From: a virus
Lineage: Duplodnaviria; Caudoviricetes
DNA length: 64,000 nucleotides
Virus record (IMG/VR): IMGVR_UViG_3300044627_003892
Direction: 5' to 3' (one strand)
Within the stretch, counting starts at the first letter, position 1. The number at the start of each line of letters is the position of its first letter. The notes beneath the pieces were generated by a model, which made no database searches, was not told the origin of the DNA, and was given only the letters and a program-made list of their open reading frames with translations. This document shows, piece by piece, positions 1 to 64,000 of the stretch. The translations under genes and the position numbers were made by a program.

Positions 1-1
1 C

Positions 2-76
2 AAAAGAAGTATCAAATACGCTAAGTTCAGAGAAACATTAAGAGATGAAATAATTGAATTTGTTAAAAATTATTAA
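2..76 (+). CDS. 3' end of a gene running in from the left edge (partial)
   Basis: Open frame KRSIKYAKFRETLRDEIIEFVKNY-TAA ending 6 nt before the next ATG. Confidence 0.6.
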   Translation, partial: KRSIKYAKFRETLRDEIIEFVKNY

Positions 77-82
77 TTTATT

Positions 83-865
83 ATGAATTTCGTTTCGACA
101 AAATTAATGGGTGGTTTGGGAAACTATCTATTCCAAATAGCGACAGCGTATTGTCTATGTTTAAGGGACAATAAAGAATTATTATGTGATGTGTCAGATT
201 CTATAGTACCACATAAACCATATGTATATTATTTATCAAATATTTTCAGAAAAATTAATTTTATTAATGGTTTTAGTAATTTTACACCATTAGGGGAAAA
301 TGGGTTTTCATACAGTCAATTACCTAAAATTGATGGGAATGTAAAATTGTACGGTTATTTTCAAAGTGAAAAATATTTTATGGATTATAGAAATGAAATA
401 TTAGAACTTTTTAAAATAGATGATGAAACAAACCAAAAAATAACTGATAAGTATAATGAATTATTAACACTTAATACTTGTTCTATTCATGTTAGACGTG
501 GTGATTATTTGGGTTTACAAAATTATCATCCAATACAGACTATCGAGTATTATCAAAATGCAATTAAAATTATTGGAGAAGAAAACCATTTTGTAATATT
601 TTCTGATGATATAAAATGGTGTGAAGAAAACTTTAATTTCCTAAAAAACAAAACATTTATATCAGGTAATACGGATTATGAAGACCTATATTTAATGTCA
701 ATGTGTAAACATAACATAATAGCCAATTCAACATTTAGTTGGTGGGGTGGATGGTTAAATTGTAATATTGATAAAAAAGTAATAATACCATCTAAATGGT
801 TTGGGATTTCCAATTCACATTTAAATACTAATGATTTATATTGTAATAAATGGATTAAATTATGA
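83..865 (+). CDS. GT11 family alpha-1,2-fucosyl/colitosyltransferase
   Basis: GT11 motifs MGGLGNYLFQ, GYFQSEKYF, SIHVRRGDY, IFSDD, IIANSTFSWW. Confidence 0.9.
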   Translation: MNFVSTKLMGGLGNYLFQIATAYCLCLRDNKELLCDVSDSIVPHKPYVYYLSNIFRKINFINGFSNFTPLGENGFSYSQLPKIDGNVKLYGYFQSEKYFMDYRNEILELFKIDDETNQKITDKYNELLTLNTCSIHVRRGDYLGLQNYHPIQTIEYYQNAIKIIGEENHFVIFSDDIKWCEENFNFLKNKTFISGNTDYEDLYLMSMCKHNIIANSTFSWWGGWLNCNIDKKVIIPSKWFGISNSHLNTNDLYCNKWIKL

Positions 866-1782
866 AAGTATTAGTTACAGGTTCAAATGGATTATTAGGA
901 CGAGCATTAAAAAAAGTTTTAGGAGATGGTCACGTCTACCATACACGAGAAGATGTTGATTTAACAAATTACGAAGAAACATTCAAGTTCTTTCAAGATA
1001 AAGTTTTAAATGAAGGTGTTGATACTATTATCCATACCGCAGCAAGAGTTGGCGGGGTTAACGCAAACATGAATAATAATCAATTATTTTTTGATGATAA
1101 TTACATTATTAATAGTAATGTAATTAAAGTATGTTCACTTTTAAAAGTTGATAATTTTGTTAATATATTATCTACTTGTATTTTTCCTCATGAAAATATT
1201 GTTTACCCATTAACTTCAGAACAAATTGATAACGGGCCTCCCCACCCGTCAAATTACGGGTATTCATATGCGAAAAGATTATCAGGTTATGAAACACAAA
1301 TTTTTAGAAATGTTTTAAATAAAAATTGGTATTCAGTTGTTCCTACAAATTTATATGGTCCTTATGATAATTTTAATTTAGAGGATAGTCATTTAATACC
1401 TGGTATGATTCATAGAGCGTATTTGGCTAAACAAAATAATGAAAAATTTGTGATTTGGGGAGATGGTTCACCATTGAGACAATTTGTATATTCTGAGGAT
1501 ATGGCAAAATTAATTGTTTGGTCTTTAACTAATTGGGTGTCGGAAAAACATTGTATGATGATTGACGAAACCGAAATTTCAGTTATGGAAGTTGCAAACA
1601 TTATTAGTAAAAAATTTGGGTTTAATGATGACGATTTAATTTTTGACGAAACAAAACCTAAAGGTCAATTTAAAAAACCTGCATCATCAGACATTAAAAA
1701 TTTTAATTTTAAATCAATTGAAGACGGTATTAATGAAACTATTGATTGGTTTATACAAAATTACAAAACTGCCAGAAAATGA
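862..1782 (+). CDS. fcl: GDP-L-fucose synthase / GDP-colitose synthase (Fcl/ColC-like epimerase-reductase)
   Basis: VLVTGSNGLLG Rossmann motif, HTAARVGG, STCIFP, YSYAKR (YxxxK), PTNLYGPYDNF, SHLIPG, WGDGSPLRQF. Confidence 0.9.
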   Translation: MKVLVTGSNGLLGRALKKVLGDGHVYHTREDVDLTNYEETFKFFQDKVLNEGVDTIIHTAARVGGVNANMNNNQLFFDDNYIINSNVIKVCSLLKVDNFVNILSTCIFPHENIVYPLTSEQIDNGPPHPSNYGYSYAKRLSGYETQIFRNVLNKNWYSVVPTNLYGPYDNFNLEDSHLIPGMIHRAYLAKQNNEKFVIWGDGSPLRQFVYSEDMAKLIVWSLTNWVSEKHCMMIDETEISVMEVANIISKKFGFNDDDLIFDETKPKGQFKKPASSDIKNFNFKSIEDGINETIDWFIQNYKTARK

Positions 1783-2939
1783 AAAAAATAGATTTAATTC
1801 AAGATACAATTGATAACCAAGATATTGATAATCTTATTCAATGGTTAAAAGAATACCCAAGATTAACAAAAGGACCTAAAACGATTGAGTTTGAAAATAA
1901 ATGGTGTGAATGGTTAGGGTCAAAATATTCTGTATTTGTTAATTCAGGGTCATCCGCAAATTTACTTATGTTATATGCTCTTAAAGCTCTTAACATGTTA
2001 AAAAATAATAAAATTTGTGTACCATCATTATGTTGGGCAACAGATTTATCACCTGTACTTCAGTTTGATATGCACCCATTATTAATTGATTGTAATTTAG
2101 ATAACTTGTCAGTTGATTTAAAACATTTGGAAGAAGTGTTCAAACATGAACAACCATCAGTATTAATCTTAGTTTCTGTACTTGGATTATCTCCTGACAT
2201 GGATTCGATTGTTAAGTTATGTAAAAAATATGATGTTATTTTACTTGAAGATAATTGCGAATCTCAAGGAACTAAATTTAAAGGAACTAAACTTGGTAAC
2301 TTTGGTTTGATGTCGTCATTTTCAACGTATTTTGGGCATACTATGTCAACAATTGAGGGTGGTGTTATTACAACAAATAGTGAGGAAATTTATCAGATAT
2401 TATTACAACTTAGAAGTCATGGGTGGGATAGGGATTTACCTGAATCAAAACAAAAAGAATTGAGAAACAAGTGGGAAGTTTCTGATTTTTCATCCCTTTA
2501 TACGTTTTATGTTCCAGGGTTTAATTTAAGGAGTACTGATTTACAAGCTCAACTTGGGATTCAACAATTATTAAAAGTTGATAAAATGATTGATAATAGA
2601 TATAAAAACTTTTTATATTACAAATCTAAGTTAGAAGGTAAAACATGGTTTCCAGTAACTTTTGATGACAGTTATACGTCAAATTTTGCAATACCTTTTA
2701 TCACTAAAACTATTGAAGATAAAAAAAGTTTAATTAAAGAGTTAGAAGAAAATAATATTGCTTGTCGTCCATTAATTTCGGGTTCAATGGGAACACAACC
2801 ATTTTATAAAAAAATATATGGTGAAAATAAACTACCTAATTGTTCAATTATTGATGATAGAGGAGTTTACGTACCAAATCATGATAAAATGACAGTTGAG
2901 GATATTAATAGAATTTGTGACATCTTATTAAAATATTAA
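1779..2939 (+). CDS. colD: GDP-4-keto-6-deoxy-D-mannose 3-dehydratase (ColD-type, DegT/DnrJ fold)
   Basis: FVNSGSSANLL, EDNCES, SFSTYFGHTMSTIEGG with His (codon 2337-2339) at the PLP-lysine position, RSHGWDRDLP, GFNLRSTDLQA. Start set at 1779 (ATGA overlap with the upstream stop). Confidence 0.8.
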   Translation: MKKIDLIQDTIDNQDIDNLIQWLKEYPRLTKGPKTIEFENKWCEWLGSKYSVFVNSGSSANLLMLYALKALNMLKNNKICVPSLCWATDLSPVLQFDMHPLLIDCNLDNLSVDLKHLEEVFKHEQPSVLILVSVLGLSPDMDSIVKLCKKYDVILLEDNCESQGTKFKGTKLGNFGLMSSFSTYFGHTMSTIEGGVITTNSEEIYQILLQLRSHGWDRDLPESKQKELRNKWEVSDFSSLYTFYVPGFNLRSTDLQAQLGIQQLLKVDKMIDNRYKNFLYYKSKLEGKTWFPVTFDDSYTSNFAIPFITKTIEDKKSLIKELEENNIACRPLISGSMGTQPFYKKIYGENKLPNCSIIDDRGVYVPNHDKMTVEDINRICDILLKY

Positions 2940-2953
2940 TAATTAATGTAAAA

Positions 2954-3730
2954 ATGTTAAAATTTTTTAAACCAATAAGAGGTCATAGAGGTTATTTTTC
3001 ATATATGACTGAATCAGTTGTTAACATGCTTAATGTATTGTTAATCTATCCAAATGAAGAATTTAAAGTATATCATGATTTATCAAATATTGATGGGTAT
3101 GGTAGTCATAATATTTATGATGTCTGTTTTATACAAGATAAAAATGATTATTTTTTAAATAAAAATGAGTATTCTAATATTGAGTTAGTAAATAATATAG
3201 CACAATTAAATCCTTATGACAAGGATACATTTACTAAAGAAAAATTAAAAATGTGTGAATCAATAATAAAAGATAATTTTGTATTAAATGATGAAATGAA
3301 ACAATTGTTTTCATCAAGACACCCTCAAATTGATTTTACAAAAACTATAGGTTTTCATAGAAGGGCAACTGATATGTCAATAATACATGGTTTACCAACA
3401 ATAGATTTATCCATAATATTTGAAACATTAGAAAAAGAAGAATTTGAAAATATATTTTTAATGTGTGATAATCTTAATGATTTAATTAAATTTAAACAAA
3501 GATATGGAAATAAATTAATAACTTTTGACGAGTTAACAGCTTCAACAATTGAAAATAAACCATTTTTTAATTTAAAAAATGATGAAGAATTAATTAAAAA
3601 ACATATACAAGAAATTGTTTTTGGAGTATACACTTTAGGTATGACAAAAAAATTAATATGCACTATGTCTAACTTATCAACATTTTCTATTTTTTCAAAC
3701 TCAAATTTAGATTATATAAAATTAAATTAA
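2954..3730 (+). CDS. Fucosyltransferase-like glycosyltransferase (GT23/NodZ/O-FucT-like GT-B fold)
   Basis: IGFHRRATD resembles the GxHxRxxD GDP-sugar-binding motif, followed by IFLMCD; lies in the GDP-sugar cluster. Confidence 0.55.
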   Translation: MLKFFKPIRGHRGYFSYMTESVVNMLNVLLIYPNEEFKVYHDLSNIDGYGSHNIYDVCFIQDKNDYFLNKNEYSNIELVNNIAQLNPYDKDTFTKEKLKMCESIIKDNFVLNDEMKQLFSSRHPQIDFTKTIGFHRRATDMSIIHGLPTIDLSIIFETLEKEEFENIFLMCDNLNDLIKFKQRYGNKLITFDELTASTIENKPFFNLKNDEELIKKHIQEIVFGVYTLGMTKKLICTMSNLSTFSIFSNSNLDYIKLN

Positions 3731-3735
3731 AAAAT

Positions 3736-4551
3736 ATGATTATACAAAATAAATTACCAAAACATTATTGTGAACTTAGTTATATACAACTAATTGAAGA
3801 ACAATTAGTTAAAGAATTTAACAACGACTATAGCCTGTACATTATTCATTCTGATTTAGATGTGATTGAGGGATTAGATTTTGGAGAAAAAATTAAAAAT
3901 GATACAAATTATAAAATAGCCATTCATGTTGGTAACGAGGTATCATATAACCCAAAATATTACGAATTTTTTGATATTATATTTAGATTTTATTTACAAG
4001 AAAAATGTGATTATAATAAAATATTCCCAATTAATATTGGATTTAATTCTAGTGGTGAATATAACATTTTTCCTAATAAGGGTGAAACATTATCTGAAAG
4101 AACTAATGATGTATTTTTTATGGGTAATAAATCAGTTAGATACGGATTTTATAATTCTATAAATAATTTATCTAAAAAATATGATATAAATTTTACAGAT
4201 GGTTTTAGAAGTGGTTTAGTAATCGAAGATTATTACAATAAATTATCAAACTCTAAAATATGTTTAGTTCCTAATGGAATGAGCCCCGAAACTTTTCGTT
4301 ATAGTGAATCTTTAGGGTCAGGATGTATTGTCATAACAAAGGATAAAATTAATTCTTGGTTTTACGAAAATAGCACAGCAATTTTTGTTAATGATTGGTC
4401 TGAAGTTACAGAAGAATTTATTAAAAATATATTATCATCTAATATTGATTTAAAATATGAAGAAAATCTGAATTATTATGAAAGATGTTTAAGTCCTGAT
4501 GCTAATGCCAAATATATTATTAAAACAATAAAAGAAAAAAAAATAAATTAA
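3736..4551 (+). CDS. Exostosin/GT47-like glycosyltransferase
   Basis: DVFFMG and YYNKLSNSKICLVPNGMSPETFRYSESLGSGCIVI, resembling SKFCLxPxG...RxxEAxxxGCIPV. Confidence 0.55.
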   Translation: MIIQNKLPKHYCELSYIQLIEEQLVKEFNNDYSLYIIHSDLDVIEGLDFGEKIKNDTNYKIAIHVGNEVSYNPKYYEFFDIIFRFYLQEKCDYNKIFPINIGFNSSGEYNIFPNKGETLSERTNDVFFMGNKSVRYGFYNSINNLSKKYDINFTDGFRSGLVIEDYYNKLSNSKICLVPNGMSPETFRYSESLGSGCIVITKDKINSWFYENSTAIFVNDWSEVTEEFIKNILSSNIDLKYEENLNYYERCLSPDANAKYIIKTIKEKKIN

Positions 4552-4552
4552 A

Positions 4553-5533
4553 ATGTCTAATAAAATCGCACTAATAACAGGAATAAATGGTCAAGATGGT
4601 TCGTATTTATCTGAATTTTTGATTAAAAAGGGATATGAAGTTCATGGTACATTAAAACGAAATTCCGTTGCCGAAAACCAAACTTCAAGATTAGATAATA
4701 TATTTAACCAAATTAAATTACATTATGCCGATTTGACAGATTTATCGTCATTAATTTCTGTTATCCAAAAAACAAATCCTGATGAAATTTATAATTTGGC
4801 GGCTCAGTCTCACGTTAGAATTTCATTTGACCAACCAATTTATACCGCAAATGTAACAGGGTTAGGTACTTTAAATTTGTTAGAGGCTGTTAAATTAATA
4901 AAACCTAATACTAAAATTTACCAAGCGTCGTCATCTGAAATGTTTGGTAATTCAATTGATTCTGACGGATACCAAAGAGAAACAACACCTCTTAATCCTG
5001 TTTCTCCATACGGATGTGCTAAAGTATTTAGTTATAACATTTGTCGTAACTACAGAAACTCATACGGTATGTTTATTTCCAACGGTATTTTATTTAACCA
5101 CGAATCACCAAGAAGAGGAACTAACTTTGTGACCAATAAAGTATGTAAAGAAGCGGTTAAAATTAAATTAGGACTATCTAATGAATTAAAATTGGGTAAT
5201 CTTGATGCAACACGAGACTGGGGACATGCGAAAGATTACGTTAGAGCAATGTGGGAAATTTTACAATTAGAAAATCCTGATGATTTTGTTTGTTCGACAG
5301 GTATATCTCATTCAGTTGGTGAACTTTGTGATTATGTATTTTCATCGTTAGGATTGGACTACAAACAATATGTTACTCAAGATGAAAAGTTCCTAAGACC
5401 TGAAGAATTACACGATTTAAAAGGTGATTCATCTAAATTAGTTAATACTACAGGGTGGTCACACGATTACACATTTGAAACGATGTTAGACGAAATGATT
5501 GACTACTGGATGGATTATTATACAATTAAATAA
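4553..5533 (+). CDS. gmd: GDP-mannose 4,6-dehydratase
   Basis: ALITGINGQDGSYL, YNLAAQSHV, YQASSSEMFG, SPYGCAK, GILFNHESPRRG, FVTNKV, LGNLDATRDWGHAKDYV. Confidence 0.97.
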   Translation: MSNKIALITGINGQDGSYLSEFLIKKGYEVHGTLKRNSVAENQTSRLDNIFNQIKLHYADLTDLSSLISVIQKTNPDEIYNLAAQSHVRISFDQPIYTANVTGLGTLNLLEAVKLIKPNTKIYQASSSEMFGNSIDSDGYQRETTPLNPVSPYGCAKVFSYNICRNYRNSYGMFISNGILFNHESPRRGTNFVTNKVCKEAVKIKLGLSNELKLGNLDATRDWGHAKDYVRAMWEILQLENPDDFVCSTGISHSVGELCDYVFSSLGLDYKQYVTQDEKFLRPEELHDLKGDSSKLVNTTGWSHDYTFETMLDEMIDYWMDYYTIK

Positions 5534-6273
5534 TGACAAGAAAAAAAACAATTAGCAAAGACGGTCAGTATATTCCTACTGATGCTAAACCAAAAATGTC
5601 TAAGAAAGACCAAATTAGTGGTATGATTAAAAAGAGTAAGGATAAATTCTTAACTCAAAGTCAACGAGAGTATTACGATAAATTAGTTAGAAATCAAATT
5701 ACAATTTGTTCAGGTCCTGCAGGTGTTGGTAAAAGTTTTATAGCGATGAAAGCTGCGGTTGACTTAATTGCTGACCACACATCTCCTTACGAAAAAATTA
5801 TCATTGTTAGACCGGCAGTTGAAGCTGAGGAAAAACTTGGTTCCTTACCTGGTAATGTTGAAGAGAAATTAGACCCCTATATTTTTCCATCGTATTATCT
5901 ATTAAATAAGATTATAGGTAAAGAGGCAAGAGAAAAATTAAAACAAATGGAGGTTATTGAAGTTTTTGCTTTGGCATATATGAGAGGAATGAACATTGAT
6001 AATTCTATTCTAATATTTGAGGAAGCTCAAAATGCTACACCAAAACAAATGAAATTATTATTAACTCGTATTGGTACTGATAGTAAATTTTTTATATCAG
6101 GTGACTTGGAGCAAACTGACAGATATAAAGATAAAAAACATTCAGGTTTATGGGACGCTATTGAGAAATTTAAAAATATCTCTGAAATTGGTGTTCATGA
6201 ATTTGGAGATGATGATGTTGTTAGAAACCCATTGATTACTGAAATCTTAAAAAGATATGAAGATAGGAATTGA
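5533..6273 (+). CDS. phoH: PhoH-like ATPase
   Basis: GPAGVGKS Walker A, RPAVEAEEKLGSLPG, AYMRG, FEEAQN, GDLEQTD, VVRNPL. Confidence 0.95.
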   Translation: MTRKKTISKDGQYIPTDAKPKMSKKDQISGMIKKSKDKFLTQSQREYYDKLVRNQITICSGPAGVGKSFIAMKAAVDLIADHTSPYEKIIIVRPAVEAEEKLGSLPGNVEEKLDPYIFPSYYLLNKIIGKEAREKLKQMEVIEVFALAYMRGMNIDNSILIFEEAQNATPKQMKLLLTRIGTDSKFFISGDLEQTDRYKDKKHSGLWDAIEKFKNISEIGVHEFGDDDVVRNPLITEILKRYEDRN

Positions 6274-6850
6274 GGTTAATGGTGTATTAAGAGATACCAT
6301 AGGTAAGTTTAAAACAACTTACGAAAAATTTTTAATAGATAATAATTTAGAGAATTCTGAGTCTGAAACACCATTTGAATACAAAATTAATGAACCTATA
6401 GATACGTTAGATTTAATCAATCATTTTTCATTTCAATCTAAGGAAGAATTTTTTAGTTTTTTGTATGAGGAGTTCCCTATGGAAATTTTTGGTCATTCAC
6501 CTTCAACTGAATTATCGTCATTTAATGATTTAAATGATTTATATATTAATTTAAGAGATAAAGTTGAATTTATTATAATTTCTGATGAGATGTCAAAATC
6601 AAAACCAGCAACTTTATTTTTCTTATCAAAATTTGGTTGTCTAATAGAAAAAATATTTTTTTATAATGAGGTGACAAAAAATAAACTATTAGATGAATTA
6701 GATTTAATAGTTACTTCTAACCCTGATATTATTATTAATTACAAAGATAAAGTTGTTAAATATGATACAACTTATAATGATAAACTTAGTTCTGAAGTTT
6801 CAATAACAAAACTAAAAGAATTAGAACCAATAATTGCTGAAAAACTATAA
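6257..6850 (+). CDS. HAD-superfamily 5'(3')-nucleotidase-like protein with degenerate motif I
   Basis: N-terminal KIGIEVNGVLRD aligns with I(D)x(D)GVLxD but has E/N instead of D/D. Confidence 0.5.
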   Translation: MKIGIEVNGVLRDTIGKFKTTYEKFLIDNNLENSESETPFEYKINEPIDTLDLINHFSFQSKEEFFSFLYEEFPMEIFGHSPSTELSSFNDLNDLYINLRDKVEFIIISDEMSKSKPATLFFLSKFGCLIEKIFFYNEVTKNKLLDELDLIVTSNPDIIINYKDKVVKYDTTYNDKLSSEVSITKLKELEPIIAEKL

Positions 6851-7116
6851 TGTTACCAATTTTAAACGAAAATTATTATATTGATTTAGAGGAGATTAAT
6901 TCTTTAATCAATATTGAACCAACTGAACCAATATCAGGAGAAACCGGACAACATATTAGTGTTGTTCAGTATGAACTTATTAAAATAATGATAGAAGTCA
7001 TTATGAGTGAACAAGAAGAAGTTGATGAAAAATTGGGTAATAAATCTCAATTATCAATCCCATTTAAATTAGCATTTAATACACTATTAAATAATAAAAC
7101 TATAAAAAAATACTAA
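6850..7116 (+). CDS. Hypothetical protein
   Basis: 88-aa ORF, TAATG-coupled within the operon. Confidence 0.75.
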   Translation: MLPILNENYYIDLEEINSLINIEPTEPISGETGQHISVVQYELIKIMIEVIMSEQEEVDEKLGNKSQLSIPFKLAFNTLLNNKTIKKY

Positions 7117-7119
7117 AAT

Positions 7120-8178
7120 ATGGAAGATAGAATTTTAAAAATTAAAGAATCAATCTTAAATTTAAAAGACAAAAAAAATAAAATATATTTTTTTGTACAA
7201 GACACTAAAGGTAATGCTAAAGCATCTATAAGATACATTTATCAAATAGCAAATACGTTACTTAAAGAAGGATATAACCCAATAATTTTACATGAAAAAC
7301 CTGATTATTTTGGTGTTTCAAGTTGGCTCGGTGAACAATACTCTAAAATCCCACATCAATCAGTGGAAGGTCAAAATTTACAAATAGCACCTGAAGATTT
7401 TATTATTGTACCTGAAATTTTTGGTTATGTTATGGCTCAATTGACTAACATTAAATGTACTAAAATTGTGTTGTCTCAATCATATGACCAAATTTTTGAA
7501 ACTTTACAACCAGGACAAATATGGTCTCAATTTGGTTTCACAAAATGTATTACAACTTCAGAAATACAAAAAAAATATATCTCTCAATTTATGAGAAATG
7601 TCCCAACTGATATTATTGAACCTGTAATATCTGACGTTTTTGAAAAATCAAAATACCCGGCAAAACCAATTATTGCAATCTCTTCAAGAGAACAAAGAGA
7701 TTCAATTAATTTAATTAAATCATTTTATCAAAAATATCCTCAATTTAGATGGATAACTTTTAGAGATATGAGAGGTATTTCTGAAGAAGAATTTGCAAAT
7801 ACATTAAAAGAGTGTATGTTATCAGTATGGGACGATAGAACAAGTGCGTTTGGTACATTCCCATTAGAGTCAATGAAATGTGGTGTCCCTGTAATTGGTG
7901 TAGTTCCTAAAATGGTACCTGAATGGATGAATGAAGATAACGGAATTTGGATTCAAGACGAATTAAATTTAGCCAATTTTATTGGTGAATATATCCAAAA
8001 TTGGTTAGAAGATAACATTTCGGAAGACATCTATAATGGAATGGAAAAATCTTCATTACAATACAGTGATATAAATGACTTTGAGAATAAAATTATATCG
8101 TTATTTAACGAATATACTAAATCAAAACTAAATGTTTTTGAGACAGAATATAATAAATTACAACCTATAGAACAATAA
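7120..8178 (+). CDS. GT-B (GT4-like) glycosyltransferase
   Basis: C-terminal FGTFPLESMKCGVPVIG matches the FGxxxxEAMxxGxPVI signature. Confidence 0.7.
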   Translation: MEDRILKIKESILNLKDKKNKIYFFVQDTKGNAKASIRYIYQIANTLLKEGYNPIILHEKPDYFGVSSWLGEQYSKIPHQSVEGQNLQIAPEDFIIVPEIFGYVMAQLTNIKCTKIVLSQSYDQIFETLQPGQIWSQFGFTKCITTSEIQKKYISQFMRNVPTDIIEPVISDVFEKSKYPAKPIIAISSREQRDSINLIKSFYQKYPQFRWITFRDMRGISEEEFANTLKECMLSVWDDRTSAFGTFPLESMKCGVPVIGVVPKMVPEWMNEDNGIWIQDELNLANFIGEYIQNWLEDNISEDIYNGMEKSSLQYSDINDFENKIISLFNEYTKSKLNVFETEYNKLQPIEQ

Positions 8179-8182
8179 AATT

Positions 8183-8989
8183 ATGGAAAATATTTTAGAC
8201 TTAAGTATCATCTTACCAATTAAGACAAATTTAGTTAAGGACTTTGTGGAACTTTTTACTAAATCAATTGAATCAATCCAATTACAATCAATTAAACCTA
8301 AAGAACTGATAATTGTTCATTCAAGTGAAGAAAAATTAATTGAGTTTTTAGAATCTTTTGATTTTGGGGATTTAAATGTTAAAAAAATTAAATTTGAAAG
8401 TGAACCTAACTTTTCATCTCAGGTTAATTTAGGTATTGAAAGTTCATCATCTAAATGGGTAAGTATTTTAGAATTTGATGATGAATATGCTAAAATTTGG
8501 TTTAAAAACGTTAAAAAATATATTGAAGTTTATCCTGAAATAGATGCGTTTTTACCAATTGTTGTTGATGTTGATAATAAAACAGTATTTGCAGGATTTA
8601 CTAATGAAGCAACATTCGCCGCAAATTTCAGTCAAGAAATGGGTTATTTAACTAACGAAACGTTATTAAATTATCAAAATTTTCAAACATCGGGTATGGT
8701 ATTTAAAAAATCAATTATTGAGGATTTTGGTGGTTTTAAGGCTAGTTTTAAATTAACATTCCCATATGAATTTTTATTAAGAATGACTTATAATTCTGTA
8801 AAAATTATGACTATACCAAAAATTGGTTACAAACATATGAACCTTAGAGAAGGGTCAATATTTTGGGAATATAAAAATGGTGAAAATAAAGTGAGTGACA
8901 GTGAAGTTCAGTTTTGGGTATCTTCTGCAAAAAAAGAATATTTCTTTAATACCGATAGAAACATAAAATATACTCAAGAAAATGCTTGA
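8183..8989 (+). CDS. GT2 family glycosyltransferase
   Basis: LSIILP N-terminus, ELIIV, NLGIESSSSKWVSILEFDD (GT-A DxD region), YEFLLRM. Confidence 0.75.
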   Translation: MENILDLSIILPIKTNLVKDFVELFTKSIESIQLQSIKPKELIIVHSSEEKLIEFLESFDFGDLNVKKIKFESEPNFSSQVNLGIESSSSKWVSILEFDDEYAKIWFKNVKKYIEVYPEIDAFLPIVVDVDNKTVFAGFTNEATFAANFSQEMGYLTNETLLNYQNFQTSGMVFKKSIIEDFGGFKASFKLTFPYEFLLRMTYNSVKIMTIPKIGYKHMNLREGSIFWEYKNGENKVSDSEVQFWVSSAKKEYFFNTDRNIKYTQENA

Positions 8990-9726
8990 TGACTATAAGT
9001 TCAAGCACAATACAGATTGAGGTTACTAAAAAAAAGAAACCAAGTTCTGAAAATTATTTTGACATAAGAGAAGAAAATGCGGTTAGAATGTTTTTAACCG
9101 CATCTACTTTTGATGAAAAAAACAAAATATATAACGATTATTTGAGACATCCTTTAGATAAAATGATATCCTCAATTATTCGAAGATATAAATTGTATAG
9201 AAAAGATATGGATTTTATTGAAATTCATACTGATACACATTCTTTTTTGATGACAAAAATTGATAAGTTTAGTCCGTCAAAAGAAAAGAAAGCGTATTCT
9301 TATTTTGGTACCATTTGTAAAAATTATCTGATGGGACAAATTCTGAAAGACCAAAAAGAAATGAATCGAAAAGTGTCTTATGAAGATATATCTAGTGATT
9401 TAGAAAATAGGTCAGAAATGGTTTATTACTTAGATATTGAACCAGAGGTTGAGGTAAATATTATACCAATTTTAAAATCATATATTAAAGACGTTTTAGA
9501 AGAAAATGATTTAAATGATAATGAAATAAAATTGGGTATTGCTTTAATTGAGGTACTTGACAATTATGAAACAATATTTCCAGCAACTGATAACAATAAG
9601 TTCAATAAAAATGTAATTCTTTTATCTTTAAGAGAAATGACTAATCTTTCAACTAAAGAAATAAGAGCTTCCATGAAAAAATATAAAAAAATATATTTAG
9701 GTCTTATAGAAATCAAACCAGATTAA
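8986..9726 (+). CDS. gp55: gp55-like late RNA polymerase sigma factor
   Basis: IDKFSPSKEKKAYSYFGTICKNYL resembles sigma region 2 of T4-type late sigmas (KFDP..K.AFSY...I..N); sits upstream of morphogenesis genes. Confidence 0.6.
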   Translation: MMTISSSTIQIEVTKKKKPSSENYFDIREENAVRMFLTASTFDEKNKIYNDYLRHPLDKMISSIIRRYKLYRKDMDFIEIHTDTHSFLMTKIDKFSPSKEKKAYSYFGTICKNYLMGQILKDQKEMNRKVSYEDISSDLENRSEMVYYLDIEPEVEVNIIPILKSYIKDVLEENDLNDNEIKLGIALIEVLDNYETIFPATDNNKFNKNVILLSLREMTNLSTKEIRASMKKYKKIYLGLIEIKPD

Positions 9727-9742
9727 ATTTTTTTTTAAAAAC

Positions 9743-9750
9743 TATTTATT
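9743..9750 (+). promoter_or_regulatory. Putative late promoter TATTTATT, 3 nt before ATG 9754
   Basis: One of about 30 copies in sense orientation just upstream of unit starts. Confidence 0.6.
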
Positions 9751-9753
9751 GGT

Positions 9754-10116
9754 ATGACAAAACCCAAAAAAAAACAAATTAATTTTACTAAAGACTCAAT
9801 TCTTGTTTTAATGCAAGAAATTTACAATGAGTTAGTAGAACAACGCTCAACGGCTATTAGAATTCAAAATAAAATGGTTGCCATGATGAAAGAACCTGAA
9901 GACATGACTCTAATTGGACCTGTTATTGAAAAACAACAAAAAATAATAAATGATTGTGTTGAGAAAAAATTACAACTTTCAAAGTTACAATCAGGTATTT
10001 GGGAAAAACAAAGTTCAAAAGAAGAATCATTTGATATTTCAAATATGGATGATGATGTTTTGCAAGGTTTATTAGATAAAGACATAAATTCTGATAATCA
10101 AAAATTTAGTTTATAA
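9754..10116 (+). CDS. Hypothetical coiled-coil protein
   Basis: 120-aa ORF with late motif, coupled to the next gene. Confidence 0.8.
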   Translation: MTKPKKKQINFTKDSILVLMQEIYNELVEQRSTAIRIQNKMVAMMKEPEDMTLIGPVIEKQQKIINDCVEKKLQLSKLQSGIWEKQSSKEESFDISNMDDDVLQGLLDKDINSDNQKFSL

Positions 10117-12038
10117 TGGCAATTAGTATTGACGAAGGGTTTGAACAAAGTAAGAATAAACTTAAAGTTTATAAGACTTTTCTGCAATCAAAATCGGAAA
10201 TTAAAAAACAAAAACTAAAAAACAAACTTGACGAAAAAAAACTTTCAAGACAACAAAAATCTTTAGAAAGGGCTAAAAAAAATCAAGAACGAAAAGAAAG
10301 AGCTCAATCAAGTTATGAACAACTTATTGATATTTTACAAATGGCCAAAGGTGCCGCAAAACCTAAAGATAATTACATTACAAATCTTTTAGTCAAAGTT
10401 ACTAAACAAATTAAACCAAAAATTTCTGAAATAATTTCAGAAGAAATGTTAAAATCTTTAAATTGTTCCGAAGAAAGTACGTTTAACAACCTTGCAATTT
10501 ATATTAAAGTAAGTAGTTTAGATTTAGGTAAAATTTTACTTATAAGTCCTACGGATACATGGGGAAAATGTATTTACGAACAAAATCCTTACGACTATTC
10601 TTCACCAAAAAAATCAACTAACCAACTTTTATATTACCTAATACAAACTCCAACGGCTCTGTCTCAAGGTGGTATTAATGGTATTACTAACCCTGTTAAT
10701 ACTAAGTATAAAGGACAAAGTGGACAGGACCTTTTTGACATACAATTTGTTACCGTAGATAATACCGGTACACCAGGTCAATATTATAAAATTACCTTAT
10801 CAAATAGGGTTTTAGGTTTAAATAGAGTTTCCGATTTTATTAATGATTATTTTAAAACTAATTCATTATTAGATTTACGATATCTACTAACAACTTTAAC
10901 TGACATTATTTTAGGTTGTGTTTCCGCAGATTTAAAACTTGGGGATAATCAATTAGATGACTCAACAAGATTTGGTTTAATCATACAACGAATATTAGGT
11001 CAATGTCAGGATTACAACGTTGAAATTGATGTCGGGGGACAAGCAAAATATCCCGAAGTAGATAATTCAACAGACACTATTTTTGAAATGGAATCTAATG
11101 ATTTAGAGTTTATTAACGAAAGGGTTCAATCAATTAAAGTAGGGATTAGAGAATTTGTTGATTGTAATAATATTGCGTTACCAATATCGGACACAAATTA
11201 TTTATCTAACAATATATCTAACGTTGGTGACGATGGTGAAAATTTAGATAATGAAATAAATAATATTATAACTAATTTAGTTAATGACCCAAGATGGGTT
11301 GCCAATTTTCCATTTCCTGACGCAATATCTTTAAGTTTAAATAAAGATTTTATAAGTCAATTACCTATGGCGATTATAAAATCAATTTTTTCTCCAAAAG
11401 TTTTATTACCATATATTATTATGGCAAAGGCTATTGGTAACATGTACGATGAAGGAATTGAGGGATATAATAATTTTTTAAGAAACAACAGGGCGTTAGT
11501 TCAGGCCATCGGTAGTCGAATAATGGCTTTGTTTTTAGAAGCTCTACTGATTGAGATTAAAAAAATTGTTATAGCATTGGCCAAAGCAATAATACAAGAC
11601 ATGACTGCGGAAAAAAAGGCAACAATTGCTACAGTAATAAATAAGATTGTTTCACTTTCAGTTTTAATTGCTCAAACAATCAATGATTTTCGAGAGTGTA
11701 GGAGTTTAGTTGATTATTTGTTGAAATTATTTCAATTAAGAATTCCTTTACCAAAACAAATTACACCAACACCAATTTTAGCATTATCTGACATATTAGA
11801 TGGTGCGTCGACAAATAGGGCATATATGAATCATTTAGAGTTTTTACAAAGCCTTGGGTTACCAACAGGACCAAATCCTAATGGAACACCAATGTATTCA
11901 AACATGGAAGGATTTTCAATAATGCAAGGTTTAAATAAAGAAAAGGAAGAAAATGGTAAAACAGAAATGTTTATTAAACCAATACCTATAGCGGGATATG
12001 CAACCAGCCCAATTAGAGTTACAGGAAAATACTTTTAA
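10116..12038 (+). CDS. Hypothetical protein, probable tail/baseplate component
   Basis: 640-aa ORF co-transcribed with the baseplate spike gene; no recognisable motif. Confidence 0.45.
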   Translation: MAISIDEGFEQSKNKLKVYKTFLQSKSEIKKQKLKNKLDEKKLSRQQKSLERAKKNQERKERAQSSYEQLIDILQMAKGAAKPKDNYITNLLVKVTKQIKPKISEIISEEMLKSLNCSEESTFNNLAIYIKVSSLDLGKILLISPTDTWGKCIYEQNPYDYSSPKKSTNQLLYYLIQTPTALSQGGINGITNPVNTKYKGQSGQDLFDIQFVTVDNTGTPGQYYKITLSNRVLGLNRVSDFINDYFKTNSLLDLRYLLTTLTDIILGCVSADLKLGDNQLDDSTRFGLIIQRILGQCQDYNVEIDVGGQAKYPEVDNSTDTIFEMESNDLEFINERVQSIKVGIREFVDCNNIALPISDTNYLSNNISNVGDDGENLDNEINNIITNLVNDPRWVANFPFPDAISLSLNKDFISQLPMAIIKSIFSPKVLLPYIIMAKAIGNMYDEGIEGYNNFLRNNRALVQAIGSRIMALFLEALLIEIKKIVIALAKAIIQDMTAEKKATIATVINKIVSLSVLIAQTINDFRECRSLVDYLLKLFQLRIPLPKQITPTPILALSDILDGASTNRAYMNHLEFLQSLGLPTGPNPNGTPMYSNMEGFSIMQGLNKEKEENGKTEMFIKPIPIAGYATSPIRVTGKYF

Positions 12039-12039
12039 T

Positions 12040-12237
12040 ATGGACCCAAAAATATTTAATATAATAAAAGAAAATAAAGATAGACCAAACAGAGATTTGG
12101 AGACCGCAATGAACTATCTAAATGAAGAATTTGAAAAAACTAAAGATTTAATAGTTAAATTATCTAAACATTTAGATAATGTTGAATTTAACTATAATAA
12201 GGTTTTAAAAGAATACGAATCTCGTAAAAAATCATGA
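12040..12237 (+). CDS. Hypothetical protein
   Basis: ATG 12040 one nt after the upstream TAA; MDPKIFNII... Confidence 0.7.
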   Translation: MDPKIFNIIKENKDRPNRDLETAMNYLNEEFEKTKDLIVKLSKHLDNVEFNYNKVLKEYESRKKS

Positions 12238-13796
12238 TGAAAAAAATAATATATGGTGGTAGAGTAATTGCCAATAATGACCCATGGATGATTGGTCGTG
12301 TTAGAATTTTTCCTGATGATGAAGCGATTCAACAGATATTAATTTCTAAAAAAGATGAATATGATTCTCAAGGTGTATCAATATTAAATGATAATCAAAG
12401 TGATGTTAGGGATGTTTATCAATTCACGTCTAAAGACCCATTTGTTTATCTACCTCTATTACCAATAAATCTTTCAATTTTACCTGAAATAAATGAGTAT
12501 GTTAATATAATTTACTCTAACAAAGAAGAAAATACAGGTAGAAAAAATCAATATTATGTTGCAAGTACTAAAAGTACTGTAATGAATATTGCATATGAAC
12601 AAAATTCTGCAACAAAGTCAATTTTAGCTGAAGGAGCTAACATTGCTCAAAATTTACCAATTAAAAACTATGATGGAACATATCCAAATAGTAAATCTAA
12701 AGGTGTTTTTGCTGAACCTCAAGATATTGGAATTTATTCGAAAGGAAGGTCTGATATTATTTTAAAAGATGGTGAAGTTTTAATTAGAGCGGTAAAAACA
12801 CTATCCCTTGAGCAAACACAAAGACCTCAGGTTAATCAAAAAAGGACTTTTTTACAACTATCATATTTTGATAAAAAATTAACTTATTTACCTGAAAAAA
12901 CTGTTCAAGTACCATTTTTGGTCGATAATAATGTAAAAAAATTGTTAGAGTATGATGTTATTAATATTAATAACTCATCACAAGGAAATTATACTGGTAG
13001 TATTAAAATTTACAATTTACCACCTATAGATTTAACAAAAGTTTCTGTATTTAATCAAGATACTTCATTGCCGGCAACAGTTACTACACCGGCTTATATT
13101 GACGAATTTATTAATGTATCTGAAGAAGAATTAGTGTTAAGAATAAATAACGCAATAGGAGGTTTAAATAAAGGTAAAGTTGATGGGTATAATAAACCTG
13201 ATTATTTTGCATCTGATGGTGAAAGATTTCCATTTTATTACAGACCTGGTGTTAATTTAAAAATGGCATTACAAAACCCAATAGTATCAAATAGTTACAT
13301 AAACGCTGCTTCAATAACTAATAAAATTAAATTTATTGGTTCAACACTAAATAAAGGTTATGATTTAGTTTCCGCTGAAAATCGAACTGGAAGAATTACA
13401 GATTATAATAGAATTAAAACACAAGCCGTTCAAGTTTCACCAATCCAAGAAGGTTATGCTGTTTTAGGTGGCGATAATGTTTATTTATTATCACATAATT
13501 CTTCAATACCAGGAAAGAAAAAATTAAATCTTGGTGATGACACAGTTTATGGAATTCCTGTTGATGAATTATCGTTAAATTATATTAGTAACACTTCTGG
13601 GATTGTTAGAGGAGACCAATTAAAAGAACTTTTAAATTTAATTATAACATTTTTAACAAATCATACCCACCCTTGGCATAACTTATCCCCCGATGAAAAA
13701 CCTTTTAGTGGGGACGGTCCTTCTAAGTCATCAATAACAAGTGAACTTGCTTTATTTGATTCTAAAGTAATTAATCAAAATATTAGAACGAATTGA
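12234..13796 (+). CDS. Baseplate central spike protein (gp5/VgrG/gpV-like)
   Basis: N-terminal GRVIANNDPWMIGRVRI (gp5 OB-fold signature DPxxxGRVRV) and C-terminal FLTNHTHPWH (HxH metal-binding spike tip). Confidence 0.75.
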   Translation: MMKKIIYGGRVIANNDPWMIGRVRIFPDDEAIQQILISKKDEYDSQGVSILNDNQSDVRDVYQFTSKDPFVYLPLLPINLSILPEINEYVNIIYSNKEENTGRKNQYYVASTKSTVMNIAYEQNSATKSILAEGANIAQNLPIKNYDGTYPNSKSKGVFAEPQDIGIYSKGRSDIILKDGEVLIRAVKTLSLEQTQRPQVNQKRTFLQLSYFDKKLTYLPEKTVQVPFLVDNNVKKLLEYDVININNSSQGNYTGSIKIYNLPPIDLTKVSVFNQDTSLPATVTTPAYIDEFINVSEEELVLRINNAIGGLNKGKVDGYNKPDYFASDGERFPFYYRPGVNLKMALQNPIVSNSYINAASITNKIKFIGSTLNKGYDLVSAENRTGRITDYNRIKTQAVQVSPIQEGYAVLGGDNVYLLSHNSSIPGKKKLNLGDDTVYGIPVDELSLNYISNTSGIVRGDQLKELLNLIITFLTNHTHPWHNLSPDEKPFSGDGPSKSSITSELALFDSKVINQNIRTN

Positions 13797-13815
13797 TATT
13801 TATTGAAAAAAGATA

Positions 13816-15309
13816 ATGTCAATTCATCGCTCATATTTTAATAGAAACAATACAATTCAATATAACAGTTTCACAAACACTGGTAAATCACCGTGGACTG
13901 AACTGTATTTTGGGTCGGCAAACGATTCTATAAGTCCGTCAGGATTTAGTCGTTTTATATTTGATTTAAATTTATCAGGTCTTACCCAAAAAATTCAAGA
14001 CGGAATCATATCTACAGGATGTACAGGATTTTCGGGTATAACTCATACTTTAAGAATGACAAATACTTCGTCATTTGATAACGAGTTATTAAATGATACA
14101 ACCTCAACAGGTAGAAGAAGAGCAACTTCTTTTGATTTAATATTATTTAGAATACCTTTAACTTCAGGTTCAACAGGTAATGCTCAATCTTGGGATGAGG
14201 GTGTTGGATACGATTACTATAATATAACAAAGACCTTAAATACTTCTAACGGATTATTAACACCAATAGCTCTACCTCAAGATAAATCATCGTCACAAAG
14301 ACCTTCCAATTGGTTTCAAACTACAACATTAAGTGGATGGAGTACTAATGGAATATATAATAATACAACTGGAGGTAATGTTGATTATTCGGATTTAATT
14401 ATTGTTGATACTCAACATTTTGAATTTGGTAATGAAGATATTGAGTTTAATATGACAAATGAAATTAATCAATATCTTACAGGTTCCACATCAGGATTTA
14501 CAGGATGGGGTATTGCGTATTTACCTCAATTAGAAAATTTAACAGGGTTAACTGAAAATTATTCTGTTGGATTTTTTACAAGACACACTCAAACATTTTA
14601 TGAACCGTTTTTGGAAACATCATATAACGATTTAATATTAGATAATAGAAATTCATTCTATTCTTACAATAATAATAATCTTTATTTATATTCTTATATT
14701 GGAGGGGTTCCAACGAGTTTAGACAATTTACCGTTGGTTACAATTAGAAATAACCAGGACAGTGTTATTGGTACTTATACAAGTTGTCAAATAACACAGG
14801 GTGTTTATCAAATAACAACAAGTGGGATAACTGTAACAACTCCATGTATGTTTACTGATACTTGGTCTAATTTAGTATATAATGGTGTTTCATTACCTAA
14901 TGTGGTTAATGATTTAACAGTATTACCTTATCAAGGGTATTTTACATTAGGAACACAAAGTAAAGACCCTGAATTATTTGGATTTGATTTTTATGGTATT
15001 AAACAAGATGAAAAAATATTAAACACTGATTTACGAAAAGTTGGTGTAATTGTTAAAAAAGCATATTCTTCAAATGAAGTTTTAACACCTGTAACAGTAT
15101 ATTATAGAGTTTATGTTCACGAAGGCCAGACAGAAGTACAAGTTCAAGATTGGACGTTAGTTAATAGAGCGTCAAATGAGTACTATTTTATATTTGACAC
15201 AAGAGATAAAATCCCTAATGAATATTTTATTGATTTAAAAGTATTAACATCAGGTGAAGTAGATACTTATAAAAGAACAATTAAATTCCAAATTGTTAAC
15301 AAAAAATGA
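13816..15309 (+). CDS. Probable virion structural protein (T/S/G/N-rich, beta-rich)
   Basis: 497 aa, late motif at 13797-13804, SRFIFDLNL segment typical of phage tail-associated beta-sandwich proteins. Confidence 0.5.
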   Translation: MSIHRSYFNRNNTIQYNSFTNTGKSPWTELYFGSANDSISPSGFSRFIFDLNLSGLTQKIQDGIISTGCTGFSGITHTLRMTNTSSFDNELLNDTTSTGRRRATSFDLILFRIPLTSGSTGNAQSWDEGVGYDYYNITKTLNTSNGLLTPIALPQDKSSSQRPSNWFQTTTLSGWSTNGIYNNTTGGNVDYSDLIIVDTQHFEFGNEDIEFNMTNEINQYLTGSTSGFTGWGIAYLPQLENLTGLTENYSVGFFTRHTQTFYEPFLETSYNDLILDNRNSFYSYNNNNLYLYSYIGGVPTSLDNLPLVTIRNNQDSVIGTYTSCQITQGVYQITTSGITVTTPCMFTDTWSNLVYNGVSLPNVVNDLTVLPYQGYFTLGTQSKDPELFGFDFYGIKQDEKILNTDLRKVGVIVKKAYSSNEVLTPVTVYYRVYVHEGQTEVQVQDWTLVNRASNEYYFIFDTRDKIPNEYFIDLKVLTSGEVDTYKRTIKFQIVNKK

Positions 15310-15824
15310 AAAAAGTAACATTAAAAGAAAACGAATACGTTAAATTATTAAAATTTGTTTTATCCGAAGCTTTTACGGCAGGGGAAGATAAGATTGACGC
15401 AATTTTAGATAAAATTAGTCAATCAGGTATGGAATCAATCACACCTGAAGAAAGAGAAACTCTTGAAAAATTTACTAAGGGTATTTCAATAGAAGATGAG
15501 TCATCATCTAAAGAAGATTTTATGACAAAAGCGGGTGGTTTTTGGTCTTTTGAATTTCCAGGAATGCCATCGTTTAAATTTAGATATGAGTCAACTGAAG
15601 ATACTGAAGATGAAAAAATACATACAGGATATCTAACAGTTGATGATAGTGATTACTATGGTGAAATTTATTGTGATACGGAAGGTAATTTCCAAACTTG
15701 TATGTTTGAAAATACAACTGAAGGAACCAACGTATTTGAGGATTATGAAGGTTTAGAACACGATATTGAAGTGTTTTTAGATGTTGTCTGTAATGACCTA
15801 AAAGAAGATGATATGATGGCGTAA
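15306..15824 (+). CDS. Hypothetical acidic protein with propeptide-like N-terminus
   Basis: MKKVTLKE...VLSE, then DKIDAILDKISQSGMESITPEERETL (resembles the DUF6576 helical hairpin). Confidence 0.6.
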   Translation: MKKVTLKENEYVKLLKFVLSEAFTAGEDKIDAILDKISQSGMESITPEERETLEKFTKGISIEDESSSKEDFMTKAGGFWSFEFPGMPSFKFRYESTEDTEDEKIHTGYLTVDDSDYYGEIYCDTEGNFQTCMFENTTEGTNVFEDYEGLEHDIEVFLDVVCNDLKEDDMMA

Positions 15825-15825
15825 T

Positions 15826-16269
15826 ATGAAAAATTTAAATAACATAATTAAAAAAGTTCTTAAAGAGGAAAATCAAAGATACATGTTTTTCTCTAACTTA
15901 GAACAAATGAAACGCCAATGTGAAATACTACTTGGTAAAGATAAACAAATGATAGAATCAATTTTAGATAATGGACACGATTGGGCTCAAGACCATATTG
16001 CCGAAGCTAAAAATAATATGGACCAAGTATTTGATTTTATCATGAATGAAATCGAGGGTGAAGATTTTAGTAGTGATGACGCTGTAGAAGTAATGTATGA
16101 AGGTCGTAAAAAAGCGGGTACTAAATTATGTGCTCGTGGTAAAGCAGCGGCCGAGTCAAAATATGACGTGTATCCCTCAGCTTACGCTAATGGTTATGCG
16201 ATTCAAGTATGTAAAGGTAAAAAACCTGGTTTAGACGGAAAAAAACGTTGTTCAGGAGCATATTGTTAA
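15826..16269 (+). CDS. Hypothetical protein with basic Cys-containing C-terminal module
   Basis: MKNLNNIIKKVLKEE N-terminus; KLCARGKAAA...YPSAYANGYA..CKG. Confidence 0.75.
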   Translation: MKNLNNIIKKVLKEENQRYMFFSNLEQMKRQCEILLGKDKQMIESILDNGHDWAQDHIAEAKNNMDQVFDFIMNEIEGEDFSSDDAVEVMYEGRKKAGTKLCARGKAAAESKYDVYPSAYANGYAIQVCKGKKPGLDGKKRCSGAYC

Positions 16270-16300
16270 TCAAAAATTTTGAATTATTAAAAAATCATAG

Positions 16301-16308
16301 TATGTTTG
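16301..16308 (+). promoter_or_regulatory. Bacteroidetes sigma-A type -7 element TATGTTTG
   Basis: Matches TAnnTTTG, 19 nt upstream of ATG 16328. Confidence 0.55.
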
Positions 16309-16327
16309 TAGTCAAATCATAAATAAC

Positions 16328-16732
16328 ATGACTATAATTAAAAAACTGTGGATTAAATATCGTCTATATCTACGTCGATTAGACCGAGAAAGTACCGAAT
16401 TTGACATTTATATGTCTAACGTGAGGAAATGTTCCACCATATGTAGAAAACTCATTCATTCGGAAGATTCTGAACTCATAATTGCTCCAATATCAGACAA
16501 AAAATATATCCGTAATGATAAATTAGGTATTTTTGTTACTATGGATGGTGGACAAGTTACAGTAACTAATCATACATACAGTTATTTTATTAAATTGAGT
16601 AAAATTCAATGGGATAAATTGGTCGGTACATTTCGTAAAGAAATGGAATTTAGAGCAATGGAGATTGAAAAAGAATTAGAAACTCAAATTAATCACTCAC
16701 TTGATAATATTTATAATAAAATAAATTGTTAA
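16328..16732 (+). CDS. Hypothetical protein
   Basis: 134-aa ORF preceded by a host-type promoter. Confidence 0.75.
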   Translation: MTIIKKLWIKYRLYLRRLDRESTEFDIYMSNVRKCSTICRKLIHSEDSELIIAPISDKKYIRNDKLGIFVTMDGGQVTVTNHTYSYFIKLSKIQWDKLVGTFRKEMEFRAMEIEKELETQINHSLDNIYNKINC

Positions 16733-16742
16733 TATTAAAGTC

Positions 16743-16988
16743 ATGTCAAAGTTAGATACACAAATTAAAAAAGTATTAAGAGAAATGTCTGAAGAACCTG
16801 AATACGGAAGATTGGATAGAAGTTTAATTCAAGATGTTATCGATAGAATATTATCTGATGAAACGGGTGAATATAAAAATGCGTTAAGAGAATTAAATTC
16901 TGAATACAATACAGGACAATACTCAAGACCTGAAAGAACTTATGAACCTCTTAAACCAGGTATTAGAGTTAGTAAAAGTATTTATTAA
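16743..16988 (+). CDS. Hypothetical protein with propeptide-like N-terminus
   Basis: MSKLDTQIKKVLRE; TATTTATA at 16708-16715. Confidence 0.7.
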   Translation: MSKLDTQIKKVLREMSEEPEYGRLDRSLIQDVIDRILSDETGEYKNALRELNSEYNTGQYSRPERTYEPLKPGIRVSKSIY

Positions 16989-17722
16989 TCTAAAGCCTTC
17001 CTAATTAAAGATATTAAGACCGATTCGTTGGTCTTTTTCTTTTTTGGTTTGTATGAAGTCATAACAGGTTTTTGACCTTTTCCTGTTTGAGTATCTTTCT
17101 TTTCGGCCTTTCTTTTTTGTTGACAAGCCGCTTGTTTTTGAGAATCGGACATTTTAGCAGCCACACCAACCGCTCTACATTTAGGATAACTTTTTTCACT
17201 ACCCTCAGGTCTACCACAAGGTGGATGTTTACCATCTTTTTTACTACAAATATTAACCCATGGACCTTTAGGTTGTTTACTACCCTTTGGTTTTTTCTTA
17301 GTTCCAAACCAAACACCTAAATCTTCATTAGTATCTTTTTTTGATTCATTCACCGAATCTACTTGATAATGTGGTTCGAGTCTCTTAAATGGAGCATACG
17401 CATATTCATCATCTCCTTCATCAGGAGCATCTTGTCTATAATCTTTATCTCTAATATGTTTTGCTAATTTTTCTCTTTTTTGAATTTCTTTTTTAGATTT
17501 TTTAACATGACCATCTAATGAATCGTAATTTATTTCAGCGTCAACATAATCAGATACAGGGTCAATAAATGGCATTAAATTTTTATCAAACCATTTTCTA
17601 ATTCCTGGTCTAATTGGTGGTTTGTATGTGCCACCAACAGTTGATGTCGTAGAGGCTTCATTTAAATATTTCTCATATTCAGTTAATTTTTTAAAAATAT
17701 CTAATAAGTTCGTGCTTTCCAT
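16985..17722 (-). CDS. Hypothetical protein with basic C-terminal W/C-containing module
   Basis: LGVWFG..WVNICS..CGR..YPKCR module; start placed at MESTNLL (17722), 17728 possible; late motif at 17747-17754. Confidence 0.75.
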   Translation of the reverse strand: MESTNLLDIFKKLTEYEKYLNEASTTSTVGGTYKPPIRPGIRKWFDKNLMPFIDPVSDYVDAEINYDSLDGHVKKSKKEIQKREKLAKHIRDKDYRQDAPDEGDDEYAYAPFKRLEPHYQVDSVNESKKDTNEDLGVWFGTKKKPKGSKQPKGPWVNICSKKDGKHPPCGRPEGSEKSYPKCRAVGVAAKMSDSQKQAACQQKRKAEKKDTQTGKGQKPVMTSYKPKKKKTNESVLISLIRKALD

Positions 17723-17763
17723 AATCAATTTAAATTATTATCATTATATAAATATTACAAATT

Positions 17764-18018
17764 ATGGAACATTCTAATGAAGATATATTAAAAGAAGAAA
17801 TTATTGAAAAATTCAAAAATTTAAATCCTATTGGAAGTTTATTTGATGCTATTAATTATACTTCTTATGAAGATTTAGACAAATTCATAGTTAATATGTC
17901 TCAAGAACAATCTCTTTATTGTTTAATGGAGGCAGTTAAATGCTCATACAGAAGAGGTGTATTTACTCTTGAGGAAAGTGAAGCTATATCTAAATCACTT
18001 AGGATTTTATCTAAATAA
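17764..18018 (+). CDS. Hypothetical protein
   Basis: 84-aa ORF ending at a terminator. Confidence 0.7.
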   Translation: MEHSNEDILKEEIIEKFKNLNPIGSLFDAINYTSYEDLDKFIVNMSQEQSLYCLMEAVKCSYRRGVFTLEESEAISKSLRILSK

Positions 18019-18047
18019 AAAAAGGTCAGATTTCTCTGACCTTTTTT
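18017..18047. terminator. Bidirectional intrinsic terminator
   Basis: AAAAAAAGGTCAGA-tttc-TCTGACCTTTTTT between convergent genes. Confidence 0.85.
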
Positions 18048-18066
18048 ATTATCGATTAAGATAAGA

Positions 18067-19959
18067 TTATCTTAACTCATTCAAATCGAATGTACGAACA
18101 CCATCAACGATGATACGTCCATAGAAACGGTTATTAACCATCTTCTTAGCGTAACGTGTCATAATACCCTTGATAGGAGTAAAGTTGAATGGGTTATACA
18201 TTGTTGGAGTTAATTGTAACGGTACGTATGGAGCGTAGATGTAACCAGTATCCAATAAAGAAGTACCTTTATGACCAATCAACACAGTGTTAGCTGGGAA
18301 GTATGGGTCACGGTATACTTGGTAACGACCACTTAATGTACCAACTCTCTCAATACCCATGTTGAATTGGTCCTGCTCAGGAGCCGCATTTGATACGTGG
18401 AAGTATTCCAAGTCATCAAAGATAGCACTGATTTCAGAAGATACAACAATCCAGTTAGCTCCACCTCTTAAAGTAGACTTATGGATTTGAGCTGAAATTT
18501 GGTTGATTGCAGTAATCAACGTTTGATTCCAGTCCTTTTGAGTGTAAGGAGTTGATTGGTTGTTCAGACGCTTCCATCCGTTGTAATCCCAACGTAATGT
18601 CCAAGCCGCACCTTTACGTAAGTCACGTAAAATTTCACGGTCAATTTCAGCCGCCACTTGCTCAGATAATAAAGCTGTTAATTCAGCTTCAGCATCGATG
18701 TTGTGGAATGCCGCAACGTCTTGTGCCATTTCTGGAGACCATTGTGCTCTTAATTTTCTTTCTGTTACAGAAACAGTTACTGACTCAAGGTCAAAAGAAA
18801 CTTCACCAATCTTATCTTCAAATTCTAACTCTTCGTAACGTCTCCAAGCAGCTTGGATGTTAGTATATGCATTACCAGTACCAGCAGTAGCTCCTGACCA
18901 ATATTGGTTAGTCAATGAAGAACCTGAATATCCATCAGGAGTTGATTGTCCACATGCGATACATGCTGGAACTTGTAAATCAACTTCTAAATAGATAAAT
19001 CCTTTTTGGTCACATACGTTATCATAATAACCACCATTACCACCTGTAGTTTGAGCTCCAGGGAATGCAGCTTGTGTTGAAGTGTATTGAGGACCATACA
19101 TAGCCTGACCATACTTCTGAGTTACAACACGATATAAAAGTGGAGTATATGTTGCAACACCCAAGTCGGTAGCAACGTTTGTGTTATTAGTATAAAGAAC
19201 CAAATTAGATAAGAAAGATTCAGTATCTTGCTCTTGTCCGTCAGGTCCGATTAATTTACCTATACCACTAGCACTTAAACCTGAAAGTGCAACAATAACT
19301 TTACGATATTCAGTTTTTGAAGCCGCAACTTGTCCAAGAAGAGTATAACCTGAAGCAATTAACGCACCATTAGACCAAGCAACTGTCGGTGTGTTTGCAG
19401 TATAAGTTACAAAACGTCCTTTAGAATAATCGAATAAACCTGCTGGGTCAAGACCTGGCTCAGTTCCTTCGTAGAATAAATCATAAAGATTTTTTGTATA
19501 TGCTCCTGAAGATGTACCATAACCTGCGTTAGGGTCACCAGGATAGTTTCCAGGAGAACCTACAGGTGCGTAGTGGTCACCTGAAGTAACGTTTACACCA
19601 TTGATTGAAGAACCTCCAGAATAACCTTGGATTTGAGGTACAAAGTAGAACAATTTACCGATTGGTAAGTTCATAGCTTGTACAGAAACGATTTCGTTAG
19701 ACAATAATTTAGAGAACACACGTCTGATGATAGGGAATACCACAGTCTCGAATGAACCTGAATCTGCCGTAGAAGATGCTTCGTTAATTAAATGTGACGC
19801 TTGGTTTTCATACAATTGTGCAACATTTTCTTTTAGGTGGCCTTTAAGACCTTCAAGGAACCCTAATTTGTCCCATTTGTTTATAGTGTCTTCTTTGATA
19901 ACTTTCAAGTGCTTAAGACCGATGTTACCTACTAATCCACTTTCTAATAATGCTCCCAT
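18067..19959 (-). CDS. gp23: Major capsid protein (T4 gp23-like)
   Basis: IIRRVFSKLLSNEIVSVQAMNLPIGKLFY, TERKLRAQWSPEMAQD, AELTALLSEQVAAEIDREIL, YIYAPYVPLQ, IMTRYA. Confidence 0.95.
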   Translation of the reverse strand: MGALLESGLVGNIGLKHLKVIKEDTINKWDKLGFLEGLKGHLKENVAQLYENQASHLINEASSTADSGSFETVVFPIIRRVFSKLLSNEIVSVQAMNLPIGKLFYFVPQIQGYSGGSSINGVNVTSGDHYAPVGSPGNYPGDPNAGYGTSSGAYTKNLYDLFYEGTEPGLDPAGLFDYSKGRFVTYTANTPTVAWSNGALIASGYTLLGQVAASKTEYRKVIVALSGLSASGIGKLIGPDGQEQDTESFLSNLVLYTNNTNVATDLGVATYTPLLYRVVTQKYGQAMYGPQYTSTQAAFPGAQTTGGNGGYYDNVCDQKGFIYLEVDLQVPACIACGQSTPDGYSGSSLTNQYWSGATAGTGNAYTNIQAAWRRYEELEFEDKIGEVSFDLESVTVSVTERKLRAQWSPEMAQDVAAFHNIDAEAELTALLSEQVAAEIDREILRDLRKGAAWTLRWDYNGWKRLNNQSTPYTQKDWNQTLITAINQISAQIHKSTLRGGANWIVVSSEISAIFDDLEYFHVSNAAPEQDQFNMGIERVGTLSGRYQVYRDPYFPANTVLIGHKGTSLLDTGYIYAPYVPLQLTPTMYNPFNFTPIKGIMTRYAKKMVNNRFYGRIIVDGVRTFDLNELR

Positions 19960-19988
19960 TTATTTTATAGGTTTTTTATTTTTTAAGT

Positions 19989-21419
19989 TTATTTTATTAT
20001 TTTTGACATAATGTCTTTCATTCTCAAGAATTGAGGATTCTCATAAGTCTTAGATTCAATCAGATTAACTGCTGAACCTGACTGTGGAGCTTTATCAATT
20101 ACTCTTTCGATTGACTCAGTCATGAACTTTTTGGTTTCCCCTCCAAGTTCGTCTTTTATTGTTTTATACAAAGCTTTAGACTCTTTAAGAGTTTCAGCAG
20201 AATCAAATCTTCTTAAAACGTTAATTTTTTCCTGCTTTGATGTAGAATGTTCTGTGAACAATCTTGTAGCATATGCTAAATTTGAATTAAATACGGCAAC
20301 TTCGTTAAGTTTATCTCTAAACATATTTAGAGCCTTTCTGTATTCTTCATTTTTAGCCTTTAACATTTCAACTTCTTCCATGATTTCACGGTTTTCAAAA
20401 GTTAGATTTCTGTTAGGTGTAACACCTTTTCTTAAACCACGTCCTTCTTTAGAACCGAATCCATAAGTACGAGATGCTTCTTTAGCTTCTTCCTTAGTGA
20501 ATTTTTTTACACCCTTTGGACTTGGCATGTCAAACATTTCACCTTCTTTGAATTCAAACTTTGGTTTAGATGTTCCTTTAGTAGGGTTAGCGTGTGATTT
20601 CTTTTCGTTAAAACCACCTTTAGATTTTTCATAATTAAATTTGGCTTTACCTACAGAACCTTTTGTACCAACTTTTGGTTTAATAACAGATTTAGATTCG
20701 TACATTACGTCTTCTTCAAACGTGTATTCCTCTTCTTCTTCACCTTCTTCCATGGTTTCAAAATCTTTGTAATGACCATCAACGTCTCCGATTTTATGAC
20801 CATCTCGTCTTTTATAATCGTGTTCGTCTCCGCCATACATTTCATCTAATTCTTCTTCAGCTTCATCATCCATTTCAATTTCGTAAACGATTTCTTCTGA
20901 TTCTTCTTCATTATCTTCTTCCATTCCAAACTCCTCTTCTTCAGATTCTGTTTGAATAAGGTATTCATCTTCTTCATCTTTTAAATGAATGAAATCACCT
21001 TCTTTTTTAATTTCAAAAGAATCATCTGGACTCATTTGTTTGTAAGCCTTTAAGACATCTTCTAATGAATGGTTAGATAAATCCATGATTTCATCAGATT
21101 CGAAATCATCTCCACCACTGATATCAGAAAAATTTGACATGTCGAAACTTTCTTCAGAATCTTCGTCTTCAGACTCGTCTTCTTCAGACTCGTCATCAAA
21201 TTCAAATTCGTCTTCCTCAGAATCATCTTCAGATTCTAATTCGTCTTCAACTTCAAATTCATCTTCTTCTTCAGCCTCATTTTTCATAGACTCTTTTACT
21301 AATTCGCTAATTTCTTCTTTCATTGTAGAATGAAGTATTTCTTTTGCATTTTCATTGATTGCTTCTTCCAAATTTTGTATTTGGATTAATGCTTCTTCAA
21401 CTAAGTTTTTTTCTGCCAT
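19989..21419 (-). CDS. gp22: Prohead core scaffolding protein (gp22-like)
   Basis: Very acidic with a coiled-coil C-terminus; lies between prohead protease and MCP; many L/I-x-E sites. Confidence 0.7.
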   Translation of the reverse strand: MAEKNLVEEALIQIQNLEEAINENAKEILHSTMKEEISELVKESMKNEAEEEDEFEVEDELESEDDSEEDEFEFDDESEEDESEDEDSEESFDMSNFSDISGGDDFESDEIMDLSNHSLEDVLKAYKQMSPDDSFEIKKEGDFIHLKDEEDEYLIQTESEEEEFGMEEDNEEESEEIVYEIEMDDEAEEELDEMYGGDEHDYKRRDGHKIGDVDGHYKDFETMEEGEEEEEYTFEEDVMYESKSVIKPKVGTKGSVGKAKFNYEKSKGGFNEKKSHANPTKGTSKPKFEFKEGEMFDMPSPKGVKKFTKEEAKEASRTYGFGSKEGRGLRKGVTPNRNLTFENREIMEEVEMLKAKNEEYRKALNMFRDKLNEVAVFNSNLAYATRLFTEHSTSKQEKINVLRRFDSAETLKESKALYKTIKDELGGETKKFMTESIERVIDKAPQSGSAVNLIESKTYENPQFLRMKDIMSKIIK

Positions 21420-21486
21420 TGCGTAGTTATTTTATTAAATAAATATGCAGATGTTTAGAAAAATTAATTTTTTTTGGTTTTTAAAT

Positions 21487-21514
21487 AAAAAAAGGGGACT
21501 TTTGTCCCCCTTTT
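21487..21514. terminator. Intrinsic terminator
   Basis: GGGGAC-tttt-GTCCCC flanked by A/T runs. Confidence 0.75.
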
Positions 21515-21536
21515 AAATTCTTTTTAAACTTTGTGA

Positions 21537-21752
21537 TTACTCAAACACTTCGTCAATTTTACTTTCACTTACTGAAGTAATTCTCCAATCATAACTAAAT
21601 GATTTGTAAGCCTCAGTAACTTTAGCTTCTACATCAGTAACAGAATAACCTTTTACAAGTTTTTCTTCTCTTACCTTTTTAATTTTTCCTGTGTTTTCAT
21701 CTGGCAAATCGTATTGGATTTTAGCCACAAAGTATTTTTCGTCCATTTCCAT
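21537..21752 (-). CDS. Hypothetical protein
   Basis: 71-aa ORF downstream of the prohead protease. Confidence 0.75.
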   Translation of the reverse strand: MEMDEKYFVAKIQYDLPDENTGKIKKVREEKLVKGYSVTDVEAKVTEAYKSFSYDWRITSVSESKIDEVFE

Positions 21753-21758
21753 AATTGT

Positions 21759-22478
21759 TTATTTTCCTAAATAATCGGAAAGTCTTCCCATTAAATCAAG
21801 CGATTTGTTAACTGTTCTTGATGCTTTCATCTCATTTTCTTCTTGTAGGTTCTCCTCAAACGCAAATCTTCCATCAGGTTCAGTAAATAAATAAGCTCCT
21901 GGTGTTGATGGTGAAGATACCAAGTCAAAACAAATTAATTCAAAATCATCTTGAACTTCATTTTGGTCACCTACCTTCTTTAAGGAACCTACCCCTCTTG
22001 ACGATATACCTAACGTTACACCTAATCTTAATAGATTTGCCGCTTGGTCACCCTTTGTTGATACGATACCTCTTTCATGGAACCCTGGTGAAGTTAGAAG
22101 TAATAACTTACCTAATAGAACATTACCATCCCACCACATCTCTGTAATCATGTGTGATACTCTATCTAAATCTATCAATGAAGACTCAGGGTGGTTAAGT
22201 TCTGATAAAGCGGTTTTCTTACCGATATAATTTTTTATATAATTTTCAGATTCTCTCTTTAAAATTCTTTCAGGATATATTCTACCGTTTCTATTGGGTG
22301 TATTATATTTTTGTAGAACGGCATAGAACTCAAATGGTTTTGAATAATCTTTAAAATCCCTACTTTCTTGTAAGAATGTTTGATTATGTTTTTCTGTCGG
22401 GGAAACATATCCCGCATCCATCTCAATTAAAATACCTTTTCCTGTCTCTTTTGGACCTAATATTTTGTAATTTTGCAT
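21759..22478 (-). CDS. gp21: Prohead core protease (gp21-like)
   Basis: NRNGRIYP, ELNHP (catalytic His), LGISSRGVGS (catalytic Ser), FDLVSSPSTPGA. Confidence 0.93.
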   Translation of the reverse strand: MQNYKILGPKETGKGILIEMDAGYVSPTEKHNQTFLQESRDFKDYSKPFEFYAVLQKYNTPNRNGRIYPERILKRESENYIKNYIGKKTALSELNHPESSLIDLDRVSHMITEMWWDGNVLLGKLLLLTSPGFHERGIVSTKGDQAANLLRLGVTLGISSRGVGSLKKVGDQNEVQDDFELICFDLVSSPSTPGAYLFTEPDGRFAFEENLQEENEMKASRTVNKSLDLMGRLSDYLGK

Positions 22479-22500
22479 TTTACCTTTTTATAGATAAATA

Positions 22501-22965
22501 TTAAATACTTTCTATTTTATCGGTTGTTTTTATTTTGTTCGATTTTGTAAGATAAAATTTGAAATATTTTGATTTTTTAAAAGATTCTTTTTCTACATAA
22601 TTTATGATATTTTTAATAGAATTTTTTAGTTCTACAGATTTAAAATCAATATCTTTTTTCAAAAAGAATGTTACTTCTAAATTCATAAAAGACCTTTTCT
22701 TAATTGTTATTCCACTTGTCCTTAAATCTAAATCAACTATAAATTTTTCATTTAGTAAGTCATTGTCGATAATTTCTATTAAGTTTGTTTTAATATTTTT
22801 ATTAAATACTGATACAATTCTATTCCAACTTTCTTCGTGTGTCTTTGGTTCAACCCAAGATTGGATATTTAAATAAATTGATTTTAAATTTTTTGAGTCA
22901 ACCGTACCATAAGAACATTTTATTTGTTTATATCCTCTAACCACACAACTTTTTCCTTTTTTCAT
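22501..22965 (-). CDS. Hypothetical protein
   Basis: 154-aa ORF divergent from bS21. Confidence 0.75.
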   Translation of the reverse strand: MKKGKSCVVRGYKQIKCSYGTVDSKNLKSIYLNIQSWVEPKTHEESWNRIVSVFNKNIKTNLIEIIDNDLLNEKFIVDLDLRTSGITIKKRSFMNLEVTFFLKKDIDFKSVELKNSIKNIINYVEKESFKKSKYFKFYLTKSNKIKTTDKIESI

Positions 22966-22989
22966 TTACAAGTTTTTCATATCTTCGTT

Positions 22990-22997
22990 TATTTATG
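22990..22997 (+). promoter_or_regulatory. Putative late promoter TATTTATG upstream of bS21
   Basis: Same sense-strand motif as at structural genes, 36 nt before ATG 23034. Confidence 0.5.
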
Positions 22998-23033
22998 TAA
23001 GTAATATTAATCAACAAAAACCGAGTTGTCAAA

Positions 23034-23219
23034 ATGCTAATAATTCCCGTAAAAAATAACGATTTAGAAAAATCTTTAAAAAACTTTAAATCAAAAGTTT
23101 TAAAAACCAAAATGATTGTAGAGTTACAAAACAGAAAAAACTACAAAAAAAAATCTGACATAAAACGTCAGATTTTAAATGATGCTATTTATAAAAATTC
23201 AAAAAATAAAGATTTATAA
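23034..23219 (+). CDS. rpsU: Ribosomal protein bS21 (phage-encoded)
   Basis: MLIIPVKNNDLEKSLKNFKSKV..ELQNRKNYKKKSDIKR matches Bacteroidetes bS21 (MLIIPVK...ALKRFKRK...ELR.R..F.KPS..RR). Confidence 0.85.
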   Translation: MLIIPVKNNDLEKSLKNFKSKVLKTKMIVELQNRKNYKKKSDIKRQILNDAIYKNSKNKDL

Positions 23220-23924
23220 ATTTTGTGTTAAATTCATTAATTTAATATATTCTTTTTTAGAATGTTTTACATTTGTAAGTCTTTCTTTTGTTTCTAATAA
23301 AACTTTTGATAGTTCTTCATCAGACTCTGAAATAAGAGTGTCAATTTTTTGAATTGCAGTTTCTTTTAATTCTGTAAATTTTGTTTTTAAATTTTCATCA
23401 TTTGATGATAAAATTTCTTTAACAGAATTTCTTTCAGATTCAGTTAGGTTTTCTAAATATTTTTCAGCCGTTTTATTAGCAACTTTTAACATTGAACTAA
23501 TTGGTACGTTTGTAGATTTAGTTTCTTTTATTATTGGTTTTTTACCTAAAGACTCAACGATTGATTTTTTAGCAATTGATTTCTTTTCAGGTTTTAGTAA
23601 ATCACCATAAAATAATTCATCAATTGTTTTGTATTTGTTTTCAAGTACAATATCCTTAGTCCAACTTTTAACAAAATTTACTGTATTTTCAGATAATTTA
23701 ATTTGTCTAAATTCATTAGATAAATCATCAACCAAATAAGTTGCGGTTTCTTTATCTAATTCTTTATTTTCTTTTAAATTATCATATATCGACATTAATT
23801 TACAAAAATCACTATTTTTAAGTAATTTTCTTTCAAAAAGTCGCATATCAGTTTTAAGAGTTCCTTTAACAAAGGAATCAATTAATTTATTTTCTACTAA
23901 TGTTTTTATTAATCCAAATCTCAT
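23214..23924 (-). CDS. Hypothetical protein in head module
   Basis: 236-aa ORF after portal; late motif at 23940-23947. Confidence 0.8.
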   Translation of the reverse strand: MRFGLIKTLVENKLIDSFVKGTLKTDMRLFERKLLKNSDFCKLMSIYDNLKENKELDKETATYLVDDLSNEFRQIKLSENTVNFVKSWTKDIVLENKYKTIDELFYGDLLKPEKKSIAKKSIVESLGKKPIIKETKSTNVPISSMLKVANKTAEKYLENLTESERNSVKEILSSNDENLKTKFTELKETAIQKIDTLISESDEELSKVLLETKERLTNVKHSKKEYIKLMNLTQNL

Positions 23925-23947
23925 GTCTATATTTTTTTATATAAATA

Positions 23948-25804
23948 TCAATTCTTTAGTAGTTTATCTAATTCGGTACCCATTTCACCTAAAGAATTTT
24001 GAACTTTTGACAAATCAATCAATTCATCCTCATTTAACATACCTCTATTTTCTAATAAAATATTTAAATTTTCTTTATTTCTCTCATCGTTTTCAGGTAC
24101 AGTCCCTCCTTCTGCAGGTGGTGCTGGTGATGGTGATTCAGGTGGTGCCGGTGACTCTCCTCCCATATCACCCATTCCTCCTAAATCAGGTGGTGCTCCT
24201 AATCCTCCTCCTGTGTCAGTTGCCCCACCTTCAGTAGGTGTTCCAGCCGGTTCACCTTCTTTTTTACCATACAACTTGTCTATGTTATCAAATATACCTG
24301 TGTGAGTAATAACTTCAGCAGTTTTCTTAAGTTCTTCACCAACGGCTCTTTCGATACGTTGTTGTTGTAAATCAAGTTTAATTTCATCATCAGAAAATCC
24401 AAGAATATGTTTCTTAGCCCATGACATAGAAACTGCCGCAATACCACTTCCTGGGTCGGCAACCATATCTTTAAATAATAGTATTTTTTCTTTCCATACA
24501 TCAATCTTTAGTAAATCCGCTTGTGTTGAAGGATTTGTTAAACTTAATGTAAAGTTTGATATTTCATCCTCAAACCCTAATATGAATAAATGTATTATCG
24601 CAATTTTATTTAATTCAGAAATCATATTCTTTTGAATACGATTGATGGTACGAGCGAAACGAATATCTTGTAATGATAAATTCTTACCATCACCAACAGT
24701 TTCTTCAAAACCTAAAAATGCTTTAGGAACACGAAGAGCTGTTAACAATTTCTTTTGGATATACTCAATATCGGCAATCTCTGATAAGTTCGCAGCTCCC
24801 GGTAATGTCTCAATCGGCATTGTTTGTGTAGTATCTCTAACAGGAACGAAATAATCTTGGTCAACCGCCATCTGATTAAATCTCATATCCACATTACCTG
24901 TCTTATGGTCAACCGTTTGACTTCTCTTAAACTTATTAGCAAATCTTTGGATATATGGTTCAACATCCGCATCATCCATGTTACCAACAAATACTTTAAA
25001 TACACGTCTTTCAGGTGCTCTTGATGTTCTGTAAATTAACATAGCATCTTCAGATAACAATAATTGTTTCCAAATACGACGAGCCTTTTCTAACATAGAA
25101 GTTCCATAAGGAAGTCTTCTATCATCACCAAGTAATCTAAAGTGTGCAACTTCCCAAGTATTAAACTCTAAATCCTTTTGTTTCCATTTGAATTTTAAAT
25201 GTTTCTTTTCAGGATTTGTTGTCGAATCTGTTGAGTGAGCACCCATACCTGCTTCCAATCTTTCAATCTCGATGACTGGTAATTGCATACATCCTATAAT
25301 ACCTTTTTCAGGGTCTAATTTAAGATATACAAAATTATCACCATACTTACATGTGTTTCTTATCCACATAGGTAAGTTAGTATTAATATCTAACGCATTG
25401 TTAAATAAATCACCTAAAATAGATTTAATTCTTGTTGACTCAGAATAGATTTGTAACATAAAACCATCCTGATTAATTGTTGTTGACTCTTCAGCATAAA
25501 TGTCTAAAGCCGCACCAATTTCAGGTGTAAATTCCATTGACTCGTAGTCATAAAAAGACGCTAAACGAGTTGGTTCATAGTAAACTGCCTGTGTATATAG
25601 ATTATTCTCAACCCTACCCCATTGGTTTGCTAAGTAATATGTTTGTTGAGCTTGTAATTTCTCTCTATCATATTCAGATTTAGAAGTTGTCTTTAAAAGT
25701 TCCTTCTTATCATATTTGTACGTAGGATAATCCTGACCCAAAAGAGAATTGGGTCCAAATGTTTGGGATAACCGTTGCCATACCGTTAGTTTATTTTCAC
25801 TCAT
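23948..25804 (-). CDS. gp20: Portal vertex protein (gp20-like)
   Basis: EDAMLIYRTSRAPERRVFKVFVG, QDYFVP, IETLPG, DIEYIQKKLLTALRVPK, DIRFARTINRIQ. Confidence 0.93.
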   Translation of the reverse strand: MSENKLTVWQRLSQTFGPNSLLGQDYPTYKYDKKELLKTTSKSEYDREKLQAQQTYYLANQWGRVENNLYTQAVYYEPTRLASFYDYESMEFTPEIGAALDIYAEESTTINQDGFMLQIYSESTRIKSILGDLFNNALDINTNLPMWIRNTCKYGDNFVYLKLDPEKGIIGCMQLPVIEIERLEAGMGAHSTDSTTNPEKKHLKFKWKQKDLEFNTWEVAHFRLLGDDRRLPYGTSMLEKARRIWKQLLLSEDAMLIYRTSRAPERRVFKVFVGNMDDADVEPYIQRFANKFKRSQTVDHKTGNVDMRFNQMAVDQDYFVPVRDTTQTMPIETLPGAANLSEIADIEYIQKKLLTALRVPKAFLGFEETVGDGKNLSLQDIRFARTINRIQKNMISELNKIAIIHLFILGFEDEISNFTLSLTNPSTQADLLKIDVWKEKILLFKDMVADPGSGIAAVSMSWAKKHILGFSDDEIKLDLQQQRIERAVGEELKKTAEVITHTGIFDNIDKLYGKKEGEPAGTPTEGGATDTGGGLGAPPDLGGMGDMGGESPAPPESPSPAPPAEGGTVPENDERNKENLNILLENRGMLNEDELIDLSKVQNSLGEMGTELDKLLKN

Positions 25805-25842
25805 ATTTTAATTATAAATATTCTTATAGATTATTAAACAAT

Positions 25843-27306
25843 TTATCCAATATTATATGGACATGAACCTAAATTAGTAACACTTAGATTACTTCCAGTA
25901 GGTTCTGAACACAAACACATATATACTACATAGTTTTTAGGTAATGTAAACGATGTCGGAGCATCAACAAATGGAGGTGACATACTAACTGTTGCAGTAG
26001 CTCCTGTTGCTTCAAGTCGATATTGATTAGTAACACAAGTTCCACTATTTCTAGTACAAGCAGATGCACTAGTCGAAACCACACCTTCTACAACTTGATA
26101 AAAATATGGTGGTATTGTATTTCTCGTATTATTTCTTAAGTTAAAGTTTACATCTAAAAATGCAGTTCCTCCACTAAATAATCCTTGACTACTTGGTGGG
26201 TTATTTGTAAAAGTAATTGCTGAGTATGAATTACAATACCCTGTATTAAAAGGTACTGTATTACCAAAAAATCCATAAAATGTCTCATTATTACAAGTAC
26301 CACCAGTACATGGACCATAATTAGCTTTAATTATTGATATATCTTCATTAACAATTCGTGCACATACTTGGATTGATTCTCCAGCATTTATATTACCAAT
26401 AAATACTGTCCCCGAACAATCGTTATAATTATAATTTAAGGCACCTGCAGTAGGGTTTGTTAAATACCAACAACGACATTCTGGTATTGTCGGTGTCGGT
26501 GTAGTAGTTTGGGTAGGAGTGATTGTTGAAGTTATTGAAGGTGTTGGAGTTTGAGTATTAGTAGTGGTTTGAGTATTAGTAGGGGTTTGAGTTTGAGTTT
26601 GAGTTACTGAAGGTGTTGGTGTTGGTGTTTGGGTTTGCGTATTAGTCAGAGTTATTGAAGGTGTTGGTGTTGGGGTAGGTGTCGGACAAACTCCTGCATT
26701 ACAAAAAGGTGTATCTATACCTATTGAAATACCAGGTGCACTAATTGAATTTTGTTTAGCACAGAACCTTGTTGTTGTATTAGGTAACATTGACCCTGTA
26801 ATTGTACCTCCCGAACATGAAATACCACTATATGATAGTGGAGGAGCGAGAGGAGCTCCTGTAATATAACTTAAATCATAACAAACACAAGATATTTCAG
26901 TTGGTGTTACAGTTTGAGTATTGGTTGGTGTTATAGTATTAGTTGGTGTTTGTGTCGGAGTTTGAGTGTTTGTAGTCGTTACGGTTTGAGTTATTGATGG
27001 TGTCGGTGTTTGAGTTTGAGTGTTTGTAGGTGTTTGAGTTTGGGTTAAAGATGGCGTCGGTGTTTGAGTTTGGGTTAAAGATGGCGTCGGTGTTTGAGTT
27101 TGAGTTAAAGAAGGTGTTGGAGTATTGGTCGGGGTTACAGAAGGTGTTGGAGTTAAAGGAGGTCCAGGTTCACCCTTTGTTTGTTTTATTAAAAAAACAA
27201 ACTTTTTTAATTTACCGGTTAATGAACCGAAATTTTCTTGGCCCTCAACAATTAATTTTGAGCCGGTAAATATTCTACCTGATTTTTTTCTATCTCCTGT
27301 TCCCAT
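25843..27306 (-). CDS. Mucin-like Thr/Pro-rich protein with Cys-rich modules (putative virion appendage)
   Basis: TPTPSxTQTQ repeat blocks alternate with Cys-rich modules; located between terL and portal. Confidence 0.6.
   Translation of the reverse strand: MGTGDRKKSGRIFTGSKLIVEGQENFGSLTGKLKKFVFLIKQTKGEPGPPLTPTPSVTPTNTPTPSLTQTQTPTPSLTQTQTPTPSLTQTQTPTNTQTQTPTPSITQTVTTTNTQTPTQTPTNTITPTNTQTVTPTEISCVCYDLSYITGAPLAPPLSYSGISCSGGTITGSMLPNTTTRFCAKQNSISAPGISIGIDTPFCNAGVCPTPTPTPTPSITLTNTQTQTPTPTPSVTQTQTQTPTNTQTTTNTQTPTPSITSTITPTQTTTPTPTIPECRCWYLTNPTAGALNYNYNDCSGTVFIGNINAGESIQVCARIVNEDISIIKANYGPCTGGTCNNETFYGFFGNTVPFNTGYCNSYSAITFTNNPPSSQGLFSGGTAFLDVNFNLRNNTRNTIPPYFYQVVEGVVSTSASACTRNSGTCVTNQYRLEATGATATVSMSPPFVDAPTSFTLPKNYVVYMCLCSEPTGSNLSVTNLGSCPYNIG
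27031..27120. repeat. 30-nt coding tandem repeat x3 (PTPSLTQTQT)
   Basis: tgtttgagtttgggttaaagatggcgtcgg exact twice, third copy degenerate. Confidence 0.9.
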
Positions 27307-27312
27307 ATAATG

Positions 27313-29058
27313 TTATCTTCGTCCCCCGAATAACCATAAATAGTTTTCGTAGTCACTTTTTGTTGCCTCTCGTTTAATGTTTTCTTGTTGTTGTGAAATT
27401 ACCGGGTCCATGAATTGTCTTCTGTTAAATTCATTTGTATTAACAGTCCATGAGTCAATCATCGCTTTTGTTTGATTTGTAACCTTATTAAGTGATGAAA
27501 ATGATGTTTCACCAACATAAAGAGCCATGGCAACAGACATAATCAAGTCATCATGTTGTCCCTTTTGGTGGTCAGGTCTTCCATTCACATAAATAAATGT
27601 GTTCATCTCATTTAATAAACGAGTTGAGTTTATTCTAAACCCATGTCTTAAATATTCCTCAAATGTTGCAATAATTTGAACTCGTTTAGCATTAAAGTTA
27701 ATTCCTGGTATTTTTTCAGTCGCCTTTGGGTCATATTGCCACTTATTTGAAATATCAACTCCATCAACATATACATTTCTATATCCTAACTCTCTCAATC
27801 TTAAAGATGTCGTAACTCCCATACCACCAGTGATATCCACAACAATAAATGCATTATACATATTACCCCATTTATAACATATTTCAGCTAAAGTGTCAGG
27901 AGGAAGTTTACCAACGTACTCAGCAACCTGTTCTCTTGAGTCAAAATCAACAATTTGGAATGTTGAAAAGTCTTCACTATCACCACGAGATACGTCAACA
28001 CCCATAATATATTTTTTACCTATTTCAGGTTCTTTCCAAATCCATAGTCCACCACCCATCATTTTTGTAGGAGGTTCCTTAACCATATTTATCCTTAAAT
28101 CTTCCAACATATCAGAATTAAATACGTTATCCCCCGAACCAAGAAACGCACATTCCAACTCCTGATTGACCTTACGTTTATCGTACTTAAGTTTTTTAAC
28201 CATTGACTCATACCAAGATGAGTTTGGTTTATAACCCTGTGAAATTAGTTGTCTTATCTCATCAAAGTTTTTTTCTTTATTGTTATATTCAATAATTTCA
28301 ACATCAGGATATTCATTACGATTTAAGTAATAATGAATAATATCTTTAACATTAACTAATGATAAATCTTTTGCATATCTTGGGTCTTTCCACCAAACCA
28401 TTTCGGAAACTTTAAATTCATTCATTCCCTTTAACGCTTGGTCGTATATTTCATAATAAATTGCATCATATCCGTTTGGTGTTGATACAACTATCACCTT
28501 ACCACCTGTGGATAAAGATGCCATACAAGCCGCCCAAAAATCACTATCTGCTTCAATATATGCAGCCTCGTCAAATATTAATATTGTCGGTGTATAACCA
28601 CGAAGAGCATCCTTAGATGTTGCAACCGCCTTAACTTCACATCCGTTAGTTAATTTAAAATGTCTTTGTGAGTTTTTTTCAGATGAAAATCCAACACCAA
28701 CCCAACTAGGCCATTGGTCAGTAAATCCTCTAATCTTATTTGCAACCTCAACCGCAGTATCTAACTTATTTGCAATAATTAAAACTTTTTCAGGACTATT
28801 CTTTTTAGCAAAAACAAGTTTTTTTGATGACCAAGCAGCTGTTACCGTAGATACTCCGGCTTGTCTATACTTTAGTGCAATATTTTCATTATAATTCTCG
28901 TAATCCTCAACCAGACTAATTTGGTCAGGAAATAACTCTAATGGGACATACTTTGAAACAGTGTTGTCATACGTCTGTAAATAAGTTTTAAGGGCGTATG
29001 GTGTTGATTTCATACACTTGGCATACTCCATTAAAACGGCTTCTTTAGATAAACTCAT
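27313..29058 (-). CDS. terL: Terminase large subunit
   Basis: KYRQAGVST (Walker A variant), LIFDEAA (Walker B), VVSTPNG, QELECAF, MGVDVSRG, HDDLIMS. Confidence 0.93.
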   Translation of the reverse strand: MSLSKEAVLMEYAKCMKSTPYALKTYLQTYDNTVSKYVPLELFPDQISLVEDYENYNENIALKYRQAGVSTVTAAWSSKKLVFAKKNSPEKVLIIANKLDTAVEVANKIRGFTDQWPSWVGVGFSSEKNSQRHFKLTNGCEVKAVATSKDALRGYTPTILIFDEAAYIEADSDFWAACMASLSTGGKVIVVSTPNGYDAIYYEIYDQALKGMNEFKVSEMVWWKDPRYAKDLSLVNVKDIIHYYLNRNEYPDVEIIEYNNKEKNFDEIRQLISQGYKPNSSWYESMVKKLKYDKRKVNQELECAFLGSGDNVFNSDMLEDLRINMVKEPPTKMMGGGLWIWKEPEIGKKYIMGVDVSRGDSEDFSTFQIVDFDSREQVAEYVGKLPPDTLAEICYKWGNMYNAFIVVDITGGMGVTTSLRLRELGYRNVYVDGVDISNKWQYDPKATEKIPGINFNAKRVQIIATFEEYLRHGFRINSTRLLNEMNTFIYVNGRPDHQKGQHDDLIMSVAMALYVGETSFSSLNKVTNQTKAMIDSWTVNTNEFNRRQFMDPVISQQQENIKREATKSDYENYLWLFGGRR

Positions 29059-29090
29059 ATACTATAAATATAAAATTTATCATAAAATAG

Positions 29091-29116
29091 AAAACCCTTC
29101 ATCTCTGAAGGGTTTT
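29091..29116 (-). terminator. Intrinsic terminator
   Basis: AAAACCCTTCA-tctc-TGAAGGGTTTT. Confidence 0.75.
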
Positions 29117-29123
29117 AAAGTTT

Positions 29124-30428
29124 TTAGTTAATACCTAATCCTTTTAAAAAGTCATCAAAATCCTCATCATCATCGTCGTCATCATCCTCATATTTTTTCA
29201 TAGTATCTTCATATTCTTCTTCTTTAAGTTCGGCAATGATTTCATCAACCATATCTTTTACCATTTTCTTTCCTTTTGGTGAACTTGATAAAATTTCACG
29301 AGCCATTGCAAAGAATTCATTTGGGGTAAGTTCTGCAAACTTAACAAGGAAATATTGTTGTAAGTTTCTCTTATCATCATCAAATAATTCATCAGGATAA
29401 GCTTCACGGAACTTTTGCCAAATAACAGGACCTAGTCTCATATCCCATATTTCACCAACAACAGTGTCTTGTGAATTGATTACAGCTTCTTGTCTTGTTT
29501 TATCTTTTGGTAATCCGTATGTTCCTGCAATTTCCATAACACCTTTAGCAAGTTCATGAATAAGGATTGGTAAGTTAACACCACGAGCCTTTACTGTTGG
29601 TGGGTCAGTCTTAGCATCTAACTCAGACATACCATATGTTGACTCTCCACCACCTGCCATACCTTGAACCATTGAGTCAGGCATTAACCAATAAAGAGAA
29701 TCTGCAAATGACATAAAGACACCATACATATTCAGTAATCTTGGGTTAATAGCATTTAACTCTCTGTTTAATAATTCAAACATATAAGAAGATTGTTTAG
29801 CAGCACCCTGAATAAGTGAATTGATAAACCTTCTTTTTGCCTTTTCCAAATCAAATTTTTCAAATGAATCTATAAAATCTTCAAGTTGTTCTTGTTCTTC
29901 TTCAGAACCAAACATATCTTCAATTTCTTCATCACTTGGTTCTTCACCTTTAGCCGATAACTTACTTGAGTCAATATCATTTGGTTTAACCAATTTTACA
30001 TCATATTGTAATGCTCCTTCAGGAATACCAAATTCTTTTTGAACAAGTTCAATAGCAAGTTCCTCCAAGTATTCTTTGTTTTCAGATTCAATCTGTGCAA
30101 TTTCTTGCATAGCGTTCATTACCATCATCTGAAGTCTCATCATTGAATTCTGTGATGTTACATCCTCAAGACCTGTATATCTTTTTAATCTACCGATAAC
30201 ATCTTTAAATCTTTGGGATGCAATAAGTTGTTCAAAGTTAGATGGTTTATCCGGACCTTCAGGTGTGATTTCAGGAAATGCCTTACTACCTGAATGAGGT
30301 GTTTCACCTTTTTCAAATTTAGATTGAATATCAGGAGCCATTTTTTCAGGTCCTTCATATCCGATAGGTGCCTCATTAATTCGGTTAACCAATCTTTTTA
30401 CTAATTGTTCTTTTTTCATCTTACTCAC
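29124..30428 (-). CDS. Hypothetical protein
   Basis: 434-aa ORF with acidic tail, in the operon upstream of terL. Confidence 0.8.
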   Translation of the reverse strand: MSKMKKEQLVKRLVNRINEAPIGYEGPEKMAPDIQSKFEKGETPHSGSKAFPEITPEGPDKPSNFEQLIASQRFKDVIGRLKRYTGLEDVTSQNSMMRLQMMVMNAMQEIAQIESENKEYLEELAIELVQKEFGIPEGALQYDVKLVKPNDIDSSKLSAKGEEPSDEEIEDMFGSEEEQEQLEDFIDSFEKFDLEKAKRRFINSLIQGAAKQSSYMFELLNRELNAINPRLLNMYGVFMSFADSLYWLMPDSMVQGMAGGGESTYGMSELDAKTDPPTVKARGVNLPILIHELAKGVMEIAGTYGLPKDKTRQEAVINSQDTVVGEIWDMRLGPVIWQKFREAYPDELFDDDKRNLQQYFLVKFAELTPNEFFAMAREILSSSPKGKKMVKDMVDEIIAELKEEEYEDTMKKYEDDDDDDDEDFDDFLKGLGIN

Positions 30429-31341
30429 CTTTTAATTTAATATTCATTTTGCCAAAATTCAAATATGATGGTAATTCACCCTTTGGTCTTGGTTCAGCAT
30501 CAGGCGCTGGTTTGAAAGGATTTTTTCTCGTAGGAGTAGTTGTTTTTTCCTTTTCTTTAGTTCTTTCCTTTTCTTTAGTTCCTGAACCTTTTGGTCTTGG
30601 TTCAGTATCTGGAGATGGTTTGAAAGGATTTTTTCTTGTAGGAGTAGTTGTCTTTTCCTTCTCTTTTGTTTTTTCTTTCTCTTTAGTTCCTGAAGATTCT
30701 ATCATTTCTGAATTTTCTTTAGTTACTTTTTTTCTCATTAAATTCATTAAATCTTTTTTAGTAATTGCTGGTCTTATATTTGCTTCAACAATCTCTCTCA
30801 TTTTTTGTTCCAAAATTACTTCATATGGATTTTTACCTTCTTTTAATGACTTTTTGACACCAAGAACACATCTTTCAAATTTTTTATCTTCACCTTTAGT
30901 GTAATCATCTTTCTTTTTACCTTCCAATCCTAATGATGATGTACAAATTGCAAAAGGATTTTTTTCAACTTTTTTCTTTGTTGTTTTTTTACCCTCAATC
31001 ATTTCCCCTTCTTTGGTTGTTGCCATGATTTTTTTAGTTGTTGGGTCTTGAGTAATAGTTACCCCATTAACTGTTGCCCCTTTATCACCAATTTGATAAG
31101 TTTTTTGATTCGGGTTTACCGGAATTGCTTGTTCCTTAGATTCAGATTTTTTAACTGAAGTCATTCTACCAATAGGTTTATCCATTCCGACAAAACCTTG
31201 AGCATTTATCATACTCTCGTGTAAGTTTTTAATTTCTTTCAATGTCATTTTTGATAAAGTGTTTTTACTAACACCCATCTTAATGATTTCTTGGATTTGT
31301 TTTTCTGTTACCATTTTCTTCAAATTCTTTATAATACTCAA
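30421..31341 (-). CDS. Hypothetical basic protein with internal duplication
   Basis: 306 aa; start could be MVTEKQ; 36-aa duplicated C-terminal unit. Confidence 0.75.
   Translation of the reverse strand: MSIIKNLKKMVTEKQIQEIIKMGVSKNTLSKMTLKEIKNLHESMINAQGFVGMDKPIGRMTSVKKSESKEQAIPVNPNQKTYQIGDKGATVNGVTITQDPTTKKIMATTKEGEMIEGKKTTKKKVEKNPFAICTSSLGLEGKKKDDYTKGEDKKFERCVLGVKKSLKEGKNPYEVILEQKMREIVEANIRPAITKKDLMNLMRKKVTKENSEMIESSGTKEKEKTKEKEKTTTPTRKNPFKPSPDTEPRPKGSGTKEKERTKEKEKTTTPTRKNPFKPAPDAEPRPKGELPSYLNFGKMNIKLKGE
30479..30694. repeat. 108-nt coding duplication x2
   Basis: Encodes SGTKEKE(K/R)TKEKEKTTTPTRKNPFKPxPDxEPRPKG twice. Confidence 0.85.
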
Positions 31342-31699
31342 GGATTATGTCCTTTTCGTATAGTTTATCTTTAACCTGTTGTTCACTCATTCCAAAGTGA
31401 AACACTAATCTATTATCTATATCACTATCTTTTTCCCATCCTAATGCTACGACATTATCAATAGCATCTTTCATACAAAAAAAATCGGAGTTTTGAATGA
31501 GCTCCATATCTATTCCGTCTCTATTCAATACTCCTACTTTTTTAATTTCTTTGGTATCAGGTGGTGTTGGGTTCCCATTCGCAGGATTTGTATCCCAATC
31601 ATCACCAAATACTTCAGTCGTTTCTGAGAAAATAAACTCGTAAGTTTTATTTCCTCTATAATTCGCCCCTAGTCCGTTAATAAAAACTAAATAACTCAT
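31280..31699 (-). CDS. Hypothetical protein
   Basis: 139-aa ORF with ATGA-type coupling. Confidence 0.75.
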   Translation of the reverse strand: MSYLVFINGLGANYRGNKTYEFIFSETTEVFGDDWDTNPANGNPTPPDTKEIKKVGVLNRDGIDMELIQNSDFFCMKDAIDNVVALGWEKDSDIDNRLVFHFGMSEQQVKDKLYEKDIILEYYKEFEENGNRKTNPRNH

Positions 31700-32964
31700 A
31701 GGATATTACCTTGTGGAGATACCTTAAGTTGTTTGTTTTTATTTTCAAACACTAAATTACCTTTATTAGTTTTACCTACAAAAGTAATAAATGGGAAATT
31801 GCTAACAATCTTTTTTGATATTTCAGATTGAGCCTCAGTTAATGATAACCTTTCAATTTCTTTTGAGTATCTTACTTTTCTTGATTCTGAAATAACTTTT
31901 TGTTCTTGTTTTTTTTCTTTAATGAACTTTTTTTCGTTTTCATTAACTACAACATATTTTTTCAAAATTTTATCTACTTGAGACTCTCCGAAAACTTTAG
32001 AAAACATTCCGTCTAAATAATCCGCTTCTCCCATCTCTTCAAGTTTTGGTTCTTTCTCTGTTGAAGTTTCCTCTTCTGAATCAACATCAAATTCATCACT
32101 TTCTTCATCTTCTGAACCCATATCATCCATTTCATAGTCGGACTCTTCCTCACCTTCAAATCTTGTTAAGATTTCTTCTTTATCGTCTTCGTCTAATAAA
32201 TTTAAGTCTAATGCCGACAATATTGAATTAATAATATACTTAACATCTTTACTTGATAATTCTTCTTCATTACCTGAATAATCTCTAATCTTTTGAGCTA
32301 ACTTTCCAGTTAACTTTTGGATAGATTTAAATGTAACAGGTTCTCCCTCACCACCTTCTAATGGTTCTTCATCGTCCTCAGGCATATCATCCATTCCACC
32401 CATATCATCCATTCCACCCATATCATCTGAAGGTAACGAACCATCTGGAGATATTGCCAAATCATCATCTGATGGAGGAGTAGGTGACGATTCAGGTGAT
32501 GGTGCAGGTGCTGGTGATGGTGCAGGTGCTGGTGCTGGTGGAGGTAAATCTGAAGGTGCTTCAGTTGGAGCTTCAACCTTTGGTTGAGGGGTCTTCAACA
32601 TATATTTTTTATCTTCAGTAAATAAAGATATACCTTCACTAATACCATTAACTCTATTAATTTCACCAGCCATTAAATTTAATTTTCTCATTGCTGCTGA
32701 ATATGAAGAAAAATGTTTTCTATTTTTAATAGGGTCGATATATTCTGAAGTCGATTCATTTATATCTTTTTTAATAATATATCCTAATTTTTCTTTAACA
32801 ATTGAATATCTGTTACCATCAGCCAATGTGATTCTGTAATCAATTGATGATGTTTCATTTATAGAATTTGGAATTGTTTCTTTATATCTAGCAATCTCCA
32901 TAATTCTTTGTAATTTTTCAATTCCTTGTAGTTTTTCACTACCGATTGGTTTTAGTTTACTCAT
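31696..32964 (-). CDS. Hypothetical acidic/Pro-rich protein (possible prohead core component)
   Basis: 422 aa with PAPAPS and MGGMDD low-complexity tracts. Confidence 0.7.
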   Translation of the reverse strand: MSKLKPIGSEKLQGIEKLQRIMEIARYKETIPNSINETSSIDYRITLADGNRYSIVKEKLGYIIKKDINESTSEYIDPIKNRKHFSSYSAAMRKLNLMAGEINRVNGISEGISLFTEDKKYMLKTPQPKVEAPTEAPSDLPPPAPAPAPSPAPAPSPESSPTPPSDDDLAISPDGSLPSDDMGGMDDMGGMDDMPEDDEEPLEGGEGEPVTFKSIQKLTGKLAQKIRDYSGNEEELSSKDVKYIINSILSALDLNLLDEDDKEEILTRFEGEEESDYEMDDMGSEDEESDEFDVDSEEETSTEKEPKLEEMGEADYLDGMFSKVFGESQVDKILKKYVVVNENEKKFIKEKKQEQKVISESRKVRYSKEIERLSLTEAQSEISKKIVSNFPFITFVGKTNKGNLVFENKNKQLKVSPQGNIL

Positions 32965-32969
32965 TTTTT

Positions 32970-33155
32970 TTAATTATTTAATCCATTAAATCCACCAAGG
33001 GTTATTGCAGTTAATTGAACAATAGTATCTGCAGAATTTGACATACTACTATATATTGGGTGTGGTTGTATTGATGAAGTACATGCTTCACAATTAGTCA
33101 CACCTGTATAATTAATTAACTTATAAGTATAAGTTCCCGACGAAAGTACTGCCAT
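32970..33155 (-). CDS. Small hypothetical late protein
   Basis: 61 aa; late motif at 33169-33176. Confidence 0.65.
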   Translation of the reverse strand: MAVLSSGTYTYKLINYTGVTNCEACTSSIQPHPIYSSMSNSADTIVQLTAITLGGFNGLNN

Positions 33156-33185
33156 ATTATTTTTTCTTTATAAATATACAGAAAA

Positions 33186-33947
33186 TTAAGATTTTTTTAG
33201 ATTAAGTAAAAAATCTATCTTTTGTTCCATTAGAGAAAGTTCTTTGTCTAAAAGATTATTTTCCAAATTAAATAATTTTTCTAAATAATCACTTCTTCTT
33301 AAGTATTTAAACACCAAATTCTCATAAGAATATTCACCTTCTTTTTTAAGACCTGAACTCCTATATTTTTTAAGTTTTTCTTTAAACTTTTTAATATATT
33401 CTCTTGCCTCATCAATATCTTTTTCAGTTGCGTTATCCACAACAGTGTCAATTTGACTTTTCCAGTGATTAATTTTTGATTTAAGAATTTTAGTATCAAT
33501 ATTTGAATCTTCTTTTTCAGGTTTTACATCCCATTCATCATATAGGACTGAATAAACCCCTGAACTAAAATGTGCTTCAGTAGCGTTTTGAACATAAAGT
33601 TCTACTTCATACCCAAAAATTTTAATATCATGATTTGTATTAAAAATAGTTTTTTTAACTTTAAATAACTCTTCGTAAAGAGATAGTTCAGTATCTGAAA
33701 ATTGAATAAAATCACAAACAACATGTAAATCAATATCTGAATACTCCGACCAATTATAATTGGCTAAAGAACCTGTGAAAATAACATCCTCAATTAATAA
33801 AGGGACCCCAATAAAATCAATAAATTCATTAGCAGTTTGAAGTAATTTTTCTCTCACTTCCGTTCTCAATTGCATATTCTCATCCCAAATTTTTGAGTTG
33901 AGGTTATCTTTAGAGAAAAAACTTTTGATTATATTATTATCTTTCAC
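33186..33947 (-). CDS. Pol-beta superfamily nucleotidyltransferase
   Basis: IFTGSLANYNWSEYSDIDLHV (GS...DxD) and EVELYVQ; GTG start with late motif 4 nt upstream. Confidence 0.8.
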   Translation of the reverse strand: MKDNNIIKSFFSKDNLNSKIWDENMQLRTEVREKLLQTANEFIDFIGVPLLIEDVIFTGSLANYNWSEYSDIDLHVVCDFIQFSDTELSLYEELFKVKKTIFNTNHDIKIFGYEVELYVQNATEAHFSSGVYSVLYDEWDVKPEKEDSNIDTKILKSKINHWKSQIDTVVDNATEKDIDEAREYIKKFKEKLKKYRSSGLKKEGEYSYENLVFKYLRRSDYLEKLFNLENNLLDKELSLMEQKIDFLLNLKKS

Positions 33948-33967
33948 AAATAATAAATATCAACTAA

Positions 33968-34210
33968 TTACAATCTTTTATACTTATAAACTTTTGCAAT
34001 ATTTTTATTAAAAAAACTTCCTTGTGATTCCGCCATTCTAAATTTTGTATACACATCATGTGGTACACCTTCATATTCATATTGAACACCTGTTTTAAAA
34101 TCAACAATTAGTTTTTTACTTTCGGTGTTAAAATCAGTTTTACTGATATTAGACGATTCAATTTCACAGATAATGTTAGTTCCTTTGATTGTTTCTTTTG
34201 TAATTGCCAT
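33968..34210 (-). CDS. KTSC domain protein
   Basis: ESSNI...LIVDFKTGVQYEYEGVP..VY..F..AESQGSFFNKNI, the KTSC pattern. Confidence 0.88.
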   Translation of the reverse strand: MAITKETIKGTNIICEIESSNISKTDFNTESKKLIVDFKTGVQYEYEGVPHDVYTKFRMAESQGSFFNKNIAKVYKYKRL

Positions 34211-34242
34211 AACTTTTTTTTTAATGATAAATAATTTTGAAT

Positions 34243-34250
34243 TACATTTG
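34243..34250 (+). promoter_or_regulatory. Bacteroidetes -7 element TACATTTG upstream of clpC
   Basis: TAnnTTTG match in the divergent intergenic region. Confidence 0.55.
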
Positions 34251-34298
34251 TAGTTGAATTTAAGAACAAATTCATTTAATTTTAATAAAAACTATTTT

Positions 34299-36362
34299 AT
34301 GACAGATTCAGTTGAAGAGGGTGGGAAACTACCAAAAAAAACAGAGGTAAATTCAAATACACCTGTGTTAGACAATTTTAGTCGTGACCTTATTAAACTT
34401 GCCGAAGAAGGTAAGTTAGACCCCGTTGTCGGTAGGGAAGACGAAATATTACGTATCGCCCAAATTCTTTCAAGAAGAAAGAAAAACAACCCAATTATCA
34501 TCGGTGAACCTGGTTGTGGTAAGACGGCAATTGTTGAGGGATTGGCAATGAAGATTTTTGAAGGTGATTGTCCAAGAAACTTGGTTGATAAACGTATTTT
34601 ATCATTAGAGATGAATTCGGTTGTTGCAGGAACAAAGTATCGTGGTCAATTTGAAGAACGATTAAAGGTTATCCTGGAAGAAATTCAAGCAAACCCAAAT
34701 GTTATTTTATTCATCGATGAAATCCATACGATTGTAGGTGCAGGTAACGCCTCAGGTTCAATGGACGCTTCTAACATTTTAAAACCTGCATTATCAAGAG
34801 GTGAAATACAATGTATTGGAGCAACGACATTGGATGAGTATAAAAAACAAATTGAGAAGGACGGAGCGTTAGATAGACGTTTCCAAAAAGTGGTGGTTAG
34901 TTCTTCAACAAAAGAAGAAACATTACAAATCCTTAAGAATGTTAAAGACAAATACGAAAATTATCACAAAGTAAATTATACCGATAATATTCTACAAATC
35001 TGTGTTGATTTAGCCGAGCGATATATCACCGACAGAGAGTTTCCCGATAAGGCATTTGATATTTTGGATGAAGTCGGAGCAAGAGCTCAAGTAGATGTAA
35101 AAAATCCTGAAATAATTGACGAATTAAAACGTCAGGCATTAGAGATTAAACAACAAAAATTACTTGTTGTTAAAAAACAGAATTACGAAGAAGCTGCGAA
35201 CTTAAGAGATAAAGAAAAGAAAGTTTTATCACAACTTGATATTGAAAAGAAGAAGTTTGAACAAACTCTTTTGGATAATAGAAAAACAATTTCAGAAGAA
35301 TTGGTTTACGAGGTGGTGTCAACAATGACAAAAATACCTCTAACAAAACTTAATTTAGACGATAAGATTGCTCTTATTAATTTAGAAGAAGAATTAAATA
35401 AATCAGTAATTGGACAAAAAGAAGCGGTTACAAAGATTGCAAAATCTATTCGTAGAAATAGATTAGGTATTAAAGACCCAAATAAACCAATTGGTTCATT
35501 TATATTTTTAGGTTCAACAGGTGTTGGTAAGACTTTATTGGCAAAAGAATTGGCAAAACAAATCTTTGGGAGTGATGAAAATCTTATCCGAGTTGATATG
35601 TCTGAATATCAAGATAAACATACCGTATCTCGTTTGATTGGTTCACCTCCAGGTTATGTAGGATATGATGAAGGTGGACAACTTACAGAACAGGTAAAGA
35701 CCAAACCATACTCTGTGGTATTATTTGACGAGGTTGAGAAAGCACACAAAGACATATTCTCAGCATTACTTCAACTATTGGATGAAGGGTATATGACAGA
35801 TAGTTTTGGAAGAAAAATCAATTTCAAGAACTGTTTAATCATTATGACTTCAAATCTTGGGGTAAAAAAGATGCAAGAGTTTGGAGCGGGGGTTGGATTT
35901 AGTAAGACAGGTAATGTTTATACCAACGAAGAACTTAAGAAAACAATGTTAAACAAAGAATTGAAGAACCACTTCGCACCTGAGTTTATCAATCGTTTGG
36001 ATGAGGTAATTGTATTCAACACACTTCAAAATGACGATATTCAAAAAATTGTTTTGGTTGAGGTCAACAAATTAAAGTCTCGTTTATCAAAATTGGGATA
36101 CAACATTAACTTCGGTCAGTCAGTAATTGACTTTGTTTCAAAAGTTGGATTTGATGATGTTTACGGAGCACGTCCTTTGAAGAGAGCAATCCAAGAAAAG
36201 ATTGAAGACTATATTTCAGATGAAGTATTACGTGAAAAAATTGTAATGGATAAGTCCTACAATATTGAAATCAATGAGGAGGAAGTGTCAATATCAGAAA
36301 TTGAAGTACAACCTGATGAAACACCGAAAGTGAAAAGACCAAGAAAGAAAAAGGGGGAATAA
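34299..36362 (+). CDS. clpC: ClpC-like AAA+ unfoldase lacking the N-terminal Clp-repeat domain
   Basis: GEPGCGKT/LFIDEIH (NBD1), UVR-type coil QNYEEAANLRD, GSTGVGKT/LFDEVEK (NBD2), GVGF ClpP-docking loop; sequence begins at LDNFSRDL; ATG at 34299. Confidence 0.9.
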   Translation: MTDSVEEGGKLPKKTEVNSNTPVLDNFSRDLIKLAEEGKLDPVVGREDEILRIAQILSRRKKNNPIIIGEPGCGKTAIVEGLAMKIFEGDCPRNLVDKRILSLEMNSVVAGTKYRGQFEERLKVILEEIQANPNVILFIDEIHTIVGAGNASGSMDASNILKPALSRGEIQCIGATTLDEYKKQIEKDGALDRRFQKVVVSSSTKEETLQILKNVKDKYENYHKVNYTDNILQICVDLAERYITDREFPDKAFDILDEVGARAQVDVKNPEIIDELKRQALEIKQQKLLVVKKQNYEEAANLRDKEKKVLSQLDIEKKKFEQTLLDNRKTISEELVYEVVSTMTKIPLTKLNLDDKIALINLEEELNKSVIGQKEAVTKIAKSIRRNRLGIKDPNKPIGSFIFLGSTGVGKTLLAKELAKQIFGSDENLIRVDMSEYQDKHTVSRLIGSPPGYVGYDEGGQLTEQVKTKPYSVVLFDEVEKAHKDIFSALLQLLDEGYMTDSFGRKINFKNCLIIMTSNLGVKKMQEFGAGVGFSKTGNVYTNEELKKTMLNKELKNHFAPEFINRLDEVIVFNTLQNDDIQKIVLVEVNKLKSRLSKLGYNINFGQSVIDFVSKVGFDDVYGARPLKRAIQEKIEDYISDEVLREKIVMDKSYNIEINEEEVSISEIEVQPDETPKVKRPRKKKGE

Positions 36363-36372
36363 ACCCCCTTTT
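36348..36372. terminator. Bidirectional terminator overlapping the clpC stop
   Basis: AAAAAGGGGG-aataaa-CCCCCTTTTT. Confidence 0.75.
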
Positions 36373-36378
36373 TTATTT

Positions 36379-37197
36379 TTAGAAATTATATAATTGTGAC
36401 CTATGGATAAATTCGTATTTCTGATTACCAAGTTCTTCAATCAGTTTTTTACCTGTATTCATACCAGCAAAAACTTCATGGACAACAACATATTCATTTG
36501 GTGTGTGATAGTTGTGATAACCAATTGAGAAGTTGATACAAGAGAAATCAAACTTTTTACGTAGTTGCCAAACATCAGTGTAAGGATGTTGCATATATTG
36601 AGGTTCAGACAACATACCTTCAGAAAGAACTTTTTTAGCTTTTGACTCAAATTCAGAATCCGTTTCAAAAACTTTAACACCGTAACAATATTCTGTTACC
36701 ATGTAATCGTGAGGGGCGTCAAACTGAATAGCATAACCTACATTACTAAAAAATTCAGGGTCTGCTTCTTTTGAACCCAAACAACCAACTTCTTCTGTTA
36801 CAAACAAAGCAACTTTAATTACATCAAAGACTTCTAATAACTGAAGACAGGCAAACACCCCACACTTATCATCACCACCAATACCTGTAGGGCCACCCAA
36901 GTCGTTATACGCTTTAAGTGATAAACTTAAATTACCTTTTGAATCTTTAAGTTGTTCTTCATGGATGTTGATTGTGTCAATTTTATGTACCGTATCGGTA
37001 TGTGCAACAATACAAGGATAAAATTCACCCTCATTTATTTCACCTTTTGTGACATAAACATTTCCAAAGTCATCAACTTTAAAATTGTGTTTTTTTTCGG
37101 TTAAATATTCAACCAAAAATTCAATCATTAAATCTTCTTTAAATGATTTTGTAGGTATTGACAATACCTTTTTTAAGAAATCAACATTTTCTATCAT
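36379..37197 (-). CDS. M28/M42-type zinc aminopeptidase
   Basis: IVAHTDTV, GGDDKCG, TEEVG, IQFD, GYHNYHTPNE metal-ligand motifs. Confidence 0.85.
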   Translation of the reverse strand: MIENVDFLKKVLSIPTKSFKEDLMIEFLVEYLTEKKHNFKVDDFGNVYVTKGEINEGEFYPCIVAHTDTVHKIDTINIHEEQLKDSKGNLSLSLKAYNDLGGPTGIGGDDKCGVFACLQLLEVFDVIKVALFVTEEVGCLGSKEADPEFFSNVGYAIQFDAPHDYMVTEYCYGVKVFETDSEFESKAKKVLSEGMLSEPQYMQHPYTDVWQLRKKFDFSCINFSIGYHNYHTPNEYVVVHEVFAGMNTGKKLIEELGNQKYEFIHRSQLYNF

Positions 37198-37224
37198 AGC
37201 TCATAAAGATAAGCTATTTTTCTA

Positions 37225-38304
37225 TTAAAACAATTCAGGATGATATAAAAAATTTAAGAAAGTATCATAATCAATTTTAACGGTTTGGTTAAATTTATCT
37301 TTACTATGATTACTATATGTAATAAGTATTTTTCCGTCATCAACATCTTGAATTATGAATTTGTCAGGTGTCTTTTCACCAAATGTTTTTTGTGGAGGAA
37401 ATTCATACCATTTATTAAATTCACCATACTTTAACTTTGATAATTTTTCAAGTATTTCAGAGTTTTTACGATAAGAATCAATATTATCACTATCTTCAAT
37501 TTTTTCCATGATTTTATCAAGATTCCAAGTTACACTTCTGTTAAAACCTTCATCATCATAATTTTGACTATCAAAATAAGCATAATAATCTTCATATAAA
37601 TCTTCATCAAACTGTATTCCCAATTGGTCAATACTTGTTTTTAACATATCTGAAAGTTTAGCGTCTTTGTCTTCACCAGACTTATCCCAAGTATTTAAAA
37701 GAATTGCTACAGTTGTCATGTAGAGATTAGTACATTTTTTCTCAAAGATATTTAAAGGAAGTAAAGCGTTACATAATTTAGATGTAACATATTGTCTTAA
37801 TCCTTTAACCAAGGCTTCATCATATTCACTTGAATAATCGTAAATAATACTATCTATCTCATTTGAAAATTCATTTTTTAACCACTTACAAATTTCAATA
37901 ACTTTATCGTTATGATTTCTTAAATCCTCAACGGAAAGACTAGGTCTTAATATTTTTACTATTTGTTTGACCCTATCTAAATTCTCATCATTGAAATAAT
38001 GTAGTAAATAACCCTCATCCCAATCATAATCCATGGAATAATCATCAACAAAAACATTACCTCCATAATACCCCCCTTGGAAAGCAACTCTAATTAAATA
38101 ACCGTTATTAGTTTCATCATTATTTCTAGTGAAAAGGTCAACATAATCATCACTATCAAACGTTAAATAAACCAAAGACTTACCAAGATTTTTTTCATTT
38201 ATTCTCGTAATACGTAAAATATCCTCATCGTCTTCGTACCTAACAAAATTTGCAGTAACTAAATCTTCCGTAAAATCTTTTAATGCCTGATAAAGTTGAC
38301 TCAT
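37225..38304 (-). CDS. Hypothetical acidic protein
   Basis: 359 aa; late motif at 38318-38325. Confidence 0.8.
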   Translation of the reverse strand: MSQLYQALKDFTEDLVTANFVRYEDDEDILRITRINEKNLGKSLVYLTFDSDDYVDLFTRNNDETNNGYLIRVAFQGGYYGGNVFVDDYSMDYDWDEGYLLHYFNDENLDRVKQIVKILRPSLSVEDLRNHNDKVIEICKWLKNEFSNEIDSIIYDYSSEYDEALVKGLRQYVTSKLCNALLPLNIFEKKCTNLYMTTVAILLNTWDKSGEDKDAKLSDMLKTSIDQLGIQFDEDLYEDYYAYFDSQNYDDEGFNRSVTWNLDKIMEKIEDSDNIDSYRKNSEILEKLSKLKYGEFNKWYEFPPQKTFGEKTPDKFIIQDVDDGKILITYSNHSKDKFNQTVKIDYDTFLNFLYHPELF

Positions 38305-38343
38305 TAAACTTTTTTTAAATAAATACTTGGTTAAAGAAGAATA

Positions 38344-38351
38344 TATTTATA
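38344..38351 (+). promoter_or_regulatory. Putative late promoter TATTTATA upstream of tmRNA
   Basis: Motif 27 nt upstream of the mature 5' end; overlapped by TATCTTTA (host-like variant). Confidence 0.45.
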
Positions 38352-38378
38352 TCTTTACAACATAGTTCTTTGATTTAT

Positions 38379-38761
38379 GGGGGTGTTTCTGGATTTGACA
38401 GGAATGAATTTATTATAAAACGCACGTCGGGGCTAAACTAACCCTGTAAAACTGGTTTAAAACACAAACGGCAACACAATTGCAAAACTTTCTACACTCG
38501 GTTTAATCCGTACTGAAGAAGTAACTGTAGCCTAATCTAAGATTAGTATACAACGGGGTCGGTGAGCATATAACCTTGCAACAGAAGCTTGTACCGTGGT
38601 GTGGTTTCTATCCGAAAAGGAACAAAAACCTTGTTTGTCTGTTACGGAAGGTTAATCTAAACAGAATATTTTGGAATGTTAAGAACTAACATTATCCTAA
38701 ACGTGTAGTGTTTTATCGTAAACATTTTTGGACCTGGGTTCGAAACCCAGCACCTCCACCA
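38379..38761 (+). ncRNA. ssrA: tmRNA
   Basis: 5' GGGGGTG...GGATTTGAC; 3' CTGGG-TTCGAAA-CCCAG-CACCTCC-ACCA; G3-U70 alanine determinant; tag ORF 38470-38535 GNTIAKLSTLGLIRTEEVTVA-TAA. Confidence 0.92.
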
Positions 38762-38764
38762 ATT

Positions 38765-38792
38765 AAAAAGGGACTTTTCAGTCCCTTTTTTT
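38765..38792. terminator. Bidirectional terminator after tmRNA
   Basis: AAAAAGGGACT-tttc-AGTCCCTTTTTT. Confidence 0.85.
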
Positions 38793-39762
38793 ATTTTATA
38801 AATCTTTTAAAGTTTTTCAGTTCTTCAGTTAAACTTGATTCTTCTTCTTTTTTCTTAGATTCCTCTTCTTTTTTCTTAGATTCCTCTTCTTTTTTCTTAG
38901 TTTCCTCTTCTTTTTTCTTTTCTTCTTCTTTCACTTTTTCAGTTTCTTTAGCCGCCTCAACAAACTCTTTAATTGGTAATCCTAAAAGTAATGAGTTACA
39001 AAAGTTATCTTTTTTGATAATATGACCTTCACCAAATAATTCAATAACTTCTTTAACATATTTTTCACAATCAGATTCACTTGTTATTACGGATATTTTT
39101 TTAGTTCCAAATTTATCAATTATTTTTTCAAATTCAGTATCTACTTTAGATTGTGACCAATCTAACCATTCCGGTACAGGTTCAGGAAATTCAAAATTAG
39201 CTAAATTTGATTCCGGTATCGAACTACAAAAATTATAAGTACTATTTGATTCATCTTTTCCATTTTCAGACCAAGATAGATGGTAATGGGGCCCTGTTGA
39301 ACGTGGACTTGGGTGTCTATATTCATCAATAAACGTAAATCCGTCAATAGATTGTCTAGCAGCACACAAAAGAGTTGATATTTTATCTAATGTTTCATCG
39401 TCAGACACTCTGAGGTCACCTACAGCTGTTTTCCCAAACACTATGTCATTAGCGTTTCCTTGGGTATGTCGGCTTCTTGTTGACTTATGATATCTATCAC
39501 GTCCAGCACCAAATCTTATCTTTAACTCAGGCATTTCTTTTTTAAACGCTGAAGATACTTTTTTTATAACATTTGCTAATTCTGGAGTAATATCACCAAG
39601 TTCATCTATTGTTGATTTATGTGCATATCCTAAACTATTTAAATGTGTTCTAACACCATTTGCATTAACGTGAGTTGATTTATCAACTTTTTCTTCAAGT
39701 AAAACATTTCTTAATTTTTTAATTTCAGAAATAACTTCTTTGTGACTATTAATCTTATTCAT
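38791..39762 (-). CDS. M15/LAS-type zinc peptidoglycan peptidase with propeptide-like N-terminus and K/E-rich tail
   Basis: SRHTQGNAND (SxHxxGxAxD) and GPHYHL (HxH); start at MNKINSHKE (39762); 4x KKKEEE(S/T) tail. Confidence 0.7.
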   Translation of the reverse strand: MNKINSHKEVISEIKKLRNVLLEEKVDKSTHVNANGVRTHLNSLGYAHKSTIDELGDITPELANVIKKVSSAFKKEMPELKIRFGAGRDRYHKSTRSRHTQGNANDIVFGKTAVGDLRVSDDETLDKISTLLCAARQSIDGFTFIDEYRHPSPRSTGPHYHLSWSENGKDESNSTYNFCSSIPESNLANFEFPEPVPEWLDWSQSKVDTEFEKIIDKFGTKKISVITSESDCEKYVKEVIELFGEGHIIKKDNFCNSLLLGLPIKEFVEAAKETEKVKEEEKKKEEETKKKEEESKKKEEESKKKEEESSLTEELKNFKRFIK

Positions 39763-39775
39763 ATATTTTTTTTGT

Positions 39776-39789
39776 ATATTTATAAATAT
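39776..39789. promoter_or_regulatory. Palindromic bidirectional late promoter ATATTTATAAATAT
   Basis: Perfect palindrome between divergent ATGs 39762(-) and 39791(+). Confidence 0.6.
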
Positions 39790-39790
39790 T

Positions 39791-40558
39791 ATGGAAAACA
39801 ATAAATTAATTAAAATTGCACAAAAGTTATCTTTATCGATTAAAGATACAAATGTTGCACAAATATCAAGAAAATTAAATAGCAGTAAAGGCCCGTATAA
39901 ACAAATGATGTCCGTGTTAGAAGGATGGGATTTTGTTAAATTGGTATTTTTAATTAATGCCATTAATAATGGTGAAAAAGAATTTGAATCAATATTATGG
40001 AAATTAGATAATGAAGGATTTACCTACGCAATTGCTAATGTATTTGATACTGAAGTTCAGGAAAGCTGTGATTACTGTGGTGGTGATGGTGAGATTAGTT
40101 GCAGTGAATGTGATGGTTCAGGTGAAGTAGAATGTTCTGATTGTGGTGGTGAAGGTGAAAACGAAGAAGGTGAAACATGTGGAAATTGTGATGGTGGTGG
40201 TAAAAGTGATTGTGATACCTGTGGGGGTAGCGGTCATGAAGATTGTTATGACTGTAGTGGTACAGGTGAACAACAAAAAAGCGACGCTTACGAATTAAAA
40301 TTAGACTTTTATTTTAGTATTAATGAAGAATTAAAATCAGAAATTAGTAAACTTAACAGATATGACAAAATTGACTCTGACACAATCACAGATTATGAAG
40401 ATACAAATGAAACTATATTAGTATACGCATCACCGATGGCAATAGAAGTTGAGACAAATGAAGAATTAGAATATAATACCGAATATTTTTATGAAATAGA
40501 TACTGCTGGATGGGTTGGTAATACGGCTAGTAGCCCAAACTTTGATTTAGATTATTAA
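39791..40558 (+). CDS. DnaJ-type zinc-finger protein (six CxxCxGxG repeats, no J domain)
   Basis: CDYCGGDG, CSECDGSG, CSDCGGEG, CGNCDGGG, CDTCGGSG, CYDCSGTG; no HPD motif. Confidence 0.8.
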   Translation: MENNKLIKIAQKLSLSIKDTNVAQISRKLNSSKGPYKQMMSVLEGWDFVKLVFLINAINNGEKEFESILWKLDNEGFTYAIANVFDTEVQESCDYCGGDGEISCSECDGSGEVECSDCGGEGENEEGETCGNCDGGGKSDCDTCGGSGHEDCYDCSGTGEQQKSDAYELKLDFYFSINEELKSEISKLNRYDKIDSDTITDYEDTNETILVYASPMAIEVETNEELEYNTEYFYEIDTAGWVGNTASSPNFDLDY

Positions 40559-41172
40559 ATTAAAAAGTTTCTAACCGATTGAGTGTCTTTTTTGAAATCT
40601 TCTCTGAAATTCTTTGTAAACTCCTCATTTTCACAATATACCTCAACATGTTCACTGAATACCCAATCCATACAAAGAAGTGCAATTAAATGGTTTTCTC
40701 TGTCCATAATTGGTAATGAAACCATAGATTGTGTTCCAAACTTTTTAATTAAAGCTCTTGTTGCAATATCAGGGATAAGTTCACAATCGTGAATAAATAA
40801 TCCGTCCTCCATAGTTTGTTTAATTAACCAATTATAGTGACTTACAAACACATTTTGTATTTTTTCAGTTATTCTTTCAAGTCCGTCAGAACATCTTTCA
40901 TATGTCACAGACGCTTTCTGCATTGCTGATGATGTGTAGAAATTACCACCATTGTGAAATTGGATAACATATATTCTATCTGCGTTATATTTTCTTCTTA
41001 TTTCTCTTAAAGTAGAGTGAACAATTTCGTCTGTTTCTATTTGTTGTGAAAGTTTGTTTCTTGAGTTTTGTTTTGCTCTTTTTTCTTTCATCATGTTAAA
41101 AAACCCCGCAGTTATTAATGCAATAACAATTGATGTAACTGAGGTAATGATTGTTGGTATAATTTCGTTCAC
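40555..41172 (-). CDS. Single-TM protein with GAF-like domain (T4 gpT-like holin candidate)
   Basis: N-terminal TM ITSVTSIVIALITAGFF, then ADRIYVIQFHNGG...SMVSLPIMD...LIALLCMDW (GAF-like pattern); GTG start. Confidence 0.45.
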   Translation of the reverse strand: MNEIIPTIITSVTSIVIALITAGFFNMMKEKRAKQNSRNKLSQQIETDEIVHSTLREIRRKYNADRIYVIQFHNGGNFYTSSAMQKASVTYERCSDGLERITEKIQNVFVSHYNWLIKQTMEDGLFIHDCELIPDIATRALIKKFGTQSMVSLPIMDRENHLIALLCMDWVFSEHVEVYCENEEFTKNFREDFKKDTQSVRNFLI

Positions 41173-41223
41173 CTTTCTTTCTTTAAATTTTTATATCACT
41201 GATTAATAAATATTAATAAAAAT

Positions 41224-41252
41224 AAAAAAGGGTTAAAAATAACCCTTTTTTT
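41224..41252 (-). terminator. Terminator downstream of tRNA
   Basis: AAAAAAGGGTTA-aaaa-TAACCCTTTTTT. Confidence 0.8.
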
Positions 41253-41259
41253 AAAATAG

Positions 41260-41333
41260 TACCCCCGAAGGGATTCGAACCCCTGGCCCACAGATTAGAA
41301 ATCTGTTGCTCTATCCTACTGAGCTACGAAGGC
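41260..41333 (-). tRNA. tRNA-Arg(UCU)
   Basis: GCCTTCG TA GCTC AGTAGGATA GAGC A ACAGA TT-TCT-AA TCTGT GGGCC AGGGG TTCGAAT CCCTT CGGGGGT A; CCA not encoded; TATATTTG promoter at 41346-41353. Confidence 0.92.
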
Positions 41334-41372
41334 ATTTATCTGTCACAAATATAGATTAAATTTGTGACAATA

Positions 41373-41549
41373 TTAAAGTTGTTTGACAATATATTTATGA
41401 CCTGAATCAGAATTTTTCTCAAACAATTCTTTTGTTATTTCAGCTTCTTCATAGGTATTAAACTCCAAGATTTCATCATGGATGTTTAGAAGGATGACTG
41501 GCATCTCAACTCCTTTTTTGTTTTTTATAAATTTAACGATTACAAACAT
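41373..41549 (-). CDS. Small hypothetical protein (58 aa, not in ORF track)
   Basis: MFVIVKFIKNKKGVEMPVILLNIHDEILEFNTYEEAEITKELFEKNSDSGHKYIVKQL; fills the gap directly after 41552..41803. Confidence 0.7.
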   Translation of the reverse strand: MFVIVKFIKNKKGVEMPVILLNIHDEILEFNTYEEAEITKELFEKNSDSGHKYIVKQL

Positions 41550-41551
41550 AA

Positions 41552-41803
41552 TTAATATCCAAAATGTGTTCCACTATAATTATCCCATTCGTCATCAAAC
41601 GAAAATTTCACTTTATCATATTTTTTAATGATTGGAGATGATTGTTCTTCTATAAAGTTTGGATTTGAAACAAATTCTTTCCATGTATAAAAATCATATA
41701 AACTTTCTAATACCTCCAAAGGAACTAATATAAGTTTATCATGAGTCAATCCCTTAACATCATCTCTGTATTTTTCTGATATTTGTATTTTGTTTTCTGA
41801 CAT
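41552..41803 (-). CDS. Hypothetical protein
   Basis: 83-aa ORF. Confidence 0.7.
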   Translation of the reverse strand: MSENKIQISEKYRDDVKGLTHDKLILVPLEVLESLYDFYTWKEFVSNPNFIEEQSSPIIKKYDKVKFSFDDEWDNYSGTHFGY

Positions 41804-41872
41804 AACAATTTAAGTATAATAATACTTATTGGTAAATTCAATTTGTCCTAATAAATTTTTATTAATATCTTT

Positions 41873-42367
41873 ATGAATATGAATGGAGTATTAGTTCTTA
41901 ATTCAGATTATAGTCCCTTAAATGTAACATCGTTTAATCGTGGGTTTAATTTAGTCTATAAAGGAAAGGCAGAGGTTGTTAAATCATCTGACGAGCCTGT
42001 CGTATGTGGTATTATAAAACTTGTTAGACCCGTTATTATTAGACTTTTAAACTACGTTTCAATCACTCGTAGACGTATTCGTGTTAATCGTCATAGAATC
42101 ATGAGACGTGACCATAATGCTTGTGTTTATTGTGGAAACAAAAAAGACCTTACAATAGACCATATCGTCCCTAAATCGAAAGGTGGGGGTAATACATGGG
42201 ATAACCTAGTTACGTGTTGTATAACGTGTAATTCGAAGAAAGGGGATAAGTTATTGGGTGAGACTAATATGAAGTTAATGAAAAAACCCACAGAACCTAC
42301 TATATTTTCGGATTCTGTGGGTCAATCTTTACAAAAAGTTTGGACTGAATATCAAAAGTCTTTTTAA
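41873..42367 (+). CDS. HNH endonuclease (McrA-like)
   Basis: VLVLNSDYSPL N-terminus, CVYCG, TIDHIVPKSKGG, WDNLVTCCITCNSKKG; start may be 41879. Confidence 0.9.
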   Translation: MNMNGVLVLNSDYSPLNVTSFNRGFNLVYKGKAEVVKSSDEPVVCGIIKLVRPVIIRLLNYVSITRRRIRVNRHRIMRRDHNACVYCGNKKDLTIDHIVPKSKGGGNTWDNLVTCCITCNSKKGDKLLGETNMKLMKKPTEPTIFSDSVGQSLQKVWTEYQKSF

Positions 42368-43872
42368 AGACCTTGTGTAATTGAACTTTTTAATTTGTCA
42401 ATATAACTTTTTTTCATATCTGAGGAAGTCTCAATTGTTGTGTTTTTCAAATCTTCCAACGATTGTTTAACCTTTTGGGATATCTGATGTGTTAAATCAT
42501 CTAAAGTTGTTCGTGATGCGGCAAGTTTTGCAATAGTGTTTCTAACAATAGTTTCCAAACCATCACCTGATGGGTCACTAATTTCAATAAAACTTTCAGG
42601 TAAAATTGAAACAATTGTGTCTGAAACATATTGAGGGTCAATCATTTTTTTTGCTTCTTCTTTTGGTAAACTTTTAAATGTATCTGTAATCTTTTTCCCA
42701 ATTTGGGTATTAGAGTTAATCTGTAATTTATTTAAAATATATTGAGTTGCTTTATCTATAAAAGTTTCTTCATGTCCTCCAAACACTGAATTAAACGCAA
42801 TATCAAAGTCACCTAATTCTGATTCATTTAATGTCTTTAAAAGACCACTATTAAAGTAGTTATCAAAAAATTTTCTATATGATTGGTTAAAGAAATATTT
42901 TGAATTTTCTTTTAAACTTATTTTTTTATCTAATTTAGATATTTTTAATTTTTCTTTAACATTCTCAGAAATTGTTTTATTTGTTTTCATTTCTTTTAAT
43001 TTTTTCTTAATTTTTAATTTTCTTTCTATTAGATGTGTTGTTACAGACTCTTTTTTAATTAAAGATTGTTTCCATTCGTCATAATATTTAACACCTTTTT
43101 TTAATTCTGAATTAGCAATCCATTTAACAATCGGATTTTTATGTAGGTCTTTTTTATTATTTTTTCGAGCCCAATATAAATCGTTATCAATTTTTTTATC
43201 ACTATCACATAGGTCAAGCATTCTTGCATCTAAAAGACTAGTAAATTTATCATTAAAACTAACTAACATTTTAAAAGATTCTTTATCTCTCTCAACATCT
43301 GTTTTATAATCGTTAATAAAATAATTATTAGTTTCCCATGGTTTGCAATCTATTTTAAAGGCTTGAGGTATTAAATGGTTTTGAAATATATTACCAATTG
43401 TTTCACCTTTTAAACCCGGATAATCGTCACCATTATACACATGTTCCCAAACTTTTTTCATTGTACTATTACAATAACCTAAAGTTTCAGTACCTTTTTT
43501 ATCTAAATTGTGTGTTTTTGCAATTTCAGAAAATTCTCTGTTAACATATTCTCTAAAAATATCACCAGCTTCAGTGTCGCATTCATTTGAATCGTTACAT
43601 CTAAAATACATTCCTTCACTTGGTTTCCATTCACAGTCTGTGATGTCATTCTTTTTAGGTTTTGGTGGAGATGGTGTCGGTGTTGGTGTTGGAGGTGTCG
43701 GTGATGGTTTTGGTGGTGTAGGTTTTGTTTTACAAGATGATTTATTAACAAAACATGAACCGGCGACTTCTTTTGTTAGGCATCCTTTTTTCTTCCAATT
43801 CTCCATTCTAGAACAAGAAATTTTGTCCCAACCGCCTTCTTCCAGTAATAAATGTTTATCTAATAAATTCAT
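42364..43872 (-). CDS. Hypothetical late protein (502 aa), Cys/Pro-rich N-terminal half
   Basis: MNLLDKHLLLEE N-terminus; late motif 4 nt upstream. Confidence 0.8.
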   Translation of the reverse strand: MNLLDKHLLLEEGGWDKISCSRMENWKKKGCLTKEVAGSCFVNKSSCKTKPTPPKPSPTPPTPTPTPSPPKPKKNDITDCEWKPSEGMYFRCNDSNECDTEAGDIFREYVNREFSEIAKTHNLDKKGTETLGYCNSTMKKVWEHVYNGDDYPGLKGETIGNIFQNHLIPQAFKIDCKPWETNNYFINDYKTDVERDKESFKMLVSFNDKFTSLLDARMLDLCDSDKKIDNDLYWARKNNKKDLHKNPIVKWIANSELKKGVKYYDEWKQSLIKKESVTTHLIERKLKIKKKLKEMKTNKTISENVKEKLKISKLDKKISLKENSKYFFNQSYRKFFDNYFNSGLLKTLNESELGDFDIAFNSVFGGHEETFIDKATQYILNKLQINSNTQIGKKITDTFKSLPKEEAKKMIDPQYVSDTIVSILPESFIEISDPSGDGLETIVRNTIAKLAASRTTLDDLTHQISQKVKQSLEDLKNTTIETSSDMKKSYIDKLKSSITQGL

Positions 43873-43889
43873 ATATTATAAATACTTAA

Positions 43890-46370
43890 TTAAGGTTTAA
43901 ATGTTTGTTTTCCATCATCCCAAACATATGTAACTTGAGTTCCGTCAGGTTTTGTAATAATACCTGTACCCTCCTCTGTATTATATTCACCAACTTTATA
44001 ACCTTTATCAATAGTAAATTCACTATCTAACGCAAATTTTGCCCATCCAAGGTCGTCGTCACTGTATTTTCCTTTTAGACTTCTTTCACCTTGTCTTTGT
44101 TTTCTTTTATTTTTTAAACATTCAAACATATTAGCTGCAGGGTCCTTACCATTATCACTATTATAACAGTATTCAGTTCTTAATACATTATCATACTTAT
44201 CTTTTGTATTAATAATTTCTTGTTCTAAGTTTTCAATAAAATTTTGTCGAATAGCCTCACTACCCCCACCAAACAATCCCTCATTATATATTCTTTTTAA
44301 ATATACTTGAAGTTCATCTATATAAGTACCTGTTATAACTCCACCCATTTCTAAAATTCCTTCAATCGGAGTTGGTCGAAATGAATCCCTTATTTGTTCA
44401 TCACTTAAAGGTGTTTTAACTTCTGAGATTACTTTACTTAATTCCGCACATTCTTCATCAGTTCCAATTTTTTCATATGTAACACCTTCATTAACAATTG
44501 GTTCACATAATAATTTTTGAATTTTTTCAAATTCTATAACCATTTGTATCTTTGCATCATTCCTTCTTGTACCCTCAATAAAACTCATAACCCATGGAAA
44601 AACAGTCAATTTCCAAAAAAGTAATTTAACTCCCCTATCAAACCAAACTCCCTTAGTTCCCGCTAAACCTATAATACTTCTGTAGGTTTGAATACTGCTA
44701 GGGTCCATTGTTAAAGCAAATCTTGTCCAACTTTTACCCAAATCGGCAAAAAGTAAAGCGGCATTTAGTGCCTTAGCTTCAGCACCTTCAGCTTTTATTA
44801 TGTCCCTCCATCTTTTTACATTTAAAATTAGTGACATTTCCCCGTAACCTCGAAACATTTGTGAGACTAATTTATCGAAGTTTTCTTGGAAATCGTTACC
44901 TAAATTTTCATATAATTCTTTAAACTCTTTACTTTCTAAGAATTTATTAAGTCTGGCATCGTCAATACCCGAATTTTTAAGTTCAGTTTCAAGCCAGTCT
45001 TTAGCACCTTTTTTACCTAAATCACTTTCTTGTAAGAGTACTACTAAATTTTTAATTGTATCTAAATTACCACCTATACCTTTATGATTAAGAATATTTT
45101 TTGCCATAATTTGTAGTTCCTTATTCAACAGGTTTTCAATGTCCTGAAGTGAACGTATTCTAAATGTCTTTAACATTCTATTTCCAAAATTCTCAATAAA
45201 ATATTTCACATACGCCGTACCTCTTGCACTACCAATTATTTTTAACTTAGGTAAAAGTACTTCATATAATATTTTCTTAACTTTTTGAGCGACAGTTTTA
45301 TCAGGGTAAACCTCAACCTGACTTGCCAATCTTATTATACTAGAAATTGATGTAAATTCTTTATTTAATCTATCACCTAATATTTTTAAATCAATCTCAG
45401 AAACTTCTTCGTCAAGTATTTCTCTCCAAGTTCGGTTTTTTGAGGTTTGTGACATAATTTCTCTCGAATATTTACCTAAATCAGGTAGTCCCTTTGTATT
45501 TATAGAACCTACTTTACTTAAGAAATTATCTAAATATTCTTTCATAAATTCTTCATTTCTTTTAAGAACTGGTAGTATTTTATTAAATAAAGATTCAGAT
45601 AAGTCTTCTATATTATTTATTCTTCCAGAGACATAGTTTTTTAACTCTTCAAATTCTGATGATGTTACAGTAATTCCACCAGTATCAATATTTGTAGAGC
45701 CTCTCTTTGTGTCATACTTTGTTAAAAATAGTTCACTAATTTTTTCTTTTAAAATATTTTTATTTAATATAATATTCTTAGCAGTATCAGCGTTTAATGG
45801 TAACTCATTTAATTTATATGCGTCAATTAATAACTTTTTATACTCTTTATCAATATTTAATTCTTCAAGTCTTTTTTTAAGACTTCTTAATTGAGTTAAA
45901 ACATCATTATATAAATCATCGTCTTGAGTAGCAATGGTTGGTGTCAATTTTTTCAAAATCGATTCAGACTTAGTCGCCAATTCATCAAGCTCAGGGTAAA
46001 TCTCTTTTAAACTTTGTCTTATTGACGCTTTCATTTCTTGTTTTACCTGAGCATTAGAAGTTTTAAGTAACTCTTTAAACAATGTACTAAAAGGAATATC
46101 ATCTAAAACACTGTTACTCCAATCAGCAGCTCTAATTGCTGTTAATATATCTTGAAGTGTACGAGTTGTTACCTCACCACCAACCTTTGAAATACTTCGA
46201 GTAACTACATCACTTAGTGTTCTTGGGTCTATATTTTTTATAGCATCCACATCAAATAATCTTTTTAACAATTTTTGAGTTAAACTTGATGGTAAACTGT
46301 CTTCACTAATTATTTGAAGACCCATTATTTCTCTTACTCTGTTAATTTCACTTAAAATTTCTTTTTTCAT
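43890..46370 (-). CDS. Large hypothetical late protein (826 aa), candidate internal head protein
   Basis: MKKEILSEINRVREIMGLQIISE N-terminus; late motif 3 nt upstream; hydrophobic segment GVKLLFWKLTVFPWVM. Confidence 0.8.
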   Translation of the reverse strand: MKKEILSEINRVREIMGLQIISEDSLPSSLTQKLLKRLFDVDAIKNIDPRTLSDVVTRSISKVGGEVTTRTLQDILTAIRAADWSNSVLDDIPFSTLFKELLKTSNAQVKQEMKASIRQSLKEIYPELDELATKSESILKKLTPTIATQDDDLYNDVLTQLRSLKKRLEELNIDKEYKKLLIDAYKLNELPLNADTAKNIILNKNILKEKISELFLTKYDTKRGSTNIDTGGITVTSSEFEELKNYVSGRINNIEDLSESLFNKILPVLKRNEEFMKEYLDNFLSKVGSINTKGLPDLGKYSREIMSQTSKNRTWREILDEEVSEIDLKILGDRLNKEFTSISSIIRLASQVEVYPDKTVAQKVKKILYEVLLPKLKIIGSARGTAYVKYFIENFGNRMLKTFRIRSLQDIENLLNKELQIMAKNILNHKGIGGNLDTIKNLVVLLQESDLGKKGAKDWLETELKNSGIDDARLNKFLESKEFKELYENLGNDFQENFDKLVSQMFRGYGEMSLILNVKRWRDIIKAEGAEAKALNAALLFADLGKSWTRFALTMDPSSIQTYRSIIGLAGTKGVWFDRGVKLLFWKLTVFPWVMSFIEGTRRNDAKIQMVIEFEKIQKLLCEPIVNEGVTYEKIGTDEECAELSKVISEVKTPLSDEQIRDSFRPTPIEGILEMGGVITGTYIDELQVYLKRIYNEGLFGGGSEAIRQNFIENLEQEIINTKDKYDNVLRTEYCYNSDNGKDPAANMFECLKNKRKQRQGERSLKGKYSDDDLGWAKFALDSEFTIDKGYKVGEYNTEEGTGIITKPDGTQVTYVWDDGKQTFKP

Positions 46371-46382
46371 GTTAATAAATAT

Positions 46383-49370
46383 TTATTCATCAGCTTTAAT
46401 CGCTTCATTTTTAGCCGCTTCATCAAGCCTTCTTATTAAATCATCAGTTTTTTTAATTTCTTCTTTTACCTGTTGTACTGAAATTTGGTTTTTAATTTTT
46501 TCGAATTCTTCACCAAATATTTTTTTACCAACCGCATTTATAAAATCCTTACTCTCGTTGGGGTTATTTTTAAGTCTTTCATAAAGTGAATCGGCCTCTT
46601 CAGGAGTATCAACACCCCTATTTTTCATTTCCCATTCAAAGGCTTTCCATTTAGTTTCATCTAAAGGTACTTTAAATATATTTTGAGAAATCTGATTCGC
46701 ATAAATAAACATTTTATACCCCATATTCAACATGACTGGTGAAAAAATAATAGGTAGTTTTACACCAATCTCCCTAAATATTTTAACCGCAATATTTTTC
46801 CATTGGGAGCCAAATTGATTTTTTAACCATTTATCTAAAATATCTTTTCCATAAACCTGAACTTGTCTCATAAATCTTGGGGTATTTATGATATCATATA
46901 AATGTCTTCTTTCAGTCTTTGATAACGATGTCACAAAATTTCTCATTTTTGCGCCAGTATTCGGATTAGCATCTTTAAGCTTATTAAATACTGACAATTC
47001 AGCCCAATCACCAAATCCTGACAAGAATTTTTTCTCAAATCCCGGTGTGTCAACTATAAATGATAACATTGCAGATGCTAAATCAATTTTAGCCATCTCT
47101 TCATTTCCAGCTAATTTATTTCGATACGCTGAGTAAACATTTAATCCAATATCAACAGACATTCTCGACAAAATTGCCAATTCCAATGGAATACCTAAAG
47201 CTGAAAATGCTGGAGGAAACACCAACGATGCTAAAAGAACACCTCCCATAGTAATTTTCCATCCGTGTTCATCCCACCATTCATCAGGACAAGGAATGGT
47301 ATAATTAACATAACCTGATGGTAATGAAGAATAATATTGACCAACAATATAACCTTTAAACTCTCTTTGTCCTGAGGCAATTGTTTTTAACTCCTTATTC
47401 ATACCAGGACAATCCTTAAGTAATTTTTTTATTGTTGATTCAACCACTGAATCTGTTATGTCGTCAATCGGGTAATCTCCAGTGTCAGTTGTTCCAGCAT
47501 ATAATGAACTCATAATACCCAACTGTGAACCAGGATTTTTAGAAATATGCATTTTAACAGCATTTTTAACCAAAGGACTATTCAAATAAAAATCTTTCGA
47601 ACCAGGTGCCCCTGGTAAATAAGTTTGAATTAAATCGTAATCTTCAGGATAAAATTGAAGGAGTAAATCTATTTGGTCTTCAGGTAATTTTAAAAACTTA
47701 ATCATCCATTTACCAACATCACCATTAGTTTCTTTGTTAGCAAAATCTACAACACAATTAGGATATAGTGATTCGTTTTCCAACGTATGTTTCATAAAAT
47801 CAGGAAAACTAGAAAACAAATCATTATCAAAATTAAGACCTCTTCCTCCTTCAGTTACAATTTTTCTTCCGTATTTAACTCCATTTACCTCAACAGGTTC
47901 TGTACACCATTCTGATAACCAATCAACTAAAGTTTTAACTTGTTCATCGGTTAAAATACTAAATACAGGACCTAAATTAATTGTTTGTGGAGGAAGTTCA
48001 AACCCCTCACTTTCTAAAGAATATGTCGGTAAATCAGAGTCATCACCTCTACTGTAAATAGGTATTACTTTACCATTAACATCATAAATACTTATTTTCA
48101 AAAACTTGGAGTCTTTAACACTTTTTTCAAACTTTTCTTTTTTATCTTTTTGGGTGTCACCTTTTTCAGATAAAACATCATCAGGTGGAATGTTCGAATA
48201 CGCATTGGCTCTCAACCAACTTAACATTAAATCGGAAATTTGATTATAACCGGAAATATCTTCCGAACCAACACTCCAAGTTCCTGAACTTGACTTATTA
48301 ACCAATGACTTTATAATATTATTAATATCATTTTCTTTATTTGGATTAGTTTCATCAAAACCCATCTCATATCCAAATTTGTAATTTCCGTCATTAATAT
48401 AATCAGACAAAACTTTATGCCATTTATAAGTTTTACCCCAAGTATATGGAGGTTTAACAACATCCTTATCTGACATAAGGCCTAATTGTACTAATGCGTA
48501 TTGAATATCTAAAATCTTATTCCCATATTCTGGATATCCTTTTTCAGTGTATCCTTTTAATCCTTGTTGTTCTTGTTTTTCTTTAGTTACAAATTGTGAT
48601 GGAGAGTACTGATATTGTATTAGACTAGATAATTTAAATTTATCAATTAAATCTTTCCAATTTGGTTGTATTGGTGGTTGGTAATTAAAACTTTTTGGAT
48701 TTTTATTATATTGTTTTAATTTTTTTTCCCAAACTTCGTAATCAACTAATAAAATTAATGGACCATACTTATCCACATTATATTTAAAATCTTTTACTTC
48801 TGTTGGAGTTGATATTGTGTTATCTTTAAAGCTTAAACTAGATTTAAATACTTTTGGATTTTTATTAATTAAGTTTTTTAACTCTTCTAAAGATAACTGT
48901 GAAACTTTTTCAGCAAAAACAGTTATGATATTGTCTTTACTTGTACCCGCACTAACTCGAGCCTCACCTTTACCAGTGTTAGATTCATATAATTTAATTA
49001 ATTGCTCAATTGAGTATTTTCTAAGGGTTTCTTTGGTTAAAACTTGTGGTTTTGATGTTGTTTGTGGATTTGGATTGTTAATTGATGGAGTTTTAGAATA
49101 AAATGATGGGTAGTTTGATTGTAAACTATTACAAAATTTATCAACACTTTCCTTATTTTTTGGTGCAAATCCTGACCATGTGTAATTTCTTGGTTGCATT
49201 TTACAATTTGTAATTGCGTCCTTATAAACGGGATTTTTTGGGACTCTATTTGGGTCCGGTTGTTCCGATAATATTTTAACCTTAGAAATATTTTCAGACA
49301 AGGTTTCTTTATTATCGTATTTCATCAATAACAAAACCCTCTCTAATAATTCTTTTTGATTCTTTTCCAT
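46383..49370 (-). CDS. Large hypothetical late protein (995 aa), candidate internal head protein
   Basis: ..LLERVLLLMKYDNKETLSE N-terminus; hydrophobic segment ITMGGVLLASLVFPPAFSALGIPLELAIL. Confidence 0.8.
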   Translation of the reverse strand: MEKNQKELLERVLLLMKYDNKETLSENISKVKILSEQPDPNRVPKNPVYKDAITNCKMQPRNYTWSGFAPKNKESVDKFCNSLQSNYPSFYSKTPSINNPNPQTTSKPQVLTKETLRKYSIEQLIKLYESNTGKGEARVSAGTSKDNIITVFAEKVSQLSLEELKNLINKNPKVFKSSLSFKDNTISTPTEVKDFKYNVDKYGPLILLVDYEVWEKKLKQYNKNPKSFNYQPPIQPNWKDLIDKFKLSSLIQYQYSPSQFVTKEKQEQQGLKGYTEKGYPEYGNKILDIQYALVQLGLMSDKDVVKPPYTWGKTYKWHKVLSDYINDGNYKFGYEMGFDETNPNKENDINNIIKSLVNKSSSGTWSVGSEDISGYNQISDLMLSWLRANAYSNIPPDDVLSEKGDTQKDKKEKFEKSVKDSKFLKISIYDVNGKVIPIYSRGDDSDLPTYSLESEGFELPPQTINLGPVFSILTDEQVKTLVDWLSEWCTEPVEVNGVKYGRKIVTEGGRGLNFDNDLFSSFPDFMKHTLENESLYPNCVVDFANKETNGDVGKWMIKFLKLPEDQIDLLLQFYPEDYDLIQTYLPGAPGSKDFYLNSPLVKNAVKMHISKNPGSQLGIMSSLYAGTTDTGDYPIDDITDSVVESTIKKLLKDCPGMNKELKTIASGQREFKGYIVGQYYSSLPSGYVNYTIPCPDEWWDEHGWKITMGGVLLASLVFPPAFSALGIPLELAILSRMSVDIGLNVYSAYRNKLAGNEEMAKIDLASAMLSFIVDTPGFEKKFLSGFGDWAELSVFNKLKDANPNTGAKMRNFVTSLSKTERRHLYDIINTPRFMRQVQVYGKDILDKWLKNQFGSQWKNIAVKIFREIGVKLPIIFSPVMLNMGYKMFIYANQISQNIFKVPLDETKWKAFEWEMKNRGVDTPEEADSLYERLKNNPNESKDFINAVGKKIFGEEFEKIKNQISVQQVKEEIKKTDDLIRRLDEAAKNEAIKADE

Positions 49371-49373
49371 TTT

Positions 49374-49625
49374 TTACCAAACTTGATTTGCGGGACCTCT
49401 TTTAATACCTGTTTCCCATTTTTCACCTGCTTTACCTAACATATTAGCTTTACCTCTTACGGTTGCGTAAAGTTCATTCCAATTAGAACCTCTTTTATTT
49501 GTGTTTCCACCACCACCTCCACCAGCAGCTGCGTCCTGTTCGCCTAATTCATCTTTCTTACCTTTTTTACTATCGGTAGTCAGATTTTTAAGCAAATCAA
49601 TTATATAGTCAACGTCCTGTATCAT
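49374..49625 (-). CDS. Small hypothetical late protein
   Basis: 83 aa, LGEQDAAAGGGGGG; late motif at 49631-49638. Confidence 0.75.
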   Translation of the reverse strand: MIQDVDYIIDLLKNLTTDSKKGKKDELGEQDAAAGGGGGGNTNKRGSNWNELYATVRGKANMLGKAGEKWETGIKRGPANQVW

Positions 49626-49664
49626 TTTTTTATAAATATCTTTGGTTAGATAAAAAAGTGTAGT

Positions 49665-49672
49665 TATATTTG
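49665..49672 (+). promoter_or_regulatory. Bacteroidetes -7 element TATATTTG, 5 nt before ATG
   Basis: Exact TAnnTTTG. Confidence 0.65.
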
Positions 49673-49677
49673 TATAT

Positions 49678-50163
49678 ATGAAACAATTACTTTATTTACT
49701 ATTATTATCAGTGACATTCTTATCTTGTGAAAGATATGAACAACCTACTTACCCATCATTATCAGGTAACTATGTAATTGATGTTATTACAGTTTCAACC
49801 AATTCTTACACCGATGTATTATACCCTGGTGATACACTATTCCTAAATGATACTAATTTTCCAATGGATACAATCGCTGTTGGTTTTACAAAATTAAGTT
49901 TTAATAATACACATATGGGATTTAATATTGTCGAAAACCAATGGGGTGACTATTACTTCCAAGATAAATTTCCATACACCTGTACTAATTTTGAATATCA
50001 AGGGAATGGATTTTTTTGGGTTATGATTAATGGTATACAATATTCATTTGATATTGTTGAAGATGGTCTTGAAAATTTAATTATTCGTTCTAAAACAGGT
50101 AGATTTAGAGATTCCAACAATAATGAAATGGAATTAACATTTACTATGACTATGGTATATTAG
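49678..50163 (+). CDS. Lipoprotein (lipocalin-like candidate)
   Basis: MKQLLYLLLLSVTFLS-C lipobox, then ERYEQ; LSGNYVI strand. Confidence 0.75.
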   Translation: MKQLLYLLLLSVTFLSCERYEQPTYPSLSGNYVIDVITVSTNSYTDVLYPGDTLFLNDTNFPMDTIAVGFTKLSFNNTHMGFNIVENQWGDYYFQDKFPYTCTNFEYQGNGFFWVMINGIQYSFDIVEDGLENLIIRSKTGRFRDSNNNEMELTFTMTMVY

Positions 50164-50495
50164 AATAAAAACGAAGGTGGGATTTTTTTTGGATTTAATT
50201 TATAATACTCATCCATAAAGTCCTTTAATTCACTTTTGTCTACCTCGTACTCTTTTTCGTCTGACGCTTCTTCATCAATAATTAATTCGTCAGTATCTTC
50301 TTCATATATAATTGGGAAATCACTTGATTCGTAATCATAGTTTTCCAAAATGAAAAAACCGGACTTTTCAACAAAGTCCAGTTCAAATTCATGTTCTCTT
50401 ATTTCGTCCTCACCATCCTCGTTTAATCTGAAACTAACTTGTATAATTTCAGATTTTGGATTGTAATAGTAATCAACGATTTCCTTAATTTTCAT
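50160..50495 (-). CDS. Hypothetical acidic protein
   Basis: Start placed at MKIKEIVD (50495), just after the upstream stop. Confidence 0.7.
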   Translation of the reverse strand: MKIKEIVDYYYNPKSEIIQVSFRLNEDGEDEIREHEFELDFVEKSGFFILENYDYESSDFPIIYEEDTDELIIDEEASDEKEYEVDKSELKDFMDEYYKLNPKKIPPSFLF

Positions 50496-50499
50496 TTCC

Positions 50500-50967
50500 T
50501 TAAATGATTTTCTTGAACCACTTAAGTGATTCATTGATTTGTTCTTGTACTAACGAAGCTTTTGATTTTACTTTAATACCTTCTTCAATTTCTTCCATAG
50601 TATATTTTTTACTTGAGCATTGTTCGCATTGTTCTCCCTCTTTCATTTCACCACCACACTGTTCACATTGTTCTCCTTCACTCATAGATGAACACTGTTC
50701 ACACATTTCACCTTCATATAAACCACTACATTGTTCACAAACTTTTTTAAGTTTTCTATTAACTTCTGTATTAGTATATTCCTTAACTTCACCCATATTA
50801 GATACTGTAATTCCTTTTTTATCTCGATTTAAATCCTCGACATTTAAAGGAGTTTCATTTGGGACATTATTTCCTCTAGTAACATATCCATCATATTGAC
50901 TTCTATGTTTACTCTGTATTGATTCTTTTTCTTCTTTAGTAATATTCAAAAAAAATGCGTTTTTCAT
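50500..50967 (-). CDS. Hypothetical protein with four CEQC repeats
   Basis: CEQCSG, CEQCSS, CEQCGG, CEQCSS; late motif at 50983-50990. Confidence 0.75.
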   Translation of the reverse strand: MKNAFFLNITKEEKESIQSKHRSQYDGYVTRGNNVPNETPLNVEDLNRDKKGITVSNMGEVKEYTNTEVNRKLKKVCEQCSGLYEGEMCEQCSSMSEGEQCEQCGGEMKEGEQCEQCSSKKYTMEEIEEGIKVKSKASLVQEQINESLKWFKKII

Positions 50968-51030
50968 ATATATTGTTTTCTAAATAAATATATGGTTGAT
51001 TGAATAATATTAATTTATTATACTTTACAC

Positions 51031-51540
51031 ATGGAAAAACCTTATCAACTATTACAACCAGTTTTTAAAGACCATCGTGGGTCTTTTACCCCAATTAAAC
51101 TTTCTGACAAGTGGGTTCAATCAAATATTAGCATAAACGACGATATATTTGTCTTCCGTGGATTACATTATCAAGATGACCCGATGGCTCAAACCAAGTT
51201 GGTTTCAGTTATTCAGGGAAAACTAATTGATTTTGTTATTAACTTGGATAAAGACAGTGAAGACTTTGGTAAACTTGAGACATTTGTTTTAACTTCAGGT
51301 GAATCAGTATATGTACCAAAAGGTTATGCTCACGGATTTTTAACACTTCAAAGTGGGACAATTGTTAACTACTTAGTAGATAATGATTATTCTAAAGAAC
51401 ATGAAGGATGTATTCAATGGGATACCGTAGAAGAAGTAAAAGATATTATCACCAAATACATGAGAGGATTTAACTTTAAAGTTAGAATTAGTGATAAAGA
51501 CACTGAAGGAATCACATTAGAAGAATATAAAAACAAATGA
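51031..51540 (+). CDS. rmlC: dTDP-4-dehydrorhamnose 3,5-epimerase family
   Basis: FKDHRGSF, VQSNIS, FRGLHYQ, QTKLVSVIQG, VPKGYAHGFLTL, VNYLVD. Confidence 0.88.
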   Translation: MEKPYQLLQPVFKDHRGSFTPIKLSDKWVQSNISINDDIFVFRGLHYQDDPMAQTKLVSVIQGKLIDFVINLDKDSEDFGKLETFVLTSGESVYVPKGYAHGFLTLQSGTIVNYLVDNDYSKEHEGCIQWDTVEEVKDIITKYMRGFNFKVRISDKDTEGITLEEYKNK

Positions 51541-51773
51541 CAAAAGAAGAAGTTGAAGAATTGGCGGAAGGTGCAATTCTATTAGACGGATTTGACGACT
51601 GTATTACAGGAGTTGTTGAAGAGTTTGGTAATGGTATAAGAATACTTTATTCACGTGATAAAATACTTGAGTCATTACAAAAAGATATGTCTTATGAAGA
51701 TGCTTTAGAATATTATTACTACAATATTGTTGGTGGACACTTCGGTGAAAGAAATCCTTTGTTTTTACTTTAG
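51537..51773 (+). CDS. Hypothetical protein
   Basis: 78 aa, LDGFDDCITG...YSRDKIL. Confidence 0.75.
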   Translation: MTKEEVEELAEGAILLDGFDDCITGVVEEFGNGIRILYSRDKILESLQKDMSYEDALEYYYYNIVGGHFGERNPLFLL

Positions 51774-52372
51774 AAGTAATTTGCGTAAAACGAAATAATT
51801 TTTGGTGCGTATCTTCTTAAAGCAGAATTAATGTTTTCCACTGTCACTTCTTTATTTTCATCTTCAAGTATACTGATTACTCCGTTTACCATTTCACCTT
51901 GGGTCTTATCAGCCATATCAACTAATTCATCAAACGCTTCGTTAGTATCATTATACTTGTGTTCGTGAGCCAATCTTTCTTTACCCATATAAAGATATGG
52001 TGCTGCCGCAAACATATTAACAACACCAGCTTCTCTTAATTTATTTAAATATTTTTTTATAAACAACATGTTGAAATGTTTTACTAACATCGCATGTTGT
52101 GTTAAATCTGTTGATTTATTTTCTTTAATATTTTTTTTCATTTTTCTTTCTCTCATTTCATCAAACTCAGATTCATACATCCATTTATCTTCATCCAATA
52201 AATAAAGACTTGACCCATTGTCCCATTTAACAACATACTGAACAAATCCAGGTCCTTTTTGTATTCCTTTAACAGTTCCTCTATCACCAAAAGATAATTG
52301 AGGTTCACCTAAAAGTTCAATGATAACAATTCTATCATCAGGTTTAAGTTCAGGATTTAATTTCTTACTCAT
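51770..52372 (-). CDS. Hypothetical protein, DUF4314-like SH3 N-domain plus DUF5049-like C-domain
   Basis: GDRGTV...VKWDNGSSLYL and LREAGVVNMF patterns (recalled family patterns). Confidence 0.55.
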   Translation of the reverse strand: MSKKLNPELKPDDRIVIIELLGEPQLSFGDRGTVKGIQKGPGFVQYVVKWDNGSSLYLLDEDKWMYESEFDEMRERKMKKNIKENKSTDLTQHAMLVKHFNMLFIKKYLNKLREAGVVNMFAAAPYLYMGKERLAHEHKYNDTNEAFDELVDMADKTQGEMVNGVISILEDENKEVTVENINSALRRYAPKIISFYANYF

Positions 52373-52387
52373 ATATTTATAAATATA
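52372..52387. promoter_or_regulatory. Palindromic bidirectional late promoter TATATTTATAAATATA
   Basis: 16-bp palindrome spanning the whole 15-nt gap between ATGs 52372(-) and 52388(+). Confidence 0.65.
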
Positions 52388-53011
52388 ATGAAATATCTAA
52401 TTAAAGAATCTCAAAAGCAAATTATCCTTGAAGCAATAAATGATAGGATTAAAGAAGTTCAAGAAGATGGTGTTGAACTAACTAAAAAGATTGTTGAAGA
52501 CACTAAATCACATGCTTCAATAAACTTAAAGATGATGCTTACATGGGGTGCTGCAATTGGAGGGTTTATGGGTCCAATTATGCAATGGTTAAATGGACAA
52601 GTACCAGAGTTAACAGAAAAAGATTCATCATTGATTGCTGCCGGTATTGCGTCAGTAATATTCTTTCAAGAAAGAAGTTTTATCAACAAATCAATTATTA
52701 AAAAGATTAAAGAAGATGGACTTGAAGAACCATTTAAATTGGGAGCAATTAAAGCCAATCAACTTAAAACTGTTTTGGCAGGTTTTTTAAAGAGTTTGAA
52801 TTTATCAGCATTTACTGTAACAAATATGTTAAGTTACGCATTCTTGGTTCCAGTCATACCAATGATATATGATGCCGTTTCTGAAGGTGTGTGGGATATG
52901 AGAGATACTGAAATGTTAGTTAAATCATTATCGGCGTTTGGATTGATAACAATTTCAGGTAATTTCTTAAAACGACTTATGGATTTAATCGTTGATAGGA
53001 TTACTAAATAA
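52388..53011 (+). CDS. Hypothetical membrane protein with propeptide-like N-terminus
   Basis: MKYLIKESQKQIILE; several hydrophobic segments. Confidence 0.75.
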   Translation: MKYLIKESQKQIILEAINDRIKEVQEDGVELTKKIVEDTKSHASINLKMMLTWGAAIGGFMGPIMQWLNGQVPELTEKDSSLIAAGIASVIFFQERSFINKSIIKKIKEDGLEEPFKLGAIKANQLKTVLAGFLKSLNLSAFTVTNMLSYAFLVPVIPMIYDAVSEGVWDMRDTEMLVKSLSAFGLITISGNFLKRLMDLIVDRITK

Positions 53012-53270
53012 AATCAATTTTTAATTCTAAATCAGACGTTCCTCTGAATATTCTGTGATAAGTCCCTTCAGGGATTAATAATACTTGTCCTTCAGTTAAC
53101 TCTATTGGTAATTGATTATCCATTTGGAATTTCCATCCTTTACCCTGTACTACTTCAATCAATCTATCTTCTCTATCACGATGCCATTGTAGTTCACCAC
53201 TATCAACATCTGATTTAAAAACTCTAATCTTTGAAGTTTCTGTTAGTTTTCTATCTTTATACGGTTTCAT
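53004..53270 (-). CDS. Cupin-like small protein
   Basis: WHRDREDR..EVVQG and LIPEGTYHRI; start at MKPYKDR (53270). Confidence 0.6.
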   Translation of the reverse strand: MKPYKDRKLTETSKIRVFKSDVDSGELQWHRDREDRLIEVVQGKGWKFQMDNQLPIELTEGQVLLIPEGTYHRIFRGTSDLELKIDFI

Positions 53271-53271
53271 A

Positions 53272-53871
53272 TTACCAAAATCCTGGATAAGTTTTACCAC
53301 CCCACAAATAACCAAAACGGTTTAAACGACATGCCCAATAACCAGCACTCAATCTATCTTTCTTTTTAGAACACTGATGTCTTGCGGCAAATGATTTACG
53401 AGCTTTAGGATTTGACACCTTAGCAGTTAAACCACCTTTAACATCGCCAAATGAAATTTTCTTAACTCTACCTGTTGATGGGTTTTTAACATAGACAACA
53501 TATTTCTTACCACCACCACTATTTCTTCTTGGTTTACCAAGTTCAACTTTCTTTCCGTTATACTCAGCTTCAGAAATAAATGATTCTTCCATCGGAGTAT
53601 CCAAGTAAACAACTCTACCACTTGATAATCTAACTTGTGTTCCAAAATCAGATTCAACAAGTTCAACATCATCCTCATTTAATTCAACCATTCCTTCATA
53701 ATATAACTCACGAGCTTCGTTAATAACATTAAAGAATTCCTCAGAACCAAATCTAAAGATATTATCATTCAATGGAATTTCATTTGTTATATGATAATTA
53801 AGGTGTTCCGAAATAAGTGGTTTTTCTACTGATTCTGTAAGAACTTTTTTGATTAGTTTTTTGATATTCAT
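53272..53871 (-). CDS. Hypothetical protein with basic C-terminal module
   Basis: MNIKKLIKKVLTE; KKYVVYVKNP..KKISFG..ARKSFAARHQC..YWAC. Confidence 0.8.
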   Translation of the reverse strand: MNIKKLIKKVLTESVEKPLISEHLNYHITNEIPLNDNIFRFGSEEFFNVINEARELYYEGMVELNEDDVELVESDFGTQVRLSSGRVVYLDTPMEESFISEAEYNGKKVELGKPRRNSGGGKKYVVYVKNPSTGRVKKISFGDVKGGLTAKVSNPKARKSFAARHQCSKKKDRLSAGYWACRLNRFGYLWGGKTYPGFW

Positions 53872-54071
53872 TTTTTAGTTCGTAATGAGAAATACAACCC
53901 AAAGAATAATGCTGAAATACAATAGAAAATTCCTGTGGTAATCCAATAAGAACTTGTGTAGTCTAAAATTACTTTGAACATTATGTCGAATCCTAGTGGA
54001 TTGAAAAACATTGCGAGCATAAGGCAATAAGTGGCAACATTTTCCTTTAGAATTCGTTTCATTTTCGTCAT
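53868..54071 (-). CDS. Small membrane protein
   Basis: Two hydrophobic segments; ATGA overlap with the next gene. Confidence 0.65.
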   Translation of the reverse strand: MTKMKRILKENVATYCLMLAMFFNPLGFDIMFKVILDYTSSYWITTGIFYCISALFFGLYFSLRTKK

Positions 54072-54114
54072 TATCCATTAACGTGGGTTTAAAGTTTATG
54101 AACAAAGTTCATTT

Positions 54115-54126
54115 TATTTATAAATA
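54115..54126. promoter_or_regulatory. Palindromic late motif TATTTATAAATA
   Basis: Lies between divergent units 54071(-) and 54175(+). Confidence 0.5.
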
Positions 54127-54174
54127 TTAATTTTTTTAAAAAACTTATATACTTATTGCTAAATAAATGAAATA

Positions 54175-54306
54175 ATGGCAGCTAAATCAACAGGTTCAAC
54201 GAAGTTATCATTCGGAGTTAAAAAATCAGGTAAATCATCAAAGAAATTTACATCCAATAAAAGGAGTAAGAATTACAAAAAACCTTACAAAGGACAAGGG
54301 AGATAA
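54175..54306 (+). CDS. 43-aa highly basic protein (not in ORF track)
   Basis: MAAKSTGSTKLSFGVKKSGKSSKKFTSNKRSKNYKKPYKGQGR; stop 1 nt before the next ATG. Confidence 0.75.
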   Translation: MAAKSTGSTKLSFGVKKSGKSSKKFTSNKRSKNYKKPYKGQGR

Positions 54307-54307
54307 A

Positions 54308-54625
54308 ATGAAAGAATACATTAAAAAACAAATTGGGAACATTAAACAGTTTTCATTCGCCGAGATGACTTCCAATAGTTCAGGAAAAACATCAGGAAGT
54401 GGAACTGCGGGTCTTTATATTGTTTTTATCGGAGGTTTGACATTCCTTATGGGTTGTATTGATAAAATGTTTTTAAACAAGGATATTGACGTTATAACAC
54501 AATCAATAATTCTTGTTGGAATCGGAGCAACTCTTTTAGGATATAGAAAATCAAAAGATAATTCTGAAGAACCTAAGGTAGAAGAAGTAACAGAAACTAC
54601 TGAAGAAAGTGAAACTATAAACTAG
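54308..54625 (+). CDS. Two-TM membrane protein (holin-like candidate)
   Basis: GLYIVFIGGLTFLMG and IILVGIGATLLG, charged C-terminal tail. Confidence 0.5.
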   Translation: MKEYIKKQIGNIKQFSFAEMTSNSSGKTSGSGTAGLYIVFIGGLTFLMGCIDKMFLNKDIDVITQSIILVGIGATLLGYRKSKDNSEEPKVEEVTETTEESETIN

Positions 54626-55218
54626 TTCCACCAACTTTCAATATTTTCACTCAAGATTTTGAAAAGTAATTTCCTTGCTCTTTCGTGATTGTATCTTCCA
54701 ATATTCAAGGCAATTCTTGATTTAACTTCGTATGAAGTTAAGTCCTCGTTGTCGATTTTAAAAATATGATATTTTTTATCAGTAACAATTTTCTTGTAAA
54801 CCAATGGATATTTTTTGAAAAAATCATTTAAGTTTTCTTTTTTCAAAAGTGTCTCCATATAATAACCACCCAATACATCTTCAATATCATCACCTGTTGG
54901 AACAAAGAAAAAATCTTTATCCTCGTAGTCCATATATTCCATTATATAAAACTCTTCCTGAACTTTTTCCATCAGTTTAACACACAACATCATCCTTTTA
55001 GCGTCAAGTTCTGAATTGACGTGAAATCCTTTTTCTTTAATGTACTTAGACTGTTTTTCTAACTTAAATTTGAATACCTCAAAAATATAATGGTCGTCCC
55101 AATCACGGTCTTTCCAAATCACAGGAAACCACTTAATTAAATTACCGACAGATGTAGAAAAGTTTCTAACGGGATTTTTAAAATATTTCCAAATAAAATC
55201 ACTTAGTTTTTCTTTCAT
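54622..55218 (-). CDS. Hypothetical protein
   Basis: 198-aa ORF. Confidence 0.75.
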   Translation of the reverse strand: MKEKLSDFIWKYFKNPVRNFSTSVGNLIKWFPVIWKDRDWDDHYIFEVFKFKLEKQSKYIKEKGFHVNSELDAKRMMLCVKLMEKVQEEFYIMEYMDYEDKDFFFVPTGDDIEDVLGGYYMETLLKKENLNDFFKKYPLVYKKIVTDKKYHIFKIDNEDLTSYEVKSRIALNIGRYNHERARKLLFKILSENIESWWN

Positions 55219-55421
55219 AATTCAAGAATTGTTTTCTTACTGATTAAACTTTTATTTAAAAAGACAATACTACAATCAAAGTCCAAAGAATATTTTATTA
55301 ATTCTTCAGAATCTTGATACTTTTTAACATAAAAATCAATCAGATTTTCGGCAGATTGAATTTGTCCAAAGTGGGTAATCGAACCAATTACCTTACGTAT
55401 CCATTGAAAGTCCCTATCCAT
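55215..55421 (-). CDS. Hypothetical protein
   Basis: Start placed at MDRDFQ (55421), 4 nt after TATATTTG (55426-55433). Confidence 0.65.
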   Translation of the reverse strand: MDRDFQWIRKVIGSITHFGQIQSAENLIDFYVKKYQDSEELIKYSLDFDCSIVFLNKSLISKKTILEL

Positions 55422-55444
55422 AGGACAAATATACATAATCTTTT

Positions 55445-63587: not shown

Positions 63588-63655
63588 ATATTATAAATAG
63601 TAAAAAACATATAAAAAATATTTTATAATAATTTTGTGTGGTAAATAAAATGTAT

Positions 63656-63663
63656 TATATTTG
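63656..63663 (+). promoter_or_regulatory. Bacteroidetes -7 element TATATTTG, 4 nt before ATG
   Basis: Exact TAnnTTTG. Confidence 0.65.
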
Positions 63664-63667
63664 TCCT

Positions 63668-64000
63668 ATGAAACAACTAATAATCATCATCACTTCTTTA
63701 CTTACATTCTCTGTAACTGCTCAAGATATTGACTACAACAATTTTGATAACAAACGTCTTGAGCGTTTAGTATTTGAAGAATTAAACAAATACCGTGATT
63801 CTTTGGGTGTTGTTGATTTATTGTGGTCAGATGTAATGTATAAAAGTATTACCTGTAAGCAGACTTCAATCCTACAAAAAGGTTCAAGTTTATATCATCC
63901 CGATTTAAAAGTTTTATTTACCGATGAGTTCAGAACTTCATTATCAAAAGAATCTGAAAAACTTACAGGTATTAAGAGTCATAACAATTGTGCACCTAAC
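63668..64000 (+). CDS. Secreted CAP/SCP-like domain protein (partial, runs off window)
   Basis: Signal peptide MKQLIIIITSLLTFSVTA-Q; LVFEELNKYRDSLGVVDLLWS resembles the CAP domain start. Confidence 0.6.
   Translation, partial: MKQLIIIITSLLTFSVTAQDIDYNNFDNKRLERLVFEELNKYRDSLGVVDLLWSDVMYKSITCKQTSILQKGSSLYHPDLKVLFTDEFRTSLSKESEKLTGIKSHNNCAPN

What the first reader, a model, noticed from the sequence alone, without database searches (positions are those of the whole stretch)
83..5533. Phage-encoded GDP-L-colitose (3,6-dideoxyhexose) pathway with a GT11 transferase
Seen: gmd, an Fcl/ColC-like reductase and a 386-aa DegT-fold enzyme whose PLP-lysine position is His (FSTYFG-H-TMSTIEGG, codon 2337-2339). 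Established: this His substitution marks the sugar 3-dehydratases ColD and E1; Gmd+ColD+ColC is the GDP-colitose route; GT11 enzymes transfer fucose or colitose in alpha-1,2 linkage. Inference: the phage makes GDP-colitose, not just GDP-fucose, and transfers it to a phage or host glycan. That would be unusual for a phage.
Basis: partly seen in the sequence, partly recalled or inferred. Interest (0 to 1): 0.8.

Follow-up and report, generated by a model that had tools for sequence, protein, structure and literature searches.

The report
Phage GDP-colitose sugar pathway cassette
An uncultured marine phage carries, in one tight gene block, the three enzymes bacteria use to turn GDP-mannose into the rare dideoxy sugar colitose, plus several fucose-type transferases, so it probably puts colitose on a phage or host glycan; the chemistry is known and the cassette is common in aquatic phages, but I found no paper that reports it.

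Summary
Genes 83-5533 (+ strand) encode a GT11 transferase, an Fcl-family epimerase/reductase, a 386-aa DegT-fold enzyme, a family-less ORF, a GT47-like protein and Gmd. The DegT enzyme has His187 (CAT, 2337-2339) at the position of ColD His188.

The DegT enzyme scores far better against E. coli O55 ColD (E 6.5e-66) than against the Fe-S dehydratase E1 (8.5e-34) or perosamine synthase (6.5e-29). It lacks the E1 cysteine motif. It groups with 147 His-type homologues and apart from Lys-type aminotransferases. It is under purifying selection (dN/dS about 0.09).

A GDP-L-colitose route is the best reading (about 0.7). Three corrections apply:
- The reductase is no closer to ColC than to Fcl. It resembles true GDP-fucose synthases, so GDP-fucose may be made as well.
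- GT11 is one of three fucosyltransferase-type candidates. ORF 2954-3730 has a FUT8/NodZ-like predicted fold, and a GT10 gene lies just upstream of the window.
- The cassette is not rare in phages. At least 586 IMG/VR viral stretches encode relatives, and cultured cyanophage ACG-2014f has gmd-fcl-colD(His)-GT11.

This scan has flagged the same cassette in other phage genomes. It is known chemistry in a new, apparently unreported setting.

The parts
83..865 (+). GT11 family glycosyltransferase (260 aa), candidate alpha-1,2 fucosyl/colitosyl transferase
   Evidence: Pfam PF01531 scores 102 bits against a cut-off of 23.9. The HVRRGDY motif is kept. It is 31% identical to E. coli O55 WbgN, 31% to the O126 GT11 gene annotated alpha-1,2-fucosyltransferase and 35% to the cyanophage ACG-2014f GT11. 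dN/dS is 0.2-0.25 against relatives.
862..1782 (+). Fcl/GMER-family GDP-4-keto-sugar epimerase/4-reductase (306 aa), proposed to play the ColC role; overlaps both neighbours by 4 nt
   Evidence: Best PDB hit is human GDP-L-fucose synthase at E 1.2e-67; E. coli Fcl scores 1e-36. NCBIfam GDP-L-fucose synthase gives 187 bits, below the cut-off of 500. It is 31% identical to E. coli ColC and 29% to E. coli Fcl. The residues equivalent to E. coli Fcl S107, C109, Y136, K140 and H179 are all kept.
1779..2939 (+). ColD-type PLP/PMP-dependent sugar 3-dehydratase (386 aa), catalytic His187
   Evidence: PDB hits: ColD 6.5e-66, E1 8.5e-34, perosamine synthase 6.5e-29. It is 33% identical to E. coli O55 ColD over 372 aa. 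It has no E1 Cys motif. It sits in a His-type clade. dN/dS is 0.09.
2337..2339 (+). CAT codon for His187, at the position of the PLP-binding Lys of DegT aminotransferases and of ColD His188
   Evidence: Invariant in 120 of 120 near relatives.
2954..3730 (+). ORF4 (258 aa): cryptic fucosyltransferase-superfamily protein (FUT8/NodZ-like predicted fold)
   Evidence: No Pfam, NCBIfam or PHROG hit. The AF2 model has pLDDT 91.9. The listed best Foldseek PDB hits (50 shown; 54 with E <= 0.001) are FUT8, NodZ, POFUT2, AtFUT1 and POFUT1, down to E 2e-8. AFDB hits include GT23 and O-fucosyltransferase entries at TM about 0.7. The motif H135-R136-R137-x-T139-D140 is invariant and aligns with the GT11 HVRRGDY motif.
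3736..4551 (+). Putative glycosyltransferase (271 aa), weak GT47/exostosin-like; variable cassette position
   Evidence: PF03016 scores 25.8 bits, below its cut-off of 33.4. Relatives carry a methyltransferase or a DUF6165 protein at this position instead.
4553..5533 (+). GDP-mannose 4,6-dehydratase Gmd (326 aa)
   Evidence: PF16363 scores 392 bits. TIGR01472 scores 388 bits against a cut-off of 415. All 11 PDB hits with E <= 1e-40 are GDP-mannose 4,6-dehydratases, best at 3.3e-97. It is the only 4,6-dehydratase in the window.
5533..6273 (+). PhoH-like ATPase; conserved phage neighbour that marks the end of the sugar-nucleotide block
   Evidence: PF02562 scores 212 bits. It is syntenic in relatives.
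7120..8989 (+). Two further glycosyltransferase genes (GT1/GT4-like at 7120-8178, GT2 at 8183-8989) of the same glycan island
   Evidence: Pfam PF00534 scores 27.6 bits and PF00535 scores 32.9 bits. Both are conserved in relatives.

Best explanation
The block is a phage-borne GDP-L-colitose cassette inside a larger island of soluble glycosyltransferases.

Inferred mechanism:
1. Host GDP-mannose is oxidised and dehydrated by the phage Gmd to GDP-4-keto-6-deoxy-D-mannose.
2. The ColD-type enzyme, as its PMP form, makes a Schiff base at C4. His187 abstracts the C4' proton so that the 3-OH leaves. Hydrolysis gives GDP-4-keto-3,6-dideoxy-D-mannose, and glutamate regenerates PMP. No Fe-S cluster or E3 reductase is needed.
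3. The Fcl-family enzyme epimerises C5 (Cys/His pair) and reduces C4 (Ser-Tyr-Lys triad, NAD(P)H) to give GDP-L-colitose, which is 3-deoxy-L-fucose. Acting directly on the Gmd product, the same enzyme would give GDP-L-fucose, so both donors may be made.
4. One or more of three fucosyltransferase-type enzymes transfer the sugar to a glycan built by the neighbouring GT2/GT4 enzymes. These are the GT10 just upstream of the window, GT11 at 83-865 and the FUT8/NodZ-like ORF4.

No protein encoded by the + strand ORFs at 83-16732, nor any annotated product of the upstream part, looks like a flippase, polymerase or polyprenyl-phosphate transferase. The acceptor is therefore most likely cytoplasmic: a phage (virion) protein, or a host intermediate.

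What is shown: gene identities, the His, family placement, conserved catalytic residues, synteny and purifying selection. What is inferred: substrate, product, transferase assignment and acceptor.
For: - ColD identity: PDB scores ColD 6.5e-66, E1 8.5e-34, perosamine synthase 6.5e-29, with His187 aligned to His188.
- No E1-type Cys motif.
- The review PMC8987622 states that His-for-Lys is the key difference from aminotransferases, and that ColD lacks the [2Fe-2S] cluster of E1 and SpnQ.
- All 147 of the top 150 representatives that cover the site have His. The only Lys in the alignment is the phage's own second DegT.
- The trees put the enzyme in a His-type clade (SH-aLRT 100) apart from the Lys-type enzymes at E. 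coli loci L014 and L015 and the phage DegT2.
- GDP context: Gmd is the only 4,6-dehydratase in the window, and there is no cytidylyltransferase or CDP-glucose dehydratase.
- Among the best 80 IMG/VR viral loci, 68 have Gmd or an Fcl-like gene within 7 kb, 36 have GT11 and none has a CDP-glucose dehydratase.
- The gene pair fcl-like then colD, overlapping by 4 nt, is the same in E. coli O55. The two genes are also adjacent in that order in cyanophage ACG-2014f and huge phage LR756502.
- The Fcl-like enzyme keeps S107, C109, Y136, K140 and H179.
- The GT11 enzymes WbgN and FUT2 both accept GDP-Col and GDP-Fuc, so donor supply decides what is transferred (PMC11987014).
- ColD dN/dS is 0.09.
- No convincing transmembrane proteins in the locus.
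Against: - No enzyme was assayed.
- The reductase is not a ColC orthologue. It is nearer to bona fide GDP-fucose synthases, so it could favour the fucose branch.
- Nucleotide specificity inside the His-type family is not uniform. A SAR11 subclade, 41-44% identical to the phage enzyme, sits beside a CDP-glucose 4,6-dehydratase.
- 34 of 80 bacterial loci have neither Gmd nor Fcl nearby.
- C. jejuni enzymes 62-67% identical to E. coli ColD act on GDP-heptose (PMC10440746).
- A relative (L004) has no gmd at this locus.
- I could not place E1 itself in the tree, because no sequence was available to me.
- The acceptor is unknown.
Confidence: 0.7

Rival explanations
1. Fucose only. The cassette makes GDP-L-fucose through Gmd and the Fcl-like enzyme. 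The His-type DegT protein is inactive, or contributes nothing to the final glycan.
For: The reductase looks like a genuine GDP-fucose synthase: human GFS E 1.2e-67, and no nearer to ColC than to Fcl. Three fucosyltransferase-type GTs are present.
Against: ColD-like dN/dS is 0.09. His and the other conserved residues (D158, S182, R212, N249, R251, R330) are kept across distant relatives. Fcl-colD adjacency is conserved from E. coli to three divergent phage lineages. An inert gene would not be kept this way.
Confidence: 0.07
2. Different substrate. The His-type dehydratase acts on another nucleotide sugar, such as CDP- or dTDP-4-keto-6-deoxyglucose or GDP-6-deoxy-4-keto-heptose. The product would then be a different 3,6-dideoxy sugar.
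For: SAR11 homologues sit beside a CDP-glucose 4,6-dehydratase (TIGR02622, 414 bits) and a cytidylyltransferase-like gene. C. jejuni ColD-like enzymes use GDP-heptose. JGI auto-annotation calls the relatives 'CDP-6-deoxy-D-xylo-4-hexulose-3-dehydrase'.
Against: The CDP context is a single derived clade that does not contain the phage enzyme. No CDP or dTDP pathway gene is in the window, and the only dehydratase is a Gmd whose PDB hits with E <= 1e-40 are all GMDs. 68 of 80 viral loci pair the enzyme with Gmd or Fcl, and none with a CDP-glucose dehydratase. No heptose-nucleotide genes, cupin epimerase or separate C4 reductase of the C. jejuni type were seen. The RfbH model scores 196 bits against a cut-off of 423.
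Confidence: 0.08
3. Diverted intermediate. ColD does make GDP-4-keto-3,6-dideoxymannose, but this is processed to something other than colitose. One route would be transamination by the island's Lys-type DegT followed by acetylation by the adjacent GNAT, giving a 4-acetamido-3,4,6-trideoxy sugar. Another would be reduction without C5 epimerisation.
For: A Lys-type DegT (ArnB-like, 1.8e-40) plus a GNAT lie about 4 kb upstream in the near-identical contig L011. The Fcl-like enzyme is not an orthologue of characterised ColC.
Against: The DegT2/GNAT pair is absent from relatives that keep fcl-colD, so the two modules are independent. The reductase overlapping colD keeps the Cys/His epimerase pair. 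The fcl-colD pairing is the conserved unit.
Confidence: 0.1

Closest known systems
E. coli O55:H7 GDP-L-colitose pathway (Gmd, ColD/WbdK, ColC/WbdJ, GT11 colitosyltransferase WbgN)
   Same: The same four enzyme families are present. colC-type and colD genes are adjacent and overlap by 4 nt in the same order. His is at the ColD His188 position. There is no Fe-S motif.
   Different: Only 33% (ColD), 31% (ColC) and 31% (WbgN) identity. The phage reductase is closer to GDP-fucose synthases. The phage locus has no ManB/ManC or GDP-mannose mannosyl hydrolase (gmm-type) gene and no Wzx/Wzy. It sits in a virus next to PhoH and structural genes, with extra fucosyltransferase-type GTs.
E1 (DdhC/RfbH), CDP-6-deoxy-L-threo-D-glycero-4-hexulose 3-dehydrase of Yersinia and Salmonella
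   Same: DegT fold, with His replacing the PLP lysine, and C3 deoxygenation chemistry.
   Different: E1 carries a [2Fe-2S] cluster, needs the reductase E3 and uses a CDP sugar. The phage enzyme lacks the Cys motif, has no E3 or CDP genes nearby, and scores 120 bits against E1 versus 226 bits against ColD.
C. jejuni HS:5/HS:11 GDP-3,6-dideoxy-heptose C3-dehydratase
   Same: A ColD-family PLP enzyme acting on a GDP-linked 4-keto-6-deoxy sugar (PMC10440746).
   Different: It uses a heptose substrate, followed by a separate epimerase and a C4 reductase. The phage has a Gmd and a bifunctional Fcl-type enzyme instead.
gmd-fcl-colD(His)-GT11 cassette of Synechococcus phage ACG-2014f (Atlauavirus), annotated only as epimerases, aminotransferase and glycosyltransferase
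   Same: The same four gene families sit together in a cultured T4-like cyanophage. His is conserved, and a GT11 lies directly after colD.
   Different: Identities are 34% (ColD), 29% (Fcl-like) and 35% (GT11). gmd lies upstream rather than downstream. There is no ORF4 homologue.
Chlorovirus PBCV-1 GMD/GMER (virus-encoded GDP-fucose and GDP-rhamnose synthesis); recalled from my own knowledge, not checked here
   Same: A virus encodes the GDP-mannose-derived 6-deoxyhexose pathway and its own soluble glycosyltransferases to glycosylate virion proteins.
   Different: It is a eukaryotic giant virus with no 3-dehydratase, so it makes no dideoxy sugar.

Membership tests
ColD (GDP-4-keto-6-deoxy-D-mannose 3-dehydratase) | DegT/aspartate-aminotransferase type fold | tested here: met
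   PF01041 E 2e-65 over 370 residues. Full-length alignment to the ColD crystal sequence.
ColD (GDP-4-keto-6-deoxy-D-mannose 3-dehydratase) | His in place of the PLP-binding Lys (His188) | tested here: met
   His187 aligns with the position that is H, K or N in 2GMS, 2R0T and 3B8X. Codon CAT at 2337-2339. Feature taken from PMC8987622.
ColD (GDP-4-keto-6-deoxy-D-mannose 3-dehydratase) | No [2Fe-2S] cysteine motif, and no E3 reductase partner | tested here: met
   There is no Cys between residues 160 and 329, and the regex for C-x(45-70)-C-x-C-x(5-10)-C finds nothing. The exact spacing of the motif is recalled from memory; 'four cysteines' is. No E3-like gene was noticed in the locus.
ColD (GDP-4-keto-6-deoxy-D-mannose 3-dehydratase) | Closer to ColD than to E1 or to Lys-type aminotransferases; groups with His-type enzymes in a tree | tested here: met
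   226 bits against ColD, 120 against E1 and 104 against perosamine synthase. His-type clade with SH-aLRT 100 against three Lys-type outgroups. E1 itself could not be included.
ColD (GDP-4-keto-6-deoxy-D-mannose 3-dehydratase) | Uses the GDP-linked Gmd product as substrate | not testable with these tools
   Context only. Gmd lies 1.6 kb downstream and is the only 4,6-dehydratase in the window. 68 of 80 viral loci have Gmd or Fcl, and none has a CDP-glucose dehydratase. A SAR11 subclade in CDP context shows the family is not uniform.
ColC (GDP-L-colitose synthase) | Fcl/GMER-family SDR with a Ser-Tyr-Lys triad and a Cys/His epimerase pair | tested here: met
   Equivalents of S107, C109, Y136, K140 and H179 are all kept.
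ColC (GDP-L-colitose synthase) | Orthology to characterised ColC rather than to Fcl | tested here: not met
   31% identity and 130 bits against E. coli ColC; 29% and 144 bits against E. coli Fcl; 232 bits against human GDP-fucose synthase. I therefore file it as Fcl family proposed to do ColC chemistry, not as a ColC member.
ColC (GDP-L-colitose synthase) | Encoded next to colD | tested here: met
   4-nt overlap with colD, as in E. coli O55. An Fcl-like gene lies within 7 kb of colD in 56 of 80 viral loci.
Gmd (GDP-mannose 4,6-dehydratase) | Reaches the family model score | tested here: inconclusive
   PF16363 scores 392 bits (cut-off 27), but the equivalog TIGR01472 scores 388 bits, just under its cut-off of 415. 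All 11 PDB hits with E <= 1e-40 are GMDs, best at 3.3e-97.
GT11 (alpha-1,2-fucosyl/colitosyltransferases) | Family model score and the HxRRGD motif | tested here: met
   PF01531 scores 102 bits against 23.9. H136, R138, R139 and D141 are invariant in alignment A5.
GT11 (alpha-1,2-fucosyl/colitosyltransferases) | Colitose rather than fucose as donor | not testable with these tools
   Equidistant (31%) from WbgN and from the O126 GT11 gene annotated alpha-1,2-fucosyltransferase. WbgN and FUT2 each accept both donors (PMC11987014).
Fucosyltransferase superfamily (GT23/NodZ/FUT8-like), for ORF4 | Fold, plus the Arg-containing GDP-binding motif | tested here: inconclusive
   Fold is met: the listed best Foldseek PDB hits (50 shown) are fucosyltransferases, best E 2e-8, TM by query 0.62-0.66. 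The HRRxTD motif is invariant. However, there is no sequence-family hit, and hhalign against GT11 gives only 36% probability.
E1 (CDP-sugar 3-dehydrase), considered and rejected | Fe-S motif, the RfbH equivalog score and a CDP-glucose pathway context | tested here: not met
   No motif. NF011936 scores 196 bits against a cut-off of 423. No CDP genes.

The most novel reading that the evidence does not exclude
Abundant large marine phages (contigs up to about 280-320 kb) use this cassette and their soluble glycosyltransferases to glycosylate their own virion proteins in the cytoplasm, without any lipid carrier. The glycan would carry colitose, which would be the first 3,6-dideoxyhexose found on a virus particle. 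The variable cassettes around the conserved fcl-colD core would then act like a phage 'serotype' locus.
Probability: 0.3. Interest if true: 0.7.

Novelty: new member of a known kind. Interest (0 to 1): 0.45.

Why it matters
Colitose is known as an O-antigen sugar of a few Gram-negative bacteria. If phages make it, a rare antigenic dideoxy sugar is part of virus-driven glycan chemistry in the ocean. The cassette occurs in hundreds of IMG/VR contigs and in very many marine metagenome contigs.

It would add a concrete, testable case to the still thin evidence that tailed phages build their own complex glycans. It also points to cultured cyanophages (ACG-2014f) in which the prediction can be checked directly.

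There is a practical correction too: automatic pipelines name these genes 'aminotransferase' or 'CDP-...-3-dehydrase'.

Tried and rejected
- blastn of the phage colD against E. coli genomes found nothing. I reached the E. coli O55 reference genes by walking the CB9615 chromosome.
- No whole genome is held for the window. JGI loci could not be used as handles, so I could not ask whether relative L004 has gmd elsewhere.
- P0122, on a 306-kb contig, could not be looked up.
- I could not obtain an E1/RfbH sequence for the tree. None of the 14 control genomes reaches the family cut-off.
- The ColD structure papers (PMC2533848, PMC2242600) are not held. GDP-contact residues were therefore not mapped from the literature; I report only conservation.
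- The GT11 donor could not be resolved by similarity.
- Profile comparison of ORF4 with GT11 was weak, at 36% probability. The ORF4 assignment rests on the predicted fold.
- PHROG and Pfam gave nothing for the large proteins at 10116-15309, which might be acceptors.
- I considered the cassette as part of a classical O-antigen (Wzx/Wzy) locus and rejected that. There are no convincing membrane proteins: a crude hydropathy scan flags only isolated segments in ColD and in the 640-aa ORF.

Full report
WHAT IS THERE

The window is an uncultured, AT-rich (25-30% GC over the first 17 kb) tailed phage with distant T4-like packaging genes. PHROGs finds a major head protein (18067-19959, -), a portal (23948-25804, -) and a large terminase (27313-29058, -). 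The terminase is only about 27% identical to those of Flavobacterium phage 'immuto' and T4-like cyanophages. No cultured phage is close.

On the + strand, genes are packed with overlaps or gaps of -4, -4, +14, +5, +1 and -1 nt:
- GT11 (83-865)
- Fcl-family SDR (862-1782)
- DegT-fold enzyme (1779-2939)
- ORF4 (2954-3730)
- GT47-like protein (3736-4551)
- Gmd (4553-5533)
- PhoH (5533-6273)
- two more GTs after that

Contig L011 differs from the window at 4 of 12,222 overlapping bases. It shows what lies just upstream of the window: a DNA polymerase exonuclease fragment, dUTPase, a GT2_5/GT4 protein, three GT2 genes, a Lys-type DegT with a GNAT acetyltransferase, and a GT10 fucosyltransferase-like gene directly before the GT11.

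His187 of the 386-aa protein is encoded by CAT at 2337-2339. In HMMER alignments to the ColD crystal sequences it aligns with the residue that is His in wild type, Lys in the H188K entry and Asn in the H188N entry. All 120 near relatives (82-100% identity) keep it.

WHICH ENZYME IS IT?

Against all PDB sequences the order is:
- ColD: 226 bits, E 6.5e-66
- E1: 120 bits
- GDP-perosamine synthase: 104 bits
- other sugar aminotransferases below that

A 2022 review states that His-for-Lys is the key difference between sugar 3-dehydratases and aminotransferases. It also states that E1 and SpnQ carry a four-cysteine [2Fe-2S] site and need a reductase, while ColD has no cluster and regenerates PMP with glutamate (PMC8987622).

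The phage protein has no Cys between residues 160 and 329, and no such motif.

An exhaustive HMMER search of 1.84 billion representatives gave 716 hits below 1e-30. All 147 of the best 150 that cover the site have His. The single Lys in my alignment is the phage's own second DegT.

Trees rooted on three Lys-type enzymes (the E. coli DegT-family genes at L014 and L015, and phage DegT2) put the phage enzyme inside the His-type clade with SH-aLRT 100. One caveat: I had no E1 sequence to add.

WHICH NUCLEOTIDE SUGAR?

This is the weakest link, so I tested it by context.

In 80 bacterial and archaeal loci with homologues:
- 40 have Gmd and/or an Fcl-like gene within 9 kb
- 34 have neither
- 6, all SAR11, have a CDP-glucose 4,6-dehydratase (TIGR02622, 414 bits) and a cytidylyltransferase-like gene instead

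On the tree, the GDP context is spread from the base (the E. coli ColD clade) to the tips. The CDP context is one derived clade that excludes the phage enzyme.

In viruses the link is much tighter. IMG/VR holds at least 586 stretches encoding relatives. Of the best 80 (44-89% identity), 68 have Gmd or an Fcl-like gene within 7 kb, 38 have both, 36 have a GT11, none has a CDP-glucose dehydratase, and 78 show His.

In the window itself, Gmd is the only 4,6-dehydratase, and no cytidylyltransferase or ManC is present. All 11 PDB hits of the Gmd with E <= 1e-40 are GMDs, best at 3.3e-97.

C. jejuni enzymes 62-67% identical to ColD work on GDP-heptose (PMC10440746). That pathway uses a separate epimerase and reductase, which are not seen here.

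THE REDUCTASE

It keeps the Ser-Tyr-Lys triad and the Cys109/His179 pair of E. coli GDP-fucose synthase (the roles of these residues are from my own knowledge). It should therefore epimerise and reduce, giving an L-sugar.

It is not a ColC orthologue. It is 31% identical to E. coli ColC and 29% to E. coli Fcl, but scores 232 bits against human GDP-fucose synthase.

Many bacterial colD-adjacent reductases are also Fcl-like rather than ColC-like. The ColC function therefore seems to be filled by different Fcl-family lineages.

Colitose is 3-deoxy-L-fucose. Fcl chemistry applied to the 3-deoxy intermediate gives GDP-colitose, and applied to the Gmd product gives GDP-fucose. The phage may make both.

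THE TRANSFERASES

The GT11 is a clear family member. It is equidistant (31%) from the colitosyltransferase WbgN and from the O126 GT11 gene annotated alpha-1,2-fucosyltransferase. WbgN and human FUT2 each accept both GDP-Col and GDP-Fuc, so donor supply sets the outcome (PMC11987014).

ORF4 has no family hit. Its homologues came only from metagenome and assembly contigs, all unnamed. It gave a confident AF2 model (pLDDT 91.9). The listed best PDB matches (50 shown; 54 with E <= 0.001) are all fucosyltransferases: FUT8, NodZ, POFUT2, AtFUT1 and POFUT1. AFDB matches include GT23 and O-fucosyltransferase entries. Its invariant HRRxTD motif aligns with the GT11 HVRRGDY motif.

With the upstream GT10, three GDP-fucose-type transferases flank the pathway.

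WHERE DOES THE SUGAR GO?

No protein encoded at 83-16732 shows convincing transmembrane segments, and nothing resembles Wzx, Wzy or a polyprenyl-phosphate transferase. I therefore favour cytoplasmic glycosylation of a phage protein over O-antigen-style assembly. This is inference only.

The genes between ORF4 and PhoH vary among relatives:
- GT47-like plus Gmd here
- a methyltransferase plus Gmd in L001
- a DUF6165 protein and no Gmd in L004

GT10-GT11-fcl-colD-ORF4 is constant.

HOW NEW IS IT?

Cultured cyanophage ACG-2014f carries gmd-fcl-colD(His)-GT11. These are annotated only as epimerases, aminotransferase and glycosyltransferase. Huge phage LR756502 carries fcl-colD(His).

Text searches found no paper that links colitose or a sugar 3-dehydratase to a phage- or virus-encoded pathway.

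Other agents of this scan have flagged and confirmed the same cassette in other phage genomes.

The finding is solid but ordinary chemistry. It is a new member of the ColD pathway family in a widespread, undescribed viral setting.

Noticed in passing
L043:6011-10170, also L047, L049, L050, L052, L069 (SAR11 genomes): A His-type, ColD-like enzyme with no Fe-S Cys motif sits beside a CDP-glucose 4,6-dehydratase, a cytidylyltransferase-like gene and a Lys-type DegT. These loci form one well-supported clade. This may be an Fe-S-free, E3-independent CDP-sugar 3-dehydratase.
   Followed up: partly
Proteins P0137, P0148, P0166, P0267, P0275 (homologues of window 1779-2939): Several ColD homologues (609-888 aa; those I checked are 38-54% identical to the phage enzyme) are split by an insertion three residues after the catalytic His (GHHM | S...CLHN | STxEGG). 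Pfam confirms an intein with a LAGLIDADG endonuclease in the three I scanned (P0137, P0148, P0275). Four show the full junction, and P0275 ends before the C-terminal junction. The element targets the most conserved active-site motif.
   Followed up: partly
L011:5192-6770 (about 3 kb upstream of the window start, in a near-identical contig): A second DegT enzyme that keeps the PLP lysine (best PDB hit ArnB, 1.8e-40) is followed by a GNAT acetyltransferase. This amino-sugar module belongs to the same island and is absent from relatives L001 and L004, which carry UDP-glucose dehydrogenase and methyltransferases instead.
   Followed up: partly
window 862-1782: The phage Fcl-like enzyme scores far higher against eukaryotic GDP-fucose synthases (human 232 bits, Naegleria 222) than against E. 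coli Fcl (130). It is only 61-62% identical to the orthologues in relatives whose ColD is 82-87% identical.
   Followed up: no
window 10116-15309: Three large ORFs (640, 520 and 497 aa) lie directly after the glycosyltransferase island and before the head module. The last has 22% Ser+Thr. None has a Pfam or PHROG match. They are possible structural proteins or glycosylation targets.
   Followed up: no
window 34254-36362: A 702-aa protein gives a very strong match to PHROG 4871, 'ATP-dependent protease' (791 bits). This is an uncommon phage gene.
   Followed up: no

What the first reader, a model, noticed from the sequence alone, without database searches (positions are those of the whole stretch)
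22990..23219. Ribosomal protein bS21 inserted antisense within the head-assembly module, with a late promoter motif
Seen: a 61-aa bS21 on the + strand between minus-strand portal-side and protease-side genes, TATTTATG upstream, and KKS where hosts usually have KPS. Established: large freshwater Bacteroidetes phages with bS21 beside TerL/portal/MCP are already described, so its presence is not novel. Inference: the late motif would explain late expression, and the diverged C-terminal half may alter anti-SD sequestration.
Basis: partly seen in the sequence, partly recalled or inferred. Interest (0 to 1): 0.6.

Follow-up and report, generated by a model that had tools for sequence, protein, structure and literature searches.

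The report
Phage bS21 gene in head module
A giant lake phage of Bacteroidota carries its own copy of ribosomal protein bS21, placed backwards among its head genes exactly as already published. The new details are a phage-type promoter motif, no host-style feedback signal, and a terminator for the opposing gene hidden inside its coding sequence.

Summary
Window 23034-23219 (+) encodes a 61-aa bS21 (Pfam 40.1 bits, cut-off 27). It lies antisense between a 236-aa and a 154-aa gene inside the minus-strand TerL/portal/protease/MCP block.

Chen et al. 2022 (PMC9723584) already published this arrangement for freshwater Bacteroidota jumbo myophages, so the core finding is known.

- **Motif:** TATTTAT is a real, orientation-specific motif. 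It sits before 29 of 79 gene starts, against 4.2 ± 1.9 in shuffles, including TerL, portal, protease and the scaffold-MCP unit. First readers of this scan also noted it in other windows of the same genome. The bS21 copy is conserved in relatives, but it is the most atypical copy and overlaps a conserved upstream element of the 154-aa gene.
- **KKS:** It is real, but Lys also occurs in 13 of 88 cellular Bacteroidota bS21.
- **C-terminal half:** The anti-SD-stacking Tyr (Y53) and the tail charge are retained, so altered sequestration is not supported. Divergence is concentrated in the N-terminal helix.

Three details were absent from the papers read:
- The phage gene lacks the strong SD that autoregulates host rpsU.
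- Codons 38-48 hold a conserved minus-strand intrinsic terminator.
- A divergent sigma-like gene lies at 8989-9726.

There is no RNA evidence of my own.

The parts
23034..23219 (+). bS21 gene, 61 aa
   Evidence: Pfam PF01165 40.1 bits against a cut-off of 27; phrog_21469; best solved relatives are 9i5v_9 and 7jil_z, bS21 of F. johnsoniae
22990..22996 (+). TATTTAT motif, candidate phage-class promoter element for bS21, 37 nt before the ATG
   Evidence: Exact core invariant in relatives with bS21 58-100% identical, at 35-39 nt spacing. Motif class enriched before 29 of 79 starts.
22966..23033 (.). 68-nt divergent intergenic region shared by bS21 and the 154-aa gene
23004..23032 (-). Sigma-70-like TTGACA-N17-TAATAT, candidate promoter of the 154-aa gene
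   Evidence: Found. The same hexamers at 17-nt spacing, with varying spacers, occur in relatives with and without bS21, as read from the sequences printed.
22986..22997 (-). CATAAATAAACG, containing the conserved AATAAAC element 18-21 nt before the 154-aa gene's ATG; its reverse complement supplies the TATTTAT core
   Evidence: AATAAAC is also present in relatives lacking bS21, where it does not form TATTTAT
23136..23176 (-). Intrinsic-terminator-like hairpin (12-bp stem, 23150-23176) plus U-tract, inside bS21 codons 38-48 and 38 nt downstream of the 236-aa gene's stop
23214..23924 (-). 236-aa hypothetical gene, convergent with bS21 (6-nt overlap); TATTTAT at 23941-23947
   Evidence: no family match
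22501..22965 (-). 154-aa hypothetical gene, divergent from bS21
   Evidence: no family match
23948..25804 (-). T4-like portal; TATTTAT at 25814-25820
   Evidence: PF07230 251.5 bits; motif
21759..22478 (-). Prohead protease; TATTTAT at 22494-22500
   Evidence: PF03420 94.2 bits; motif
18067..21419 (-). 476-aa gene plus gp23-like major capsid protein, one likely unit: TATTTAT at 21439-21445, preceded by a terminator at 21489-21514
27313..29058 (-). Large terminase; TATTTAT at 29064-29070, preceded by a terminator at 29091-29116
8989..9726 (+). 245-aa divergent sigma-factor-like protein, candidate reader of TATTTAT promoters
   Evidence: phrog_234 'late sigma transcription factor' E 1.2e-3; AF2 model with mean pLDDT 67.9; nearly all of the top 50 Foldseek PDB hits are sigma factors, best E 0.015 and prob 0.96

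Best explanation
This is an intact phage-borne bS21 of the freshwater Bacteroidota jumbo-myophage lineage already described. Shown: it passes the bS21 model and keeps the residues that are invariant in cellular Bacteroidota bS21, including the anti-SD-stacking Tyr. It differs mainly in the N-terminal helix. It sits antisense between two small genes of the head module in most relatives, and it has no Shine-Dalgarno sequence. Inferred mechanism: a phage-class promoter (TATTTAT, shared with head, packaging and lysis genes, possibly read by the sigma-like protein at 8989-9726) transcribes bS21 together with the late genes. The SD-less mRNA is translated by ordinary, bS21-replete ribosomes, so it escapes the host's rpsU feedback. 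The protein exchanges into the 30S platform and keeps the anti-SD sequestered, which would also keep the SD-dependent host rpsU off. Its altered N-terminal helix, which lies where mRNA binds, biases initiation toward phage messages. The gene also serves the opposite strand: a hairpin plus U-tract in codons 38-48 terminates the convergent portal/236-aa transcript before it reaches the bS21 promoter region. My component odds: genuine bS21 used on host ribosomes 0.85; TATTTAT as bS21's phage-class promoter 0.6; embedded minus-strand terminator 0.65; escape from and suppression of host autoregulation 0.5.
For: - **Identity:** Pfam 40.1 bits against a cut-off of 27. The best solved relatives are Bacteroidota bS21, with Y53 aligned to Tyr54. 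K39, S41, R45, A51, I52 and Y53 match near-invariant cellular residues, and the tail charge is +2, equal to the cellular median.
- **Context:** identical synteny in L001-L008. bS21 is present and antisense in 57 of 66 protease-anchored related loci. The published description of the same arrangement includes in situ co-expression with structural genes.
- **Host:** all best cellular matches are Bacteroidota at 36-52% identity. Only 4 of 79 window genes have an SD core.
- **No SD:** pairing energy of the upstream region with the anti-SD is -4.9 kcal/mol here and -2.7 to -3.1 in the 77-82% clade. Cellular rpsU has a median of -16.1, and 53 of 95 are at or below -13. The autoregulation model is from McNutt et al. 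2023.
- **Motif:** 29 genes against 4.15 ± 1.85 in dinucleotide shuffles (maximum 11 in 1000). In tandem gene contexts it is sense 18 times and antisense 2 times. Terminator, motif and ATG follow in that order before TerL and the scaffold-MCP unit. The bS21 copy is invariant in relatives.
- **Promoter position:** a clade with about 52% identical bS21 has a perfect host-type TTTG-N19-TATTTTTG at the same place, which marks the spot as bS21's promoter.
- **Terminator, shape:** 12-bp stem plus U-run, 96-nt fold -19.2 kcal/mol, z -4.5.
- **Terminator, conservation:** the stem codons are invariant at nucleotide level in 17 distinct relatives while the loop codons change the protein. The stem uses rare codons GAC, CGT and CAG, whereas the same gene uses GAT, AGA and CAA elsewhere. 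92.2% of cells are paired against 35-52% when partners are slid, with AU to GC compensation at one pair. The G-U pairs work only in the minus-strand RNA.
- **Terminator, strand:** the CGC variant keeps -12.2 kcal/mol on the minus strand but drops to -5.9 on the plus strand.
- **Terminator, relatives:** relatives without bS21 carry a canonical terminator in the same gap. Another clade (L227) has a different hairpin plus U-run over bS21's stop codon.
Against: - I have no RNA ends, timing or ribosome data; the one read-laying run failed.
- The bS21 motif copy is the outlier of 29: spacing 37 nt, T before and G after the core, each seen in only 2 of 29 copies.
- Its core is the reverse complement of the 154-aa gene's conserved AATAAAC element, so its conservation may come from the other strand.
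- One bS21-bearing clade lacks TATTTAT.
- Hairpin covariation is thin: 2 pairs with double changes, and related sequences inflate such counts.
- 7% of cellular rpsU genes fold as well over the same codons.
- The L190-type clade shows no terminator in bS21 by my simple scan.
- The sigma-like assignment rests on weak scores and no sequence match in the PDB.
- Selectivity for phage mRNAs is untested anywhere.
Confidence: 0.6

Rival explanations
1. The TATTTATG upstream of bS21 is not a phage-class late promoter. It is the shadow of the 154-aa gene's conserved upstream element on the other strand. bS21 is then transcribed from a weak host-type sigma-A box (TATTTATG is one mismatch from TAnnTTTG), possibly early or constitutively.
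For: AATAAAC lies 18-21 nt before the 154-aa gene's ATG in relatives that lack bS21. The bS21 copy has atypical spacing and flanks. The L190-type clade has a perfect TTTG-N19-TATTTTTG host promoter at the same spot.
Against: In bS21-less relatives the element never extends to TATTTAT; in the hairpin-bearing bS21 clade it does in every sequence examined. The window lacks a -33 TTTG at the right distance (TTTA-N21). More distant members read TATTTATA, two mismatches from the host box but the phage consensus. Published metatranscriptomes show bS21 expressed with structural genes.
Confidence: 0.3
2. The conserved hairpin in codons 38-48 acts in the plus-strand bS21 mRNA, for stability or feedback binding of bS21, rather than as a terminator of the opposite strand.
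For: The plus-strand RNA also folds in the window sequence (-11.0 kcal/mol, z -6.4). Ribosomal protein genes are often feedback-regulated through mRNA structures (general knowledge).
Against: The U-tract exists only on the minus strand. In 18 of 31 sequences pair 21:27 is G-U, in 5 pair 19:29 is G-U, and in 7 pair 22:26 is U-G in the minus RNA; these are A-C or C-A mismatches in the plus RNA. The CGC variant halves plus-strand stability but not minus-strand stability. The position, 38 nt after a co-oriented stop codon, fits a terminator, and bS21-less relatives have a terminator in the equivalent gap.
Confidence: 0.2
3. The phage bS21 confers no mRNA selectivity. It simply keeps ribosomes complete when host protein synthesis or rpsU expression collapses, or it is packaged in virions and acts at the start of the next infection (the alternative offered by Chen et al.).
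For: The ribosome-binding and anti-SD-contact residues are host-like. bS21 is essential in F. johnsoniae. Virion packaging is proposed.
Against: Nine near-invariant cellular positions in the N-terminal third are replaced, and the paper reports phage-specific N-terminal divergence across its clades, which a pure spare part would not need. This evidence is indirect only.
Confidence: 0.3

Closest known systems
bS21-encoding freshwater Bacteroidota jumbo myophages, clades a-e (Chen et al. 2022, PMC9723584)
   Same: bS21 on the reverse strand between two hypothetical genes inside the TerL/portal/protease/MCP block. Low GC. Near-identical proteins occur on contigs of about 290-307 kb. The Tyr54 equivalent is kept and the N-terminal helix is divergent. 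Transcription units inferred here match their RNA-based ones.
   Different: None in kind. Details not in that paper as read: the TATTTAT motif, the absence of an SD, the terminator inside the coding sequence, and relatives that keep both flanking genes but lack bS21. They report that their bS21_CN neighbour is absent from two outgroups.
Host bS21/rpsU of Flavobacterium johnsoniae and other Bacteroidota (Jha et al. 2021, PMC7797042; McNutt et al. 2023, PMC9976891)
   Same: Same fold family. Tyr that stacks on A1534, weakly basic tail, invariant K39, S41 and R45.
   Different: 36-52% identity only. No extended SD (-4.9 against a cellular median of -16.1 kcal/mol), so it lies outside the autoregulatory loop. 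N-terminal substitutions at S20, V22, L23, K26, V29 and Q32.
Pelagibacter phage HTVC008M bS21 (Mizuno et al. 2019, as cited in PMC9976891)
   Same: A bS21 carried by a T4-like myophage. That protein was shown to enter E. coli ribosomes.
   Different: Different host phylum. No tblastn match at E <= 0.01 in the phage collection apart from four huge-phage records. No Bacteroidota-type Tyr logic is known for it.
T4 late promoter TATAAATA read by gp55 (PMC1524935 among the hits; general knowledge)
   Same: A single short AT-rich element close to late genes in a phage with T4-like head genes. A weak gp55-family hit exists in the window.
   Different: The sense-strand motif is TATTTAT(A), the reverse complement of the T4 element. 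It often lies only 4-9 nt from the ATG. The candidate sigma is 245 aa and resembles multi-domain sigma factors.
Francisella tularensis bS21 paralogs (PMC9578407, PMC12262407; abstracts only)
   Same: Alternative bS21 proteins that change which mRNAs ribosomes translate, a precedent for bS21-based specialised ribosomes.
   Different: Those are cellular paralogs, not a viral gene, in a different phylum with SD-using ribosomes.

Membership tests
Ribosomal protein bS21 (Pfam PF01165) | Score above the curated gathering threshold over the full model | tested here: met
   40.1 bits against 27; residues 4-55 on profile positions 2-54 of 55
Ribosomal protein bS21 (Pfam PF01165) | Residues invariant in cellular homologs | tested here: met
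   M1, K7, K19, K21, R34, K39 and A51 match residues present in all 88 cellular Bacteroidota sequences; T25, S41 and R45 match 87 of 88
Ribosomal protein bS21 (Pfam PF01165) | Incorporation into the 30S subunit | not testable with these tools
   Needs mass spectrometry or cryo-EM of ribosomes from infected cells
Bacteroidota-type bS21 (anti-SD sequestering) | Signature Tyr54 (F. johnsoniae numbering) and a weakly basic C-terminal tail | tested here: met
   Y53 aligns with Tyr54. Tyr occurs in 84 of 88 cellular sequences at that column. Tail net charge is +2, equal to the cellular median.
Bacteroidota rpsU autoregulated through an extended SD | SD pairing energy below about -13 kcal/mol upstream of the start | tested here: not met
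   -4.9 kcal/mol in the window and -2.7 to -3.1 in the 77-82% clade; 53 of 95 cellular rpsU are at or below -13. The anti-SD tail used was typed from general knowledge.
bS21 jumbo phages of Chen et al. 2022 | bS21 on the reverse strand between two hypothetical genes, within five genes of TerL, portal, protease and MCP | tested here: met
bS21 jumbo phages of Chen et al. 2022 | Genome 293-331 kb, GC 31-33.7%, Bacteroidota host | tested here: inconclusive
   Window GC is about 0.24-0.38 per 2-kb bin, near 0.30 overall. Proteins 94-100% identical lie on contigs of 283-307 kb. Host evidence is indirect. The whole genome was not available.
T4-type late transcription (gp55, TATAAATA) | TATAAATA on the non-template strand at -10 | tested here: not met
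   The sense-strand motif is TATTTAT(A/T). In tandem gene contexts it is sense 18 times and antisense 2 times.
T4-type late transcription (gp55, TATAAATA) | A gp55 homolog | tested here: inconclusive
   phrog_234 E 1.2e-3, 20 bits; no Pfam hit; no PDB sequence hit; fold hits go to sigma factors in general
Intrinsic (Rho-independent) terminator | Stem-loop with G-C pairs followed at once by a U-tract, downstream of a co-oriented stop codon | tested here: met
   12-bp stem with 3 G-C pairs, 3-nt loop and a 9-U run, 38 nt after the 236-aa gene's stop
Intrinsic (Rho-independent) terminator | RNA 3' ends at the U-tract | not testable with these tools

The most novel reading that the evidence does not exclude
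The phage bS21 gene serves both strands. On its own strand it is an SD-less copy, driven by a phage promoter, that bypasses the host's bS21 feedback loop and, by filling ribosomes, shuts that loop down. On the opposite strand, codons 38-48 are the intrinsic terminator of the convergent portal/236-aa late transcript. That second role constrains the protein's sequence (rare codons, Asp42 where cells have Val) and makes the two mRNAs overlap at their 3' ends.
Probability: 0.4. Interest if true: 0.5.

Novelty: already known. Interest (0 to 1): 0.3.

Why it matters
bS21 controls whether Bacteroidota ribosomes can use Shine-Dalgarno pairing, and phage copies are the commonest ribosomal protein in viruses. 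The gene and its placement are already published, so this window adds no new kind of system.

It does sharpen the published hypothesis into three testable points:
- A defined promoter motif links bS21 to the head, packaging and lysis genes.
- The phage copy has lost the SD that lets the host sense bS21 shortage. This predicts one-way replacement of host bS21.
- The coding sequence carries a terminator for the opposing transcript. This may explain why the published RNA profiles of bS21 and its opposite-strand neighbour look coupled.

Tried and rejected
- **RNA evidence.** The look-up of sequencing runs listed only runs holding 5-8% of the sampled words, all kept as contigs. I draw no habitat or expression claim from these.
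- **Megablast of 18000-29100 against the phage collection:** no match.
- **Whole-genome search:** no genome is held for this window.
- **Alignment A1** was too diverse for a genome-contig scan, so a narrower one was used.
- **'The terminator's U-tract explains Lys40 instead of Pro':** rejected. Every phage clade examined, including those without the hairpin, has Lys there (VKKS, TKKS, QKKS), and so do 13 of 88 cellular proteins.
- **TATTTATG as an 8-mer motif:** rejected. It occurs 9 times with about 12 expected, and only 2 copies lie near a start. The informative unit is TATTTAT.
- **Reverse-complement reading.** I considered that the motif serves the 154-aa gene as a T4-type CATAAATA. The sense orientation is fixed by tandem contexts (18 against 2), and that gene has its own conserved TTGACA-N17 element.
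- **Literature search for TATTTAT as a phage promoter:** nothing relevant.
- **PDB sequence search for the sigma-like protein:** no hit.
- **Class-level host assignment from bS21:** not resolvable.
- **Unpublished genomes.** included G183 and G097. Only the tally '276 of 301 genomes have a match' includes them; none of the loci used in my statistics come from them.

Full report
**1. Observation**

The ORF at 23034-23219 (+) encodes 61 residues. It matches Pfam Ribosomal_S21 at 40.1 bits (cut-off 27) over almost the whole model, and PHROG 'ribosomal protein S21'.

All neighbours are on the minus strand:
- MCP 18067-19959
- a 476-aa gene, 19989-21419
- a DUF4494 fragment, 21537-21752
- prohead protease 21759-22478
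- a 154-aa gene, 22501-22965
- a 236-aa gene, 23214-23924
- T4-like portal 23948-25804
- a 487-aa gene, 25843-27306
- TerL 27313-29058

bS21 diverges from the 154-aa gene across a 68-nt gap. It converges on the 236-aa gene with a 6-nt overlap. TATTTATG starts at 22990.

**2. Already known**

Chen et al. 2022 (PMC9723584) describe 47 freshwater phage genomes of up to 331 kb. In these, bS21 lies on the reverse strand between two hypothetical genes inside this same block. They report Bacteroidota hosts, a conserved aromatic residue at Tyr54, N-terminal divergence, and in situ co-expression with structural genes.

Evidence that this window belongs to that lineage:
- bS21 proteins 80-98% identical occur on many metagenomic contigs. 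One is a 294,749-bp contig holding a protein that NCBI names '30S ribosomal protein S21 [uncultured Caudovirales phage]'.
- Eight such contigs show identical synteny.
- Of 66 protease-anchored related loci with enough flank, 57 carry bS21, always antisense.

Nine of those loci lack bS21 yet keep both flanking genes. Eight of them carry diverged flanking genes. The ninth, L160, is a close relative in which bS21 has an internal deletion. 'Inserted' is therefore a fair word.

**3. The protein**

The best solved relatives are Bacteroidota bS21 (9i5v and 7JIL). Phage Y53 aligns with Tyr54 and K40 aligns with Pro41.

I compared it with 88 distinct cellular Bacteroidota bS21.
- **Kept:** K39, S41, R45, A51, I52 and Y53, and a tail charge of +2 (cellular median +2).
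- **Replaced at near-invariant cellular positions:** N8, N9, L11, N17, S20, V22, L23, K26, V29, Q32, D42, D50, K57 and L61. Nine of these 14 lie in residues 8-32.
- **Pro/Lys column:** Pro in 75 and Lys in 13 cellular proteins. Every phage clade examined has Lys.

KKS is therefore a lineage trait and is also found in cells. The C-terminal features tied to anti-SD sequestration (Jha et al.) are intact.

**4. No Shine-Dalgarno**

Only 4 of 79 window genes have an SD core. The bS21 leader pairs with the anti-SD at -4.9 kcal/mol here and at -2.7 to -3.1 in the 77-82% clade. Cellular rpsU in my sample has a median of -16.1, and 53 of 95 are at or below -13.

McNutt et al. 2023 showed that host rpsU is translated preferentially by ribosomes lacking bS21, through this strong SD. 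From that I infer two things. The phage copy is outside the loop. If it fills ribosomes and sequesters the anti-SD, it would hold host rpsU translation down. That paper discusses phage bS21 but, as far as I read, does not report this contrast.

**5. The motif**

TATTTAT is the most enriched 7-mer in the 60 nt before starts (29 of its 63 copies; p about 3e-23).
- It precedes 29 genes within 45 nt, against 4.15 ± 1.85 (maximum 11) in 1000 dinucleotide shuffles of the same regions.
- In tandem gene contexts it is sense 18 times and antisense 2 times.
- The consensus is A-TATTTAT-A/T, usually 4-19 nt from the ATG.
- It precedes TerL, portal, the 236-aa gene, protease, the 476-aa/MCP unit and an endolysin-like gene.
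- It is absent from the glycan-synthesis operon at 83-9726.
- Before TerL and the MCP unit it lies between a terminator and the ATG, which argues for a promoter.

Two possible sigma factors were found:
- **In the window:** a 245-aa protein at 8989-9726 has a weak late-sigma PHROG hit. Its structure model's top PDB matches are almost all sigma factors.
- **In a related genome:** a canonical sigma-70 family gene.

First readers of this scan noted the same motif in other windows of this genome. Those notes are not independent evidence. A follow-up report that overlaps mine was withheld.

**6. The bS21 copy of the motif**

The string CGTTTATTTAT is invariant in relatives down to 58% bS21 identity, at 35-39 nt from the ATG. 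It is nevertheless the outlier of the 29 copies in spacing and flanking bases.

Its core is also the reverse complement of AATAAAC. That element lies 18-21 nt before the 154-aa gene's ATG, including in relatives without bS21. In those relatives the element does not extend to TATTTAT.

A clade with about 52% identical bS21 carries a perfect host-type TTTG-N19-TATTTTTG at the same position. I read the site as bS21's promoter in both clades, with a one-base difference between host class and phage class. This is inference. I put 0.6 on the phage-class reading.

**7. A terminator inside the gene**

On the minus strand, 23176-23150 forms a 12-bp hairpin followed by nine U, 38 nt after the 236-aa gene's stop.

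Conservation:
- The stem corresponds to bS21 codons K39-D42 and R45-L48.
- Across 17 distinct close relatives these codons never vary at nucleotide level, apart from CGT to CGC.
- The loop codons change the protein.
- The stem uses GAC, CGT and CAG (25%, 15% and 12% usage), whereas the same gene uses GAT, AGA and CAA elsewhere.

Covariation and strand:
- Over 31 distinct sequences, 92.2% of cells pair, against 35-52% when partners are slid. One pair shows AU, GC and GU.
- G-U pairs at three positions are valid only in the minus-strand RNA.
- The CGC variant keeps -12.2 kcal/mol on the minus strand but falls to -5.9 on the plus strand.

Relatives:
- Those without bS21 have a canonical terminator in the same gap, abutting TTGACA.
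- L227 has a different hairpin plus U-run over bS21's stop codon.

Cautions:
- The double changes are few.
- 7% of cellular rpsU genes fold as well over the same codons.
- One bS21 clade shows no such hairpin.

I put 0.65 on a minus-strand terminator.

**8. Transcription-unit model (inferred)**

- Portal plus the 236-aa gene, ending inside bS21.
- bS21 alone on the plus strand.
- The 154-aa gene, from a conserved TTGACA-N17-TAATAT (sequences).
- Protease plus DUF4494, ending at the terminator at 21489-21514.
- The 476-aa gene plus MCP.

This matches the units that Chen et al. inferred from RNA. It would also explain why bS21 and an opposite-strand neighbour looked co-transcribed in their data.

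**9. Verdict**

The finding is real and correctly identified, and its core is already published. The late-motif idea is supported as a motif class and plausible for bS21. The idea about the C-terminal half is not supported. The SD loss and the embedded terminator are modest new details that need RNA-end mapping and ribosome biochemistry.

Noticed in passing
window 38379-38761 (+): A phage-borne tmRNA (Rfam RF00023, 126.1 bits; ARAGORN tag peptide AKLSTLGLIRTEEVTVA, which does not end in the usual ALAA). A tRNA-Arg(TCT) lies at 41260-41333 (-).
   Followed up: no
window 59984-61033 (-): One of the very few genes with a strong SD-like leader (AAAAGGGGGAUGA, -13.2 kcal/mol against the anti-SD) in an otherwise SD-less phage. 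In a host whose ribosomes read SD only when they lack bS21, this gene might be translated by bS21-free ribosomes.
   Followed up: no
L160:4348-4526: A close relative (protease 99%, flanking genes 94-95% identical) has an internal deletion in bS21. By my reading of the printed sequence, the first codons and the last few codons remain, and the middle, including the embedded hairpin, is gone. It may be a natural loss variant or an assembly artefact.
   Followed up: partly
window 23004-23032 (-), and the same place in L182, L185, L189, L215, L219: An E. coli-like TTGACA-N17-TAnnnT promoter before the 154-aa gene keeps its hexamers and exact 17-nt spacing while the spacer sequence varies, in phages with and without bS21 (sequences). 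This is unexpected for a Bacteroidota system. Such sites are not enriched in the region overall (40 found against 51.7 expected).
   Followed up: partly
window 52374-52385, 54115-54126, 39777-39788: Back-to-back palindromic TATTTATAAATA. The first two lie between divergent genes and look like bidirectional versions of the motif.
   Followed up: no
window 23186-23195 (+): A full-consensus TATTTATAAA lies inside bS21 itself (codons I52-Y53-K54), pointing into the antisense of the 236-aa gene with no plus-strand gene for 8 kb. It may be a chance product of the Ile-Tyr-Lys codons or an antisense start.
   Followed up: no
window 8989-9726 (+): The sigma-like protein family is very large and highly conserved (at least 7998 proteins at E <= 0.001; the best 120 are all at least 80% identical). 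It has 30%-identical relatives in cultured Flavobacterium phages vB_FspM_immuto, where it is annotated as hypothetical.
   Followed up: partly
window 83-8989 (+): A tightly packed glycan-synthesis operon (GT11, epimerases, DegT aminotransferase, GDP-mannose dehydratase, GT47-like, GT1, GT2) has no TATTTAT before its genes.
   Followed up: no

What the first reader, a model, noticed from the sequence alone, without database searches (positions are those of the whole stretch)
38379..38761. Phage tmRNA with a long non-canonical tag (A)GNTIAKLSTLGLIRTEEVTVA
Seen: a complete tRNA-like domain with G3-U70 and encoded CCA, and a 21-codon frame at 38470-38535. Established: Bacteroidetes tags are typically about 9-10 residues starting with G and ending YALAA, and terminal AA is the ClpX determinant. 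Inference: the phage tag keeps the G resume codon but is twice as long and ends TVA, so rescued proteins may go to a different protease (the adjacent phage ClpC) or escape degradation. The resume codon is inferred; no smpB is seen in the window.
Basis: partly seen in the sequence, partly recalled or inferred. Interest (0 to 1): 0.7.

Follow-up and report, generated by a model that had tools for sequence, protein, structure and literature searches.

The report
Phage tmRNA with conserved double-length tag
A giant lake-water phage of Bacteroidota carries its own working-looking copy of the ribosome-rescue RNA (tmRNA). Its "destroy-me" tag is twice the usual length, ends differently from every host tag sampled, and is conserved across about 80 related phage contigs, always beside a phage ClpC-type unfoldase.

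Summary
ARAGORN and Rfam RF00023 (126 bits, full length) both place a one-piece tmRNA at 38379-38761(+), with G3.U70, a T-arm and an encoded CCA.

ARAGORN's GCA at 38482 is not.
- Relatives lack that GCA.
- All 55 distinct relatives keep exactly 21 codons plus TAA from the aligned Gly or Asp codon.
- The frame-setting A at -4 is invariant (39/39).
- Variation is of the coding type: codon position 3 varies more than 1, and 1 more than 2; pN/pS is about 0.5 in frame and above 1 out of frame.

The tag family is [GD][NE]x[ILF]xK[LM]xxxG[LF]IR[TE]E..[VA]A.
- It occurs on about 79 IMG/VR contigs.
- It was not found in 401 sampled Bacteroidota genomes or in 50,697 GenBank phage records.
- Of 51 Bacteroidota tags, 50 are 8-10 residues ending [LM]AA.

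The gene always lies in a ClpC (no N-domain, VGF ClpP loop) / M28-like peptidase / unknown-protein cluster. No smpB was found. Metatranscriptome contigs from four studies cover it.

Where tagged proteins go (phage ClpC or host proteases) remains inference. Some relatives carry a group I intron in the T-loop.

First readers of this scan noted the same tag family on four other genomes. Phage tmRNAs are known, so this is a new variant of a known kind.

The parts
38379..38761 (+). One-piece tmRNA gene (ssrA), no intron, CCA encoded
   Evidence: ARAGORN. Rfam RF00023 at 126.1 bits, full model. Covariation in 20 of 39 pairs.
38379..38385 (+). 5' strand of the acceptor stem (GGGGGTG). G3 at 38381 forms the G.U alanine identity pair with T38755.
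   Evidence: Sequence. Seven covarying acceptor versions among relatives, with G1-C, G2-C and G3.U invariant.
38428..38459 (+). Pseudoknot PK1 upstream of the tag: stems CGGGG/CCCTG and TAAAC/GTTTA
   Evidence: Infernal alignment. Both stems keep pairing through compensatory changes in relatives, for example CGGAG/CTCCG and TGAAT/ATTCA.
38465..38469 (+). Frame-setting sequence CAAAC just before the resume codon: pyrimidine at -5, A at -4
   Evidence: A at -4 in 39 of 39 distinct relatives; -5 is T (33) or C (6). This corresponds to E. coli U85/A86, the main frame determinant (PMC2481249).
38470..38535 (+). Tag reading frame: resume codon GGC (Gly), 21 codons giving GNTIAKLSTLGLIRTEEVTVA, then stop TAA at 38533-38535
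   Evidence: Infernal aligns the consensus resume codon to GGC. Relatives without the internal GCA are called from GGC by ARAGORN. All 55 distinct relatives have 21 codons plus TAA. Coding-type variation.
38734..38761 (+). T-arm, 3' strand of the acceptor stem (CACCTCC), discriminator A and CCA
   Evidence: Sequence. T-stem pairs covary.
38326..38357 (+). Candidate host-type (Bacteroidota) promoter: CTTG, 20 nt, then TATCTTTA. In most relatives it reads TTTG/CTTG ... TA..TTTG.
   Evidence: Conserved in position upstream of the gene in near and distant relatives. The match to the Bacteroidota -33 TTTG / -7 TAnnTTTG consensus rests on my own knowledge and was not tested.
38765..38797 (+). Intrinsic terminator (11-bp hairpin plus T run) four bases after the CCA
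   Evidence: Terminator scan. Relatives have hairpin-plus-T-run terminators of different sequence at the same place.
34254..36362 (+). ClpC-type double AAA+ unfoldase without the N-terminal domain, with UVR-type middle domain and VGF ClpP-docking loop (context gene)
   Evidence: Pfam AAA_2, AAA_lid_9, ClpB_D2-small, UVR. phrog_4871. Best solved relative is S. aureus ClpC 6em9, 731 bits, aligned to its residues 156-803; 'gagvgfsktg' aligns with the ClpP loop.
36379..37197 (-). M28/M42-like peptidase (context gene)
   Evidence: phrog_4191 peptidase, E 7e-36. Weak Pfam M28/M42 matches. Kept next to ClpC and the tmRNA in all relatives.
37225..38304 (-). Conserved 359-aa protein of unknown function, divergently placed next to the tmRNA (context gene)
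   Evidence: Present beside the tmRNA in nearly all relatives at 23-97% identity. AF2 pLDDT 89. No fold match.

Best explanation
This is a functional one-piece tmRNA encoded by a large (over 240 kb) freshwater myophage of Bacteroidota. The phage is of the lineage that also carries ribosomal protein bS21.

Proposed mechanism:
- The gene is its own transcription unit, with a host-type promoter-like element upstream and a terminator right after the CCA.
- Host enzymes process the RNA, and host AlaRS charges it with alanine through G3.U70.
- It works with the host's SmpB and EF-Tu, since the phage has no smpB.
- It enters ribosomes stalled in the infected cell. Translation resumes at GGC 38470 and appends (A)GNTIAKLSTLGLIRTEEVTVA to the unfinished protein before normal termination at TAA.

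The phage thereby adds ribosome-rescue capacity during infection and labels the products with a phage-specific 21-residue tag instead of the host's G..NYALAA tag.

Because the peptide itself is conserved, I take it to be a specific recognition signal. The most likely reading is a two-part degron: a central K-L...G-L-I-R-T-E-E part and a non-polar V-x-V-A carboxy end. It would be read by the co-located phage ClpC unfoldase, docked on host ClpP through its VGF loop. The neighbouring aminopeptidase would finish the breakdown so that amino acids are recycled.

Shown: the gene, fold, frame, tag conservation, gene cluster and presence in RNA libraries.
Inferred: charging, use of host SmpB, actual tagging, and above all which protease reads the tag.
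For: Gene and fold:
- ARAGORN and RF00023 at 126 bits.
- Compensatory changes in 20 of 39 pairs, in H2, the T-arm and a PK hairpin.
- Seven covarying acceptor stems with invariant G3.U.
- PK1 stems covary.

Frame:
- Infernal puts the consensus resume codon on GGC.
- L033 and L053 lack the internal GCA, and ARAGORN then calls GNVINKLSTIGLIRTEEVSVA.
- All 55 distinct sequences have 21 codons plus TAA.
- A at -4 is invariant, as for E. coli A86.
- The other two frames have stops in 39 of 39 sequences.

Selection on the peptide:
- Entropy by codon position is 0.51 / 0.26 / 0.93.
- In relatives found by ClpC synteny alone, pN/pS is 0.48 in frame against 1.25 and 1.10 off frame.
- The tag region is much more conserved than its flanks (about 0.57 against 1.2-1.4).
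- The tRNA-like domain and pseudoknot modules are swapped between relatives while the tag stays.

Phage-specific tag:
- 67 of 68 IMG/VR pattern hits are tmRNAs.
- 50 of 51 Bacteroidota tags are 8-10 residues ending [LM]AA.
- 401 Bacteroidota genomes match only 30-65 nt of the 3' tRNA-like end.

Cluster: ClpC / peptidase / 359-aa protein / tmRNA is kept down to 66% ClpC identity, through an inversion of the peptidase gene and variable spacing.

ClpC: no N-domain, VGF loop present.

RNA: contigs of four metatranscriptome studies lie on 38390-38750. One is a 361-nt contig made only of tmRNA. Another is a 134-nt contig with no differences at depth 123.

Precedent for long tag meaning a different protease: the 27-residue Mycoplasma tag is read by Lon (PMC8403727).
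Against: There is no experimental evidence of charging, tagging or degradation.

The ClpC linkage may be only inherited gene order. All tmRNA-bearing loci belong to one phage clade, so the association is a single evolutionary event. A huge phage with a 57%-identical ClpC has no tmRNA, and neither do the ClpC loci at 37-38% identity.

ClpP was found in only one of four large relatives.

A non-polar carboxy end such as VA could well be read by host ClpXP, Lon, FtsH or Tsp.

Contigs from RNA libraries cannot prove transcription.

The window's own -7-like promoter element has an A where most relatives have the consensus G.
Confidence: 0.6

Rival explanations
1. The tmRNA is functional as described, but host proteases (Lon, ClpXP, FtsH or periplasmic Tsp) read the tag through its non-polar end and hydrophobic stretch. 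The neighbouring phage ClpC and peptidase have other jobs. They sit next to the tmRNA only because the gene order was inherited.
For: All loci with the cluster belong to one clade, so the linkage is one event. Other ClpC-bearing phages have no tmRNA. The tag ends in small non-polar residues, like cellular tags, and one variant ends YAA (L090). Long tags read by Lon are known in Mycoplasma.
Against: Host tags in the phylum are very uniform (50 of 51 end [LM]AA). The phage tag has stayed different and invariant in length across about 79 contigs. The central residues K6, G11, I13, R14 and E16 are conserved, which a generic non-polar tail would not need.
Confidence: 0.28
2. The tag is not a degron. 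The phage tmRNA frees ribosomes, but its long tag avoids the host ClpXP/SspB route. Rescued products are then spared, or host proteases are not clogged. Alternatively, the RNA mainly competes with host tmRNA for SmpB.
For: There is no terminal Ala-Ala. There is no phage smpB, so it must share the host's. A phage tRNA-like-domain-only tmRNA (DS6A) inhibits host tmRNA (PMC4131195).
Against: Mere avoidance of degradation would not require a conserved 21-residue peptide under purifying selection with fixed length. A pure SmpB sponge would not need a conserved reading frame, the A at -4 or a stop codon.
Confidence: 0.1
3. Translation resumes at the in-frame GCA (38482), as ARAGORN calls it, giving a 17-residue tag AKLSTLGLIRTEEVTVA.
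For: ARAGORN's call on the window and its closest relatives. Ala is the commonest resume residue in bacteria. A at -4 is also present before this GCA in the window.
Against: The GCA codon is AAC, TCT or GAC in many relatives, while the four codons before it are conserved in frame with synonymous changes (ATT/ATC, GGC/GGA). The invariant A at -4 sits before the Gly/Asp codon. Infernal aligns the resume codon to GGC.
Confidence: 0.02

Closest known systems
One-piece tmRNA (SsrA, Rfam RF00023) of Bacteroidota, with tags such as GENNYALAA or GNTSYALAA
   Same: Same overall architecture, full-length match to the model, G3.U70, and PK1 before the tag. The Gly (or Asp) resume codon and a G-N/E start are common in this phylum. 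The upstream promoter-like element is of the host type.
   Different: The tag has 21 residues instead of 8-10 and ends V-x-V-A instead of [LM]AA. The sequence matches 401 sampled Bacteroidota genomes only over 30-65 nt of the 3' end. It is encoded by a phage and has no smpB next to it.
Known phage-encoded tmRNAs: mycobacteriophage Bxz1 group and Bacillus phage G (PMC4131195); two-piece tmRNAs of pelagimyophages and OM43 phage Melnitz, with 402 of 18,146 phage genomes carrying a tmRNA (PMC9004378); tmRNA and SmpB in huge phages (PMC7162821)
   Same: A phage carries a complete ribosome-rescue RNA. The proposed roles are to keep the hijacked translation apparatus running or to tag proteins for recycling.
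   Different: This is a different host phylum and a different, unrelated sequence family. There was no blastn or tag match in 50,697 GenBank phage records. Here a specific long tag is conserved across the clade and is linked to a ClpC/peptidase cluster. None of the papers I read analyses such a tag.
Mycoplasma tmRNA with a 27-residue tag read by Lon (Gur and Sauer 2008; PMC8403727)
   Same: An unusually long tag without the canonical ClpX end, interpreted as a switch of protease specificity.
   Different: That case is cellular and arose after loss of ClpXP. Here the host keeps its own canonical tmRNA, and the second, different tag is brought in by a virus. The protease is unknown.
bS21-encoding freshwater Bacteroidetes myophages (PMC9723584)
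   Same: The window has bS21 (23034-23219, Pfam E 3e-10) on the opposite strand among the portal, head and TerL genes. It also shows low GC, a lake origin, and the Clp and chaperone genes that paper mentions.
   Different: That paper predicted tRNAs with tRNAscan-SE only and does not mention tmRNA (0 occurrences). I did not test whether the window belongs to one of its five clades.
Intron-form bacterial tmRNA genes (group I intron in the T-psi-C loop; 883 sequences, PMC11915505)
   Same: Relatives such as L032 have a 228-nt group I intron (RF00028, 71 bits) between GGGTT and CGA of the T-loop. A U precedes the 5' splice site and a G ends the intron.
   Different: These are in phage genomes. 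The window's own gene has no intron.

Membership tests
tmRNA (Rfam RF00023, one-piece form) | Covariance-model score above the curated gathering score over the full model | tested here: met
   126.1 bits against 47, model positions 1-374 of 374, E 7e-49. ARAGORN agrees.
tmRNA (Rfam RF00023, one-piece form) | tRNA-Ala-like domain: 7-bp acceptor stem with G3.U70, T-arm, discriminator A and CCA end, no anticodon arm | tested here: met
   Read from the sequence. G1-C, G2-C and G3.U are invariant, and positions 4-7 covary in seven versions. The T-stem covaries.
tmRNA (Rfam RF00023, one-piece form) | Long helix H2 and pseudoknot PK1 between the tRNA-like domain and the tag | tested here: met
   H2 pairs with 9-10 double changes each. 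PK1 stems are kept through compensatory changes.
tmRNA (Rfam RF00023, one-piece form) | Short open frame with no start codon, set by a conserved A four bases upstream and ending in a stop codon | tested here: met
   21 codons plus TAA in 55 of 55 sequences. A at -4 in 39 of 39. Role of A86 from PMC2481249.
tmRNA (Rfam RF00023, one-piece form) | Works with SmpB; is alanylated and tags proteins | not testable with these tools
   No SmpB (PF01668) in four relatives' contigs of 209-242 kb, 71-82% complete. It would have to use the host's. Activity needs experiments.
Canonical ssrA degron read by ClpX (C-terminal L-A-A-COOH) | Tag ends in [LM]-A-A, as in the host phylum | tested here: not met
   The window tag ends T-V-A. 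The family ends [TSAV]-V-A, with one variant ending Y-A-A. Host tags: 50 of 51 end [LM]AA.
ClpC-type Hsp100 unfoldase (neighbour gene 34254-36362) | Two AAA+ modules, short UVR-type middle domain, ClpP-docking [IV]-G-[FL] loop | tested here: met
   Pfam AAA, AAA_lid_9, AAA_2, ClpB_D2-small and UVR. 731 bits to S. aureus ClpC, with VGF at the aligned loop.
ClpC-type Hsp100 unfoldase (neighbour gene 34254-36362) | N-terminal Clp_N domain that binds adaptors and phospho-arginine | tested here: not met
   The alignment starts at residue 156 of ClpC and at position 162 of the PHROG profile. Only about 30 residues precede the first ATPase module.
Group I intron (RF00028) in relatives' tmRNA genes | Covariance-model score above gathering; U before the 5' splice site, G at the intron's end; exons rejoin to a normal T-loop | tested here: met
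   L032 14433-14663, 71.4 bits against 50. The junction GGGTT | intron ...TTTAG | CGACCCCCGG restores the T-arm. The other eight intron-bearing sequences were judged by likeness at the junction only.

The most novel reading that the evidence does not exclude
The tmRNA, the N-domain-less ClpC and the aminopeptidase form a self-contained, phage-private quality-control and recycling pathway. The phage rewrites the label put on stalled-ribosome products to a 21-residue degron that only its own unfoldase reads, docked on host ClpP. The pathway is thus orthogonal to the host's ssrA-ClpXP route. It would let the phage clear rescue products, for example those arising when host mRNA is destroyed or when defence nucleases cut mRNA or tRNA, without competing with host substrates.
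Probability: 0.3. Interest if true: 0.75.

Novelty: new variant of a known kind. Interest (0 to 1): 0.55.

Why it matters
tmRNA tags are normally read as a host quality-control signal. Here a virus brings a second tmRNA whose tag differs from the host's in length and ending, and keeps that tag nearly unchanged across a widespread group of abundant lake phages. Meanwhile the rest of the RNA is shuffled by recombination and even invaded by introns.

That makes one question directly testable: do phages only boost ribosome rescue, or do they redirect what happens to the rescued proteins? It also offers a candidate new degron/unfoldase pair.

Together with the phage bS21 gene, it shows that this lineage intervenes in host translation at more than one step. 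Practically, ARAGORN misplaces the resume codon in most members and misses the intron-containing ones. The published description of the bS21 phages, which I take to be the related lineage, does not mention a tmRNA.

Tried and rejected
- **Mis-specified pattern.** My first IMG/VR pattern for the 5' end was miscounted and found nothing. This was my error and is not a result.
- **No whole genome.** None is held for the window.
- **GenBank phages.** blastn of the tmRNA and tblastn of the 21-residue tag against 50,697 records found no match.
- **Bacterial genome contigs.** None of the 120 fetched loci gave an nhmmer match to the tmRNA. The 40 contexts I printed were nearly all the cytidylate kinase motif G[LF]IRTEEV, mostly in Lachnospiraceae. 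This scan therefore cannot show that the tag is absent from bacteria. The narrower statement rests on blastn against 401 sampled Bacteroidota genomes.
- **SmpB and ClpP.** SmpB was not found in four large relatives. ClpP was found in only one. These records are 71-82% complete, so absence is not proven.
- **Independent ClpC-tmRNA association.** I looked for one elsewhere. Huge phage LR745206 (ClpC 57% identical) has no tmRNA, and neither do the loci with 37-38% ClpC.
- **Tag look-alikes.** I looked for phage proteins ending in tag look-alikes within the window and found none.
- **The 359-aa neighbour.**
  - No Pfam or PHROG family.
  - No Atlas hit.
  - Confident AF2 model, but no convincing match in Foldseek PDB, AFDB clusters or VIA-align wide; the best Z was 5.0, to a helical fragment.
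- **Laid RNA contigs.** The 3.5 kb laid shows contigs only on the tmRNA. The flanking genes (about 37600-38286 and 38990-40500) have no cover in the four runs.
- **RNAalifold hairpin inside the tag** (alignment columns 119-123 with 150-154). It has no compensatory changes, so it has no support.
- **Complex prediction** was not used. The tag has 21 residues, below the 30 the tool asks for.

Full report
**1. The observation**

ARAGORN finds one tmRNA in the window, at 38379-38761 on the + strand. Rfam's RF00023 model matches the same coordinates over its whole length (126.1 bits; gathering score 47; E 7e-49).

- Acceptor stem GGGGGTG / CACCTCC, with G3 (38381) opposite T38755.
- T-arm at 38734-38750.
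- Discriminator A, then an encoded CCA (38759-38761).

The frame GGC...GCC TAA at 38470-38535 is open for 21 codons. ARAGORN reads the same frame but starts at the internal GCA (38482).

An 11-bp hairpin with a T run follows four bases after the CCA.

The window is phage DNA. Major head protein, portal and large terminase lie at 18067-29058, with a bS21 gene among them (23034-23219). Close relatives are IMG/VR contigs of up to 242 kb.

**2. Relatives**

I first used the neighbouring ClpC-like protein as bait. It returned 77 IMG/VR loci, and 21 of them had an ARAGORN tmRNA about 2 kb downstream.

A degenerate DNA pattern for the tag core (G-L-I-R-T-E-E-V) then found 68 IMG/VR contigs. An nhmmer profile built from the first tmRNAs matched 67 of these. 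It also matched the ClpC loci where ARAGORN had found nothing, including a 12-contig clade with 71% ClpC identity whose tag does not fit the pattern.

In all, about 79 contigs and 55 distinct sequences carry this tmRNA family.

**3. Is it a real, selected tmRNA?**

On 23 representatives, RNAalifold finds 39 pairs. Twenty of them show changes on both sides that keep the pair, in helix H2, the T-arm and a pseudoknot hairpin.

The acceptor stem exists in seven covarying versions, while G1-C, G2-C and G3.U never change.

Both stems of PK1 are kept through compensatory changes.

**4. The resume codon and the tag**

Four lines of evidence agree on GGC 38470:
- Infernal aligns the consensus resume codon to it.
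- In relatives the internal GCA is AAC, TCT or GAC. ARAGORN then starts at the Gly codon and reads GNVINKLSTIGLIRTEEVSVA.
- From the aligned Gly (or, in two sequences, Asp) codon, all 55 sequences have exactly 21 codons and TAA. The other two frames contain stops in 39 of 39 sequences.
- The base at -4 is A in 39 of 39 sequences, and -5 is a pyrimidine. This is the U85/A86 arrangement shown to set the frame in E. coli (PMC2481249).

Variation is of the coding type. Entropy by codon position is 0.51 / 0.26 / 0.93. In the sequences found without the tag pattern, pN/pS is 0.48 in frame against 1.25 and 1.10 in the shifted frames. I left the eight pattern-constrained codons out of the test on the whole set; that test gave 0.56 against 0.76 and 1.16.

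The tag stretch is also far more conserved than the 30 bases on either side.

The family consensus is [GD][NE]x[ILF]xK[LM]xxxG[LF]IR[TE]E..[VA]A. The most divergent forms are GNVLDKMATIGLIREEAAVVA and GETFAKLQTLGLIRTEEVYAA.

**5. Comparison with the host phylum**

For 51 Bacteroidota genomes, drawn from an even sample of the phylum, ARAGORN gives tags of 8-10 residues. Examples are GENNYALAA, GNTSYALAA, ANYNYALAA, ADDYSYAMAA and DNNYSYRLAA. Fifty of them end [LM]AA; the odd one looks like a miscall.

The phage tag shares only the G-N/E start.

blastn of the phage tmRNA against 401 Bacteroidota genomes matched nothing but 30-65 nt of the 3' tRNA-like end. GenBank phages have no match to the RNA or the tag.

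According to the 2025 tmRNA database paper, the commonest tag length is 10 residues (PMC11915505).

**6. Context**

The gene upstream is a ClpC-type unfoldase. Its best solved relative is S. aureus ClpC, aligned from residue 156 onward. It therefore lacks the N-terminal adaptor domain, but it keeps both ATPase modules, the UVR middle domain and a VGF ClpP-docking loop.

After it come an M28-like peptidase and a 359-residue protein of unknown fold. A DnaJ-type zinc-finger protein and a GAF protein follow the tmRNA.

The order ClpC / peptidase / 359-aa protein / tmRNA holds in every relative with enough flank. This is so down to 66% ClpC, 41% peptidase and 23% identity of the unknown protein, and despite an inverted peptidase gene and variable spacing in the distant members.

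This fits a functional module, but it is one clade and hence one historical event. ClpC-bearing phages outside the clade have no tmRNA. No SmpB was found in four large relatives, and ClpP in one only.

**7. Expression**

Fourteen metatranscriptome runs from at least eleven lake or freshwater studies hold a third to a half of the sampled words of the stretch. I laid contigs from four of them, each from a different study, and they lie on 38390-38750:
- a 361-nt contig consisting only of tmRNA (4 differences);
- a 134-nt contig with no differences at depth 123;
- contigs that continue into a relative's alternative pseudoknot module or into the T-loop intron.

This shows that the sequence is present in RNA libraries from several lakes. 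It does not prove transcription.

**8. Transcription signals**

Upstream, near and distant relatives share a TTTG-like element, about 19-20 nt of spacer, then TA..TTTG. This lies roughly 25-30 nt before the mature 5' end. A hairpin terminator of varying sequence follows the 3' end.

From my own knowledge, this resembles the Bacteroidota -33 / -7 promoter consensus. That would mean transcription by unmodified host polymerase. I did not test this.

**9. Mechanism and rivals**

I take the gene to be a working tmRNA. It would use host AlaRS, SmpB and EF-Tu and would append a 22-residue tail (Ala plus 21 encoded residues).

The conservation of the peptide argues for a specific reader. The adjacent adaptor-independent ClpC is the best candidate, but only by position. 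Host proteases are a serious alternative. A non-degradative or competitive role is less likely given the selected frame.

The Mycoplasma precedent, a 27-residue tag read by Lon, shows that long tags can mark a change of protease.

**10. What is known**

Phage tmRNAs are established:
- 402 of 18,146 phage genomes carry one (PMC9004378).
- Huge phages carry tmRNA and SmpB (PMC7162821).
- The Bxz1-like mycobacteriophages and Bacillus phage G carry one (PMC4131195).

The paper on bS21 phages of freshwater Bacteroidetes, the likely lineage of this window, mentions Clp protease and chaperones but no tmRNA.

I found no description of this tag family or of its linkage to ClpC. First readers of this scan noted the same 21-residue tag on four other genomes and on the overlapping window. 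Those notes were not followed up.

**11. Verdict**

The resume codon and tag are confirmed and shown to be conserved. The fate of tagged proteins is open. This is a new variant of a known kind, of moderate to good interest.

Noticed in passing
L032:14443-14670 (likewise L020, L025, L017, L019, L029, L026, L111, L116): In nine distinct relatives the phage tmRNA gene is split in the T-loop (GGGTT | CGA) by a group I intron of about 228 nt (RF00028, 71 bits, E 6e-18 in L032). This is why ARAGORN misses them. Intron-form tmRNA genes are described for bacteria (PMC11915505). I found none described for phages. A metatranscriptome contig (run X7) runs from the tmRNA into this intron.
   Followed up: partly
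L002:7036-7429; also window / L015 / L022 against the rest at tmRNA positions about 245-330: The tmRNA is mosaic. L002 has a completely different tRNA-like domain (both the 5' and 3' parts, acceptor GGGGCCG/CGGCTCC, no encoded CCA), and a different PK1 module, joined to the same tag. Two alternative pseudoknot modules and two PK1 types are shuffled among relatives. Recombination swaps modules while the tag is kept.
   Followed up: partly
window 37225-38304 (-): A 359-aa protein is always found next to the tmRNA (23-97% identity among relatives). It folds confidently (pLDDT 89) but has no match in Pfam, PHROGs, Foldseek PDB, AFDB clusters or VIA-align wide. It could be an adaptor or another part of the module.
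   Followed up: partly
L143-L262 (bacterial genome contigs): The tag core G[LF]IRTEEV is identical to a conserved motif of bacterial cytidylate kinase (...NGE[DN]V[SN]GLIRTEEVGNMAS...), which flooded the genome scan. Probably coincidence.
   Followed up: no
window 38729-38763, run X1 record 5: A 395-nt metatranscriptome contig of high depth (309) shares only the T-arm and acceptor end with the phage tmRNA. It continues with ATGGGGGTGAGTGGATTTGACAGG..., the 5' start of another tmRNA. It may be the host's own tmRNA assembled as a cycle.
   Followed up: no
L263 (G004:C1:167371-167898, contig of L032): One relative (209 kb contig) encodes a true ClpP (PF00574, 184 bits). Three other large relatives do not, so ClpP is not a fixed part of the phage's Clp system.
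   Followed up: no
L015:9884-10266: This relative combines the 5' acceptor strand GGGGATG with the 3' strand CACCTCC, giving an A.C mismatch at pair 5. It is either a recent recombinant or a chimeric assembly.
   Followed up: no
window 23034-23219 (+): Ribosomal protein bS21 gene (Pfam E 3e-10) lies on the opposite strand among the portal, head and terminase genes, as in the published bS21 phages of freshwater Bacteroidetes. This phage thus touches host translation in at least two ways.
   Followed up: partly
window 38360-38378 and the same place in relatives: A second conserved element, AGTTCTTTGA..TAT, lies directly before the mature 5' end of the tmRNA even in distant relatives. It may be the transcript leader or a processing signal.
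   Followed up: no
window 41259-41333 (-): tRNA-Arg(TCT) lies 2.5 kb downstream of the tmRNA and is kept at a similar distance in most relatives.
   Followed up: no
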